Assembly: GCA_003697105.1 (NCBI GenBank)
Contig: RFFQ01000185.1
Span: 1-53,206 of the forward strand
Length of the DNA stretch: 53,206 nt
Direction: 5' to 3'
From: Gemmatimonadota bacterium
GTDB lineage: Bacteria; 4572-55; J002
The notes under the pieces: model-generated
The model's input: the letters and a program-made list of their open reading frames with translations, nothing else
What the model was told of the DNA's origin: nothing
The model's database searches: none
Translations under genes and position numbers: made by a program
In this document: piece after piece, positions 1-53,206 of the stretch
Numbering within the stretch: the first letter of the stretch is position 1
Layout: the number at the start of each line of letters is the position of its first letter

Positions 1-140
1 GTCTTTTCCCGTTTTGATAAATTCGATACGTCATTTATGGCATTTTTACAGTTCGTAGCCACATTGATATGGTTACGCTAAATGTCAACAGAACCTAGTA
101 TATTCTGCTTTTACTCTACTCCAAAAAAGGACTCTTCAAA

Positions 141-1565
141 ATGTCAGTACGTGTGCGATTTGCGCCCAGCCCTACCGGATTTTTGCATATCGGTAATGTG
201 CGCACCGCCATTTTTAACTATTTGTTCGCCCGCCATCACAACGGTTCGTTCATTTTACGGATTGAAGATACCGATCAGGAACGTTCTACGAAAGAATCGG
301 AAACCCGTTTGATTGAAATTCTCAAGTGGTTAGGGTTCTCTTGGGATGAAGGTCCCGATTGCGGCGGAGAGGTAGGTCCCTATCGCCAAATGGAGCGTTT
401 AGCGTTGTACCAAACATATGCGCAACAACTGATTGATTCCGGGCATGCTTATTATTGCTACACCTCTGCTGAGGAATTAGCCCAACTGCGGGAGCAGGGG
501 GGCTATGACAACCGTCATCGGGAGCTTACTCTTGAACAGCAACAAGCGTTTGAAGCAGAGGGGCGCCAACCCGTAGTTCGCTTCAAAGTGCCGGATCAGG
601 AAATCACCTTTACCGATATTATCAAAGGTAACGTAACGGTCAATTTGACCGATCTACCGGATTTTGTGATCCTCCGTGCCAACGGCATTCCGACCTATAA
701 TTATGCCTGTGTGATTGATGATGCCTTGATGAAAATATCCCATGTGATTCGCGGAGACGATCATCTAATCAATACCCCGAAACAGATCATTATGTATCAC
801 GCATTGGGCTTTGATCTGCCGGAATTTGCTCACATGCCCATGATTTTGGGTCAAGATGGTTCAAAACTCTCAAAACGGGATGCCGAAAAGTACGGCTACC
901 CCATCTATCTGGAACAATATCGGGACCGGGGGTATCTGCCGGAAGCGATTATTAATTATTTGAGCCTCTTGAGCTGGTCATCTGAATCCGGTGAAGAACT
1001 ATTGTCACTTGACCAACTGATTGCAGAAGCCGATATTCACCGGATCGGAAAAAGCGCCGCAAAGTTTGACATCCAGAAGCTGAACTGGATGAACGGGATG
1101 TACATCCGGGAAGCGGATATAACACGAATTGCCCGTTTGGCGCAACCATACTTGCAGGCTGCCGGTTATCCGGCGGATGATTTGGATCAGGTCACGGAAA
1201 TTGTGTCCCAGACCCGAAAATACTTGGAGTACCTCGCCCAAATCCCAGAACATGTCGGGTTGTTTTTTGCCGATAGGGTGGAGTTTGAAAATGAGGAAGC
1301 GGCAAAAATCGCCCAAACAGAAACGGCACAGACGATCTACCGTGCCTTTTTAGACGGTCTGGAAACGATTGATACGCTAACACCGGATGAATTTAAGTCT
1401 CTCATGAAATCCATCCAAAAATCAACGGGAATTAAAGGTAAAAACCTGTGGATGCCGGTTCGCGTGGGGTTAACCGGGCAAACCCACGGACCCGATCTGG
1501 CGGCAACCGTTGCCATTGTGGGCAAAGAGACCTGCGCCAACCGCTTGAAACGGATGTTGCAATAA
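141..1565 (+). CDS. gltX: Glutamate--tRNA ligase
   Basis: N-terminal RVRFAPSPTGFLHIGN (HIGH motif), LRIEDTD, HVIRGDDH, KLSKR (KMSKS-like) and C-terminal anticodon-binding domain (PVRVGLTG..HGPDL). Confidence 0.97.
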   Translation: MSVRVRFAPSPTGFLHIGNVRTAIFNYLFARHHNGSFILRIEDTDQERSTKESETRLIEILKWLGFSWDEGPDCGGEVGPYRQMERLALYQTYAQQLIDSGHAYYCYTSAEELAQLREQGGYDNRHRELTLEQQQAFEAEGRQPVVRFKVPDQEITFTDIIKGNVTVNLTDLPDFVILRANGIPTYNYACVIDDALMKISHVIRGDDHLINTPKQIIMYHALGFDLPEFAHMPMILGQDGSKLSKRDAEKYGYPIYLEQYRDRGYLPEAIINYLSLLSWSSESGEELLSLDQLIAEADIHRIGKSAAKFDIQKLNWMNGMYIREADITRIARLAQPYLQAAGYPADDLDQVTEIVSQTRKYLEYLAQIPEHVGLFFADRVEFENEEAAKIAQTETAQTIYRAFLDGLETIDTLTPDEFKSLMKSIQKSTGIKGKNLWMPVRVGLTGQTHGPDLAATVAIVGKETCANRLKRMLQ

Positions 1566-1579
1566 CCTGCTTTTTTATC

Positions 1580-1608
1580 TTGACTTTCTGAGGGGATCAT
1601 GATATTAT
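1580..1608 (+). promoter_or_regulatory. Putative sigma70 promoter for the response regulator/tRNA-Pro unit
   Basis: TTGACT-17 bp-TATTAT with TGn extension, 48 bp before ATG 1657. Confidence 0.65.
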
Positions 1609-1656
1609 GACTGCCCTTGAAACACCTGCCCCATCGTGAGAGGGTGGAGAACACCA

Positions 1657-2028
1657 ATGTCCCAGAAAATTTTAGTGGTTGATGATGATGCCAATATTCG
1701 GAAGTTAGTCGAAAAGGTCTTGAAATTCAAGGGCTTTGAGGTTACCATCGCCACCAATGGCAAAGAGGCATTGGACAAAGTTGATGAGCTTATCCCCGAT
1801 TTGATTTTGGTGGATGGGTTGATGCCATCCATTGATGGTTTTAATTTTAGTAAGCAAGTCAAAAAACGGTACAAAATTCCCATCATTATGATGACGGCGG
1901 TGTACAAGCAGGCGCAGTATAAAGCGCGAGCGCAAGAATGGGGTATTGATGCTTATTTAACAAAGCCCTTTCACGTTAGTGAGTTAATGAAGCATATCAC
2001 CGCTTTACTTGGTGATGACATAGGTTAG
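1657..2028 (+). CDS. Single-domain response regulator (receiver)
   Basis: KILVVDDD, phosphoacceptor LILVDGLMP, IIMMTA, YLTKPF; ATG 1657 follows a GGAG RBS (ORF track start 1636). Confidence 0.93.
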   Translation: MSQKILVVDDDANIRKLVEKVLKFKGFEVTIATNGKEALDKVDELIPDLILVDGLMPSIDGFNFSKQVKKRYKIPIIMMTAVYKQAQYKARAQEWGIDAYLTKPFHVSELMKHITALLGDDIG

Positions 2029-2030
2029 GT

Positions 2031-2107
2031 CGGGATGTGGCGCAGCCCGGTAGCGCACCAGCATGGGGGGCTGGGGGTCGTGGGTTCAAATCCCGCCATC
2101 CCGACCA
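2031..2107 (+). tRNA. tRNA-Pro(GGG)
   Basis: CGGGATG/CATCCCG acceptor stem, anticodon arm CCAGC-ATGGGGG-GCTGG, GGTTCAAATCC T-loop, encoded CCA. Confidence 0.96.
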
Positions 2108-2116
2108 TCTCTCAAT

Positions 2117-2152
2117 AGACCACTTGGGACGTTCTCAAGTGGTCTTTTGTTT
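2117..2152 (+). terminator. Intrinsic terminator after tRNA-Pro
   Basis: AGACCACTTGGGA / TCTCAAGTGGTCT stem followed by TTTGTTT. Confidence 0.8.
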
Positions 2153-2196
2153 AAGTTGATCTCATATTGTATTCCTTATCAGCGGAGGTACAACCG

Positions 2197-3090
2197 ATGC
2201 ACTCCCTCGGATTTATCGGACTCGGTATTATGGGTAGCCGCATGGCGATGAATTTACAAAATGCCGGATTTCCTTTGCGAGTTTACAACCGCACCCGGGA
2301 ACATGCCCAACCCGTGGTCGAGGCTGGAGCAACATTTGTGGACTCCCCGGCAGAACTGGCGTCACAAGTGGATATTCTGTTTACGATGCTCTCGGAACCA
2401 CGAGTCGTCGAGCAATTTGCTCTGGGTGAAGACGGATTTTTGAAGCATCTCAAAAAGGGGTCATTGTGGGTAGATTGTACTACCTGTAACCCTTCTTTCT
2501 CCCAGCACATGGCAACTGCTGCCACCAGCTACGGTGTCCGGTTTATGGATGCCCCGGTTGCGGGATCAAAAGTACCGGCAGAGAACGGTCAGTTGCTCTT
2601 TTTAGTGGGTGGAGATGCCCAAGATGTGGCAAATTGCGAACCCTACTTTAAGGTTATGGGTCGGGGGTTTAATCATCTGGGAGGGCATGGCGCCGGTGCC
2701 GGAATGAAGATGGTGGTAAATCTGCTGTTGGGTAATGCGATGCTGGTCTTTGCGGAGGCGCTGAATCTGGGTGAGGCGTTGGGATTTTCCCGCCAAAAAT
2801 TGTTGGATACCCTGTTACCGACTCCAGTCGTACCGGCGTTTGTGACCGGTAAACGGCATAAGTTGGAGCAGGAGAATTATGACCCGGAATTTCCCCTGCA
2901 ATGGATGCAAAAAGATTTGCAACTGGCTTCCGTCACCGCCTACGAACACGACACGCCACTTCCCGCAACCAACACGGCAAAGGAAATCTTCCAATTGGCA
3001 AAACAAAACGGGTTTGCCCAACAGGATTTTTCCGCTATTTTTCAATTCTTGAACGAAACCCGCTCAAACCAAGCCGGTGTCAAAGACTAA
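2197..3090 (+). CDS. NAD(P)-dependent beta-hydroxyacid dehydrogenase (3-hydroxyisobutyrate / tartronate semialdehyde reductase family)
   Basis: GFIGLGIMG Rossmann motif, FMDAPVAG, catalytic K in MKMVVN, KDLQLA; GGAGG RBS before ATG 2197. Confidence 0.92.
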   Translation: MHSLGFIGLGIMGSRMAMNLQNAGFPLRVYNRTREHAQPVVEAGATFVDSPAELASQVDILFTMLSEPRVVEQFALGEDGFLKHLKKGSLWVDCTTCNPSFSQHMATAATSYGVRFMDAPVAGSKVPAENGQLLFLVGGDAQDVANCEPYFKVMGRGFNHLGGHGAGAGMKMVVNLLLGNAMLVFAEALNLGEALGFSRQKLLDTLLPTPVVPAFVTGKRHKLEQENYDPEFPLQWMQKDLQLASVTAYEHDTPLPATNTAKEIFQLAKQNGFAQQDFSAIFQFLNETRSNQAGVKD

Positions 3091-3103
3091 ACTAAGAAAA
3101 GCA

Positions 3104-3131
3104 TTGACAAACGCTTTGCGGTGATTATCAT
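3104..3131 (+). promoter_or_regulatory. Putative sigma70 promoter of lepA
   Basis: TTGACA-16 bp-TATCAT upstream of lepA. Confidence 0.55.
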
Positions 3132-3197
3132 ACGTATTCAATTTAGGTGTAATTTTTTGGATTCAATATCTTGATTTGGAGTGACATCAGACGACCC

Positions 3198-4988
3198 ATG
3201 GACCACATTCGTAACTTTTGCATCATTGCCCATATCGATCATGGTAAATCCACGTTAGCTGACCGATTACTCGAAGCCACCGGTACCCTTGGTTCCAAAG
3301 AGATGAAAGAACAAGTGTTAGACAGTATGGACTTGGAGCGCGAACGGGGTATTACTATCAAGGCACATGCCATCCGCATGGACTATCACGCCGATGATGG
3401 TAATACGTACGTTTTAAATCTAATTGATACCCCCGGTCATGTGGATTTTACCTATGAAGTCTCCCGCAGTTTAGCCGCATGTGAAGGGGCAATTCTGGTG
3501 GTGGATGCCTCGCAGGGCGTGGAGGCACAAACCATTAGTAACTTATATTTAGCCATCGATAACGATCTGGAAATTATCCCGGTTATCAATAAAATCGATC
3601 TCCCGGGGGCAGAAATTGACATGGTGAAACAACAAATCCTAGATTTGTTGGGAGGAGACCCCGATGACATCCTGCTGGCGAGTGCCAAGCAAGGTATTGG
3701 GACAAAGGAAATTTTAGAAGCCGTCATCAAGCACGTGCCCCCACCCGAGGGTGACCCGAACAAGCCCCTTAAAGCCCTGGTTTTTGATAGTGTATTTGAC
3801 CAATATCGCGGCGCATACCCGTATGTGCGGGTGGGCGATGGCGTCGTCAAAAAAGGAATGAAAATTAAATTCCATCAGACCGGACAGACTTTTGAAGTGG
3901 ACGAAGTAGGTACCTTCAAACTGGGTCTGGTGCCAAAAGCGGAACTTTCTGCCGGCGAAGTAGGCTATATTGTCGCCAGTATTAAGGAGATTGCCAAAAT
4001 TCGCATTGGCGACACGATTACCGATGCCGAAAATCCCACTCAAGAACCGTATCCGGGTTACCGGGAAGTGAAACCAATGGTCTTTAGCGGGTTATACCCC
4101 ACCACACCGGAGCAATACGAGCCGTTGCGCGATGCCCTAGATAAATTGCGTCTAAATGATGCCTCTCTCACTTACGAACCGGAATCCTCCATGGCGCTTG
4201 GCTTCGGTTATCGTTGCGGATTCTTGGGCTTACTCCACATGGAAATTGTACAGGAACGGTTGGAGCGAGAATACGGTCTGGAATTGATCATGACTGTACC
4301 CAATGCGGAGTGCATTGTCTATTATACCGATGGAACGTCCGAAGAGATCGATAATCCGGCGGAATATCCCGATCCGGCAAAGATCGATCATGTGGAAGAA
4401 CCGTTTGTCGAGGCGGAACTGTTTCTGCCCAAAGAGTTTGTGGGCAACATCATGCAACTTTGCCAAGACCGCCGCGGGGTGTATGTCAAGATGGAATACA
4501 TCGATGAAAATCGGGTTATGCTGGTTTATGAAATGCCTCTCACGGAGATTTTGTTCGATTTTTATGATAAAATTAAATCACTCTCCAAGGGGTATGCCTC
4601 ATTTGATTATGAATTTCTGGAATTTCGGGAATCCAAGTTGGTCAAGCTCGATACCCTGTTGAATGGAGACCGGGTGGATGCCCTCTCGATGATCATCCAC
4701 CGCGATAAAGCGTATGATTGGGGGCGCCGGTTATGTGAGCGGCTAAAAGAGATCATTCCCCGCCAACAATTCCAGATTGCCATTCAAGCGGCAATTGGCT
4801 CTAAAGTAATTGCCCGGGAGACGATCCGGGCGTATCGGAAAGATGTGACCTCCAAGTGTTACGGCGGTGATATTTCCCGAAAACGGAAATTATTGGAAAA
4901 ACAAAAGGAAGGTAAAAAGCGGATGCGTCAAGTTGGATCGGTGGAAGTTCCGCAGGAGGCATTTCTGGCTGTACTCAAAGTGGATTAA
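3198..4988 (+). CDS. lepA: Elongation factor 4 (LepA)
   Basis: [42 protein letters not shown]-terminal [24 protein letters not shown]. Confidence 0.99.
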
Positions 4989-4991
4989 ACA

Positions 4992-5702
4992 ATGGCGAAA
5001 AAAAGACGTAAAACGCAAGATAACGGGTCGGTAAAAGCCCAACCGAAAACTACGGAGACCCCCAACCGCAACCGGCGAAAATCAAAAACACGAGAATTGG
5101 TGGAATCTTTGATTATTGCCGTGATTTTGGCACTGCTTATTCGGGCGTTCATTATTCAGGCGTTCCGGATCCCTTCAGGTTCCATGGAACAAACCCTCCT
5201 GATCGGAGATTTTTTGCTCGTCAATAAATTTATCTATGGGACAAAAGTACCGTTTTCTGAGGATCGTATCTTCCAGTTTAAGGCACCGGAACGCGGTGAC
5301 ATTATTGTCTTCAAAGCTCCCGATGACCCGAAAAAAGATTTTATTAAGCGTATCGTCGGTGTGGCTGGGGATACCTTGCAATTGCGCAATAAAATTCTTT
5401 ATGTGAATGGCGAAAAACAGGATGAACCGTTTGTGCAACATATTGATCCGGTAGTGTACACGCCGCCAGACCCCCGTTCCGTCCGGGATAACTTCGGACC
5501 GGTGGTGGTGCCGGAGGGTAAATTGTTTATGATGGGTGATAATCGGGACAATAGCCATGATAGCCGCTTTTGGGGCTTTTTAGACGAAAATGAAGTCAAG
5601 GGAAAAGCACTGGTTATCTATTTTTCCCTCAACAATGAGAAATGCTTGCTCCCCTTTTTATGTGTGCCCCGCTTGAACCGGATCGGGCAAATGATTCGTT
5701 GA
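4992..5702 (+). CDS. lepB: Signal peptidase I
   Basis: TM helix, IPSGSMEQTL (catalytic Ser), DFIKRIVG (Lys), MGDNRDNSHDSRFWG; directly follows lepA. Confidence 0.97.
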   Translation: MAKKRRKTQDNGSVKAQPKTTETPNRNRRKSKTRELVESLIIAVILALLIRAFIIQAFRIPSGSMEQTLLIGDFLLVNKFIYGTKVPFSEDRIFQFKAPERGDIIVFKAPDDPKKDFIKRIVGVAGDTLQLRNKILYVNGEKQDEPFVQHIDPVVYTPPDPRSVRDNFGPVVVPEGKLFMMGDNRDNSHDSRFWGFLDENEVKGKALVIYFSLNNEKCLLPFLCVPRLNRIGQMIR

Positions 5703-5735
5703 GCCTAAACTTCTCCGAAAGAGGCATTCTGCCAG

Positions 5736-6635
5736 ATGTATCGTGTTGGTGGCCAAGCTGTTCGTGAGGGGGTGATGATGTGTACTCCCCATCACATGGT
5801 GACCGTTGTTCGCCTTCCATCCGGACGGATGGCGGTGGATTGCCGCCCGTGGCAAACTCTCGTCCCGCCTCACTCCTTGCTGAGAGTGCCGCTGTTACGC
5901 TGTGGCTTTACTCTCCTTGAAAATATGGTCAACGGTGCCACGGCACTCTTCTATTCTCACCGTGTGTTGTGCCCCACGCCCCATGTGTTTGGCGAATTTG
6001 GGATGCGGGTACATTCCTTGCTCCTCCTACCGGTAATCGCCTTGCTGGTCTTTATCGGTTTACCGCATCTGGTGGTGGAACATCTAGGAAAAGGGCAAAC
6101 CAATCCGTTTTTTTTTAATGTTATGACCGGAATATTGCGGTGTGGAATATTCGGGCTGTATCTAGGGTTTGTTTTTCGGGATGCCACCTTTCATCGCGTT
6201 TTGCAATATCATGGTGCAGAACATAAAGCCATCCGTGCGTATGAAGCCCTCCAACCACTCAGTGTTGATGTGCTCCGGCGGCAATCTCGATTCCATAACC
6301 GTTGTGGCTCTCAATTGGTCGGGTGGCTCTTATTGCTGTTGCCGCTGGGATACACCGTTATTGACTATTTGATGATGTGGAGCGGGATTCCGTTGACCTC
6401 CGGCGGGCGATTGTGGAATCATGTGATGATCCTTCCCGGCATCATTTTGTTGGCATACGAATGTGTCCATGTGACGGCATTGAATTCATGGGGAGCATTT
6501 TTCACCAACTGGATACAACGATGGCTCACCGCAGAACCCACAGATGATCAGCTCGAAATTGCTTATTTTGCCTTGAAAAAAGTGTTGTCGTTGGCACCAT
6601 CAAATCATGACGTAAACATCCAAAACACCGCATAA
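5736..6635 (+). CDS. DUF1385 family membrane protein
   Basis: VGGQAVREGVMM, YHGAEHK, RFHNRCGS, LTAEPTDDQLEIA motifs. Confidence 0.85.
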   Translation: MYRVGGQAVREGVMMCTPHHMVTVVRLPSGRMAVDCRPWQTLVPPHSLLRVPLLRCGFTLLENMVNGATALFYSHRVLCPTPHVFGEFGMRVHSLLLLPVIALLVFIGLPHLVVEHLGKGQTNPFFFNVMTGILRCGIFGLYLGFVFRDATFHRVLQYHGAEHKAIRAYEALQPLSVDVLRRQSRFHNRCGSQLVGWLLLLLPLGYTVIDYLMMWSGIPLTSGGRLWNHVMILPGIILLAYECVHVTALNSWGAFFTNWIQRWLTAEPTDDQLEIAYFALKKVLSLAPSNHDVNIQNTA

Positions 6636-6695
6636 ACGCTATTCGTTGCTCGGCACCACCTCCACTGTCTTCCCTCATTTTTAAGGAATAAGTGC

Positions 6696-8006
6696 ATGTC
6701 GCGACCCCGGATATTAGTTGTCGATGATGACCCGCATCTAGTGCGATTGGTTGTCTCCACTTTGGGAATGGCACATTACGAAATTGTGAAAGCATTTTCC
6801 GGAAAAGAGGCGTTGCAAAAAATTGAGGAATTTCACCCGGAACTGGTAATCCTGGATGTGATGATGCCTCATGTAAACGGTTACGAAGTTTGCGAACAGA
6901 TGAAAGCAAATGTATTTACCCGCCATACACCGGTCATCATGCTCTCTGCAAAAAAAAATGTGGAAGACCGGGTTACTGGGTTGGAAATTGGGGCAGATGA
7001 CTACATGGTCAAACCGTTTAACCCGGTGGAGCTGCGAGTTCGGGTCGAATCGCTGCTCCGCCGGAGTACGGAAACACTGGACGCCAACCCCATCACTCAT
7101 TTGCCGGGCAATGTCTCCATCGAGCGTGAAATTATCCAGCGCATCAAACAACATCCAAAATTTGCGTTTTGCTATGTAGACCTCGATCATTTCAAGGCAT
7201 TTAACGATAAATACGGGTTCTATCAGGGTGACCAAATTATCCTATTGGTCGCCCGGATTTTGGAAAAGTCGATTCGGGAAAAAGGGAATCCCACCGATTT
7301 TATCGGGCACATTGGCGGCGATGACTTTGTATTCATCACCACCCCCGACCGGGTCAAATCCCTATCGCAGGCGATTATTACGGAATTCGATAGCCGGGTA
7401 CCCGAATTTTATGATGAAACAGACCGGCAACAAGGGTTTATTATTAGTCAAAACCGGCAAGGTCTGGTTACGCGGTTCCCGATTATGACCTTGACAATTG
7501 TTGCGATAACCAATGAACAACGGGAGATCACACACCCCGCGGAAATCAGTGCGATTGAAGGGGAATTGAAAGCCTATGCCAAAAGTTTGGAAGGTAGTAA
7601 CTATGTTATTGATAAACGGAAAGAGAAGGTCATTAATAAAGAATATCATAAGTTCATCAAAATTTTAATCCTAGATACTGAAGTCCGCCGGGCACGGTTA
7701 CGGAAGTTACAACTGGAAGGTGAAAATTACACCGTGGCGCTTGCCCAAACTGCCCGGGATGCAATTTCGCTGTTGGAAGAACAAAAACCCAGTGTCGTGC
7801 TGATTGAAAAGGACGTACCGTTTATGGACGCCTACGAACTAAGCCACTATATCAACAAAAACCCCCATTTACAAAAAACACCGGTAATGGTAATGTCCAA
7901 CGTGATGATGATCGAAAAAGACCCCCAATCTGATTATATTGATTACTTTACCAAAAAGATCAAGTTAGACGAACTTTTGGATACCGTGCGGGGGATATTG
8001 GAGTAA
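6696..8006 (+). CDS. Response regulator diguanylate cyclase (REC-GGDEF-degenerate REC)
   Basis: Canonical N-terminal receiver (VILDVMMP, KPF), DANPITHLPGN, DLDHFKAFNDKYG, GGDDF; C-terminal receiver-like domain. Confidence 0.9.
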   Translation: MSRPRILVVDDDPHLVRLVVSTLGMAHYEIVKAFSGKEALQKIEEFHPELVILDVMMPHVNGYEVCEQMKANVFTRHTPVIMLSAKKNVEDRVTGLEIGADDYMVKPFNPVELRVRVESLLRRSTETLDANPITHLPGNVSIEREIIQRIKQHPKFAFCYVDLDHFKAFNDKYGFYQGDQIILLVARILEKSIREKGNPTDFIGHIGGDDFVFITTPDRVKSLSQAIITEFDSRVPEFYDETDRQQGFIISQNRQGLVTRFPIMTLTIVAITNEQREITHPAEISAIEGELKAYAKSLEGSNYVIDKRKEKVINKEYHKFIKILILDTEVRRARLRKLQLEGENYTVALAQTARDAISLLEEQKPSVVLIEKDVPFMDAYELSHYINKNPHLQKTPVMVMSNVMMIEKDPQSDYIDYFTKKIKLDELLDTVRGILE

Positions 8007-8012
8007 CGCGGC

Positions 8013-8417
8013 ATGTCACCCGAAATGATTTTTACAATCGCTGTATTTATTTCGATTCCTTCCATGATTTGGGCAACCCTTTACGGACGCCACCAACTTA
8101 TCAATTACTTTATTAAGAATCGACCCGAATTGAATTTGACCGGTCTTTGCCGCCGGATTACCATTGCGCTATTGGTGAATATCGCCGCGGCTATGCTCTT
8201 GTTCGGGAGTGATTTTATCACGGTCAGCAAAGATATTGTCATCTTTACCACTTACTGGTTTATCTGGATGGTGTTGATGCTTCTCTTAGTGGTGCTGACG
8301 CTGTGGGATGGGGCATCCTCTCGCCGGCATATCATGGAAAAACGAGATCAAATTGTGACTGAATTTATGCTTTACGAGGCGAAACCGCACGTAGAGAGTA
8401 AAGAGGTCTCGTCCTGA
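8013..8417 (+). CDS. Hypothetical membrane protein (about 3 TM segments)
   Basis: 134-aa ORF 6 bp after the previous gene with three hydrophobic stretches. Confidence 0.7.
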   Translation: MSPEMIFTIAVFISIPSMIWATLYGRHQLINYFIKNRPELNLTGLCRRITIALLVNIAAAMLLFGSDFITVSKDIVIFTTYWFIWMVLMLLLVVLTLWDGASSRRHIMEKRDQIVTEFMLYEAKPHVESKEVSS

Positions 8418-8430
8418 GTGACATTTTGTC

Positions 8431-8459
8431 TTGCCAATTGGTAGCCGATGATATATATT
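8431..8459 (+). promoter_or_regulatory. Putative sigma70 promoter of the rimP-nusA-infB operon
   Basis: TTGCCA-17 bp-TATATT. Confidence 0.6.
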
Positions 8460-8468
8460 AGCCGGGCT

Positions 8469-8508
8469 AAGTGGGTTTCTTCGCACGGACGAACCCACTT
8501 TTTATTTT
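8469..8508 (+). promoter_or_regulatory. rimP leader hairpin / attenuator-like terminator
   Basis: AAGTGGGTT...AACCCACTT stem followed by a T-rich tract between the promoter and rimP; matches the GTGGG...CCCAC hairpin commonly found in rimP leaders. Confidence 0.7.
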
Positions 8509-8539
8509 GGTCACAATTGAACTTTTAGCGGATGGAATT

Positions 8540-9040
8540 ATGGGCAAGATCGGGATTTTATCACGCCTCATGTATCTCGCGGAAGAAGCCGCCGATCAGT
8601 ATGACGCCGAAGTTGTGGATGTGGCTTACACCGGCCAAACCCGCAATGCGGTTGTTCGGGTCTTTGTTGACCGGATCGGGGGTATCTCTTTGGATGAATG
8701 CGCTCATATTAGCCGGGCACTGGCAGATTTGCTGGATATGGAAGATTTGATCCCGCACCGCTACCGGCTTGAGGTCTCCTCCCCCGGGGTTGAACGCCCC
8801 TTAAAAAAACCGCGCGACTTTGAGCGCTTCGCGGGAGAATTGGTGAAAATCCATACCGCCCAACCTATCGAAAATCAAACGATACATGTGGGGCATCTGC
8901 ATCACTTTGAAAAGCAGCGGGTTTATCTGGCACTCTCTGAGGAGCACATTCGCGTAATCCCGTTTGAACACATCACGAAAGCGAATTTAAAATTTGAATC
9001 CCCCTTTGGGGATTCGCCATCTAAGCCGTCTAAATCGTAA
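8540..9040 (+). CDS. rimP: Ribosome maturation factor RimP
   Basis: VRVFVDR..GISLDECAHISR, YRLEVSSPGVERPL; first gene before nusA. Confidence 0.95.
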   Translation: MGKIGILSRLMYLAEEAADQYDAEVVDVAYTGQTRNAVVRVFVDRIGGISLDECAHISRALADLLDMEDLIPHRYRLEVSSPGVERPLKKPRDFERFAGELVKIHTAQPIENQTIHVGHLHHFEKQRVYLALSEEHIRVIPFEHITKANLKFESPFGDSPSKPSKS

Positions 9041-9062
9041 GAAGTAGAGGAATGTTGCGTTT

Positions 9063-10556
9063 ATGAACACATATGAAATCGTTGATGCGATTCGTCAGCT
9101 TACCAATCAGAAAAATGTCACCAGAGAGATCGTATTGGAGACATTACAAACTGCATTGGTTGCCGCCGCGAAAAAGAATATCAACGCTTCCAAAACGCTG
9201 GATATTGAATCCGAAGTGGATGACCGCACCGGAGAGTTGCGCGTCTATGCCTACAAACAGGTGGTCGATGAAGTGACCCGTCCGACCCACGAAATTGCAC
9301 TGGTAGATGCCTTGAAAATTGACCCGCAAGTGGAATTGGGTGATGAAGTTCAAGTTGATTTGAATTTGGCTGATTTTGGACGAAACGCCATCCAATTAGC
9401 GAAGCAAGTGCTGATTCAGCGCATCCGCGAAAGTGAACGAGACCGTATTTATGAGGAATATAAAGACCAAACGGGCGTGATTTTAACCGGTACTGTCCGG
9501 CAAATTGACCGGGGCAACATCATTGTGGCATTAGACCGCACCGAAGCCGTGATCCCCCCCAGCGAACAGATTCCCAAAGATCGATTTCATATTGGTGATA
9601 CGATTCGGGCGTTATTAATCGAGGTTGACCGTAATTCCAAAGGCGCCCAATTGACACTCTCCCGAACCGCGAATGACTTTTTGAAACGGTTGTTTGAACT
9701 GGAAGTCCCCGAAATTCAACAAAAAATTGTCGAGATTAAAGCGGTTGCTCGCGACCCCGGCGAACGTGCAAAAATCGCCGTCCGGTCTTCCGAACGACGG
9801 GTAGACCCCGTCGGCGCGTGTGTGGGAATTCGTGGCTCTCGGGTACAAGCGGTGGTGCGTGAATTGAATAACGAACGCATCGATATTGTGCCGTGGAGCG
9901 AAGACCCCGCCGTCTTTGTCAGTCGTGCGCTCGCCCCCGCCAGAATTAACCGGATTATCATTTACGAACGCGAACATCGGATGGAAATTGTCGTTGAAAA
10001 AGACCAACTCTCTTTAGCAATTGGTAAAAACGGGCAAAATGTGCGCCTCGCACACCAGTTGACCGGTTGGTCCATTGACCTCCTGACGGTCGATGAATAC
10101 GATACACAATTGGAACGGGAAGACTTACTCGAAATTTGCGATGATATTGGTGCGGATCGGGATATTATCGACCTCCTTGCCGCGGAAGGCTTCTCAACCG
10201 TACAATCCGTAGCGGGGATGTCTCTTGCTCGCTTGATCGAAATCACCAATTTACCGGAAGATATGGCAGCAGCTCTCCTTCGTGAAACGCAAGCCTTAAT
10301 TGAAGAAGACCAGCCTGAAGAAACCGGTGATACCGAAGACGAATTGATCGACGGATTTGAAGATGATGATTTTGACCTCAGTGAACCCGAAACGGATGAA
10401 CCCGAAGACGATAATCCGCCGGACGAACCGGCAGAGGAGGATTCTTCGGAAGCGAACGAGGATGAGACTGAAACCACCGTGCCGGTAGAAGAAATAGAAG
10501 AACGTGAAACCGATGCGCCCGGCTCTCCTGAACATGATGACGATGAGTCCAAATGA
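9063..10556 (+). CDS. nusA: Transcription termination/antitermination factor NusA with acidic C-terminal tail
   Basis: FGRNAIQLAKQ, S1 domain, LFELEVPEI, ARDPGERAKIAV, GACVGIRGSR, AIGKNGQNVRLA. Confidence 0.98.
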   Translation: MNTYEIVDAIRQLTNQKNVTREIVLETLQTALVAAAKKNINASKTLDIESEVDDRTGELRVYAYKQVVDEVTRPTHEIALVDALKIDPQVELGDEVQVDLNLADFGRNAIQLAKQVLIQRIRESERDRIYEEYKDQTGVILTGTVRQIDRGNIIVALDRTEAVIPPSEQIPKDRFHIGDTIRALLIEVDRNSKGAQLTLSRTANDFLKRLFELEVPEIQQKIVEIKAVARDPGERAKIAVRSSERRVDPVGACVGIRGSRVQAVVRELNNERIDIVPWSEDPAVFVSRALAPARINRIIIYEREHRMEIVVEKDQLSLAIGKNGQNVRLAHQLTGWSIDLLTVDEYDTQLEREDLLEICDDIGADRDIIDLLAAEGFSTVQSVAGMSLARLIEITNLPEDMAAALLRETQALIEEDQPEETGDTEDELIDGFEDDDFDLSEPETDEPEDDNPPDEPAEEDSSEANEDETETTVPVEEIEERETDAPGSPEHDDDESK

Positions 10557-10855
10557 GCGGTCGATCTGAATCGCATGTGCCCATCCGGTCATGTATCTGT
10601 TGCCGCCAAAAGTTCCCAAAATCAATGCTCAACCGGTTTGTGCTGCGCGGGAATCTCATCCAACCCGACCCATCTCACCGGTTGCCCGGACGGGGGGCGT
10701 ACCTATGTAACTTTCCGGCTTGCTGGAAAAAGGCACAACAGACCGGTTTATTTCGACGGGCTTTTCGGGTCCAACCCATGATATTTGATTATAGTGAGTA
10801 TCTTCGATTTTATGAATTCCATATCCACACCACAGAAACTCCTGAATGCGATTAG
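10553..10855 (+). CDS. ylxR: YlxR/DUF448 family RNA-binding protein
   Basis: PIRSCICCR, GRGAYLC motifs; position after nusA. Confidence 0.88.
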   Translation: MSGRSESHVPIRSCICCRQKFPKSMLNRFVLRGNLIQPDPSHRLPGRGAYLCNFPACWKKAQQTGLFRRAFRVQPMIFDYSEYLRFYEFHIHTTETPECD

Positions 10856-11129
10856 CTTGGCGAAAAAAGCCGGCAAATTGGCTGTCGGGTATCAAAACGT
10901 GGTCTATCAGATTAAAAAAAAGCGTGTCCGGTTGGTTATTCTCGCAATAGATGCTTCCGAACGGACACAACAGCGTATTTCCCAGTTACAACATCAGGTT
11001 TCATTTCCAATGATACAAGTATTCACCAAAGACGAGCTCAGTCGTGCCGTTGGTGGGGCAAATCGAACCTGTTTAGGTATCGTGGACGCCAATTTGGCGT
11101 CTCTGATTTTAAAGCTCAATAGGGGGTGA
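10812..11129 (+). CDS. L7Ae/YlxQ family RNA-binding protein
   Basis: LAKKAGKLAVG, LVILAIDAS, ELSRAVG; position before infB. Confidence 0.88.
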   Translation: MNSISTPQKLLNAISLAKKAGKLAVGYQNVVYQIKKKRVRLVILAIDASERTQQRISQLQHQVSFPMIQVFTKDELSRAVGGANRTCLGIVDANLASLILKLNRG

Positions 11130-11133
11130 TGGT

Positions 11134-13713
11134 TTGGCTAAGCATCGTGTCTATGAAGTAGCCCGAAGTTTTGAGATTTCCAGTAATGCACTCCTGCAGA
11201 TTCTCGCCCAGATGGGGGTATCTGTTAAAGGTCACATGAGTGTTATTTCCGAAGATGTGGTGGAGCAGGTCCGGCAGAAACTGGAAGAAGAAAGAGAAGC
11301 CGCCCGGCAACATCTGGAAAAAAAGCGGCGTCTCGCAGAAGAAGATAGTGGTGATAGCGGGGGTACAACCCGCCGCCGTCGCCGCCGTCGTCGTCGCGTT
11401 TCAACCGAAGAGAAAACGCCCAAGTCCACCGAAACGACCGTCCAAGCGGAACATGTCGAGACGGATACGCAATCACCGCCAGCACAACCGGTAGAAATCG
11501 AAAAACCGGTGTCCGCAGACGAAACCGCGCCGGCAGAAGAACCGGTACCGGTACCCGCCTCCGAACCGGTAGTTTCTGCACCAGAGGAGACTCCCTCAGA
11601 TGTTTCGGCAGAAGCTCCCGCTGAGGAACCTGAGGAAAAACCGGAGAAAAAGAATCGCCGTCGCCGCCGCCGTCGTAAACGAAAGGATTCCGAAGGAAAA
11701 GAAGTCTCTTTGCAAGAACCGAAACCGGACGACTCCAGTACAAAAGAGACGAAAACAAAAAAAGATAAAAAAGGCAAAAAAGATAGTAAAAAAAGTGCGA
11801 AAAAAGAAAAAGAGTTAGCCGAAGTAAAGAAAATTCAGCAGCAGATCAAGCAGACTCTTGCGCAGGATACCTCTCCCAAAAAACGTAAATATCGCAAAAA
11901 GCAACAAAACGTGGAGACCGACGTTGAAGATAACGCCCCGGATGTTATCCAAGTAAGTGAATCCTTAGCCGTACTGGATTTAGCGCGATTTCTGGATACC
12001 GACGTCTATGAGTTGATCAACCTCGCCCGGAAGGAGTTGGGGCTGCGCATCACCGCAAATCAGCGCTTGGATGTTGAAACCATTGAGATGATCGCTCTGG
12101 ATTTTGGATTTGAAGTGGAACGGGTTGAGGATTTAAGCACGAAAATCCAGCATCAAGTCGATGATGCCGCTGAAGATGAAGGTAGCGAACCCCGCGCACC
12201 CATTGTGACCATCATGGGTCATGTGGACCATGGCAAAACGTCATTATTGGATTATATTCGGCGGAGCAAAATCACGGAATCAGAATCCGGGGGGATTACC
12301 CAGCATGTTGGGGCGTATGAAGTCGTGACTGAAAACGGCAGAATTACCTTTTTAGACACTCCCGGTCACGAAGCATTCACCGCCATGCGGGCACGGGGTG
12401 CCAATGTAACCGATATCGTGATTTTAGTGGTGGCGGCTGACGATGGGCTGATGCCGCAAACTATCGAAGCCATTGATCACGCCAAAGCCGCAAATGTGCC
12501 CATTATTGTTGCCGTGAACAAAATCGATTTACCGGCAGCGAACCCGGATAAAGTCCGCTCGCAATTGGCAGAACGCGGACTTATCCCCGAAGAATGGGGC
12601 GGTGACACGATCGTCGTCAATGTCTCTGCACATACCGGTGAAGGTGTCGATAAGTTGCTGGAAATGGTCTCGCTCCAAGCTGAAATCATGGAACTTAAAG
12701 CGAACCCGAACCGGGATGCCGTCGGGGTTGTTGTTGAGTCCCGTTTAGACCCCGGAAAAGGCGCCGTGGTGACGGTATTGGTGCAACAAGGGACCCTGAA
12801 AATCCGGGATAGCTTTGTCACCGGCATCTACAACGGCCGGGTGCGGGCAATGAAAGATGATCAAGGGAATGATATTAAAGAAGCCGGACCCTCAAAACCG
12901 GTCGTTATTTATGGTGGTCTCGCTGGATTACCCAATGCGGGGGATTCGCTCGTCGTAGTGCCCTCTGAAAAGAAGGCGAAGGAAATTGCCCAGCAACGGC
13001 AACAATTGAAACGTCAACAAGACCTTCAAGACCGGCAAAAATCGCGGATGAGCCTCACCGATTTTTACTCCTCACTGAAAAAAGGTGAAGTCAAAACGTT
13101 AAAAATGGTGGTTAAAGCCGATGTTAATGGGTCGGTTGAAGCCTTGAGCGATTCTTTGTTGCGCTTGACCAATGACGAAGTGGAAATTGAAATCCTTCAC
13201 AAAGGTGTTGGTGCGATCTCCGAAAATGATGTGATGCTGGCATCTGCCTCCGATGCGATTATTATCGGCTTCCACGTGGATGCGGAAAGCAACAGAGTGT
13301 TGGATTTGATCAAACGTGAGGGGTTGGATTTTCGCCGGTATGAGGTGATTTATGAGTTGATCGATGATGTTCGGGCGGCGATGGAAGGGCTGTTAGAGCC
13401 GGATATCGAAGAACGCCGTTTGGGTGTCGCAGAGGTTCGCGCGGTTTTCCGAATCTCACGCACCGGTACCATCGCCGGATGTTACGTACTGGAAGGCACC
13501 ATCCGCCGCGACCGGATGGCGCGCTTGTGGCGGGGTAATGAAGTGGTCTATGAAGGTAAAATCGACTCGCTCAAGCGATTCAAAGAAGATGTCCGCGAAG
13601 TGCAACAAGGCTATGAATGCGGGATCGGTTTGCTGGATTACAACGCCATTGAAGAGGGAGACCGCATCGAAGCTTACGAAGTGGTTGAGGTCAGTCGTAA
13701 ATTAGAGGGATAG
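11134..13713 (+). CDS. infB: Translation initiation factor IF-2
   Basis: RVYEVA N-domain, [52 protein letters not shown] start after GGGGTG. Confidence 0.99.
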
Positions 13714-13717
13714 TCTG

Positions 13718-13999
13718 ATGATTGTTGGCACATGTGAGATCGAATGCTTTTTGCCGGTAAGCCAATCCCTCAAGGACAAACGGCATGTTCTAAAAAGCCT
13801 GAAGACTCGCATTCGCAATAAATTTAATGTCTCTGTGAGTGAAATTGGTGAAAAAAACCTGTGGCAACGGGCGACATTAGCAATTGCGATTGTGGGGGAT
13901 GATACTCGATTTTTGCAAAAAGTGCTCAGTCAGGTATTACAGTTAGTTGAACGGGAAACCTATCTTGAAATCATTGATTCGTATATTGATATTAGCTGA
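13718..13999 (+). CDS. DUF503 (YlxP) family protein
   Basis: SLKDKR..LKSLK.RIRNKFNVSVSE, LWQR; position between infB and rbfA. Confidence 0.9.
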   Translation: MIVGTCEIECFLPVSQSLKDKRHVLKSLKTRIRNKFNVSVSEIGEKNLWQRATLAIAIVGDDTRFLQKVLSQVLQLVERETYLEIIDSYIDIS

Positions 14000-14007
14000 G
14001 ATGTCTC

Positions 14008-14379
14008 ATGCGATCTTATAACCAAGAACGTATCAACGATCTATTGCGTGAAGCAATCGGACAAATTGTGGATCGAGATGTCAAAGACCCTCGCATCCAT
14101 TTTGTGACGATTACCCGCGTGGAAACCAGCGTGGACCGGCGTTACGCCACTATATTTTTCAGCATTTTAGGCGGTGAGGACGAACGGGATAACACCTTGA
14201 CAGGACTGAAAAATGCAACTCCCTATATCCGTACCCGGTTGGCAAATATGGTTTCGTTGCGCCGAATTCCGGAACTCCGCTTTAAGTATGATCGCAATAT
14301 CGAATATAGTGCCCATATCAGCCAATTATTAAATCAGATTAAATCGGAACGTGTGTCAGATGAGGAACGTGATGGATAA
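14008..14379 (+). CDS. rbfA: Ribosome-binding factor A
   Basis: VKDPRI, VTITRVE, LRRIPELRFKYD. Confidence 0.96.
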   Translation: MRSYNQERINDLLREAIGQIVDRDVKDPRIHFVTITRVETSVDRRYATIFFSILGGEDERDNTLTGLKNATPYIRTRLANMVSLRRIPELRFKYDRNIEYSAHISQLLNQIKSERVSDEERDG

Positions 14380-15334
14380 TCAGGCTATTGTTGAGTTGAT
14401 CCAAAATGAAGATTATTTTTTGATCACATCTCATGTAGACCCTGATGGTGATAACATCGCTTCCCAACTCGGTTTATTATCTATTTTTAAGGAGTTGGGC
14501 AAACACGCGGTGATCGTGGACCAAGATGCAACTCCCGTCGCCTACCAATTTTTACTCAATGACGATGTCATCTATCACCAATTGCCCCCTGATACACGCT
14601 ATGACTACAGTTTTGTGCTGGATGCCGCAAATTTAGACCGGGTGGGTGACTCCGTAGTGGCGCTCATCCAGCAGGGTAACGGGGTGATCAATATTGACCA
14701 CCATACCAGCAATACCCGGTTTGGTACCTACAACTGGGTGGAACCGGAAGCATGTGCCACGGCTATCGTCGTTTACAAACTGGCAAAAGCGTTGGGCGTG
14801 ACATTGACCCCCGAAATGGCGACCCGCTTATATGCCGGCATTATCACCGATACCGGTCGATTTCGATATACCAATACTACATTGGAAACATTTGAAGTCT
14901 CCGCTGATTTGGTGCGCCACGGCGCAAATCCGAGTTATGTGGCCACCCAAATTTATGATCAAGAACCCATTTCAAAATTGCGTTTATTAGTCAAGGTGCT
15001 CTCCAGCTTACAATCGGCAGCGGATGGGAAAATCCACTGGCTTCAAATCACCAAATCCTGCTATGATGAGACCGGCTCCAATGTGTATGAGAGCGAAAAC
15101 ATGATCAATTATGCTACCTCCATCAAAGGCACTAAATTAGCCATTTTGTTCCGTGAGATGGAAAATTCGGATCGAATTCGGGTAAGTTTTCGTTCCAAAG
15201 GGTTCGTCAATGTGGATAAACTGGCACAATGCTTTGGCGGGGGAGGTCATGCGGCGGCTGCCGGGGCACGGATCCCCGGTACATTGGCTGAAGTCCAACA
15301 AAAAGTATTAACTGAAGCGTGTAAATGGGTGTAA
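14372..15334 (+). CDS. nrnA: DHH/DHHA1 phosphoesterase (NrnA-type nanoRNase/pAp phosphatase)
   Basis: SHVDPDGD, IDHH, GIITDTGRF, VSFRSK, GGGGHAAAAGA. Confidence 0.9.
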   Translation: MDNQAIVELIQNEDYFLITSHVDPDGDNIASQLGLLSIFKELGKHAVIVDQDATPVAYQFLLNDDVIYHQLPPDTRYDYSFVLDAANLDRVGDSVVALIQQGNGVINIDHHTSNTRFGTYNWVEPEACATAIVVYKLAKALGVTLTPEMATRLYAGIITDTGRFRYTNTTLETFEVSADLVRHGANPSYVATQIYDQEPISKLRLLVKVLSSLQSAADGKIHWLQITKSCYDETGSNVYESENMINYATSIKGTKLAILFREMENSDRIRVSFRSKGFVNVDKLAQCFGGGGHAAAAGARIPGTLAEVQQKVLTEACKWV

Positions 15335-15338
15335 AGAC

Positions 15339-16652
15339 ATGAATCGATTAGGGTTGCTGGTTATCGGGTTATGGCTCCTGGGGGGAAGCGTTACCCCCCT
15401 CTATGCGGTACCGGTGGATCGAATTGTAGCCGTAGTGGATGATGACGTCATCTTGTTAAGTGAATTGGAACAACAGCTCGAAATTTACGCCGCCCAATTT
15501 CAAATCCCGCTCTCCGATACCCAACGGATTCAGAGCCTCCGTCAGGAATTGCTCGAAGGCATGATCAATGACAAGATTGCCGTACGGGTTGCCCGCGAAG
15601 ATGAAGACATATCGGTTAGTGCCACTGAAATTGAAGATGCCCTAGAATCCGCTCTGGCAGATATTAAAAGTCGATTCACCTCGGAGGAGGATTTTGAACT
15701 GGCTCTGGCTGAGGAAGGAACCAGCCTCGACGAACTTCGGGAAAAATATCGCGTCGAAGTTGAAGATCAACTCTATAAATCCAAGCTAATCAGTACCAAA
15801 ATTCGGGCAAATGTGAAAGTTACCCAAGCCGATTTGCAAAAATTCTACGAGGAAAATAAAGATAAATTTCCAACCGAAACGCCTACGGAAGTCACAGTTG
15901 CCCATATCTTGTTTCTGATTAAACCGGCAACGGATATCATCGAACAAAAACGGCAAGAATTAAATCAAATCCGAACCCGAATTCTGAATGGAGAAGATTT
16001 TGCCACTTTAGCCGAAGAATATTCCGAAGACCCCGGTTCCCGGATGCGAGGTGGGGACTTAGGCTTTTTCTCGCGGGGTTCTATGGTCAAAGAATTTGAA
16101 GATGTTGTGTTTTCGCTTGATGCCGGTGAAATCAGCGATATTGTGGAAACCCGCTTTGGCTTGCACATCATTAAAGTGGAAGAAAAAGTAGAAAATGAAG
16201 ACCGTGTTCGGGCACGGCATATTCTCCTGCGGGTTGCTCCTACAGAATCCGATGTGGAACGAACCCGCGCCCTTGCCCAAAGTGTGCGCGATAGCCTCCT
16301 AAACGGCGCTGATTTTACCGAAATGGTACATCGCTATTCTGGTGACGCCAATACAATGGATAAAGATGGAGTGATGGGTACGTTTCCGTTGAACGAACTT
16401 GATGAGGTGTACCAAATCGCGTTGAAGGATGTAGGTGAAGGCGAGTACAGCGAAATCACCCAATCCGAGTATGGACTCCATATTTTTAAAGTCTTAGAAC
16501 GGAAAGACCCGGCTCCGGTGACGTTTGAGGATATTGCCAGCCGAATTGAACCGATGGTGCAACAACAAAAAATGGCAGAAGCCTATGATAAATGGATTCA
16601 AAAACACCGGAAAGATTACTACATTGAAAACCGGTTAGAATCATTACAATAA
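15339..16652 (+). CDS. surA: SurA-type periplasmic chaperone / parvulin PPIase (two PpiC domains)
   Basis: Signal peptide, VDRIVAVVDDDVILLSE, FATLAEEYSEDPGS..GGDLGFF, TRFGLHIIKV and a second rotamase domain. Confidence 0.88.
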   Translation: MNRLGLLVIGLWLLGGSVTPLYAVPVDRIVAVVDDDVILLSELEQQLEIYAAQFQIPLSDTQRIQSLRQELLEGMINDKIAVRVAREDEDISVSATEIEDALESALADIKSRFTSEEDFELALAEEGTSLDELREKYRVEVEDQLYKSKLISTKIRANVKVTQADLQKFYEENKDKFPTETPTEVTVAHILFLIKPATDIIEQKRQELNQIRTRILNGEDFATLAEEYSEDPGSRMRGGDLGFFSRGSMVKEFEDVVFSLDAGEISDIVETRFGLHIIKVEEKVENEDRVRARHILLRVAPTESDVERTRALAQSVRDSLLNGADFTEMVHRYSGDANTMDKDGVMGTFPLNELDEVYQIALKDVGEGEYSEITQSEYGLHIFKVLERKDPAPVTFEDIASRIEPMVQQQKMAEAYDKWIQKHRKDYYIENRLESLQ

Positions 16653-16829
16653 CTAGAATCTCAGGTTATCTACGCCTTAAACTGCTTTATTATCAAATAC
16701 CATATTGCCCCTTGAATGTTTTTTACCGGATAGACACCCCCCGGATTCTGGTATAGATGTCCCCGCAAGTTTGTGCGGTGTTGCCATCCTCCTTGCATCC
16801 ACTTAAGGTATTATTTATAAGGTAATTAT

Positions 16830-16870
16830 AAAAAAACAGACCTTCCTGAATAAGGAAGGTCTGTTTTTTT
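16830..16870. terminator. Bidirectional intrinsic terminator
   Basis: A7-CAGACCTTCCT-gaata-AGGAAGGTCTG-T7, lying between the convergent surA and menH units. Confidence 0.85.
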
Positions 16871-16889
16871 AACCGGTTGAGTTCAAATT

Positions 16890-17147
16890 ATGACTAAAAT
16901 AACTAGAGAAGCCGTGCTTCACGGGTTGGAAGGCATAAAAAAAGAGCCATTGGGGCATTCCCAAAGGGATCAATGGCTGGAAAAATGGTCAATATCCTCG
17001 CCATTGCGGTTGTCTGGGCACTCAAAGTCGGCGAATGGAAACAGAAACGGGAGCCCATTAAAATCAAAAAACACGGTTGAGCTGAGATCCGTTTATTTCG
17101 ATATGGGCTTGATGAATGACAATCAATCATTGCCTATATACATCTGA
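16890..17147 (+). other. Small orphan ORF, possibly a gene remnant
   Basis: 85-aa ATG ORF in an AT-richer intergenic stretch with no recognisable complete domain. Confidence 0.25.
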
Positions 17148-17289
17148 AACCCATTGAATTCAAAAGAGTTATTACACTTTTGACGTGTACTTAGGCTATC
17201 ATTGGTGCAGAAAGACTTGTGAAAAATGAACCGCCGTATTCTTAGGAAGAAGTGCTATTTTTGTAAAGATAATTGGAATACGTCGAATT

Positions 17290-18081
17290 TTACGGAGGGG
17301 AACAAAGTGCAGCGCGCAGTATATGGAGGAACTCCGCCGGATTTTCCACATGCACATTATGCCCGCACGTTGGCACCAACCGGTGCACCGCTTGAGGGTT
17401 CCGGGTGACCATCTCTTGAGCAATGTGACTAAATTTGGAATCACGTCCCCCCGTGATAAGGACGGTTTTACCTCGATATGCCGCCCATTTTTCCCAAAGT
17501 GAGGGCTGAACGCCGGTGCCCATCTCCCGCAAAGATTTTGCCAGTAGGTGGGGCTGATTTTGTAACTTTTTTGCCCGAATCTCGTTAAACCGGGGGTGTT
17601 CTCGTAAACTGTCCCATAATGGAAGGTGGTACCATTCGGTTAAAAATTGAGTAAAATCGATGGTTTCCAACTTCTGGGCAAGATGCGCGTCGTGTGCGCG
17701 TCGTTGGTGGCGTTCTGCAGCGGTTTTTAAGCCCGGCGATGCGGACTCTAACACCAGTGTTTTTACGCGGTGAAGGTGATGAAGTGCCACGTATAGCGCC
17801 AAACGCCCGCCCATGGAGTAGCCGGCTAAATGAACGGCAGGTAAGCCTAAGGTGTCCAGCAGGTTGACCAGCAACTTGGTGCTGTTTTCCATTGTAAAGA
17901 GGTGATGATCGTCCAATGTTGTCTGACCGTGTCCCGGTAGATCGACCATCACACCGTAAAAATTATCTGCTAATTGGGTGCTGATGTCCCGCCAATCTGT
18001 CCCTCGCCCCATGAATCCGTGTAAAAAAAGGATCGCGGGGTTATTGGGGTTGCCAGTGGTGTCGTAGTAAAGGGTGCTCAT
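17290..18081 (-). CDS. menH: SHCHC synthase (alpha/beta hydrolase)
   Basis: LFLHGFMG, GYSMGGR, ESASPGL, GHNVHVENP; overlaps the menD stop (ATGA). Confidence 0.93.
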   Translation of the reverse strand: MSTLYYDTTGNPNNPAILFLHGFMGRGTDWRDISTQLADNFYGVMVDLPGHGQTTLDDHHLFTMENSTKLLVNLLDTLGLPAVHLAGYSMGGRLALYVALHHLHRVKTLVLESASPGLKTAAERHQRRAHDAHLAQKLETIDFTQFLTEWYHLPLWDSLREHPRFNEIRAKKLQNQPHLLAKSLREMGTGVQPSLWEKWAAYRGKTVLITGGRDSKFSHIAQEMVTRNPQAVHRLVPTCGHNVHVENPAEFLHILRAALCSPP

Positions 18082-19811
18082 GAGGTAAGGTGGCTGATGA
18101 TGCTGGCTTGTAATTGCCGGTGTAAGGCGACATTTTCCGCACGTGTGGTGCGGACTTCGATCACGGTTGATTGTCCCTGTTTTAGGGCGTTTTGGTAGCA
18201 GGTGATAAATTCCGGCCGGGTGCGGGGGTGTTGGTAGCGTAAGCCGAAATTTTCACTAACGTGCCGGAACGTCAGGTGGTGGGGTGTTCCAAAATAGGGT
18301 TCAAACACGTCGGGATGGTTCGCGATGGGCAAAAAGGAGAAAATACCTCCGCCCTGATTATTGATTAAGATAATGATCACGGGTTGGCGCAACCGGTCGA
18401 TCAAACTGAGTGAATTTAGGTCATGCAAAAATGCCAAATCTCCTGTGATCAGCGTCACCGGCGCCTCCAAACCGGCGGAGAATCCGGTGGCGCTGGCGAT
18501 TGTCCCATCGATGCCGCTTGCACCGCGGTTTGCGGCAATTCGCACCGGAACACCATCCGTGGTGGCGTACATGTCGAGGTCACGGATGGGCATGGAACTG
18601 CTCACAAACAGCCCGTGTCCGGCAGGTATATACCGGCTGATAAGATGCGCTACCATAATTTCATTGAGGGATTCCTGATTTGCCACAAATTGATCTAGAA
18701 TCACTTTTACTCGCTCTGATTGGGTTTTCCAGTGGGATGAGTCGTTTTGGGGCGCGATTCTTGAGATGATATGTTCGCAAAATGCGATCAGATCACACTC
18801 GATCCGGTGCGTGACGTGGTGGGTGGGATCGTGGCGGAAGGGGTGGGGTTTCACCACGATCCGGTGTTGGGGTGGTGACGCCTCCAAAAATTGCGCCAAT
18901 CGCTTGGAGGTGAATTCACCTCCCAGATGTAAAACGAGATCGGGTGGGGGTTGCTCGATGAGTAATTGTTGATCCACATAGGGTATGATATGCTCCGAAC
19001 GAACACCCCATCGCAATCCGGAAAGCACATCGACAACAGCCGGCAGACGGAGATGCTCGATCAATGTTAAGACGGCTTTTTGTTCGTCTGGTTTGGAGAG
19101 CCGCCCGACGATAATCAACGGCTGTTTGGCATTACAAATGTGTGCGCTAACCGCACACTGTGGTGCCTCGGGGGGCACCATTTGGGGCGGATCATAGCGT
19201 GTGTACGGGGTAGTTGTGGATTGCCAGCGGGTTAAGCCCTCAAGGTACGCGGCGGGAACGGGTTCGGTTTGGGGGGCAAGTGGTTCGCGGAACATGCAAT
19301 TCAGATGCACCGGTCCTGCCGGCGGTCGATGGGCACGGTACACCGCTTGGTCAATGGTGGTTAACACCATTTGCGGGGGGATGTGGATGTCTGGGCAGGG
19401 TAAATCAAACTGCCAGCGCACTCGATCACCAAACATTGCTGGTTGGCGGATGGTCTGGTTCGCCCCCGTTTCGCGCAATTCGGGAGGGCGATCGGCGGAG
19501 AAAATCAATAAGGGTACGGTATCCACATCTGCTTCCACCACGGCCGGCAGGTAGTTTGCCGCAGCAGTACCGGAGGTGCAGATCAACACCGCAGATGTTC
19601 CGGTGGCACGGGCATATCCCAAGGCATGGAACGCCGCGGATCGTTCATCATAAGCGAGAATTGCGGTGGTGTGCGGATGTTTGGCAACCGCTACCGTCAA
19701 CGGCGTGGAACGCGATCCCGGCGAAATACAAAAGTACCGGATTCCCGTACGGAGCAGCTCTTCCACCAGCAGAGAAGCCCAGACTGTATTGAAAGAGGTG
19801 GTATCAATCAT
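18078..19811 (-). CDS. menD: SEPHCHC synthase (ThDP-dependent)
   Basis: CISPGSRSTPL, DERSAAF, TSGTAAAN, ADRPPEL, NRGASGIDG, GDLAFLHDLN, NNQGGGIF. Confidence 0.97.
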   Translation of the reverse strand: MIDTTSFNTVWASLLVEELLRTGIRYFCISPGSRSTPLTVAVAKHPHTTAILAYDERSAAFHALGYARATGTSAVLICTSGTAAANYLPAVVEADVDTVPLLIFSADRPPELRETGANQTIRQPAMFGDRVRWQFDLPCPDIHIPPQMVLTTIDQAVYRAHRPPAGPVHLNCMFREPLAPQTEPVPAAYLEGLTRWQSTTTPYTRYDPPQMVPPEAPQCAVSAHICNAKQPLIIVGRLSKPDEQKAVLTLIEHLRLPAVVDVLSGLRWGVRSEHIIPYVDQQLLIEQPPPDLVLHLGGEFTSKRLAQFLEASPPQHRIVVKPHPFRHDPTHHVTHRIECDLIAFCEHIISRIAPQNDSSHWKTQSERVKVILDQFVANQESLNEIMVAHLISRYIPAGHGLFVSSSMPIRDLDMYATTDGVPVRIAANRGASGIDGTIASATGFSAGLEAPVTLITGDLAFLHDLNSLSLIDRLRQPVIIILINNQGGGIFSFLPIANHPDVFEPYFGTPHHLTFRHVSENFGLRYQHPRTRPEFITCYQNALKQGQSTVIEVRTTRAENVALHRQLQASIISHLTS

Positions 19812-19909
19812 TTTCACATCCCATTTGACCGAGTATGGAAACACCGCCAAGAGAACGTTGGGGGATGCTCTTGGCGGTGCGGGTTTTTGTGGTTGGGATT
19901 ATTTTGGAT

Positions 19910-22900
19910 TTAGGCAAATGCTTCTTCCACCACGCGGCGTTGTTCCACCTCGTGTACGCGATGGCTGCCACTTGCCGGGCTGCCGCTGGGTAGCCGCCCA
20001 ACATATTTTAAGGTGTGATAATCCCACAATACTTTATCTTTTTGCACGTTATGACCATAAAATTTGGAGAAGATATAGGTCCATGCGCCCATGTTCCGCG
20101 GTTCTTCCTGCACCCACCGGATGTCGCTCGCTTGGGGGTATTTGCGGAAGATGCTCTGTACATATTTGTGGGGGAAGGGGTATAACTGCTCTAAGCGAAC
20201 AATCGCCGTATCGGTGATCTTATTTTCCTCACGATAATGGAGTAGTTCATAGGCGATTTTACCCGTGCAAAATAGAATCCGGGTCGGGTTTTCCGGTGGA
20301 TTCGGATCATCAAGCACCAATTTAAATCGTCCATTGGTGAACTCGGCGGCAGTGGACTTTGCATCGGGGGCTCGTAACAAACTTTTGGGAGTAAAAATCA
20401 CTTGAGGGCGCTTGACTGCCAGATGGGCTTGGCGGCGTAACGCATGGAAGTGTTGCGCTGCGGTTGTCGGCACAATGATGCGCATATTGGATTCCGCACA
20501 GAGCGTTAAGAAGCGTTCGATGCGGGCACTGGAATGCTCCGGACCCTGTCCTTCATAGCCGTGTGGGAGCATCAACACCAATCCGCTGGTCTGTCCCCAT
20601 TTATCTTCTGAGGAGGAGATAAATTGATCGATAATGATTTGCGCCCCGTTCATAAAGTCACCGAATTGGGCTTCCCAGATGGTCAATGAATTTTCGCGCA
20701 CCATGGCATATCCATACTCAAACCCCATGACGGCATATTCACTGAGGGAACTATCATAGGGCATAAAGACCGATTGTTTGCCGGGGATAATATGATTAAG
20801 TGGGTTATAAATCTCTTCGGTTTCATAATCGATCAGAATCGCGTGGCGTTGGCTGAACGTTCCGCGCCGGGAATCTTGCCCGGAGAGGCGAACCGGTGTC
20901 CCCTCTAGCACGAGCGAACCAAACGCCAGCAATTCTCCCATTGCCCAATCAACGGCATCTTTGGCGAGCATTTCACTGCGGTTTTTAAGGAGTCGTATCA
21001 ATTTGGGGTGAATGGTGAAGCCCTCCGGTACGGTACTCAAAGCACGGCTAATTTCGTCTAAAATGGGGCGGGCAACGCCGGTTTCGATCTCGGGGTCGAG
21101 TTGCTCCGGTGGTGTTTCTTCTTGCGGCACAGAAACCGGTTGTGGCTCCACTTTTTGGGTCTCTTCAAATGCGTCTCCCAAAATTTGCTTAAACTCGTTG
21201 GTTACCTTCTGGATTTCCTCCGGTTTAATATTGTGGCGCTTAACCAGTTGCTCCATGTAAATTTCACGAATGGAGGGCATTTGCCGAATTTTAGAATACA
21301 TTTTAGGCTGGGTATAGCTGGGTTCGTCACTTTCATTGTGCCCGTAACGGCGGTAACAGAGCAGATCGATGACCACATCCTTGCCAAACTCCTGGCGGAA
21401 ATCGAGGGCAAGTTCAATCACCCGGATGCAGGCTTCGGGGTCATTGGCATTCACATGGAAGATCGGTGCTTGTACCATTTTGGCGACATCGGTGGCGTAC
21501 ACACTGGATCGCGAGTCTTTGGGTCCGGTGGTGAAACCGATGCCATTGTTGATGACAATGTGAATCGTTCCGCCGGTATGGTAGCCTAGTAACGCACTCA
21601 GGTTGAATGTTTCTGCCACCACTCCTTGACCGGCAAAGGCGGAATCCCCGTGTACGAGCACCGGTAGGACAATTTTCCGGTTGGTACGGTGTCCCGCAAC
21701 GGTGCGCATATCCTGTTTGGCACGTGTCATGCCTTCGGCGACTGGGTCCACCGCTTCCAAATGGCTTGGATTCGCAGAAAGGGTCACTTCTAGCGTACCG
21801 CGCCCATCACGATGATGGTGGACACCTTTTGCTCCGAGGTGGTATTTCACATCTCCGGAACCTTGCGGCAAACTGGGGTCTATATCACCTTCAAATTCGC
21901 GGAAAATCTTAGCGTACGGTTTTTCCATGATATTTGCCAGCACATTGAGCCGTCCCCGGTGTGCCATGCCGATCACCGCTTCGACGATACGGTGGGTCTC
22001 GATAGCCCGGTCAAATAGTGCATCCAACATGGGGATGATCGTTTCCGCACCTTCCGCACTAAACCGCTTGTGACCGATATATTTGGTTTGTAGAAATTGT
22101 TCAAATGCTTCTGCCGCATTGAGCCGGTTTAAAATGCGCATCCGTTTGGCGTGATTGAACAGTTTGTTTATATCAATACCTTCCACGCGGTTCTGAATCC
22201 ATTGTTTTTGGACGGGGTCTTGGATGTGCATATACTCGATCCCGATTGTCTGGCAGTAAGCATCCCGTAAAATATCCAGCACGTCGCGCAGGGTTGCCTT
22301 GTTTTTGCCTGCCAAGCCCGCTACATGGAATGTTCGGTCATAATCCCAGACGGAAAGCTGATAATATTCCGGGTCAAGCTCCACATGGGAAGGTACTTCC
22401 GAGCGGATGGGGTCCAAATTGGCGATCAAATGGCCGCGCACCCGGTACATGTTGATTAACTGATAAACTTTGACCGATTTTTCAATGATCTCATCCGTGC
22501 CCTCCAGCATCGGATTGATGTCGCGCGTCAGTTTGAGGGGCTTAAAGGGGATTTTAAGGCTCTCAAAAATATCATCATAGAAATCATAATCCCCATTGAG
22601 ATACAGGTGGACAAAACGCAGGAATTGGCCACTTTCTGCCCCTTGAATCACGCGGTGATCGTATGTACTGCTGATTGTCATCACTTTGCTGACACCCAAC
22701 CGCGCCAACGTTTGCAAGTCCGCCGATTGGTATTCCGCCGGATAATCGATGGCGCCGGTGGCAACGATTAAGCCTTGTCCGACCATCAACCGTGGTGCGG
22801 AATGGTAGGTGCCAATTGTGCCTGTATTGGTTAAAGTGAGGGTGGTTCCACTAAAATCATCCGGTGAGATGGTGTTATTGCGCACTTTTTGAATCAGTTC

Positions 22901-23506
22901 GTTATAAGCGACGACAAACTCGCGAAAACTTTTCCGGTCAGCCGCTTTGATATTCGGTACCAAGAGGGTGCGTCCACCTTTGCGCTCCACATCCACTGCC
23001 AGACCAAAATTGATCTGTGCCGGTTCGATGCGGTACATTTTTCCGGCGACTTCCGTGAAGGCGTATGTCATGGCGGGGACTTGTTTCAGTGCTTTGAGGA
23101 TCGCCCAAGCAATCACATGCGTAAAACTAATTTTTGGTTGGTTGTGTGCGACTTGGTAACGGTTGATGATTCGCCGATTTTCTTCCAACAGCCGCACGGG
23201 GATGACCCGGGTAGAGGTTGCCGTAGGGATGGACAGACTGCGTTCCATGTTCTCCACAATGCGCACCGCGCCCCCTTTTAAGGGCTTGGCACCCGGAGGG
23301 AGATCATCTGAAGATGATTTCTGGCTGGCGGATGTGGTATCCGCTAGGGGAGGTTTGGGTTTACCGAAACTTTTCCCGTTGGTCGAAAAAAATTCCCGCC
23401 AGTTTTCATCCACCGCGTTGGGATTTTCTTGAAACTGGCGGTACATCTCTTCAATTAGCCATGAATTGGCACCGGAAAACGGCAATGCTTCTCCTTTTTG
23501 AGCCAT
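19910..23506 (-). CDS. kgd: Multifunctional 2-oxoglutarate decarboxylase/dehydrogenase E1 with fused E2-like acyltransferase domain (Kgd/OdhA type)
   Basis: N-terminal GANSWLIEEMY, acyltransferase-like region (SIPTATS...YDHRVIQGAESG), E1 motifs GMAHRGRLN, HGDSAFAGQG, YGHNESDEP, WEAQFGDF, GPEHSSAR. Confidence 0.93.
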   Translation of the reverse strand: MAQKGEALPFSGANSWLIEEMYRQFQENPNAVDENWREFFSTNGKSFGKPKPPLADTTSASQKSSSDDLPPGAKPLKGGAVRIVENMERSLSIPTATSTRVIPVRLLEENRRIINRYQVAHNQPKISFTHVIAWAILKALKQVPAMTYAFTEVAGKMYRIEPAQINFGLAVDVERKGGRTLLVPNIKAADRKSFREFVVAYNELIQKVRNNTISPDDFSGTTLTLTNTGTIGTYHSAPRLMVGQGLIVATGAIDYPAEYQSADLQTLARLGVSKVMTISSTYDHRVIQGAESGQFLRFVHLYLNGDYDFYDDIFESLKIPFKPLKLTRDINPMLEGTDEIIEKSVKVYQLINMYRVRGHLIANLDPIRSEVPSHVELDPEYYQLSVWDYDRTFHVAGLAGKNKATLRDVLDILRDAYCQTIGIEYMHIQDPVQKQWIQNRVEGIDINKLFNHAKRMRILNRLNAAEAFEQFLQTKYIGHKRFSAEGAETIIPMLDALFDRAIETHRIVEAVIGMAHRGRLNVLANIMEKPYAKIFREFEGDIDPSLPQGSGDVKYHLGAKGVHHHRDGRGTLEVTLSANPSHLEAVDPVAEGMTRAKQDMRTVAGHRTNRKIVLPVLVHGDSAFAGQGVVAETFNLSALLGYHTGGTIHIVINNGIGFTTGPKDSRSSVYATDVAKMVQAPIFHVNANDPEACIRVIELALDFRQEFGKDVVIDLLCYRRYGHNESDEPSYTQPKMYSKIRQMPSIREIYMEQLVKRHNIKPEEIQKVTNEFKQILGDAFEETQKVEPQPVSVPQEETPPEQLDPEIETGVARPILDEISRALSTVPEGFTIHPKLIRLLKNRSEMLAKDAVDWAMGELLAFGSLVLEGTPVRLSGQDSRRGTFSQRHAILIDYETEEIYNPLNHIIPGKQSVFMPYDSSLSEYAVMGFEYGYAMVRENSLTIWEAQFGDFMNGAQIIIDQFISSSEDKWGQTSGLVLMLPHGYEGQGPEHSSARIERFLTLCAESNMRIIVPTTAAQHFHALRRQAHLAVKRPQVIFTPKSLLRAPDAKSTAAEFTNGRFKLVLDDPNPPENPTRILFCTGKIAYELLHYREENKITDTAIVRLEQLYPFPHKYVQSIFRKYPQASDIRWVQEEPRNMGAWTYIFSKFYGHNVQKDKVLWDYHTLKYVGRLPSGSPASGSHRVHEVEQRRVVEEAFA

Positions 23507-23580
23507 GATGCTACTCTCTATTCAATTGAAAATGGGAAATTCAGAACAGACGGTCGTTCTATGGTTCGGATTGATCTGTG

Positions 23581-23609
23581 AGTATATGCCGATCCACCCG
23601 AAATGGCAA
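23581..23609 (-). promoter_or_regulatory. Putative sigma70 promoter of kgd-menD-menH
   Basis: Minus strand TTGCCA-17 bp-TATACT. Confidence 0.6.
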
Positions 23610-23671
23610 GGGAAAATTCAGTTAGGTGGGGGATGGTATATCAGGTTTGTTCTTTATAAATGGTGAAACAT

Positions 23672-23703
23672 AAAAAACCCTAAGTAAGGATTTACTTAGG
23701 GTT
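23672..23703 (-). terminator. Intrinsic terminator of the tRNA operon
   Basis: AACCCTAAGTAA / TTACTTAGGGTT stem with a U-tract on the minus strand, just after tRNA-Thr. Confidence 0.8.
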
Positions 23704-23713
23704 ATATCTTTTC

Positions 23714-23789
23714 TGGAGCCGATGAGCGGACTCGAACCGCTGACCTATTCATTACGAGTGAATTGCTCTACCAACTGAGCTACATCGGC
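23714..23789 (-). tRNA. tRNA-Thr(CGT)
   Basis: Reverse complement GCCGATG...ATTCA-CTCGTAA-TGAAT...GGTTCGAGTCC...CATCGGCTCCA. Confidence 0.96.
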
Positions 23790-23805
23790 AGTTGACTTGC
23801 CCGAT

Positions 23806-23881
23806 TGGTGGCCCGGACCGGAATCGAACCAGTGACACAGGGATTTTCAGTCCCCTGCTCTACCTACTGAGCTACCGGGCC
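23806..23881 (-). tRNA. tRNA-Phe(GAA)
   Basis: Reverse complement GGCCCGG...CTGAAAA anticodon loop...GGTTCGATTCC...CCGGGCCACCA. Confidence 0.96.
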
Positions 23882-23896
23882 CCAAAGGCAAAAAAA

Positions 23897-23973
23897 TGGC
23901 GGGGTCGACGAGACTCGAACTCGCGGCCTCTTGCGTGACAGGCAAGCGTTCTAACCAACTGAACTACGACCCC
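23897..23973 (-). tRNA. tRNA-Asp(GTC)
   Basis: Reverse complement GGGGTCG...CTTGC-CTGTCAC-GCAAG...GTTCGAGTC...CGACCCCGCCA. Confidence 0.96.
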
Positions 23974-23993
23974 GCTAAATTTTCACGGTAAGC

Positions 23994-24070
23994 TGGTGGG
24001 CGATAGAGGGCTTGAACCTCTGACCCCCTGCTTGTAAGGCAGGTGCTCTGCCCAACTGAGCTAATCGCCC
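23994..24070 (-). tRNA. tRNA-Val(TAC)
   Basis: Reverse complement GGGCGAT...CCTGC-CTTACAA-GCAGG...GGTTCAAGCCC...ATCGCCCACCA. Confidence 0.96.
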
Positions 24071-24091
24071 GATTTCAAAGAAATCGTGTCT

Positions 24092-24340
24092 TTACTCTTT
24101 ATCTTTATATAAAATCGCCAGCGGCAATAACCCGCAATAACCACCGACTAAAAGTATGGGTGAGACGTACATCGCTAAAAATCCATCCCGCGATGAGCCT
24201 AAAAAGATAAACCCAATTGTGATGACAATTAACCCGGCAACCAGATACAGGATGTTTTGCTTACCAAATAACATCTCCACATTTTGGTCTGTCTGCATCC
24301 GGCGCGAACGCCGTTTGGTTTGCCGCTGTTGTCGAGCCAT
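24092..24340 (-). CDS. DUF3098-like small membrane protein, probably co-transcribed with the tRNA cluster
   Basis: Basic N-terminus, LFGKQN..L..GL..I.IGFI and SPILLVGGY two-TM pattern. Confidence 0.75.
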   Translation of the reverse strand: MARQQRQTKRRSRRMQTDQNVEMLFGKQNILYLVAGLIVITIGFIFLGSSRDGFLAMYVSPILLVGGYCGLLPLAILYKDKE

Positions 24341-24381
24341 AATCACCTTACAAATTTGAGTTGTCGTTTTAGGTGGTGCGG

Positions 24382-24410
24382 AATATAGTAGCCTGTGTAA
24401 TAAAAGTCAA
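24382..24410 (-). promoter_or_regulatory. Putative sigma70 promoter of the DUF3098/tRNA operon
   Basis: Minus strand TTGACT-17 bp-TATATT followed by a GC-rich discriminator (CCGCACC). Confidence 0.7.
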
Positions 24411-24489
24411 GAGAAAAGTTTTGCTTGAACGCCGATTTTTTCAATCCCGCGGTATCGTAGTGAGAACAAGGGTTTTCTCAAAATAAATA

Positions 24490-24518
24490 TTGACACCTTT
24501 TAACATCTCTGGTAAGAT
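24490..24518 (+). promoter_or_regulatory. Putative sigma70 promoter of the large ATPase gene
   Basis: TTGACA-17 bp-TAAGAT with TGn extension; the TTG used as ORF-track start is the -35 box. Confidence 0.7.
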
Positions 24519-24588
24519 CAATAAGGACTATGTTTGGATTTTCGTGTTGGTTATAGGATCGATTTTGTTAGCTTTTAAGGAGGAGGCA

Positions 24589-27500
24589 ATGTCCAACCTT
24601 GTGAATCCGTATGTCACCGGAACACCGTTGACTTCGGAAAATGCGTTTTATGGGCGAGAAGACATTTTTCAATTTATTGAGAATGCGCTTCAAAACCCGT
24701 CCCAAAACCTAATTGTCATTTATGGGCAACGGCGCATTGGGAAGACCTCCATTTTGAACCGGTTACCTCACCGGTTGGCTGGAACCGATTGTCATGTGGT
24801 GTCCTGCTCCTTGATGGGGAAAGCACATTATTCAACGTCCCAAATTTTAGCTCATATTGCGCGGACCATTGCCGAAACCGTCGCTGGTATAGACCTTCCG
24901 GTCGAAGCATCGTTTCGACAAGAGGATTATTTTCGGCGAGAGTTTCTACCGGCAGTTTTTGACCATTTATCATCTTCTCGTTTATTGGTAACGTTTGACG
25001 AGTATGATGAGTTTGGGACAGAACCTCTCCAATTACCCAACTCTGCCTACCGCACCTTGTTTCCATATCTTCAGACTCTGCTCCAATCAGAAAAGCGGCT
25101 GGTTCTGCTTTTCGCGTTAGGGCATCGAATCGAAGAGTTGCCTCCACTCCATCACGGCTTTTTCAAATCTGCTTTAGTGAAAGTAGTACCGCGGCTTTCA
25201 CCCGATGAGGCGAGACGCTTGATCTCTCAAGCCGTTTCAGAAGTGTTTACCTACGATACCTCTGCCCTGAAATTGATCTGGAAATTGACCGCCGGACACC
25301 CCTACTTTACCCAACTAATTGGCTCGGAGGTCTTTAAGTTGGCGCAACGGGAGGGGTTGAGTATTATCAATGCCGATCACGTTCATAGCGTGCTGCCAGC
25401 GGCAATGGAAAGTGGTGAAGCGGCGCTTGCGTGGATGTGGGATGGGTTGTCCCGTTCCGAACGGATTGTGTTTTCGGCGATGGCACACGCGGCTGACGAA
25501 GATGGCGTAGCGACGCTACAGGATATTCGGAGTTCCTTAAAAACGTACCATATCCGGTTGCTGGAAACCGAGATTTCCAACGCACCGAAACACTTGACCG
25601 AAATTGGGATGTTAGAAGCCGTTTCGGAGGATACCTACCGGTTTATTGTCGAATTTTTGCGCGGTTGGGTTTTCTTCAAATACCCTCTGGAAAACATCCA
25701 CCGCAATATTGATCGCGAAAATCAGCGAGCCAACCGCTATTTTGAAAATGCACGGGAAGCCCACTTGGATGGCGAATTTGAATTGGCAATAGAAGATTAC
25801 CGGCGTGCCCTGAAAGCGAATCCGGATCATCTGGGTGCCCGATTGGGGTTGGCACAAGCACTCTATGAACTGGGGGATTACCGCGATGCCATTGTGGAGT
25901 ACAACACGGCATACCAATTAGATGCGCAGGCGGCGAAAGATGGCTTGATTTCGGCACAACTCAAATATGCCACCCAATTGGAAGGAAAGCAAAATCAAAC
26001 GGAAGCAATTGAACTGTACCATCAGGTTTTAGACATCTCACCGCACGAACGGCGCGCGATCTCGCGCTTAAGTGCCATCTGGATGAGTCAAGCACGAAGT
26101 GCGCTCTTAAATAATCATTTTGATGAGGCGATGCGCCACGCCCAGCAGGTGCTGGAAATTGATCCGGATAATCTTATCGTCCAGCAATTAATGGATGAGA
26201 TCAAAGCCCAACAGAAGCAATACCAGATTAAGCAGTTAGCCAACCAAATTGATCGCCTTCAAACCGAAAAAAATTGGGAGTCGCTCCAGAGCCTCTACCG
26301 TCAATTGATTGACTTGGAACCGGATAACCCAATTTGGAGTGAATCTTTAGCAGACGTTGAGCAAGAAATCCGGCTAGGGCAATTATATCAGGAAGCAAAA
26401 ACGGCCCATGATAACGAAGAGTGGGCACGAGCCGAGGCGCTTTGGGCTCAGTTGTACCGCGAAAAAACAACGTATGTCGGGCACGATGGTATCGAAACGG
26501 CAATTCTTTTTGCGCAAGCGATTCTCTCCCGCCGCGGAAACCTCCTTCCCAGCGGCATGTCTTCAGAACAAATTCAGGAATTGAACGCTCAGATTGCTCA
26601 ACTCGAAACTGAAAATGCCACGTTGCGGCAGGAATATAATCAAGCTCAGACCCAACTCGAGCAACTTACTCGTGAAAACCGGCATCTCAATGGTAGAATT
26701 ACGTCGCTCGAACAAACGGAACACCACCTTGCCGAACTCCAAACAACCGTGACACGGTTAACTCAAGAGCGTGACGAAGCGTTATCCAGAAAAGCGGCTG
26801 TGGAGGAACAACTTGCCGAATTAACTGCTAAAGTGGAACAATTGACCACTGAAAACGCAACCTTGACCTCGCAAACCCAGCAACGTGATGAATGGGAACT
26901 CCGCGTTCAGGAATTAGAAACCGAACTCGCCGAACGGACAACGGAGCGTGACCAGCTTCAGGCGGCAAAATTTGAATTAGAACAGCGCCTTCAAACCGCC
27001 GGTACCCAACAGCAACGCCTCGAGGAACTGACCCAAGTGCTCCAATCAGTTACGGCAGAACGCGACACCGCACAGGAACAACAACACACCTTGCAACAGC
27101 AGATTTCGGAATTACAACAAGCTCAGGAAACCGGTGTGGCTACGCAAACCCAATTAACCACCGAACTTGAAACCCTGAAAACCCGTGCCGCCCAGATGGA
27201 AGATGCGTTGAATGCCGCAATGACGGAACAAAAAGAGCTTCGCGACCAGCTTGAACAAAAAACCGCCGAATTGCAAGCACTTCAGTCCAGTTCAAATCAG
27301 GTGGCAGTCCTACAAACTCAACTTCAGGAAAAACAGACGGAAATTGATACCCTCCACCAACGTATTCTGCAGTTGCAACCGCTTCAGGCATTACTCGACC
27401 AAAAATCGCATGAAATTGAACAACTTCAAGCCGAAATCCAAGCCTTAAAAACCGCTGATGCGGAAGAAAAAACCAATTATGAAAATCAGGTGGTCTCTCT

Positions 27501-28932
27501 TAAAAGCGCGTTACAAGAAAAAACGGAGGAGACCACTACCCTCCAAAAACGGTTAGATGAATTAGAAGCTCAGGTGGAAACGCTCATGCAAGTGCCGGAA
27601 GGGACTCACATGATTCAATCCACGGATGAGCCGGATTATCGCGATTTTACTGCCGAAACGGAAGTACCTCCTTCTGCGCCATCGGTTGAAGCGGATTTAT
27701 TTGATGCGCCGCTCGATACTTCTCCCCTTAAAGAGACTTCGAGTGATTTTTTTGAAGACCATACCGGGTTTGAAGAACAAAATCTAACCGAGGATTATGA
27801 TTTTGAACCGGCGGCTTCGACGCCATCCGATACCATTGAAACCGCAGATTTTGAAGAACAAGAATTAGATAGTTTTGAGATGGATGCTCCGCTAACGGGA
27901 ATCCCGGCGGAACCGGAACAGGCTTTTGAACTGGATTTTGATCCCACGTCTGGAGTAGAGGCACCCGCAAGTCCCAGTGTGGAGGAGTTAGACTTTGAAA
28001 CCGGTAGTGATTTCGGCGTTGATACCGGATCACCCGCATCATCCGCCGTTGAAGTCGCTCCGCTACCCGGAAAAGATTTTGATTTTATGTCCGATAGTTT
28101 CGCGGAGGACATGGCAGATGAACCCGATGCGCCGACTCTTACAGAACCGGCGTCATCGGCGTTTGAATTTGATGCCGAAACGGGGTTTGAAGACCTCACC
28201 GTGGGAGATACACCGGCAGAAACCGCATTTGAACCGGAACAAGACGCCGGTTTTGAAGATATTCCGATAAGTGATGATACCACCTTTGGTGAGCAAGCGT
28301 TTGAATTTGATATTACCTCCGGTTTTGAAGGAGATTCATTTGCGGCGGAAACATCTGTTGGTGATGTGGATGCAGGGTTTGAAGACCTCCCTGTAAGCGA
28401 TGATATCCTCATTGATGATTCCGGTTTTGGTCTGGATGATAGCGCTGACGTAACGGATGATCAGCCCGATACGACTTATGCCGGGGCGGCGTATGCCGAA
28501 GGCGTGGCAGACCTGGAAGAAATGGAATTTATGACCGTTGATGACCTGTTCGATCATGTGTCCGCATTCACCGAAGGACTGGTTATGTACAACGAAACCC
28601 GTGATTTTGGTGTGTTTGAACGTATTTACACAGAAATGGACCATCTGGAAACCCTAGCTCAAGTCGGTGAATTTCATTCGGTTAGTGAACTCTCCAGTTT
28701 AACCAAATCGATTTTGTACCGGCTCCATATTGGCGAGTTGGTTTTAGATGATGAACTGTTGGATGCACTTCATGATGCCGCCGAAGCGTTGACCAATTTG
28801 ATTTCCGGATTGATCGGCGAAGAAGATATTGACGATGAATCAATTATGCAGGCGATTCGGGAGCGATTCCGCGATGTACTGGCAAATTATGACACCGGTG
28901 AAGATGATTTTGAAGATTTAGTGGTAGGATAA
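24589..28932 (+). CDS. STAND-type P-loop ATPase with TPR repeats, long coiled coil, acidic repeats and C-terminal HPt-like helical domain
   Basis: AGGAGG RBS; NPYVTGTP..FYGRE, Walker A GQRRIGKTS, Walker B VTFDEYD, LTAGHPYFTQ; TPRs (AIEDYRRALKANPD); Q/E/L heptads; D/E-rich GFED repeats; CheA-P1-like end. Confidence 0.85.
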   Translation: MSNLVNPYVTGTPLTSENAFYGREDIFQFIENALQNPSQNLIVIYGQRRIGKTSILNRLPHRLAGTDCHVVSCSLMGKAHYSTSQILAHIARTIAETVAGIDLPVEASFRQEDYFRREFLPAVFDHLSSSRLLVTFDEYDEFGTEPLQLPNSAYRTLFPYLQTLLQSEKRLVLLFALGHRIEELPPLHHGFFKSALVKVVPRLSPDEARRLISQAVSEVFTYDTSALKLIWKLTAGHPYFTQLIGSEVFKLAQREGLSIINADHVHSVLPAAMESGEAALAWMWDGLSRSERIVFSAMAHAADEDGVATLQDIRSSLKTYHIRLLETEISNAPKHLTEIGMLEAVSEDTYRFIVEFLRGWVFFKYPLENIHRNIDRENQRANRYFENAREAHLDGEFELAIEDYRRALKANPDHLGARLGLAQALYELGDYRDAIVEYNTAYQLDAQAAKDGLISAQLKYATQLEGKQNQTEAIELYHQVLDISPHERRAISRLSAIWMSQARSALLNNHFDEAMRHAQQVLEIDPDNLIVQQLMDEIKAQQKQYQIKQLANQIDRLQTEKNWESLQSLYRQLIDLEPDNPIWSESLADVEQEIRLGQLYQEAKTAHDNEEWARAEALWAQLYREKTTYVGHDGIETAILFAQAILSRRGNLLPSGMSSEQIQELNAQIAQLETENATLRQEYNQAQTQLEQLTRENRHLNGRITSLEQTEHHLAELQTTVTRLTQERDEALSRKAAVEEQLAELTAKVEQLTTENATLTSQTQQRDEWELRVQELETELAERTTERDQLQAAKFELEQRLQTAGTQQQRLEELTQVLQSVTAERDTAQEQQHTLQQQISELQQAQETGVATQTQLTTELETLKTRAAQMEDALNAAMTEQKELRDQLEQKTAELQALQSSSNQVAVLQTQLQEKQTEIDTLHQRILQLQPLQALLDQKSHEIEQLQAEIQALKTADAEEKTNYENQVVSLKSALQEKTEETTTLQKRLDELEAQVETLMQVPEGTHMIQSTDEPDYRDFTAETEVPPSAPSVEADLFDAPLDTSPLKETSSDFFEDHTGFEEQNLTEDYDFEPAASTPSDTIETADFEEQELDSFEMDAPLTGIPAEPEQAFELDFDPTSGVEAPASPSVEELDFETGSDFGVDTGSPASSAVEVAPLPGKDFDFMSDSFAEDMADEPDAPTLTEPASSAFEFDAETGFEDLTVGDTPAETAFEPEQDAGFEDIPISDDTTFGEQAFEFDITSGFEGDSFAAETSVGDVDAGFEDLPVSDDILIDDSGFGLDDSADVTDDQPDTTYAGAAYAEGVADLEEMEFMTVDDLFDHVSAFTEGLVMYNETRDFGVFERIYTEMDHLETLAQVGEFHSVSELSSLTKSILYRLHIGELVLDDELLDALHDAAEALTNLISGLIGEEDIDDESIMQAIRERFRDVLANYDTGEDDFEDLVVG

Positions 28933-28970
28933 CGGTGCAGCTCATTTCCTGAGACCAACAGGATGAACAA

Positions 28971-29005
28971 ACAAACGCCGGTCTATTAACTAGACCGGCG
29001 TTTTG
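28971..29005. terminator. Bidirectional intrinsic terminator between convergent genes
   Basis: AAACGCCGGTCTA-ttaac-TAGACCGGCGTTTT. Confidence 0.82.
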
Positions 29006-29007
29006 TA

Positions 29008-29325
29008 TTATAGGTGAGGTTCAATTTGGGTTTTAATTGCCTGAAGTGGTGCCGCCCCTACGGTTTTCCAGACCACTTGACCATTTTTAAAAAGCATTAA
29101 GGTCGGAATACTTTGTATCCCAAATTTACTAGCAACGTGCGGTTTTTCATCCACATTGACCTTGATCACCAGCAATCTATCTTTGTAATCCTGTGCCAGT
29201 TGTTTAATCGTGGGCGCAATGGCACGGCAAGGAGCACACCACTCCGCCCAGAAATCCACAAATACCGGTTTGTCACTTTCGGCAACCAGTTTATCAAACG
29301 AAGAGGGTAATGATGAGTTTGCCAT
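29008..29325 (-). CDS. trxA: Thioredoxin
   Basis: VDFWAEWCAPC, IQSIPTLMLFKNG; GGAGG RBS. Confidence 0.95.
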   Translation of the reverse strand: MANSSLPSSFDKLVAESDKPVFVDFWAEWCAPCRAIAPTIKQLAQDYKDRLLVIKVNVDEKPHVASKFGIQSIPTLMLFKNGQVVWKTVGAAPLQAIKTQIEPHL

Positions 29326-29469
29326 GAGTTACCTCCTTTACTTTACGATCATACCCCCGGCGGTAATCGTTCACAATTTCTTCTTCCATAAAAAGTTCAC
29401 GTTCCGCTGGTATTTTTTACAGGATTTACCTACCCCCGGTTGTAGTTTCATCATGCAAAATATTCATAG

Positions 29470-30117
29470 TTAAATCTTTTTTCTGAACTCCATTAGTATT
29501 TCTCGATTCCGGCGTTTGGGATGAGATGTGGTTGGAATCTCTTGATGATGCAAGGCTAATCCGGTAGCTTCAAACTCAGTGATCACCTGATGGGGGTTTA
29601 CTCCATAGGGGGGACCTCCTTCTGCCAACGGCTTATCCAGCGGGAAGAAAAGCCCTAAAAAGGTACCGCCGGGCTTGAGCATTGTTACCATTTTCTGGAC
29701 GTATTCTGGACGTCGATGGGGGTCAATGGCACAGTAACAGGTATATTCCAGAATTAAGTCATAGCGTGCCTGATGCATTTCTGGCAGTTCAAAAATATCA
29801 GCTTGGAGCGCTTCCAATGTCACACCTTGTTCCGCTGCCATGCGGGCTAGGCTCTCAATGGGTTCGGGAGCAAAGTCAACTGCTGTAACGTGATAACCCG
29901 CTTTGGCAAATGCAATGGCATCATGCCCGTAGCCACAACCGGGGATCAACACCCGGCAACCGTTCCCATTTTGATCCGGTTTGCAGGGCAGTTTATCCTG
30001 TGCGATCAGGGCGGTAAACACCGGTGTGGCATGCTTCATATCCCAACCCGCGGTGCCTTCCTGATACCGTTTTGACCAGTACTTGGGGGAATTGATGTTA
30101 TGGTGATTGTGACTCAT
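29470..30117 (-). CDS. TPMT-family (thiopurine/thiol/halide) SAM-dependent methyltransferase
   Basis: YWSKRY...GWD, VLIPGCGYGHD, EYTCYCAIDP..R..Y, GGPPYG. Confidence 0.88.
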   Translation of the reverse strand: MSHNHHNINSPKYWSKRYQEGTAGWDMKHATPVFTALIAQDKLPCKPDQNGNGCRVLIPGCGYGHDAIAFAKAGYHVTAVDFAPEPIESLARMAAEQGVTLEALQADIFELPEMHQARYDLILEYTCYCAIDPHRRPEYVQKMVTMLKPGGTFLGLFFPLDKPLAEGGPPYGVNPHQVITEFEATGLALHHQEIPTTSHPKRRNREILMEFRKKI

Positions 30118-30121
30118 AAGG

Positions 30122-30661
30122 CTATGGCTTTGAAGTATCTGTTTCGATCAGTTTTAAGGCTTCGGAATTGATGCAATAACGTAATCCGGTGGGTGGCGGT
30201 CCATCCTTAAAGACATGACCCAGGTGCCCGCCACATCTACTACAAACCACTTCGGTCCGGGGACCATAAAACCCTACCGGATCGAGCCGCTCTTCAATTG
30301 ATTTTCCATCCACGGGTTGGTAGAAACTGGGCCACCCGCACCCGGAATTGTATTTAGTTTCGGATTGAAACAGCGGTTGCCCGCATCCAGCGCAGACATA
30401 AATGCCGGGGGTTTTGGTGTTCCAGTATTTGCCGGTAAAGGCACGTTCCGTACCTTTTTCTCGCAGGATGTAATATTGTTTTGGAGTGAGTTCTGCCTTC
30501 CATTCGGCATCGGTCTTTTGGATTTTATCATTCATGATCGAATTCCTCTCAACTGGGGGTGTCGAAGGAACGGTGGTCTGTTGGTGGACGGATTTTTGGC
30601 TACAACTGCTGGCCAGTATCATGAGAATCAGCAGAGAGAATTGCCAATATCTGGATAACAT
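30122..30661 (-). CDS. msrB: Peptide-methionine (R)-S-oxide reductase MsrB with lipoprotein-type signal peptide
   Basis: [20 protein letters not shown] zinc pairs, GCGWPSF, HLGHVF.DGP, RYCINS; N-terminal hydrophobic stretch ending ASSC. Confidence 0.95.
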
Positions 30662-30815
30662 GGGTACCTCCCGGTGAAACGGTGTGAACATTGGGTGAGT
30701 TGTATACCGGTTTAGCATCTTTATCTCGTGATTTTATCACGAAACATCGCGATTTTGATAAATATGGTGCCAACGGTTGGGTTCACATCCTAAATTGACC
30801 CCGGACGATGCCCGT

Positions 30816-31622
30816 TTAGTTCAAACTTTCGATAAATTCATGGGATAATATATAGATTCCTGCCACCAACACAAACCAACCGAACGCCACTTTGAGTTTA
30901 CGTTCCGAGATAAAACGAGCCAAATAGCTGCCCGTTACGACGCCAATTATGGCGAGTAGGGTAAAACTGAAAAGAAAAAACCAATCAATGGGCATCCGGT
31001 TGAGTAAGTCGCCGCTGAATCCAATCATGGCGTTGATGGTAATGATCATCAATGAGGTGCCCACTGCCACGAGCATGGGTAACCGGACTAACATCACCAA
31101 CGATGGGACGATCAAAAACCCCCCTCCTGCCCCCACCAGACCGGTCAATGTACCAACCCCGAATCCTTGCAACCAAATCTGGAGATAGATCAGAGGATGT
31201 TGTTTGATAGGTGTCTGGTGCTCTGTTCGGCCGCGAATCATGGACACCGCTGCCAAAATCATTAACAAGGCAAACAGGATCAAAATGGCGACATCTTTGG
31301 TCAATGTGACGTCGCCCATCTGGCAAATTGGATCGGGCAGTGCCGGTAAGATGAATCGTCGAGCGGTAAATACGCCCACCTGCGCGGGCACGGCGAAGAC
31401 AAGCCCTGCAGAAAGATTTACCAATCCTTGGCGGAAATACTCAATTGCTCCGATTAAGCTAGTTGTTCCCACGATAAAGAGCGAGTATGCGGTTGCAGTG
31501 ACCGGTGATATATCGAGTATATAAACTAAAATGGGAACGGTTAATATAGACCCCCCACCACCGGTCAAGCCCAATGTTAGCCCAACCAGAATTGCCCCTG
31601 CATATCCAAAGAACTTTAGCAC
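30816..31622 (-). CDS. TauE/SafE (DUF81) sulfite exporter family protein
   Basis: GLTGGGGSILTVP, ATAYSLFIVG, second repeat GLVGAGGGFLIVP, AVGTSL; GTG start after GAGG. Confidence 0.92.
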   Translation of the reverse strand: MLKFFGYAGAILVGLTLGLTGGGGSILTVPILVYILDISPVTATAYSLFIVGTTSLIGAIEYFRQGLVNLSAGLVFAVPAQVGVFTARRFILPALPDPICQMGDVTLTKDVAILILFALLMILAAVSMIRGRTEHQTPIKQHPLIYLQIWLQGFGVGTLTGLVGAGGGFLIVPSLVMLVRLPMLVAVGTSLMIITINAMIGFSGDLLNRMPIDWFFLFSFTLLAIIGVVTGSYLARFISERKLKVAFGWFVLVAGIYILSHEFIESLN

Positions 31623-31665
31623 CGGGACGCCTCTTAAATATATAGAAATATATATGTTTGGGGTA

Positions 31666-31694
31666 AGAATAAAATAGAATGCGGCAAAAGGCAA
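31666..31694 (-). promoter_or_regulatory. Putative sigma70 promoter of tauE
   Basis: Minus strand TTGCCT-17 bp-TATTCT, directly upstream of the AT-rich palindrome at 31636-31657. Confidence 0.55.
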
Positions 31695-31701
31695 GTCTTT
31701 T

Positions 31702-32331
31702 TTAGGGGATTAACTCCGCCGGAATAGTGACCCGGACCACGCCGCGAAAGTCATTGGGTTGGTAACCGGTGGCTTTATCTTCCGGGTAGTAGTCGGTGAG
31801 CAATTGCTGTACTTTGGGGGGGATTGTTGTTTCTGTGCCATGGCAGTGCATACACAACCCCTCTATTTTCAGGGGTTTGTAGTAGTTATAACGAGGGTGA
31901 AGGCTATCCCCAATAGTTTGCAGATAATATTCGGGCGGGGTAAATTGATGCTGAAAGGTATCTTCAAAAAATTCAAGTGCTTCGATTTCTGCCGGGGAGG
32001 GTGCGTTATCTGGGTTGCGATATTTTAAAGAGGTACGCTTGATTTTCACACCGGAGGGGAGACTATCCTCTGCCGCTAGGGTGATTGCCAGGGCATTATC
32101 GGAGCAAAACTCAAAACCCGCTACGGGACCCTGTTCCTTGATGACACGCAACCGTTGGCGGCGTAGATTCCGCAAAAAGACCATCGCGTATTTTTCGCCG
32201 ATCTCTGCAATGGTGGCTTCCCGTTCGGCGTGTTGTTGAAGACGGTGCTCCTTCAGTAAGTATAGCGTTATTGCCGAACCAAGTACCATCATGCCTAGAA
32301 TGACGAGGGTGATGAGTGCAATCCGGATCAT
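31702..32331 (-). CDS. DUF3365 (Tll0287-like) c-type heme protein
   Basis: N-terminal TM, FC..A, KRTSLKYRNPDNAP, heme-binding CMHCHG, YPEDKATGY..DFRG. Confidence 0.88.
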   Translation of the reverse strand: MIRIALITLVILGMMVLGSAITLYLLKEHRLQQHAEREATIAEIGEKYAMVFLRNLRRQRLRVIKEQGPVAGFEFCSDNALAITLAAEDSLPSGVKIKRTSLKYRNPDNAPSPAEIEALEFFEDTFQHQFTPPEYYLQTIGDSLHPRYNYYKPLKIEGLCMHCHGTETTIPPKVQQLLTDYYPEDKATGYQPNDFRGVVRVTIPAELIP

Positions 32332-32735
32332 AAGCTCAACTGATGAATCATGTGAGTGATATGTGCCTTGGCGTTCAGCATATTAGTATAAACGCCAACA
32401 ATTTTTTGATTGGGATCGATCCGGTAGGTGATGCGCGCGGTGAGGTTGGTCAACGGGATATTTGCCCTGTAGAGTTTGGCAACCCGTCCATCGACATCAG
32501 AAAGGAGTTGGATGCTATCACGGCTGATACCAAAAACCAGAATGTCCCGATCATCGAACACGTGAAAATTATCCTGAAAAGCACAGGCTTCTTTCGTGCA
32601 ATCGGGGTTAAAATATTTAGGGTAAAAATACAGAATACCACTCTTGTTTTTCAGATGTACACTCAGGGTAAATATCTCACCGCTGGTGGAGGGTAAGGAA
32701 AAATCCGGGGCGGTGGTGCCGATGGGGAGTGCCAT
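32328..32735 (-). CDS. BCP/PrxQ-type peroxiredoxin, apparently degenerate (in-frame deletion, altered active-site motif)
   Basis: APDFSL, LYFYPK...CTKEAC, RITY..D; lacks the usual helix between SRDS and LLSD. Confidence 0.75.
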   Translation of the reverse strand: MALPIGTTAPDFSLPSTSGEIFTLSVHLKNKSGILYFYPKYFNPDCTKEACAFQDNFHVFDDRDILVFGISRDSIQLLSDVDGRVAKLYRANIPLTNLTARITYRIDPNQKIVGVYTNMLNAKAHITHMIHQLSL

Positions 32736-33473
32736 TTACTCTGCCTCCCCTGGATGGCAGCAATCGGCTTTTTTATCCATCGGAACATGTGTCTCATGCG
32801 CCATTTTGGGGCTGAGGTAGGGAATTCCGAGTGACATGCCCCGCAAGATGAAAAGTAATCCCAGTGTGACCATCATTACCGGTACAAACCGCAGTAATCC
32901 CCGCCGGAACGTGGTATGTACTAAACTCCCTGCTAATGATACCGCGAGCATCACCGGAAATGTCCCTGCTCCAAACAAGACCATCGCGATCATGCCGTCG
33001 ATCATATCACCGGTGGACATGGCAACTGCCAATCCGGCATAGACTAAGCCGCATGGTAAAAATCCATTTAAAAAGCCGATGGTCAATAATGATTCGTAAT
33101 TGTGAACCCCAAATAAAGAACGGAAAAAGGCTTTAACACACTGTACAGGTTCACGGGTAGCAAAGGAAGGTATCACATACGTGGCGTAACGTGTGGGCAA
33201 AAAGGCGGCAAGTAACATAAGCACACCCAGTACAATCGAAAGTCCTTGTTGAAATCCGGCGAGGGAAATTGCCTGCCCCAACAAGCCGAATACCGCACCC
33301 AAAATTGCATAAGAGACAATCCGCCCGCTGTTGTAAAGCACTCGTCCGGTAAGGTGGGTCAATTTAGAAGCATTTTTAGCCGAAGGGAGCGCCAGCGCAA
33401 TGGGTCCGCACATGCCAATGCAATGTAAACTGCCAAACAATCCCACTAAAAACGCCGTGTAAAACAGTTCCAT
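32736..33473 (-). CDS. DsbD_2 / UreH-like (sulfite exporter TauE/SafE-related) membrane protein
   Basis: GSLHCIGMCGP, YNSGRI.SY, NGFLPCGLVY, FGAGTFP; C-terminal His/Cys tail (DCCH). Confidence 0.88.
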   Translation of the reverse strand: MELFYTAFLVGLFGSLHCIGMCGPIALALPSAKNASKLTHLTGRVLYNSGRIVSYAILGAVFGLLGQAISLAGFQQGLSIVLGVLMLLAAFLPTRYATYVIPSFATREPVQCVKAFFRSLFGVHNYESLLTIGFLNGFLPCGLVYAGLAVAMSTGDMIDGMIAMVLFGAGTFPVMLAVSLAGSLVHTTFRRGLLRFVPVMMVTLGLLFILRGMSLGIPYLSPKMAHETHVPMDKKADCCHPGEAE

Positions 33474-33478
33474 GAGGG

Positions 33479-33781
33479 TTAGCAACTACACTTTTCAATG
33501 CAATGGATGATTTGACTAACTCGATTATGCTTGAGGAAATAGTAGGTATTTTTTCCTTCCCGTTTGGAATTTAAGACCCCCCGGTCCTTGAGGATGCGCA
33601 GGTGATGCGATGCCACAGCTTGTTCAATATCTAGTTCTTCAAAAATTTCAGTGACGGTGAGCTGGCGATCATCCTTTAAAAGATCGACAATGGACATCCG
33701 TATGGGGTGGGCGATGGCTTTGAGCATGTTGGCGGCTTGTTCCAACTGCTCATAATCAAGGCGATTGTATAGTGTATCCAT
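33479..33781 (-). CDS. ArsR/SmtB family transcriptional repressor with C-terminal CxxxCxC
   Basis: LKAIAHPIR, LTVTEI..QAVASHHLRILK..G, KREGKNTYY; ends HCIEKCSC. Confidence 0.92.
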   Translation of the reverse strand: MDTLYNRLDYEQLEQAANMLKAIAHPIRMSIVDLLKDDRQLTVTEIFEELDIEQAVASHHLRILKDRGVLNSKREGKNTYYFLKHNRVSQIIHCIEKCSC

Positions 33782-33992
33782 AGAAGTTACCAAAAATATA
33801 AATATATAGATATTAACTTTTGCCAAAAGTAACTTATCTTTGCCCTAAAAGCAAGATGTTTTTTTGTGAATTTGAACCGGTTCAAAAGGATATGGACTGT
33901 TCAATATATGCAAATATCTACTTTTTGTCCATCAAAAATATCGGCGGGTGGTGGATAGTGCGGGTGACAGATGGTATAAATCTAAAAAGGGA

Positions 33993-36284
33993 TCATGTTT
34001 TGGCAAATTTAGTGGCTAACTCATTGTCAATCACATAGATACAAACTTCTTTAGCTCCCTGTTCTGTGTAGGCATATTTGGTACAAAAATTTTCAATAAG
34101 GTAACTCACGTCATCGCGGATACGCTTATCGTGGGCTTTAAACGCATCGGTATTGTAGTCTTTAATCGCTTGCCGGAAATTCTCATTGTCAAGGAACGGA
34201 TCCAGCGCTTTTTCTTTCAGATTGTAAACGTAGCGATCATATAAAGATTGGAATAGCGCGGTTTCGTTTATCGATTTACCTTCGGTCATGATTTCCTGAG
34301 TTAAGGTCTGGGTGGTGTACTCTTTTTGGGTTGTTTGGCGGAACGATTGGCGGGTTTCCCGGCTGACATTTGCTCCGAGCAAGCGGTTTTCGATGCTTTC
34401 CAGAAAGGATTCCGTAATTTCCAGTTTTTCGCCGGTATAAATGCATGTTTCGGTGGCGCCGATTTCAAAATTAGTCGCAAATATGTAATTTTGAATATCT
34501 TTGGCGATACGATCCTCGTTATAGTAATAGAGTGATTCCTTGACTTCTTGCAAAACGGCGTAGTCATACATCCGGACCAGCGAATCTAGGAAGCCTTCTG
34601 GGATGAGCGCACTGAGGTCTTTGCGGGTTTTGGTGAAAAAGTCGTACAACGCAGACATATTGATCAGGCGGTCTTCACGGGCATAAGTGGAGTAAAATTG
34701 GTTAAAAATCTTGATAGAATCTCTTCCTGATAAGCCGCTCTTACCTTCGGTTTCGGATTCTGTGATCACACTGCGCCGGCGTTTCGCCGTGAACCGGTTA
34801 CGGTCTTCTTCGGTTAGCCAACCGGGGATATGGCCGGTAAAGATTTCCATTTTCAGCAAAAGCAGGTTTTCATCACAATAGAGGCGATATTTTTTGGGGT
34901 CACCAATCCATTCGATCAGGGCATCGGAATGCTTATTAAGGCGCGTGGCGATGATGACCCGGGCGAAGTTGTGTAACACACGTGGTAAGAAATTTCGGTC
35001 GATGTATTTCCCAAAAATATTGCGGTAGATTTCCACTTCCGTGTTTAGATCAAGCACATAATTGATATTGATGTACTCGATCCGGTCAGAAAATGACTGG
35101 AAATCTTCAATTGTTTTTTTGTCTTCGGGATTCATCAAGGCGATAAAGAGTGAAGTCACATTTTCTTCAATTTCACCGACTTTGTGGACACCTTCGCTGA
35201 TGATGTTGTGCAATTCGAGCAGGCGGTCCACATTGTGTGATTTTACATCCATCAGGGCATAGATGCCGTTGTTGGTCTTAGCGTAGCGAGAATAAATATA
35301 TTTTACCTGATTGCTGTCCCGAAAAAGCGTATTGATCTGGTTTTGAAGCATGGGGTTGGTATGAATGTGTTCCTTACTGGGTTTATCACCCGGATTGAAC
35401 ACACTAATTCCCTCACCTAATCGCCGGTTGTGCATGTAAGGACGGACATAAATTGCCTCAAAAACCTTTTGGGGACTTTTGAGTTTATTCAAAAGCGAGT
35501 GATACAGCGAGGTGCAGATAGTGCATGCGTTATCCCGGAAGACCCAGTTATACTCTTTATCGGTAAATAGATGAAACTTAAATTCGTTATTTTCCAATAG
35601 ATGATCGAAAAAACCTCGTCGGAGTTCTTTCGGGATCATTAGTAGCGGGTGGTCATGGGAAGGACATGGAATTTCAATGTAATATTCTGACATAAATGAT
35701 CCTGCCATGGGCGGCATGATGTCATTAGAGGACATGGGATCGGCACTGAAATCTGTGAGTTGCTGTGCCAAAGGTTTTCGATCGGCTTCAGTGAAACGGT
35801 TTACCATCTGGCGGTCGATTCGCCAGACGGTTTCGTAGCGTATTCCGGCATCTGTGCGAGTATATTCCTCAAATTTCCGTAATAAGTTGTTGAGAAATGT
35901 ACTCTTACCGCACCCGTAAGGTCCTTCAAAAATATAAAGTTTATTTTGTTGCGCGCCCCGTTTAAGGGCATCCACATGGTTGACAAGCCGGTTTGCAAAA
36001 AGCCGGTCTGCAAAAAACGGATTATCAGACCCTTCCACAAAGAGCCGGTTGCAATCATAAAAGACAAAATGAATCGATTCGGGGTCGTTAGGATACTCAT
36101 CAACACCTTCGGAGAGATACGTCTTGATCATGTCGTGGAAAACCTGAAACACATTACGGATGGTGGCTTGCGGTTTTTCCAACAAAATCTTTAGAAAATC
36201 CTGAAACGAGATCGGGAAACGCTGCCCTCGTTCATTCACACTCTGATCAAGGTATTGAATAGCATTGTTGATATGGTCGCTCAT
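33993..36284 (-). CDS. PrkA/YeaG-family AAA+ protein, divergent paralog
   Basis: Walker A GPYGCGKS, CPSHDHPL, EGKSGLSGR, C-terminal KYAYTEQGAKEVC.YV. Confidence 0.8.
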   Translation of the reverse strand: MSDHINNAIQYLDQSVNERGQRFPISFQDFLKILLEKPQATIRNVFQVFHDMIKTYLSEGVDEYPNDPESIHFVFYDCNRLFVEGSDNPFFADRLFANRLVNHVDALKRGAQQNKLYIFEGPYGCGKSTFLNNLLRKFEEYTRTDAGIRYETVWRIDRQMVNRFTEADRKPLAQQLTDFSADPMSSNDIMPPMAGSFMSEYYIEIPCPSHDHPLLMIPKELRRGFFDHLLENNEFKFHLFTDKEYNWVFRDNACTICTSLYHSLLNKLKSPQKVFEAIYVRPYMHNRRLGEGISVFNPGDKPSKEHIHTNPMLQNQINTLFRDSNQVKYIYSRYAKTNNGIYALMDVKSHNVDRLLELHNIISEGVHKVGEIEENVTSLFIALMNPEDKKTIEDFQSFSDRIEYININYVLDLNTEVEIYRNIFGKYIDRNFLPRVLHNFARVIIATRLNKHSDALIEWIGDPKKYRLYCDENLLLLKMEIFTGHIPGWLTEEDRNRFTAKRRRSVITESETEGKSGLSGRDSIKIFNQFYSTYAREDRLINMSALYDFFTKTRKDLSALIPEGFLDSLVRMYDYAVLQEVKESLYYYNEDRIAKDIQNYIFATNFEIGATETCIYTGEKLEITESFLESIENRLLGANVSRETRQSFRQTTQKEYTTQTLTQEIMTEGKSINETALFQSLYDRYVYNLKEKALDPFLDNENFRQAIKDYNTDAFKAHDKRIRDDVSYLIENFCTKYAYTEQGAKEVCIYVIDNELATKFAKT

Positions 36285-36298
36285 GAAAATCGTTTTAA

Positions 36299-36467
36299 TT
36301 TAGGGTTTAGGGATTAGGGATCAGGATTTAGGGATTCGGATTTAGGGATTAGGGATCAGGATTTTAGAATTTAGGGATTAGGGTTTAGGGGTTCATGTAA
36401 TTCCCAAACTCCCGAACTCATCAAACTCCCCAACTCCCGAACTCGTAAAACTCCCGAACTCCCGAAC
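36299..36467. repeat. Two adjacent short tandem repeat tracts: (T/A)TTAGGG-type heptamers (36299-36391) and AACTCCCG-type octamers (36399-36467)
   Basis: About 13 degenerate TTTAGGG/ATTAGGG/ATCAGGA units followed by about 8 AACTCCCG-like units, filling the spoVR-prkA spacer. Confidence 0.9.
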
Positions 36468-38081
36468 TCACTTGAGTATCCGGCGTCCTAACCGGCGGTC
36501 ATGCATAGTGTACAGTACGTGTTCCCATTGGATTTGGGGTTCTTCATCGTCATCGGAGTCGGAGATAGAAGCTACTTCATGGGTTTCTAACTGGACAGGT
36601 CCTCCCCACAAGAATTCGACCCCGATCATCGTGTTTTTGATAAATTCCGTGACCAGAGGTTTTCCTTCAAAATGATGGATCAGATAGAGGGTTTCTTCAT
36701 CACCTTTTTCGGGATCGACTTCGATGAATGGGGGGTGATAAAGTGAATTTAGCAACATTCGTTTGTAATCTTCGGCATTCCGGCTCTGGACGTAATATTC
36801 CCATACCATACGGTCTTCGTTCAAGCGTCGTCCTGCCACGAACAGGTTGTTTTGAGTTACGAAATCTTGGTCCACAAAGGTATCAATAAAAGTATCATCG
36901 CAGAAGGATTCACGCACTTTGAAGATGAATTTCCGTCCTTCATGGGTGTGTTGGTTATAGTGTTCACGTTCGTAGCGGTCGGTCAATTTTAGATAATCCC
37001 AGGAGCGTTTGCCGCGATTGACATAATCCTCGATGTAATAAAAGAGGCGCAATCCCAAGGCATACGGATTCAGACCGACTCGAGGTAAAGCCGTTACCCC
37101 TGCGTTGATACGGGCAAAATCGACTTCGTGCCCGCGAATCCGATCATCCTGCATAAATAACGTTTCATGCCAATAACTTGCCCAACCTTCATTCATAATT
37201 TTGGTACGAATTTGGGGTTGGAAGAAGATCGACGTTTTACGGACAATCTCCATCACGGATTTCATCCACAGGTTGTCTTCTTTGTTTAAAAATTCAGAAT
37301 GATCCATCAGATATTGGAAGATATCTGTCTTGCGCTGGGGCTTTTCTTGCAAATGTTTTTTAAAAAGGGCTTCAAATTCAGGATATTTTTTATCAACCTC
37401 CGTGAAGAAGGTCTGCACACCCAAGTTATCGTGGGCACTTGTTACTTGATTATAGCGATTGATTTCCTCCAGATACTCGCTGATTTTCACCTGCTTGATG
37501 TCCTGCAGAAACCGGTCAAAATAAAAATCAAGGCGTTGGGTATAGCGGGTTTTGTGCGGGCGGTCTGTACGGGAAAGTTCCGTAAAAAACCCCACCAGAT
37601 TATCCAGCCCGCGCGAAAATTCGATCACATAATCGACCCAACGTCCTTTTTCGGAGCGTAATTTGGCAATAAGCCGTTTATCGGAAAGGGCTCTTCCGGT
37701 AAAATCATAATCCCAGGTGTGGCTAAAAAAGAGGTTATTCTGGAAGAAGTCAATGTGTCCTAACACGTGGTAAAAGATCATCACATTGAGCCAATCGGGG
37801 TTATTATCATTATAAAACGAGATTGCCGGGCGGGTGTTAATCACCGTTTCGTAAGGGTTATGGGGGTACAACTCATACTTCCCTTTTTCTCGCAGGACTT
37901 CTACATCATGTACCCAATAGTCGTACAGGGTTGGGATCATATATTTGGGAGAGAGTTCCAGCAAGTCGCGGTTTGTGACGATATACTCCAGACTTTCGTC
38001 CTCAAAGCGCAAGCCGGCATCCCGAGCCCGTTCTTTACACCCTTCCATAATTTTTTTGGTGTGTTGATCGATAAGTTCCAT
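36468..38081 (-). CDS. spoVR: SpoVR/YcgB family protein
   Basis: YETVINTRP, HVLGHIDFFQNN, PQIRTKIMNEGWASYWH, NPYALG. Confidence 0.92.
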   Translation of the reverse strand: MELIDQHTKKIMEGCKERARDAGLRFEDESLEYIVTNRDLLELSPKYMIPTLYDYWVHDVEVLREKGKYELYPHNPYETVINTRPAISFYNDNNPDWLNVMIFYHVLGHIDFFQNNLFFSHTWDYDFTGRALSDKRLIAKLRSEKGRWVDYVIEFSRGLDNLVGFFTELSRTDRPHKTRYTQRLDFYFDRFLQDIKQVKISEYLEEINRYNQVTSAHDNLGVQTFFTEVDKKYPEFEALFKKHLQEKPQRKTDIFQYLMDHSEFLNKEDNLWMKSVMEIVRKTSIFFQPQIRTKIMNEGWASYWHETLFMQDDRIRGHEVDFARINAGVTALPRVGLNPYALGLRLFYYIEDYVNRGKRSWDYLKLTDRYEREHYNQHTHEGRKFIFKVRESFCDDTFIDTFVDQDFVTQNNLFVAGRRLNEDRMVWEYYVQSRNAEDYKRMLLNSLYHPPFIEVDPEKGDEETLYLIHHFEGKPLVTEFIKNTMIGVEFLWGGPVQLETHEVASISDSDDDEEPQIQWEHVLYTMHDRRLGRRILK

Positions 38082-38097
38082 ATTATAACCTTTGGAT

Positions 38098-39474
38098 TTA
38101 TGAAATCAGCGAGCGAATCCCTTCAATCAAACGGCTTTCATTGGCGTCATTTGGCACAATATCCAAGCGGAGCAAATCTGGGTGTTCTGCCAGCAGTCCG
38201 GATCGCTTCAGGTATCGTTCCACTTCAGAGTTATAGCTGCTGGAACGGCGCCCCCGGTCGGCGATTGTGATTCCCACCCGGTTGGCGTAAGTGAGCATCT
38301 GTTTTAATTCGGGTAGGGATTCTTTACCGTCGGTATCCCAGTCGTCACCATCCGTGCCGTGGAAAATGTAAATATTGTAATCTCGGGCGAGGCTTTCATC
38401 CGCTACGATTTTATTGACCAACCGGTAGGCCGAGGCAACCTTTGTTCCACCGGCAACACGGGAATTATAGTAGGTATAAAAATCTTTGACCTCGGTGGCG
38501 TCCGTGTCGTGCAGAATAAACCGGGTTTCCACCTGTTTTTCGTACTGGTAAAGCAGCCAACTGTAGATCAACACATGCTGCGAGACGACCAATTCGGTGG
38601 GTTTACCAAACATCGAACCGGAATAGTCCCGCACAAAAAAGACCAATGCTTGAGATTCGTAATCCTGTTCTTTGGAAAGAATCCGGTAAATTTTATCATC
38701 TGGGGCAATCAAAAATGAGGTAGAGTCGATGTTTTCGACATCTTTCACATTACCCAGATGGATATTGGTTTCAAGGACTTTTTTCAGGGTTGCTTTTTTG
38801 TCTAAAATTTGGCCAAATCCGCGGTGACGGTCGGTCATTTCATAGGTGAAGCGGGTCAATACGCGCTTTTTGCCTTTATCTTTTAGATTTGGCAACTCGA
38901 ATTGTTCGGTTAGGATCCGCCCGAGGTCATAGGCGTTGGATTCCATCTCATGGGGTCCGGCGGAGCCTTGCCCCGGACCGGCACCGGAGCCTCCATCTTG
39001 CGGGCGAACCGGTTGTTCACCAATGACTTCACCTTCCTCACCGGTACCGGAGCCGCCAAAGGTCTCATCATCTTCCGGTGGACGGATGGAATCATGAATA
39101 AATTTTTCTTCCACTGTGGTGGGGACAATAACAATTTTCTCTTTACCCCCTTTGCCGGGTTTGATCAGGCGTCCGACCCGAATTTTACGCGGGAAGCCAT
39201 CTTTTTCGCGTTGTTTGTCCCGTTCCAGTAATTCATCAATTGAGCTTAGATACACATGATAATTTCCATGGGGGGTTGTCATTTGTTGCAAAAAGGTGAG
39301 GTCATTATAGTCATAAATCCCAAGGGTACGTTGCGTTGCCAACGCGGGCAAATCCGGTTCGATAACCTCATGGGTTAGACTCCCCTGTAATTCGGTTAGG
39401 ATGTGCTTCTCTTGTTCGGGGGTCAGCCGCTCTTCCATTTTGAGGTGTTGGTAATATTCGTGGGCTGAACTCAT
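38098..39474 (-). CDS. YeaH/YhbH (DUF444) vWA-like protein
   Basis: G.G.GEEGEVIG, LPNLKDKG, MIDAS-like RDYSGSM, GGTKVASAY, YNIYIFHGTDGDDW. Confidence 0.9.
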   Translation of the reverse strand: MSSAHEYYQHLKMEERLTPEQEKHILTELQGSLTHEVIEPDLPALATQRTLGIYDYNDLTFLQQMTTPHGNYHVYLSSIDELLERDKQREKDGFPRKIRVGRLIKPGKGGKEKIVIVPTTVEEKFIHDSIRPPEDDETFGGSGTGEEGEVIGEQPVRPQDGGSGAGPGQGSAGPHEMESNAYDLGRILTEQFELPNLKDKGKKRVLTRFTYEMTDRHRGFGQILDKKATLKKVLETNIHLGNVKDVENIDSTSFLIAPDDKIYRILSKEQDYESQALVFFVRDYSGSMFGKPTELVVSQHVLIYSWLLYQYEKQVETRFILHDTDATEVKDFYTYYNSRVAGGTKVASAYRLVNKIVADESLARDYNIYIFHGTDGDDWDTDGKESLPELKQMLTYANRVGITIADRGRRSSSYNSEVERYLKRSGLLAEHPDLLRLDIVPNDANESRLIEGIRSLIS

Positions 39475-39531
39475 GGATGTTTCCCCTTAATTGGTGTTGT
39501 GGGGGGCAGGGGTTGCCGTGTCAGATTGGGT

Positions 39532-41592
39532 TTACTTTTCATCTTCTTGGGTGCAAAAATATTCAATGGTTTTTTGAGCGCAGGTACGGCAGTAACCCAG
39601 TTTATCAAGCATGGTTTCGATCATCCGGTCATATAATTTTTGGTTTTCTTCATTGGTTCGATTTGCCAACGCGCCGATCAGGCTCCCCGCGCCGGCAATA
39701 TCGGACTTCAAGCGGACGTCGGTTACGGCTTTGACCAGTTCTAGGTTGTCCATAAAGTCATAATTGGGATCCACCGATAGTTTTTGTCCGTAAATTTTGC
39801 GGATAGAGGTGCGGAAGGTCTCCCGCCGTTCTTGAGTTTTTAGCCCTAATCGCTCTTCTACGCTTTGGATGTATCGTTCATCAATTTTGAGCGCTCGTAA
39901 TTCCCCGGTTTGGGGGTCTTTGTATTTCCACATTTTGTCGGCGCCCAAATTATCCGCATCAATTCCGATGATCATGTTGACATAGCTCATTACATCTTTG
40001 CGGATGGCGTGGGGTTCATCCATATAGGCGTTGAACATCTCGGTCATGATTCGTTCGCGGTATAATCCTTTAGCGATCTTCAAATCTTCCAAATACTTAA
40101 TGCGGTCATTGGCTTCGGAGACATAATCCAAAATGATGCGTTCAATCGCTTTGAAAATGTCGTAGGCAAACATGCACTGACCTTCATTGGTTTCGGAACT
40201 TTCGACTAATAACTGGATGGCACGACCCAAATTCCGTTGTCCCAGCCCTTTTTGCCCGAAACGTTTGGTAATATCAGGATTTTGATTTAGGGTATCGATC
40301 ACTTCCGCCAACGTTTTGATGCTTTTTTCACCGGCAACTTCACCGGCGGCGAGTTTAAGCGTTTCCACCGGAGTTAATTTTTCGGTATGGGGAAGGCGGG
40401 TGAGGACTACGGCGACCGAGGCGGCATAGTTGAGGTTCGGGTCTTGGTGAAGCAAATCGCGATTGAAGGTTGTCCGGGTTTCGCTTCCGATGGCGTAATC
40501 CGTTAAATCTTTTTGCAACTTGTAGTTGGTATTGTGGGACACATAGCAAATCCGGCAGCGATCCACAATGGGGGCTTCTTCTTTTTCCGCTAAAAAGCGA
40601 TTAAATTCCGAGTTGTTACTGGTGGCGATAATCAACGTATCAATGGGCCACTTGAAGCCATCTAACTCAATGGTGCGGTTTTGAATAACCCCTAAATAGA
40701 CTTGCACCAAATCCTTTTTGTTTTTGTAGATTTCATCGCTGAAGTGGATTCCACCTCCCGCGACCCGTGCCAGAGCACCGCGCCGCAAATCAAACCGGTA
40801 GGGGTTATTGGTATCCGTGATGTGAAGCAAGCGTTGGATGGATTCCTCTCCCAGCAAGTCCACGGCGGAAGAGGTAATTTTATCTTTCGCAGAGTATTTA
40901 CCGGTGACCGTTCCCAGACTTTCGGTGAGGGGCACCGGCACAACCTCTACAAATTCCAACATCTTGTCAATTTCATCGCCGGTATATTCCCGGATATCAT
41001 TCCAGATATAATCGCTACAGGCGCCCAACGGGCGGTAATTTTGGTACATCTGTTCCAACTGGGCATCGGAAAATCCAATGGTTTTACTGAGATAGGTGAG
41101 GTTATCGTCCCGGAACGGGAACAGATTCATTGCCAGAATCATCGGGTCTTCATATGTTTGGGACTCAATGGTTTTGATACGCCCGTAATTACCCAGTTTA
41201 TCCATGTTGACAAAGCGAAAGGTGTACTTGCGGTTTTTCTCATCGTATAGAAAGCGGCGGTACGCCGAGCAAAGAAATTCCACAAAAAAGGTCTTGCCGT
41301 TCCCCGGTTCTCCGACGAACACAAACGCCATTTCCGAAGAAGACCCTCCTTCGGCGGCATCTTTTACATAAGAGACAAAACTATTAATTTCCTCATACAT
41401 GCCGATGATGTGCTTTTTGCCTTGCCGGAAAAGACCGAAATCGTAGGTTGTTTTGCCATTGACGACCACTTTTTCCACGCCAGATTCCAGAATCATACGG
41501 GAAATGGCTTGAAAGGCATTTTCAAACGCTCGTTCCCCTTTTTTGACTTGATCTAAGTGATAATGCAGTGTTTTAAAGGAATTATTTGCCAT
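39532..41592 (-). CDS. prkA: PrkA/YeaG-family AAA+ 'serine protein kinase'
   Basis: Walker A GEPGNGKT, Walker B IHFSDE, IIATSN, VDRC, C-terminal LGYCRTCAQKTIEYF; first gene of the prkA-yeaH-spoVR operon. Confidence 0.87.
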   Translation of the reverse strand: MANNSFKTLHYHLDQVKKGERAFENAFQAISRMILESGVEKVVVNGKTTYDFGLFRQGKKHIIGMYEEINSFVSYVKDAAEGGSSSEMAFVFVGEPGNGKTFFVEFLCSAYRRFLYDEKNRKYTFRFVNMDKLGNYGRIKTIESQTYEDPMILAMNLFPFRDDNLTYLSKTIGFSDAQLEQMYQNYRPLGACSDYIWNDIREYTGDEIDKMLEFVEVVPVPLTESLGTVTGKYSAKDKITSSAVDLLGEESIQRLLHITDTNNPYRFDLRRGALARVAGGGIHFSDEIYKNKKDLVQVYLGVIQNRTIELDGFKWPIDTLIIATSNNSEFNRFLAEKEEAPIVDRCRICYVSHNTNYKLQKDLTDYAIGSETRTTFNRDLLHQDPNLNYAASVAVVLTRLPHTEKLTPVETLKLAAGEVAGEKSIKTLAEVIDTLNQNPDITKRFGQKGLGQRNLGRAIQLLVESSETNEGQCMFAYDIFKAIERIILDYVSEANDRIKYLEDLKIAKGLYRERIMTEMFNAYMDEPHAIRKDVMSYVNMIIGIDADNLGADKMWKYKDPQTGELRALKIDERYIQSVEERLGLKTQERRETFRTSIRKIYGQKLSVDPNYDFMDNLELVKAVTDVRLKSDIAGAGSLIGALANRTNEENQKLYDRMIETMLDKLGYCRTCAQKTIEYFCTQEDEK

Positions 41593-41871
41593 GGTAATTT
41601 CCCCTTTCGGTTGGGGTGGAAGATTCACGAGGTGATCGTAAAATATAATGACGCAAATTTGAGGCTGAATTGCAGAAAAATAGTATTAACCCGATCTTTT
41701 ATGCTGTTTTTTGCCGTACCGGCGGTGGGTTTTAGCTAAATGGCGCGCTCTAAAATATAATCAATCTAGGTTTACTTTCAAAGAGGTATTGATCGATTGT
41801 TGTGATTTCATCACAATATTTTCATAATTTTCACCGGAGACGCCGTCTCCAAACTGGGTTTATCCTAGACC

Positions 41872-41900
41872 TTGACTTTTCCGTTATATTGCGCTATATG
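41872..41900 (+). promoter_or_regulatory. Possible sigma70 promoter of the ccsA-like operon
   Basis: TTGACT-17 bp-TATATG. Confidence 0.4.
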
Positions 41901-41956
41901 TTGAATAATATTGGGTCTTACAGAACATTTTTAAGTGAGGAACAGGACTTGTGGGA

Positions 41957-42775
41957 ATGGTACTTACCTTTGGTTTTTGGTTTATTGTAGGGCTGTATGC
42001 CGCCGCATGTGGATTTTATTGGCGAGGGTTTCTGTACAAACAGGAAAAGGGTTTACAACTCGCGCAACGTTGGTTTTGGGGAGCGATTCTGGTTCATTTG
42101 CTCACGCTGATCCTGCTTAGTTATGACTTAAAACGGTTACCGGTCGCCACGCTGAGTGAGGCATTTACCACCTTTGTCTGGTTGACCGGCACCATTTATT
42201 ATGTGCTGGAACGCCGTCTGAAAGACCATTCCATTGGTGCGTTTATTTTGCCACTGTTGTTAATTATGCTCTTGATCTCCAATATCACCTTTGACCGCAA
42301 CGAACCCATCGCTGAGGTGTTGAAAGATGTCCGGTTTGAAGTTCACGTTCTGACGTTACTGTTGGCGTATGGGGCATTTGCGCTCTCTTTTATTGCCAGT
42401 TTACTGCACACGTTGCTCTCCCGGGAACTGCAGAAGCATGACTTGGGAATGTTCTATAGTCGCTTGCCTTCACTTCCATTCTTTGACCGGATCAGCAATT
42501 CCGCTGTGGACATTGGGCTGATCTTTCTCACTATCGGTTTGATATTAGGTGTGTACAATGCCGCATTAGTTTGGCAGGATAAGCTCTTTACGGACCCCAA
42601 AATTTACTCCGCATTTTTAAGCTGGATCATCTACGGGATTCACTTTGCCGGGCGGCGATTTGGGAATTGGTACGGTCAACGTGCCGCTACAATTTCACTG
42701 ATCGGCTTTGGTTGGCTTATTTTTTCGTTCGTCATTATTTCCATGTATTTCTCCAATCTTCATCATTTTGTATAA
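41957..42775 (+). CDS. CcsA/HemX-like (cytochrome c assembly family) membrane protein
   Basis: About 8 TM; LVH, LPVATLSEAF, EVHV..LLAYGAFALSF, SRLPSL..FD, GLIFLTIGLILG, W...TDPK (short HemX/YpjD-type version of the WWD motif), GNWYGQRAA, C-terminal His. Confidence 0.88.
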   Translation: MVLTFGFWFIVGLYAAACGFYWRGFLYKQEKGLQLAQRWFWGAILVHLLTLILLSYDLKRLPVATLSEAFTTFVWLTGTIYYVLERRLKDHSIGAFILPLLLIMLLISNITFDRNEPIAEVLKDVRFEVHVLTLLLAYGAFALSFIASLLHTLLSRELQKHDLGMFYSRLPSLPFFDRISNSAVDIGLIFLTIGLILGVYNAALVWQDKLFTDPKIYSAFLSWIIYGIHFAGRRFGNWYGQRAATISLIGFGWLIFSFVIISMYFSNLHHFV

Positions 42776-42790
42776 GCGATTAATGCTCCG

Positions 42791-44743
42791 ATGCCGCTAG
42801 CAGCCTATCATTTTCAATTTAATGACCCCCAGCCGGTGACCTCGCCGTTACCCCAAACGATGATGAAAGACCTGAATGCCCAACTTGAGGTCGCCGAATG
42901 GCTCTGTTTGCGTTATGCCGGTAATTGTGAGATGTTCCTGATCGAGGCTGAACCTTTGGGAACGGAAACGGTATGGAGTCTCCTCCAAGAAACCGGCATT
43001 GTGCCCAAAGGCAAACCGGAAGAGGCTCAATACCGGTTTCATCGGGAAGCTATCCACTACTTTTACGCCATAACAACCGGTATCATCGGGCAAACCCGGG
43101 GCAAACGCCTGCTGGAAATTCTGCACGAAGCCTATGCCCAAGCTGTGGAAATGACCTATGCGGGACCGATTCTTCACCGGCTTTTTCATCGGGGGGTGTG
43201 GCTTCATGAAAAAGTCAGGCTGGAAACGCGCTTTTTCCGCTTTGCGGTTGATGAAGAGAGCGTCCTGCGGGAGCTTGCCGGAAAGGTGTTGGGGCACTTA
43301 ACCCAAGCGGTGACCTACATCATGGGTTACCAACCGGAGGTAGTTTATCAACTGGAAGAATTACGGCAAGGTGGCTGCCGAAAATTTGTTTTTGTGGGGG
43401 ATGAGCCGGTGGATGACGTGGTGATCCGGGTTTCAGGGGAAGTCCGGTCTCCTCAAGCTCTGCGGGTATTACCCGTAGAGACGGATATTTTGTTGATTTG
43501 TGAGGGTGCACCGCCCATGTTCAAGCAACCCCAAGTGATTCAGGAACGGATGAACCGGCGGCACAACGCACCCCTCTTCATTTTAGACCAAACCGGCGGC
43601 TATTTTGAGCCAAAAACCCTCAAAAAACTGTATAATGTCTATCATTATCAACCACAAGATTTAACGCCTATTATCCGGTATAACCGGCAGGAGCAACGCG
43701 CTGAAGCCGCGCGAATCGAACCGTGGATTCGGGAAGAAGTCAGTGCGTTCTACGACTGGTACCGGACTGAAGAACGATTCCAATTTGCTGGTATGATCGG
43801 CGCAAACCCGCAGATGCGCCGCATATTTGAACTCATTTCCCGCATTTCCCAGACCGATATTACCGTACTCATCGATGGTGAGAGCGGTACGGGTAAGGAA
43901 CTGGTTGCCCGTGCCATCCATGACCTCAGTGCCCGGCGGGATAAACCGTTCATTGCAGTCAATTGTGGTGCCATTCCGGAAAATCTGCTGGAAAGTGAAC
44001 TTTTCGGACACATGAAAGGCGCGTTTACCGGGGCGACTGCCAGCAAGCAAGGCTTGTTTGAAAGTGCCGATCAAGGCACCATCTTTTTGGATGAAATCGG
44101 CGAATTACCGGCATCATTACAAGTGAAACTATTGCGGTTTTTGCAAGAAGGCGAACTGAAACGAGTCGGCAGTAATGCGACCTTGCAATTGGATGTGCGC
44201 GTGCTTGCCGCAACAAATAAACACCTAGAAAAACTCGTTGAAAATGGGGAATTTAGGAGCGATTTATATTATCGCTTAAATGTCATCCAACTCACCTTAC
44301 CGCCTTTGCGGGAACGGCAAGAAGACATCCCCTTGCTGGCACAACACTTTCTCCGTAAATATGCCCGCAAATTAAATAAAGATGTGGCGGAACTTTCGCC
44401 AGAAGCAATGGAAGCACTGCTTCACTATCGCTGGCAGGGCAATGTTCGTGAATTGGAAAATGTGATGGAACGGGCGGTCGCCCTGACCGTGGGGAAGTCC
44501 ATTTCGGTGTACGATCTGCCGCCGGCGTTGCAAAACGTCAATCATCAAACTAGCTCTCCGATGGAAACTGACGCCAAAGCACGTTTGACCTTGAAAGAAG
44601 TGGAAAAAAAGTATATTTTGGAAACTTTGGATTTATTCGATTGGAATTACGACGAAGTCTGTCGCCAACTTGGGATTGGGCGCACGACGCTCTGGCGTAA
44701 ATTACGGGAGTACGGCGTCAGTGAATCCAGTACAAAGACATGA
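42791..44743 (+). CDS. Sigma54-dependent enhancer-binding protein with N-terminal degenerate glutamyl-tRNA reductase (HemA)-like domain
   Basis: C-terminal half: GESGTGKE, NCGAIPENLLESELFGHMKGAFTGA, FLDEIGE, RSDLYYRLNV, WQGNVRELEN, LGIGRTTLWRKL (Fis HTH). N-terminal ~330 aa align by eye with HemA. Confidence 0.9.
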   Translation: MPLAAYHFQFNDPQPVTSPLPQTMMKDLNAQLEVAEWLCLRYAGNCEMFLIEAEPLGTETVWSLLQETGIVPKGKPEEAQYRFHREAIHYFYAITTGIIGQTRGKRLLEILHEAYAQAVEMTYAGPILHRLFHRGVWLHEKVRLETRFFRFAVDEESVLRELAGKVLGHLTQAVTYIMGYQPEVVYQLEELRQGGCRKFVFVGDEPVDDVVIRVSGEVRSPQALRVLPVETDILLICEGAPPMFKQPQVIQERMNRRHNAPLFILDQTGGYFEPKTLKKLYNVYHYQPQDLTPIIRYNRQEQRAEAARIEPWIREEVSAFYDWYRTEERFQFAGMIGANPQMRRIFELISRISQTDITVLIDGESGTGKELVARAIHDLSARRDKPFIAVNCGAIPENLLESELFGHMKGAFTGATASKQGLFESADQGTIFLDEIGELPASLQVKLLRFLQEGELKRVGSNATLQLDVRVLAATNKHLEKLVENGEFRSDLYYRLNVIQLTLPPLRERQEDIPLLAQHFLRKYARKLNKDVAELSPEAMEALLHYRWQGNVRELENVMERAVALTVGKSISVYDLPPALQNVNHQTSSPMETDAKARLTLKEVEKKYILETLDLFDWNYDEVCRQLGIGRTTLWRKLREYGVSESSTKT

Positions 44744-44997
44744 CCATCGCAATGGTAACGCTAAGTTCCCCTCTGACCACCCCCAACGTATCTCTTCCGA
44801 GCGTCCCCCTGTCTTCAGCGGGGTCAATCCAGACCAATGAACTGTTGGTGGTAACTGGTACGCTTGGCGAATGTTACCAATCACGCCGACAATTCGCCGA
44901 ATTTTTAGCCAAAAACCGGATGGTGAGGTATCCCCTCGCTGGTCTTCAACACGACCATTGGCAGAACTCATCTTTTTACGAGGAGGTTAGATTGTGA
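44740..44997 (+). CDS. Small hypothetical protein
   Basis: 85-aa ORF with 4-bp start/stop overlaps on both sides (ATGA at 44740, GTGA at 44994); no recognisable domain. Confidence 0.35.
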   Translation: MTIAMVTLSSPLTTPNVSLPSVPLSSAGSIQTNELLVVTGTLGECYQSRRQFAEFLAKNRMVRYPLAGLQHDHWQNSSFYEEVRL

Positions 44998-45872
44998 ATG
45001 AAAATACATTTAAACTGTTGATTGGTATTTTTTTACTCTTTTTTGTGATGAATATCGTTTGCAATAACCAAAAGAAACAAACACCTACCTATGGTGACAT
45101 TAATGTGACAACAATGGTTACGGCGGCAGATGGGCTAGACTTGAAAGCCGTCGGGGAACTGGTCAAGGAGGTCCCGGATGCCGAAAGTTTTGAACGTAAA
45201 CTCAATGAACCCGGGGGTATTAATAACCTTGACCTGAATGAAGACGGTACGGTGGATTACATCAAAGTGACGGAATATGGTGATTCTCGCATCAAAGGTT
45301 TCTCGCTAACAACTGAACCGGCACCGGGGGAAATTCAAGAGATTGCTAGTATCGAGATTGAAAAACAGGGGGATACGGCGGAAGTGGCGGTACGCGGCAA
45401 TGAGCACATCTACGGGCATAATCATTATTATCACTATAATACCTCCATTGTGGACTTCTTGCTCCTTGGCTACCTGTTTAACTCTTTCCATACACCGTAT
45501 GTCTCGCCGTATTATTATGGCTATTACCCCTCGTATTATCGCCCGTACCGTCCGGTAACTGTGGAGACGTACCGTACCCGGACTCAGCCCTACACCAGCC
45601 GTTCCACCGCGCGGCAAGTGAGCCGCAATCCTTTGCCTTCTAAAGCATCTGGGGCGTCCTCCGTCACCTCCCCGAATCAAGGCAAAACGGCGAGCAAGGG
45701 GATTAAAGCCCCCCTTAAAAATCCGACCCAGTCCCAAAAGAGTTTTCAGGCACGAAATCCCTCTAAACAAGTGAAAAGTGGGGGATTTGGACGGAGTAAA
45801 ACGAGTTCATCCAAACCCACAGTACGGCGGAGTACCTCCCGGCGTAGTGGCGGCTCTTTCGGTGGAAAATAG
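44994..45872 (+). CDS. Secreted/membrane-anchored protein with DxDxDG-type Ca-binding loop and Tyr-rich then Ser/Arg/Gly-rich tail
   Basis: GAGGAGG RBS, N-terminal hydrophobic helix then Cys, DLNEDGTVDY, YYYGYYPSYY, ends RRSGGSFGGK. Confidence 0.8.
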   Translation: MNENTFKLLIGIFLLFFVMNIVCNNQKKQTPTYGDINVTTMVTAADGLDLKAVGELVKEVPDAESFERKLNEPGGINNLDLNEDGTVDYIKVTEYGDSRIKGFSLTTEPAPGEIQEIASIEIEKQGDTAEVAVRGNEHIYGHNHYYHYNTSIVDFLLLGYLFNSFHTPYVSPYYYGYYPSYYRPYRPVTVETYRTRTQPYTSRSTARQVSRNPLPSKASGASSVTSPNQGKTASKGIKAPLKNPTQSQKSFQARNPSKQVKSGGFGRSKTSSSKPTVRRSTSRRSGGSFGGK

Positions 45873-45883
45873 GAGGAAACACA

Positions 45884-46774
45884 ATGAATATTATTCAAAA
45901 TTTGCTACCGGATTTAATCGATTTGACCCCAGCCCTCGATTTGTATCACCCGGAATCCGTGCTCTATCTGGTCGTTGTTCTGGTGATGTTTTATCTGGGT
46001 AAAAAAGTGTTTGACCTGACGGTTCCTTTCAACTTGAATGAGCAACTGACCCAAGAAGACAACAAAGCGATTGCTACCGCTTTTGTGGGCTATATGTTTG
46101 GCTTGGGGATCATCTTTTGGGGTGTGCTGACCTCTGAAGCCGCCCGTGATGTGTACTGGGATTTGCTGGATACTGCCATTTGGGGAGGGATTGGTATCCT
46201 CTTATTGAACATTGCCCGGGTGATTAATGAACAGATCATCCTCTATCAATTTGATGATGTGAAAGAGTTAGTTGAAGACCGGAATGTCGGCACCGGGGCG
46301 GTCGCATGTGGCGCATACATCGGCGCAGGATTGCTGGTTCAAGGAACTATCTACGGGGAAAGTATGGGCTACTTGCAGGACATCATCAGTGTGCTGATCT
46401 TTTTTGTCCTTGGCGAGATTTTCTTTGTCCTGTATTCGGTATTATATCACCGGGTGGTGCGCTTTCATCTGCATGACGAGATTGAGCGGGATAATGTTGC
46501 CGCCGGTGTGGCTTTTGGGATGAGTTTTGTGGCAATGGGTATTTTGCTTTCCGGTTATATGAAATTTTCCTATTCGCTGGTGGGGTTTGCTCTCTGGTTT
46601 GTCTTGGGTACGTTTTTGCTGTTGATCTTCCGGTATCTCATTGATAAACTGATCCTGCCCGGTTCGTTGTTAGATGAAGAGATTCGCCAAGACCAAAATT
46701 GGGGGGCGGCACTTCTCGAAGGGGGAACGGCAATTGCCATCGCCCTGCTGATGAATGCCGCTTTTTTTAGTTGA
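45884..46774 (+). CDS. DUF350 family membrane protein (tandem repeats)
   Basis: Four repeats of the E(L/I)..(D)N.(A/G).(A/G) helix-turn motif (EQLTQEDNKAIA, ELVEDRNVGTG, EIERDNVAAG, EIRQDQNWGAA), each flanked by TM helices. Confidence 0.88.
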   Translation: MNIIQNLLPDLIDLTPALDLYHPESVLYLVVVLVMFYLGKKVFDLTVPFNLNEQLTQEDNKAIATAFVGYMFGLGIIFWGVLTSEAARDVYWDLLDTAIWGGIGILLLNIARVINEQIILYQFDDVKELVEDRNVGTGAVACGAYIGAGLLVQGTIYGESMGYLQDIISVLIFFVLGEIFFVLYSVLYHRVVRFHLHDEIERDNVAAGVAFGMSFVAMGILLSGYMKFSYSLVGFALWFVLGTFLLLIFRYLIDKLILPGSLLDEEIRQDQNWGAALLEGGTAIAIALLMNAAFFS

Positions 46775-46801
46775 TTTGCCAATTAAGAGGGGATTTCAGC
46801 C

Positions 46802-47635
46802 ATGTCACGTAAACAATTTACCTTGACCGAAGAACAGCGAAAATCCTTTGCGGGAGTCTATCTGCTGGATGTTATCATCAATGTGCCGGCGTATTTTTCC
46901 GTGCTATTGGAAGGCAATGATAAAGATTTGGAACCCGTGTTGGACTGGCTGATGGTCAAAGAATATGTCCAGATTAAAGATAATGAAAAATACGTCCCCA
47001 CCGCCAAAGGTAGAGCCGTCCTCCAAAACTTCAAAGAGCGTTACTTGGAATTTTTGAAGGTGTTTGATATTTATTGTGCGGTCGATCTGGAAGCTGGGGA
47101 ATTTGCTTTTAGTTATTATTTCGATTTTGACAACATGGACGAATGGCGCGCCTTCCTCCAAGATGAACGCTGGGAAGACCTCCGAATTGCCGTTGCCGAT
47201 TACAAAGGCATTGACCCCGTGGAAATTGTGTTTATGAGTTTTATCCATGAAAACCGATTTGGACGGGATGAAACCGGGTGGCAGTTTGACTTGCTTTTGG
47301 GCACCGTTTGGGATGAAATTTTAGAGATTTGCAACACGGCGCTCCTCAAAGATGACCTTGCCTACGAGGATGAGCACGGGTATGTCAGCGGGGAAGATGT
47401 TATTGAAGACATCATCACGCAAGGCACGGAATTAATGATCGAACTCTACCAAAAAGATGAGCAGTTTAATGTCCCGGATGAAACACCGGTTTATGAGGCG
47501 GTGGGGGATAATGGCCATGGGGATGAATTGGTGGTGGAAAAGGTCGTGATGATACCCTATCCGGTAGATTATTACTATCCCTACCGGGACCCCCGGTATT
47601 TACGCCCAATATGGCGACGGCGCTGGTTGATCTAG
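46802..47635 (+). CDS. Hypothetical acidic cytoplasmic protein
   Basis: 277-aa ORF with RBS inside the operon; possible winged-helix wing (YVPTAKGR); function not recognised. Confidence 0.75.
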   Translation: MSRKQFTLTEEQRKSFAGVYLLDVIINVPAYFSVLLEGNDKDLEPVLDWLMVKEYVQIKDNEKYVPTAKGRAVLQNFKERYLEFLKVFDIYCAVDLEAGEFAFSYYFDFDNMDEWRAFLQDERWEDLRIAVADYKGIDPVEIVFMSFIHENRFGRDETGWQFDLLLGTVWDEILEICNTALLKDDLAYEDEHGYVSGEDVIEDIITQGTELMIELYQKDEQFNVPDETPVYEAVGDNGHGDELVVEKVVMIPYPVDYYYPYRDPRYLRPIWRRRWLI

Positions 47636-47639
47636 AAAA

Positions 47640-48734
47640 ATGAACATTTTTGTTCGGATTATCAAAAAAATATTGCCCAAAGGGGGGTTCTATCGCCCGA
47701 AACTACTGACGGTGTTGCTGGTTTCGGTGGGGTTAAATGTTGCCTTTGGCATCGCCTTCTATTTTGCCGAGCGGCATCTTCAGGAAGGGTTGACCCTGAC
47801 CGATGCTATCTGGTGGGCAATGGTCACGATGACCACGGTTGGATACGGCGATATTTATGCCCAAACCGCCGTCGGGCGATTTTTAATTTCGTATCCCTGT
47901 ATGGTGATCGGAATCGGTATTATCGGCTATCTGGTCGGAATTGTGGCGGAGTCGGTTTTGGAATCGATCTCGCGCCAAAAAAAGGGGTTGAAAGCAATTA
48001 CCATGAAAGACCATATCATCATTTGTAACTGCCCGCAGGTTGAAAAAGTGGTGCGGTTGGTGGACGAATTATCTTATGACCCAACCGGAAAAGACCGGCA
48101 ATTTGTCTTGATTACCGAACGATTTGAGGAACTTCCGGAAGCGTTACATCATGCGAACATCAAATTTGTCAAAGGCGACCCCACCAAAGAGGATGTTTTA
48201 CAGCGGGCGAATATTTTGAAATGTGCCGGCGTGTTTGTTCTGGCAGAGAACCCGTCAGATGTGGCTTCAGACCACAAAACGTTTGCTATCGGTACCATCA
48301 TCGAAATGATTGAAAAAGAGCACCAAGTCCCCATCAAAACCGTCGTGGAACTGGTCACAAAAGAAAACCTGAAAATGATGCAGCGCACCCACGTGGATGG
48401 GATCGTCTCGGTGGACGGCATTATCAATTGCCTGATGGTGCAGGAGTTCCTCGACCCCGGGATTCATGATGTGGTGCATGAACTCATCAGTAACAAAACC
48501 GGTAGTGAATTTTATACCTTAACGACCCGGTTGACGGGGTTCACGGTGGGTGATATTCAAAAAGCCACCTGTGATGCGCCGCAGAACGTGCAGTTGATCG
48601 GCGTGATTCGCCACGGGGAACATCTGCTAAACCCTGAAAAACAGTTTAAAATTGAAGATGGCGACCGGTTGGTCATCCTTGCCCCCCAGCGTACTGATTT
48701 TGAACGGATTGAGCAAAAGATGTTAGGGTACTAG
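47640..48734 (+). CDS. 2-TM potassium channel with RCK (TrkA-N/TrkA-C) domains
   Basis: DAIWWAMVTMTTVGYGD selectivity filter, KDHIIIC, VKGDPT..LQRAN, C-terminal TrkA-C (LIGVIR...LNP...IEDGDRL). Confidence 0.93.
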   Translation: MNIFVRIIKKILPKGGFYRPKLLTVLLVSVGLNVAFGIAFYFAERHLQEGLTLTDAIWWAMVTMTTVGYGDIYAQTAVGRFLISYPCMVIGIGIIGYLVGIVAESVLESISRQKKGLKAITMKDHIIICNCPQVEKVVRLVDELSYDPTGKDRQFVLITERFEELPEALHHANIKFVKGDPTKEDVLQRANILKCAGVFVLAENPSDVASDHKTFAIGTIIEMIEKEHQVPIKTVVELVTKENLKMMQRTHVDGIVSVDGIINCLMVQEFLDPGIHDVVHELISNKTGSEFYTLTTRLTGFTVGDIQKATCDAPQNVQLIGVIRHGEHLLNPEKQFKIEDGDRLVILAPQRTDFERIEQKMLGY

Positions 48735-48758
48735 CGCGTTAGGAGGGGGGGGGGGCGC

Positions 48759-49406
48759 TTACGCCCGGATTCGCCGCCGGGAGGTGATCCCCTGTTTTTT
48801 GAGCCCGACGTTTTGCAAGACACGCTCGCAAATCGCCCGGTATGTCTCTTCTACCCCCACGCCTTGTTGGGCAGAGGATTCAAATACGTTTTTGAGAGCA
48901 AGCGCCGGATTTAGGGCATTTCGCAGGGTGAATTTGGGGATGTTATGCGGTAGGTCGATTTTATTGACCTGTAAAATTAGAGGGGCTTCCAATTGAAGCT
49001 CATCCATTGCCTGTTGCAATTCTTGGAAACTTTCAATATTGTCATTTAAACGATCCGCTTGGGAGTCCGCTACAAAGACGATGCCATCCACTCCACGCAA
49101 CATCTGGCGCCGGGTGGCGGCAAATGCCATCTGCCCGGGTACACTGTACGTTTGGAATTTGACCTGAAAGCTTCCGACAGTCTCCTCCAGCGGTAAAAAA
49201 TCAAAAAAGCGGGTGCGACCGCTGTACTGGCTTTGTTCCGTGTCCATATTAATCGCCAAGGCGATCAATTTTCCGGTTGGGTTGTACATTGATTGCGGTA
49301 CTTTTTCAGCTAATTGTTTTAGGTTGGTGGTCTTACCACTCAGACCCGGACCATAATAAACGATTTTGCAAATGACCTCTTTCTTCTGGTAGTTGATCAT
49401 CGACAT
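48759..49406 (-). CDS. MglA-family small GTPase
   Basis: CKIVYYGPGLSGKTTNL, RTRFFDFLPL, SVPGQ, LRGVDGIVFVADSQ, NKID, SAQQGVGV. Confidence 0.92.
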   Translation of the reverse strand: MSMINYQKKEVICKIVYYGPGLSGKTTNLKQLAEKVPQSMYNPTGKLIALAINMDTEQSQYSGRTRFFDFLPLEETVGSFQVKFQTYSVPGQMAFAATRRQMLRGVDGIVFVADSQADRLNDNIESFQELQQAMDELQLEAPLILQVNKIDLPHNIPKFTLRNALNPALALKNVFESSAQQGVGVEETYRAICERVLQNVGLKKQGITSRRRIRA

Positions 49407-49462
49407 TCGTATTTCCCCCCCAACTGAGTTCCTTAAATACCACCTCACACGTTTTACATCCG

Positions 49463-50644
49463 ATGAATGAACATAATGCGCAAGTGGTGATTGATCAAGA
49501 TAAAACGACACGCCTTTCGATTTGTATGACGGTCATCGGAGAATTAACCCATGACCAGCGGGTTTTCCGCGAGGCACACTGTTTACAGCAGGCGGGGCAT
49601 CAGGTGCATATCATCGGTGGTACGAGCAATCCGAACAAAATTCCAGAAGATTGGGGCGACATCACCATTGAATATCTCCAATTACGGGCGGCGCGGGGTA
49701 AAAAAATGTACGCAGAGCATGCGCTCAAGCTGTTGCACCGGCTGGCGACCCTCGATATGGATGTGATTCATTGTCACGATCTGGATACACTGCTTGCCGG
49801 GGCCATCATGGCCAAATTACGGGGTAAAAAGTTGATTTATGATAGTCATGAACTTTTCCCGGAACAAGGTTCGCTGGCAAATCGCCCGCGCGAGCGCAAA
49901 ATATGGGGGATGTTGGAACGGCTTCTGATTCACCTGCCGGATTGGATTATTACGGTCAATGACTCGTTGGCAGAAATCATGGCAGAGCGATACCATGTTG
50001 AACCACCGACCCCCATTCGCAATATCCCGGACGGACAGGTTAGGGAACGAACCAACCGGTTGCGGCAAAAAACCGGTCTCTCTCCGGCGCACAAAATCGT
50101 CCTTTACCAAGGACAAATGATGCCCGGACGCGGGTTGTTCACCCTGATTGAGAGCATCCTGAAGTTGCCAGATGAGTATGTGTTGGTCTTGTTGGGTAAA
50201 GGGGGGTTAATGCCGGAACTCCGCCGGCGTGCCGCCTTGCATCCCCCAAAAATTCGGGTTCTGGATGCGGTGCCTTTTGCCGAATTGCTCTCGTACACCG
50301 CATCTGCCGACATCGGTATATGCTTGATCGAAAACATCAGCACCAGCTATTATTACGCGTTGCCCAACAAATTTTTTGAATACATGATGGCAGGTCTTCC
50401 GGTGATTGCGAGTAATTTCCCGGAATTTGAACGCATCTTTAAAATATTCCCGTTTGGCGTTACGGTTGACCCGAGTGACGCCGACGCCGTGGCTCAGGCA
50501 ATCCGTGCCATTGGAGAGAATCCGGCGTGGCAACAGGAACTTCAAACCATCGCTCGATCCGCGACAACAGTTTATAATTGGCAGATGGAGCAGAAAAAAT
50601 TATTGGATATTTATAATCGTCTGTATTATACTTCTCAGAAATAA
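49463..50644 (+). CDS. GT4 (GT-B) family glycosyltransferase
   Basis: DQRVFREA, IHCHDLDTL, IYDSHELF, LYQG, ADIGI, LPNKFFEYMMAGLPVIASNFP, YNW. Confidence 0.92.
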   Translation: MNEHNAQVVIDQDKTTRLSICMTVIGELTHDQRVFREAHCLQQAGHQVHIIGGTSNPNKIPEDWGDITIEYLQLRAARGKKMYAEHALKLLHRLATLDMDVIHCHDLDTLLAGAIMAKLRGKKLIYDSHELFPEQGSLANRPRERKIWGMLERLLIHLPDWIITVNDSLAEIMAERYHVEPPTPIRNIPDGQVRERTNRLRQKTGLSPAHKIVLYQGQMMPGRGLFTLIESILKLPDEYVLVLLGKGGLMPELRRRAALHPPKIRVLDAVPFAELLSYTASADIGICLIENISTSYYYALPNKFFEYMMAGLPVIASNFPEFERIFKIFPFGVTVDPSDADAVAQAIRAIGENPAWQQELQTIARSATTVYNWQMEQKKLLDIYNRLYYTSQK

Positions 50645-50676
50645 CCCTTATTTTACCATTTACTCAGGTTTTGATC

Positions 50677-52242
50677 ATGAGCTTAAGCCGCAAGCAACAT
50701 TTGTTGCGAGAATATAAAGCCGTCTCTGAATTTGTGGATTTCCTGATTCGTGAAAACCATACGATAGAGGATTTTGAGCAACATATCCTAGAATTTTTAA
50801 CCGAGGCGGAAACAAATCAGTTCGAGGTGGTTCCCTCCTTAATAGAAAAAATGAAGCGAGATTATACCAAACCGTATGTTCTCAGCACGATTGTGGAGAT
50901 TTTGAAGCAATATGGCGATGAGACGGTACTGGATGAAGTGTTTGAAACCTTTATCGACCCCGATGTACCGGATGATATCCGTGCCCCTTTGTTGGAGTTG
51001 ATGAATTTTTACGGGATCGATACCACCAACCCAGAACTGGGTCTGCATTTTCAGGATATTGATGCGGTACATCGCAAGGCACTGGAGAGTGTGTTGGAAC
51101 AACTGGATCAGCATGAAGAGTTGGCAATTGAATTCCTCAATGAGGTGCATGAAATGCCGCGCGAGATGAAACAAGACCTGATCAAAGAAGTAACCGCGCA
51201 AGGAGAAGAGCGCGCCCTGCCTCTGTTGGCGGTCTTTGCGGAGTATCCCGATGCGGAAGTTGCCAATATTGCGATCCACGCGCTAGGCACGTTGCGTTCC
51301 CCCCGTGCCCTCTGGGTGTTACAGCACTTGACCAACCACCAACGCGGGTTGAAGAACAGTATCGAACGCTCCCTTCGTAAATTGCAGTTTGCCGGCATTC
51401 CCGCTCCCACCACAGATAGTGCCCCGTTGCCGTTCCATGAATGCCTGCTTTCCAATGTGGATGGACGGGGCAGCCGGATGCTGTTTCTTTCGCGTCAGGT
51501 GGACGATGATCATTACGAACTGGTCAACTTCATGCTGAATGAGTTCTGTGGTATCAAGGATTGCATGGGTGAATTCGGAATTAGCTTCGCCTTTTACACC
51601 GATATCCGGCAACAAATGAGTAATGAATTGCATCTGGTAAAAATCGACTCCTCATACGCGATTGACTTGATTCGAGATGCGCTCTGGTGGGCCATGCGGA
51701 ATAAGGAAATGATTTCACCGGCATTCATCTTGAAACGAGCCATCTTTGGCAATGTGGACTTGACCCCCGCACCATATGAACCGGATTTATACCGCTATCG
51801 CTTGGCGGAAGTACAAGACCGGGCAGAGGCGTTACTGGATGCAACGGAAAATTTGATCGATGTTGATCTCCTCGCCGATTGGTGGCTGGATATCCCCGAA
51901 GCATATCAATTTGTGAAGAAAAAACAACGCCAATTACAACGCCGGGGAATGACAACGCCAATTGTTATGGAATTCATCCAAAAGGTGATCGAACCCCTCC
52001 GGGAACACTTCATCCGGCGAACCGCCCTGACCATTGAATATATGGCACTGGATGACGAAACCCGATACCGTGAGAGTATCGAGTTGCTGTTAACCGTGTG
52101 GTTGGCACTCGCTGAATGGGAGATGAACTGTACCGATATCCCGTTTTTCGTGGAATTGGCAGAACAAAGCATTTTTTATGTCCTTGATAATATTGAACTG
52201 GGCATTGATTCGCCAGAATCCTTCGTCCCGGAATATCAGTAA
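50677..52242 (+). CDS. Hypothetical protein with HEAT/PBS-lyase-like helical repeats
   Basis: Acidic helical protein with ERALPLL..., VANIAIHALGTLRSPRAL repeats and a DGRGSR motif. Confidence 0.7.
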   Translation: MSLSRKQHLLREYKAVSEFVDFLIRENHTIEDFEQHILEFLTEAETNQFEVVPSLIEKMKRDYTKPYVLSTIVEILKQYGDETVLDEVFETFIDPDVPDDIRAPLLELMNFYGIDTTNPELGLHFQDIDAVHRKALESVLEQLDQHEELAIEFLNEVHEMPREMKQDLIKEVTAQGEERALPLLAVFAEYPDAEVANIAIHALGTLRSPRALWVLQHLTNHQRGLKNSIERSLRKLQFAGIPAPTTDSAPLPFHECLLSNVDGRGSRMLFLSRQVDDDHYELVNFMLNEFCGIKDCMGEFGISFAFYTDIRQQMSNELHLVKIDSSYAIDLIRDALWWAMRNKEMISPAFILKRAIFGNVDLTPAPYEPDLYRYRLAEVQDRAEALLDATENLIDVDLLADWWLDIPEAYQFVKKKQRQLQRRGMTTPIVMEFIQKVIEPLREHFIRRTALTIEYMALDDETRYRESIELLLTVWLALAEWEMNCTDIPFFVELAEQSIFYVLDNIELGIDSPESFVPEYQ

Positions 52243-53206
52243 TGGTCGGGTCTCCTCTCACAATCTTAGTTGATGAAAATCCGGCGCATTTGCGTTTAGA
52301 CCGGTTTTTGCATGACCGGTTGGCGCCAGACCTCTCCCGTTCGCGAATTCAAAAGTTGATCAAATGCGGGGATGTGACACTCAACCGGCAACCCACCCAA
52401 CCCAGCGCCATCCCCCAAACCGGGGATGAAATCCGGCTACGGATCCCTGAACCGGTACAACTGGATGTAACTCCCCAATCCATCCCGCTGGAGATTTTGT
52501 ATGAAGATGCGCATTTGCTGGTGGTCAACAAACCGCCCGGAATGGTAGTACATCCGGCGGCGGGCAACCCGGATGGTACGTTAGTGAATGCCTTGCTGGC
52601 ACATTGCGATGACCTCTCAGGGATTAATGGAATCATGCGCCCGGGGATCGTCCACCGGCTAGATAAAAATACATCGGGACTGTTGATCGTTGCCAAACAG
52701 GATCAAGCGCACCGGTTTTTAGCGGCACAACTCAAACAGCGCACCCTTTCACGCACGTATGTGGCGTTGGTGTGGGGTCACATGCCCGCGGATTCCGGCA
52801 CCATCCATGCCCCCATTGCCCGGAGTCCCGTCCATCGAAAAAAAATGGCGGTGGTGGAGGGCGGGCGGGAAGCGATAACCCACTGGCGCGTGGAACAACG
52901 TTTCCCCTTTTGTGACCGGGTACAAATTAAGTTGGAAACCGGACGAACCCACCAAATCCGCGTGCATCTGCGTCATGTGGGGCATCCGGTTTTTGGTGAC
53001 CCCGAATATGGAGGACGGGAAAAACGGTTAGGGAGTATTGCCCCTCAATTCAAATCAACTGCTAAGCAAATGTTACGCATCCTGGACCGGCAAGCACTTC
53101 ATGCTACCGAAATCGAGTTTGTGCACCCGCACACCCAAGAAAAAATGCAGTTTACCTCCGGTTTACCGGACGATTTTAATCAGATTATGGCAATTTTAGC
53201 TAATTA
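52242..53206 (+). CDS. rluD: RluA-family 23S rRNA pseudouridine synthase with S4 domain (RluD-like); runs to window end
   Basis: Own translation from ATG 52242: LRLDRFL..SRSRIQKLI (S4), LYED..LLVVNKPPGMVVHP, RPGIVHRLDKNTSGL, LETGRTHQIRVH, GDPEYG, RQALHA; absent from the ORF track because the stop is cut off. Confidence 0.93.
   Translation, partial: MVGSPLTILVDENPAHLRLDRFLHDRLAPDLSRSRIQKLIKCGDVTLNRQPTQPSAIPQTGDEIRLRIPEPVQLDVTPQSIPLEILYEDAHLLVVNKPPGMVVHPAAGNPDGTLVNALLAHCDDLSGINGIMRPGIVHRLDKNTSGLLIVAKQDQAHRFLAAQLKQRTLSRTYVALVWGHMPADSGTIHAPIARSPVHRKKMAVVEGGREAITHWRVEQRFPFCDRVQIKLETGRTHQIRVHLRHVGHPVFGDPEYGGREKRLGSIAPQFKSTAKQMLRILDRQALHATEIEFVHPHTQEKMQFTSGLPDDFNQIMAILAN

Follow-up and report, generated by a model that had tools for sequence, protein, structure and literature searches.

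The gene at positions 42791–44743 (+ strand) of the window, which is the whole stretch of 53,206 nucleotides analyzed here, encodes a sigma-54 activator whose sensory domain is a catalytically dead homologue of glutamyl-tRNA reductase (GluTR, the hemA product), and it is preceded by a gene for a HemX-type membrane protein. We consider it probable, at roughly 60%, that the pair forms a HemX-gated switch of two proteins that responds to the heme status of the cell.

The activator has 650 amino acids in an open frame and is composed of the dead-GluTR sensor, a sigma-54 AAA+ domain and a Fis-type HTH domain. Three Pfam domains, all on the + strand, account for its C-terminal half: the sigma-54 interaction domain (Sigma54_activat, PF00158; residues 335–501, nucleotides 43793–44293; E = 8.5e-74), the AAA+ lid (AAA_lid_14, PF25601; 507–588, 44309–44554; E = 4.7e-31), and the DNA-binding domain (HTH_8, PF02954; 600–641, 44588–44713; E = 5.5e-14). 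The Walker A motif GESGTGKE (residues 363–370, nt 43877–43900), GAFTGA (410–415, nt 44018–44035), and the Walker B motif FLDE (432–435, nt 44084–44095) are invariant across 16 aligned family members, and so is the HTH helix GIGRTTLWRK (invariant columns I629–K637). In Foldseek, the AAA+ core matched NtrC1, ZraR and FleQ with E values of 1e-27 to 5e-32. The earlier note had taken the C-terminal ~320 amino acids for an intact enhancer-binding protein (bEBP), and every element that it named is in place. Judging from the AAA+ motifs and the HTH, the product is an intact bEBP and is predicted to be a working one, capable of ATP-dependent open-complex formation.

Residues ~1–330 are a true homologue of GluTR. 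The NCBIfam hemA model TIGR01035 matched residues ~24–328 over model positions 29–337 of 416 (E = 4.5e-17), with 62.2 bits against a curated cut-off of 209.55 bits. A phmmer search with residues 1–330 against 1.84 billion representatives gave 1398 matches at E ≤ 1e-3, and those ranking below ~15 clusters of fusion proteins were 420–450 aa long, the length of canonical HemA. A profile built from fusion-family members alone matched the GluTR of M. kandleri (1GPJ; E = 1.6e-26, 39–328 / 39–318), and a PDB sequence search with the family sensor profile returned GluTR entries only. The AlphaFold model of the sensor (pLDDT 91.3), for which the folded alignment contained seven canonical HemAs, had GluTR 1gpj as its best Foldseek match (E = 4.8e-16, TMq 0.76, 334 columns). 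By the Foldseek and family-only profile comparisons, the GluTR fold, i.e., the catalytic domain, the Rossmann domain and the spinal helix, is retained in the sensor. For a full-length, family-only model, the matches listed by Foldseek were sigma-54 activators only, and the fold of the N-domain was not independently seen there. Among the checks that the earlier note had recommended for this region, the profile and structural comparisons recovered GluTR, and Pfam GlutR_N alone stayed below its threshold (residues 25–146, E = 2.4e-4, 21.3 bits, or 24.5 bits in the genome scan, against a cut-off of 27).

The sensor can be divided into three parts on the + strand. One is the region resembling the GluTR catalytic domain (residues 1–147, 42791–43231), delimited by GlutR_N, TIGR01035, the alignment and AF2 secondary structure. 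Another is the Rossmann region resembling the NADPH domain (148–287, 43232–43651; alignment), which contains ELAGKVLG at residues 161–168. The last is a single long helix (288–324, 43652–43762), found in both AF2 models, which is the equivalent of the spinal helix of GluTR. A MAFFT alignment bore out the motif-by-motif correspondence to HemA that had been noticed at first, including the loss of the catalytic Cys and of TCNR and the broken NADPH loop. The catalytic position is occupied by Ala43 (42917–42919, +; STCNR became RYAGN), and this column holds Cys in all canonical HemAs aligned (7 of 7) but in no member of the family (0 of 25). An identical contrast (each 0/25 vs 7/7) separates the two groups at the GxGxxG loop, GE.QI and VPR[DN]; the loop position in the window's activator reads IMGYQPE. 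On the other hand, ELA.KIFG, R.N.PL..D and a helix Asn (N298) are common to the sensor family and the canonical HemAs. Canonical HemAs extend into a dimerization domain, but the alignable part of the family ends ~8 residues after W323: the spinal-equivalent helix leads directly into the AAA+ domain, and Pfam GlutR_dimer had no match in the activator. The sensor is therefore a GluTR homologue that no longer has a catalytic Cys, a glycine loop for NADPH or a dimerization domain. With the catalytic and nucleotide motifs gone from all 25 members, it is unlikely to bind NADPH or Glu-tRNA.

The same architecture, which the earlier note had suggested seeking elsewhere, was found at 24 further loci in Calditrichota, KSB1 and unclassified MAGs, and the two halves are fused in all of them. 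A word-index protein search with residues 1–330 had returned the query itself as the sole match among 2658 candidates, and an HMMER scan was needed to find them. In the phmmer output, the fusion proteins formed ~15 representative clusters of 620–680 aa. In a tree with 56 canonical HemAs, the 25 fusion N-domains constitute one separate, long-branched group (25/25, SH-aLRT 100), which supports a single origin of the sensor domains. This group consists of two deep clades, across which the N-domains are just 19–37% identical. That the fusion is a chimera of the assembly or a pseudogene in decay can practically be dismissed, because it recurs at 24 of 24 related loci, in independent assemblies and ~15 clusters, and because the frame is intact and the AAA+ motifs are invariant.

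The first reading had overlooked the conserved and nearly obligatory partner of the activator. The gene for the HemX-type membrane protein (41951–42775, +; 274 aa) ends 16 bp before the activator gene, and a gene of this type lies directly upstream on the same strand at 23 of the 24 family loci. Its product matches PF01578 (Cytochrom_C_asm; E = 8.9e-28, 97.8 bits vs a cut-off of 29.9), while the NCBIfam ccsB model gave 99.7 bits, under its cut-off of 187.6. In BLASTP, the protein was closer to the HemX proteins encoded upstream of canonical hemA (E = 6e-38 to 1.5e-8) than to the other PF01578 proteins of its own genome (1.3e-6 or no match). H49, H132, H231, H271 and R171-L172-P173-S174 are invariant in the family. 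The four His align with those that serve as heme ligands in CcsA, and the WWD motif is degenerate (W..W.WD to vwegkllld). A PDB search with the family profile returned CcsBA entries only, never together with GluTR; the CcsA half aligned with E values of 2.2e-10 and 6.6e-6 (PDB 25vk, 7S9Y). A crude hydropathy scan gave six strong segments, and with two weaker helices assumed, the positions of the K/R-rich loops fit a topology of eight helices with both termini outside. This is the topology described for HemX (PMC5801465). According to that report, HemX of Bacillus subtilis and Staphylococcus aureus lowers the amount of GluTR post-transcriptionally in heme-proficient cells, through a mechanism not yet known and with no known interacting partner.

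In unrelated genomes, the order hemX–hemA was likewise found at 16 of 18 canonical hemA loci and is thus ancestral, so that the adjacency could be a leftover: inherited synteny without function beside an N-domain that is a signal-free scaffold for oligomerization or anchoring. We regard this as very improbable. The pair was kept across both deep clades despite the divergence of the N-domains, and the cytoplasmic loop motifs of the HemX-type proteins are invariant. Furthermore, L035 is the only family locus with no hemX beside the activator gene, and the hemA of that genome keeps one.

A direct contact between the two proteins is suggested by complex modeling. The model of the HemX-type protein with the dead-enzyme domain reached an ipSAE of 0.64, as compared with 0.30 for the best control, a figure that expresses the confidence of the model and is not a measurement. 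Of 80 solved complexes, 58 reached the mark of the tool, as did 2 of 110 mismatched pairs; these counts hold roughly only, since custom alignments were used. The runs agreed in at least 88% of the contacts, and the pLDDT of the partners was at least 77. On the sensor side, the predicted interface consists of residues 162–169, which overlap ELAGKVLG, 255–261, and 278–286. On the HemX side, every contact residue falls in K/R-rich loops, here read as cytoplasmic, and the contact residues are the family-invariant RLPS and GW.G.R motifs. An RLPSL-type loop motif is common in hemA-adjacent HemX proteins ([LMFI]-P-[SP]-L in 12 of 15), and both loop motifs are absent from the CcsA-type protein of the window's own genome. 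The cytoplasmic signature loops of the HemX-type protein would thus dock onto the dead-enzyme domain. More tentatively, and with odds that we put somewhat below even, the grip of the RLPSL and GWxGxRAA loops on the ELAxKIFG helix, the R.N.PL strand and the base of the spinal helix may be the general HemX–GluTR contact in all bacteria with hemX–hemA, an interaction that the activator family would read out.

The signal may instead reach the sensor directly: the dead-GluTR domain itself could bind heme, a pathway intermediate, Glu-tRNA(Glu) or NADPH, with HemX as an accessory for heme delivery or stability. Such a role is compatible with the high confidence at which both GluTR domain folds are kept, with the conservation of several pocket-lining helices (e.g., GP.L..LFQRG.WL.EK.R.E), and with a Cys located three residues past the lost catalytic one in 8 of 25 members; the Salmonella GluTR is reported to bind heme via Cys170 (PMC5801465). 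However, all 25 members have lost TCNR, the glutamate-side GE.QI, GxGxxG and VPRD alike, and no invariant Cys or His was found in the N-domain across the family alignment. The presence of HemX at nearly all loci, together with the predicted contact through the most conserved residues of both families, points to a protein signal. We therefore judge direct ligand sensing to be rather unlikely, and prefer the HemX-gated switch.

To what genes such a switch would be directed can be seen in the relatives. The 24 family genomes contain 15 canonical hemA genes, and 13 of these are preceded by the palindrome TTTTCA-N3-TGAAAA (scored with one mismatch at most) and a −24/−12-type site 111–178 bp downstream of it, while the palindrome was found at 0 of 17 control hemA loci. 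In sigma-54 systems, the enhancers bound by activators usually lie about this far upstream of the −24/−12 element. The two hemA genes without the palindrome are exactly the two with their own adjacent hemX, and they come from the closest relatives of the window's activator. Nine of the 13 hemA promoters read TTGA or TTGT; characterized sigma-54 promoters have TTGC in their consensus. At loci L031, L032 and L034, palindromes are found in tandem right after the activator gene, and TGGCAT-N5-TTG[CA]T follows ~150–170 bp past them, before an operon for a lipoprotein, a TonB receptor and a membrane protein. One genome (G052) contains six palindromes, as compared with one for a control pattern, and of its two intergenic ones, one is located at the promoter of the pair and the other ahead of hemA. 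A lenient sigma-54 scan over all loci was too noisy to read. From this arrangement, the real hemA is the candidate target in the heme-making relatives.

At 11 of 12 loci of one clade, the palindrome overlaps the promoter of the hemX–activator pair itself, where it coincides with a sigma-70-like −10 and leaves no space for a sigma-54 promoter. This operator-like geometry would also suit a different regulator, e.g., an iron- or heme-responsive repressor of hemA, the uptake genes and the hemX–activator operons, with the activator acting elsewhere. In the same direction, the pairing of palindrome and activator is a prediction from sequence, and the window's own locus lacks the palindrome. Nevertheless, sigma-54 activators such as NtrC commonly auto-repress sigma-70 promoters, and the site takes the activator-type position upstream of a −24/−12-type element before both hemA and the TonB operon. 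The tandem sites directly after the activator gene, the restriction of the palindrome to genomes with the fusion (13/15 vs 0/17 hemA) and the invariance of the recognition helix also argue against another regulator, which we consider improbable. The activator of the HemX-gated switch is the proposed protein for these sites.

The window's own locus differs in this respect. Here, 322 bp of intergenic DNA (41629–41950) separate the hemX-like gene from the prkA operon, which is divergent, and carry two perfect palindromes, TTGTGATTTCATCACAA at 41800–41816 and GGAGACGCCGTCTCC at 41836–41850; these were not found at other family loci and occur in the genome twice and once, respectively. Neither a TTTTCA-N3-TGAAAA site nor a sigma-54 promoter was found in this region. 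Across the 53 kb of the window, the TTTTCA-N3-TGAAAA palindrome had 0 matches at one mismatch or fewer, and the sigma-54 consensus scan gave 48 matches vs 51 expected, i.e., no excess; the window reveals no target for its own copy of the activator. A sigma-70 scan did not single out a promoter for the pair in the window. The prkA-DUF444-spoVR genes were considered as a target and rejected: they are adjacent to the pair at 0 of 24 loci, and the 322 bp hold no −24/−12 element. The downstream genes (for a 292-aa protein, a DUF350 protein, a 277-aa protein and a K+ channel) are not conserved alongside the family.

In the genome as a whole, rpoN, for which the earlier note had advised a search along with one for a separate intact hemA, is present on contig C10 (Sigma54_DBD, 214 bits). 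No such hemA was found, nor were five other families of heme synthesis: there was no match to canonical GlutR_N, ALAD, PBG deaminase, URO-D or ferrochelatase, and hemL was matched only far below its cut-off, as read from an assembly 96.85% complete in 199 contigs. Two CcsA-type genes are present. By this gene content, the organism appears to be a heme auxotroph. Palindrome-plus-promoter composites number two in the genome, as compared with ~0.23 expected by chance. One, on contig C189, was rejected, being inside a long repetitive ORF. The other, the sole intergenic pair, is on contig C160 before an operon for a TonB receptor, an HmuY-like protein (the genome's only above-cut-off HmuY match, spanning model positions 97–157 only) and a 242-aa protein, which is 66% identical to the third gene product of the activator-adjacent operon at L032. 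The palindrome there has one mismatch, the −12 element reads TTGT, and the two TonB receptors compared (C160 vs activator-adjacent) are only 24% identical. Since the genome encodes 19 sigma-54 activators, this promoter could belong to another of them. This putative uptake operon is the candidate target in the window's own genome. Homologues of the 242-aa marker protein occur in 7 of the 24 family genomes. These were uninformative: the contig of G071 breaks off at the first gene of the operon, and the markers of G072 and G064 are in another context with the palindrome inside coding sequence.

Based on these features, the switch may operate as follows. The GluTR paralogue, deprived of catalysis, NADPH binding and the dimerization domain but not of its fold, would act as the sensor, with the spinal helix turned into the linker to the AAA+ ring domain. 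The eight-helix HemX-type protein would read heme in the membrane; its four invariant His make it the likelier heme binder than the N-domain, in which neither Cys nor His is invariant. With the RLPSL and GWxGxRAA loops on its cytoplasmic side, the HemX-type protein would grip the dead-enzyme domain and thereby hold or destabilize the activator, by analogy with heme-replete Firmicutes, in which HemX keeps the real GluTR low. The direction of control is borrowed from that case. When heme is scarce, the activator would be freed, bind tandem TTTTCA-N3-TGAAAA sites, assemble, and open a sigma-54 promoter ~110–180 bp downstream. The output would be the real hemA in heme makers and, in this genome, the TonB-receptor/HmuY-like operon on another contig. 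The original proposal of a HemA scaffold repurposed as a sigma-54 sensor with a tie to heme is upheld in its core and gains support from the homologues, the structure and the putative regulon, and the sensing of charged tRNA-Glu loses it with the motifs missing in all 25 members.

The relationship of this system to known ones can be stated in four comparisons. One is with GluTR itself (HemA/GtrR; PDB 1GPJ, 4N7R): the homology covers the catalytic and NADPH domains and the start of the spinal helix, and a hemX-type gene is directly upstream, as it is for 16 of 18 canonical hemA genes, but the activator lacks the catalytic Cys, TCNR, GE.QI, GxGxxG and VPRD, scores below the cut-offs of both families, and has AAA+ and HTH domains in place of the dimerization domain. 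Another is with bEBPs (NtrC, NorR, XylR/DmpR, DhaR, and PspF with PspA). The activator shares with them the GAFTGA-bearing AAA+ domain, the lid and the Fis-type HTH (its core is 46–56% identical to NtrC1, ZraR, FleQ, FlrC and LuxO in Foldseek), and in the relatives the putative sites likewise lie ~110–180 bp upstream of a −24/−12 promoter. Control by a partner protein is an established principle for bEBPs (PspA–PspF, DhaK/DhaL–DhaR). The activator differs in having as its sensor a pseudo-enzyme, paralogous to the enzyme whose gene it appears to control, and in the proposed source of its input, a HemX-type integral membrane protein. We know of no REC, GAF, PAS, V4R or CARF equivalent for the pseudo-HemA sensor, and a literature search found no paper describing its combination with a sigma-54 activator, in agreement with the first impression that this is not a characterized family. 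The third comparison is with CcsA/CcsBA cytochrome c synthase (PDB 25vk, 7S9Y): the partner aligns to the CcsA half with the four His, but its WWD is degenerate, it has no CcsB/ResB part, and the RLPSL loop is absent from CcsA. The last is with HemX–GluTR of B. subtilis and S. aureus, in which a PF01578 membrane protein likewise stands beside a GluTR-type gene with a heme-related output (PMC5801465); hemA-adjacent HemX proteins commonly carry the RLPSL and GW.G.[RK] loop motifs of the window's partner. In those bacteria the GluTR partner is described as an active enzyme, whereas here it is inactive and fused to an activator, so that the output would be transcription.

If this reading is correct, the family represents a new sensor class for sigma-54 activators, namely a pseudo-enzyme paralogue of the regulated enzyme, and Calditrichota and KSB1 gain their first heme circuit at the level of transcription. 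HemX gains a concrete predicted interface, composed of named HemX loops and a named GluTR helix, with a built-in transcriptional reporter. The cell would gauge heme via HemX acting on a decoy of the first enzyme of the pathway, and the decoy would switch on the genes for the real enzyme or for heme uptake. One regulatory unit would thus have been rewired, serving hemA in heme producers and TonB/HmuY-type uptake in an apparent auxotroph.

The activator gene (42791–44743, + strand) is an uninterrupted ORF encoding 650 aa. In its C-terminal half it is a typical sigma-54 activator, with Sigma54_activat at residues 335–501 (Pfam, E 8.5e-74), AAA_lid_14 and HTH_8; the AAA+ core has 46–56% identity to those of NtrC1, ZraR, FleQ, FlrC and LuxO (Foldseek). 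The Walker A, GAFTGA and Walker B motifs are each found where the earlier note had located them. As a machine the protein is a bEBP, with all the sequence features that define that family. The window's own genome encodes RpoN, for which a search had been proposed, and 19 sigma-54 activators altogether.

The N-terminal half had been described as a glutamyl-tRNA reductase (GluTR) homologue, and four lines of evidence bear this out strongly, although Pfam GlutR_N by itself stays below threshold on the activator (21.3 bits versus 27). Residues ~24–328 are matched by the complete NCBIfam model for hemA (E 4.5e-17). An exhaustive phmmer search with residues 1–330 gave 1398 matches at E ≤ 1e-3: the top matches are about 15 clusters of 620–680 aa proteins aligned at their N-termini, and below them come proteins of 420–450 aa, the length of canonical HemA. 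A profile built from six fusion-family sequences alone matches Methanopyrus kandleri GluTR (1GPJ) over nearly the whole catalytic and NADPH domains (E 1.6e-26), and Arabidopsis GluTR (E 3e-14). The AlphaFold model of residues 1–330, whose alignment included 7 canonical HemAs, has pLDDT 91.3 and pTM 0.82, and its best Foldseek match is 1gpj (E 4.8e-16, TMq 0.76). A whole-protein model from 16 fusion proteins alone gave the same secondary structure (pLDDT 86.0); it adds nothing on the N-domain fold, since the Foldseek matches listed for it are all sigma-54 activators.

Of what characterises the enzyme, only the fold is found in the activator. In an alignment of 25 family N-domains (the window protein and 24 further fusion loci) with 7 canonical HemAs, the catalytic Cys (Ala43 in the window protein), GE.QI, GxGxxG and VPR[DN] occur in 0 of 25 family members and in 7 of 7 HemAs, and T-C-N-R, present in canonical HemA, is gone from all family members. 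The losses claimed for the window protein, namely of the catalytic Cys, TCNR and the NADPH loop, extend across the family. The dimerisation domain is absent, and a long helix (288–324) leads directly into the AAA+ domain. What is kept comprises GP.L..LFQRG.WL.EK.R.E, ELA.KIFG, M..R.N.PL, YNV..Y and a helix Asn; no invariant Cys or His was found in the family alignment of the N-domain. The enzyme half is dead.

The same architecture was sought in other genomes and found: a single scan, covering 185,579 species genomes, gave the 24 further loci, and the fusion is encoded at all 24. Their hosts are Calditrichia/Calditrichaceae, candidate division KSB1, and MAGs labelled "bacterium" alone or otherwise; two members bear the public names "AAA family ATPase" and "sigma 54-interacting transcriptional regulator". 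A maximum-likelihood tree was built from the 25 N-domains, 19 hemA genes from the loci and 37 canonical representatives (every third phmmer match of 400–470 aa, the others being left out). A branch supported by SH-aLRT 100 sets the 25 N-domains apart as a group, far from the canonical HemAs, which argues for a single origin of the fusion. The fusion itself is confirmed, and the first reading of it is supported and, by what follows, extended.

Several other features were also recorded. At seven second-clade loci (L042, 9761–10105, and six others, among them L043 and L045–L048), a Rieske [2Fe-2S] ferredoxin gene (~110 aa) lies directly 3′ of the activator gene and may be a third operon member; it is absent from the window. 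At six second-clade loci (L041, 546–2765, and five others), a SulP-family permease (740 aa, STAS and cyclic-nucleotide-binding domains) is encoded upstream on the opposite strand. In the window, a cluster divergent from the hemX-like gene (33993–41628, − strand) encodes PrkA (698 aa), a DUF444/YeaH-like protein (458 aa), a SpoVR-like protein (537 aa) and another PrkA paralogue (763 aa); its place beside the activator is not kept at other family loci. The intergenic region between prkA and the hemX-like gene contains two perfect palindromes (41800–41816 and 41836–41850): TTGTGATTTCATCACAA has a single other near-copy in the genome (contig C178:9766, just 5′ of a 265-aa ORF), and GGAGACGCCGTCTCC is unique there. 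A class I Glu/Gln-tRNA synthetase (141–1565, + strand, 474 aa), if GltX, makes the substrate of real GluTR; its presence in the window is probably coincidental, the dead-HemA gene lying 41 kb away. The window further encodes a 1198-aa protein in which the catalytic domain of a 2-oxoacid dehydrogenase acyltransferase (E2) is joined to a 2-oxoglutarate dehydrogenase E1 (19910–23506, − strand), OdhA/Kgd-like E2–E1 fusions being known mainly from Actinobacteria; a 1480-aa protein (24490–28932, + strand) that combines TPR repeats with an AAA_16 (STAND-like) ATPase at its N-terminus; and a 250-aa Ras/Arf-type small GTPase (48759–49511, − strand) adjoining an RCK-domain K+ channel (47640–48734).

Immediately upstream, a PF01578 membrane protein gene (41951–42775) ends 16 bp 5′ of the activator gene, and a homologue occupies this position at 23 of the 24 family loci, the exception being L035. 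This protein belongs to the HemX, not the CcsA, type. The family profile of the partner can be aligned with CcsBA structures over their CcsA half, and the His residues of CcsA coincide with its four invariant His (49, 132, 231, 271); the WWD tryptophans of CcsA, however, are missing. In unrelated genomes, too, hemX precedes hemA (16 of 18 canonical hemA loci), and the window's protein matches the HemX encoded at such loci at E 6e-38 to 1.5e-8, as against 1.3e-6 or no match for the other two PF01578 genes of its own genome. The gene order and the E-values place the protein with HemX. We consider the pairing of the dead-GluTR activator with HemX to be about 95% probable. The published account describes HemX as an eight-helix PF01578 protein co-localised with gtrR/hemA across phyla; in S. 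aureus and B. subtilis that are heme-proficient it holds GluTR at a low level, with neither the mechanism nor an interacting partner known (PMC5801465).

Complex modelling of the HemX-type protein with the dead-enzyme domain gave an ipSAE of 0.64 in three runs, as compared with 0.30 for the best control, and the verdict "supports binding"; the mark set by the tool is attained by 58 of 80 solved complexes versus 2 of 110 mismatched pairs, counts that apply only roughly here, the input alignments being our own. At least 88% of contacts are common to the runs, with partner pLDDT of at least 77. The predicted HemX contacts (residues 30, 156–177 and 239–244) all lie in K/R-rich loops, read as cytoplasmic, and include the family-invariant R171-L172-P173-S174 and G239/W240/G242/R244; those of the sensor (162–169, ELAGKVLG; 255–261; 278–297) are motifs common to real HemA. 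In a comparison that took in 7 of 23 family rows, HemX proteins adjacent to canonical hemA carry the loop motifs [LMFI]-P-[SP]-L (12 of 15) and W.G.[RK] (11 of 15), and both are missing from the CcsA-type protein of the window's genome. When the PDB sequences were searched with the two family profiles, no entry contained both proteins; as far as searched, the score does not echo a solved complex, and the contact is a model prediction.

A palindrome, TTTTCA-N3-TGAAAA, recurs near these genes in the relatives. In the clade L038–L049, it occurs (≤ 1 mismatch) just 5′ of the hemX-type gene at 11 of 12 loci (not L042), overlapping a sigma-70-like −10. At L031 (two copies), L032 and L034, it lies directly 3′ of the activator gene; TGGCAT-N5-TTG[CA]T follows 150–170 bp past it, and then a lipoprotein/TonB-dependent receptor/membrane-protein operon. 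Canonical hemA was found in 15 of the 24 family genomes, and in 13 of these the palindrome stands 190–380 bp 5′ of hemA, with a −24/−12-type element 111–178 bp after it and 73–220 bp ahead of the point where the hemA domain match begins. In genomes lacking the fusion, which served as controls, the palindrome was found at 0 of 17 hemA loci, an 18th having been left out for want of upstream DNA. The two exceptions, G061 and G070, are the only two in which hemA has an adjacent hemX of its own, and it is in G070, too, that the activator has no adjoining hemX. In G052, the palindrome occurs 6 times genome-wide versus 1 for the reversed control; just two of the 6 are intergenic, one at the promoter of the pair and the other 5′ of hemA. 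Since the geometry is usual for activator sites, the simplest reading would be that the activator binds the palindrome. A weakness is the −12 of the putative sigma-54 hemA promoters (L065–L074): 9 of 13 have TTTTTGA or TTTTTGT, thus TTGA/TTGT in place of TTGC, and the other 4, from the window's clade, have TTGC; the C-less form could be a lineage-specific variant. Control of hemA or heme-type uptake through the palindrome in the relatives is considered quite probable.

The separate intact hemA sought in the window's own genome (96.85% complete, 199 contigs) was not found: searches gave no canonical GlutR_N, ALAD, PBG deaminase, URO-D or ferrochelatase, and hemL reaches 127 bits versus a cut-off of 527. 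Two CcsA-type cytochrome c biogenesis genes are present (C83:11463–12044, with one internal TGA and one TAG, and C197:207–857). That none of six heme-synthesis families was found, yet two CcsA-type genes were, suggests a heme auxotroph with c-type cytochromes, which probably uses heme without being able to make it. The TTTTCA-N3-TGAAAA palindrome does not occur in the window. Genome-wide, there are 50 such sites (≤ 1 mismatch), 113 TGGCAY-N5-TTG sites and 2 composites of palindrome and promoter (0.23 expected), one of which, on C189, lies within a repetitive ORF and was rejected. The other is intergenic on C160: two adjacent sites are followed ~125 bp later by TGGCACAACCTTTGT, and ~50 bp further by the start of a 749-aa TonB-dependent receptor gene. 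The second gene encodes the genome's only above-cut-off HmuY-family protein, and the third a 242-aa membrane protein with 66% identity to the product of the third gene in the operon next to the L032 activator. HmuY proteins resemble hemophores and partner HmuR, a TonB-dependent heme receptor (PMC8911585). Because the HmuY match is partial and the TonB receptors compared share only 24% identity, the C160 operon is a suggestive, not secure, target; its control through the palindrome is slightly favoured.

Full-text literature searches, with subscription journals and ~1.7 million PMC articles outside their coverage, found no paper on this fusion architecture, and among the papers listed by one of them none combined "glutamyl-tRNA reductase" with the sigma-54 terms. 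Activators regulated by a partner protein are known (PspA–PspF, DhaK/L–DhaR), as are transcription factors with enzyme-derived sensor domains. To our knowledge, no activator is known whose sensor is a dead paralogue of its target gene's enzyme, gated by that enzyme's membrane regulator. We give an even chance to the possibility that heme is sensed here through HemX and that heme shortage switches the activator on.
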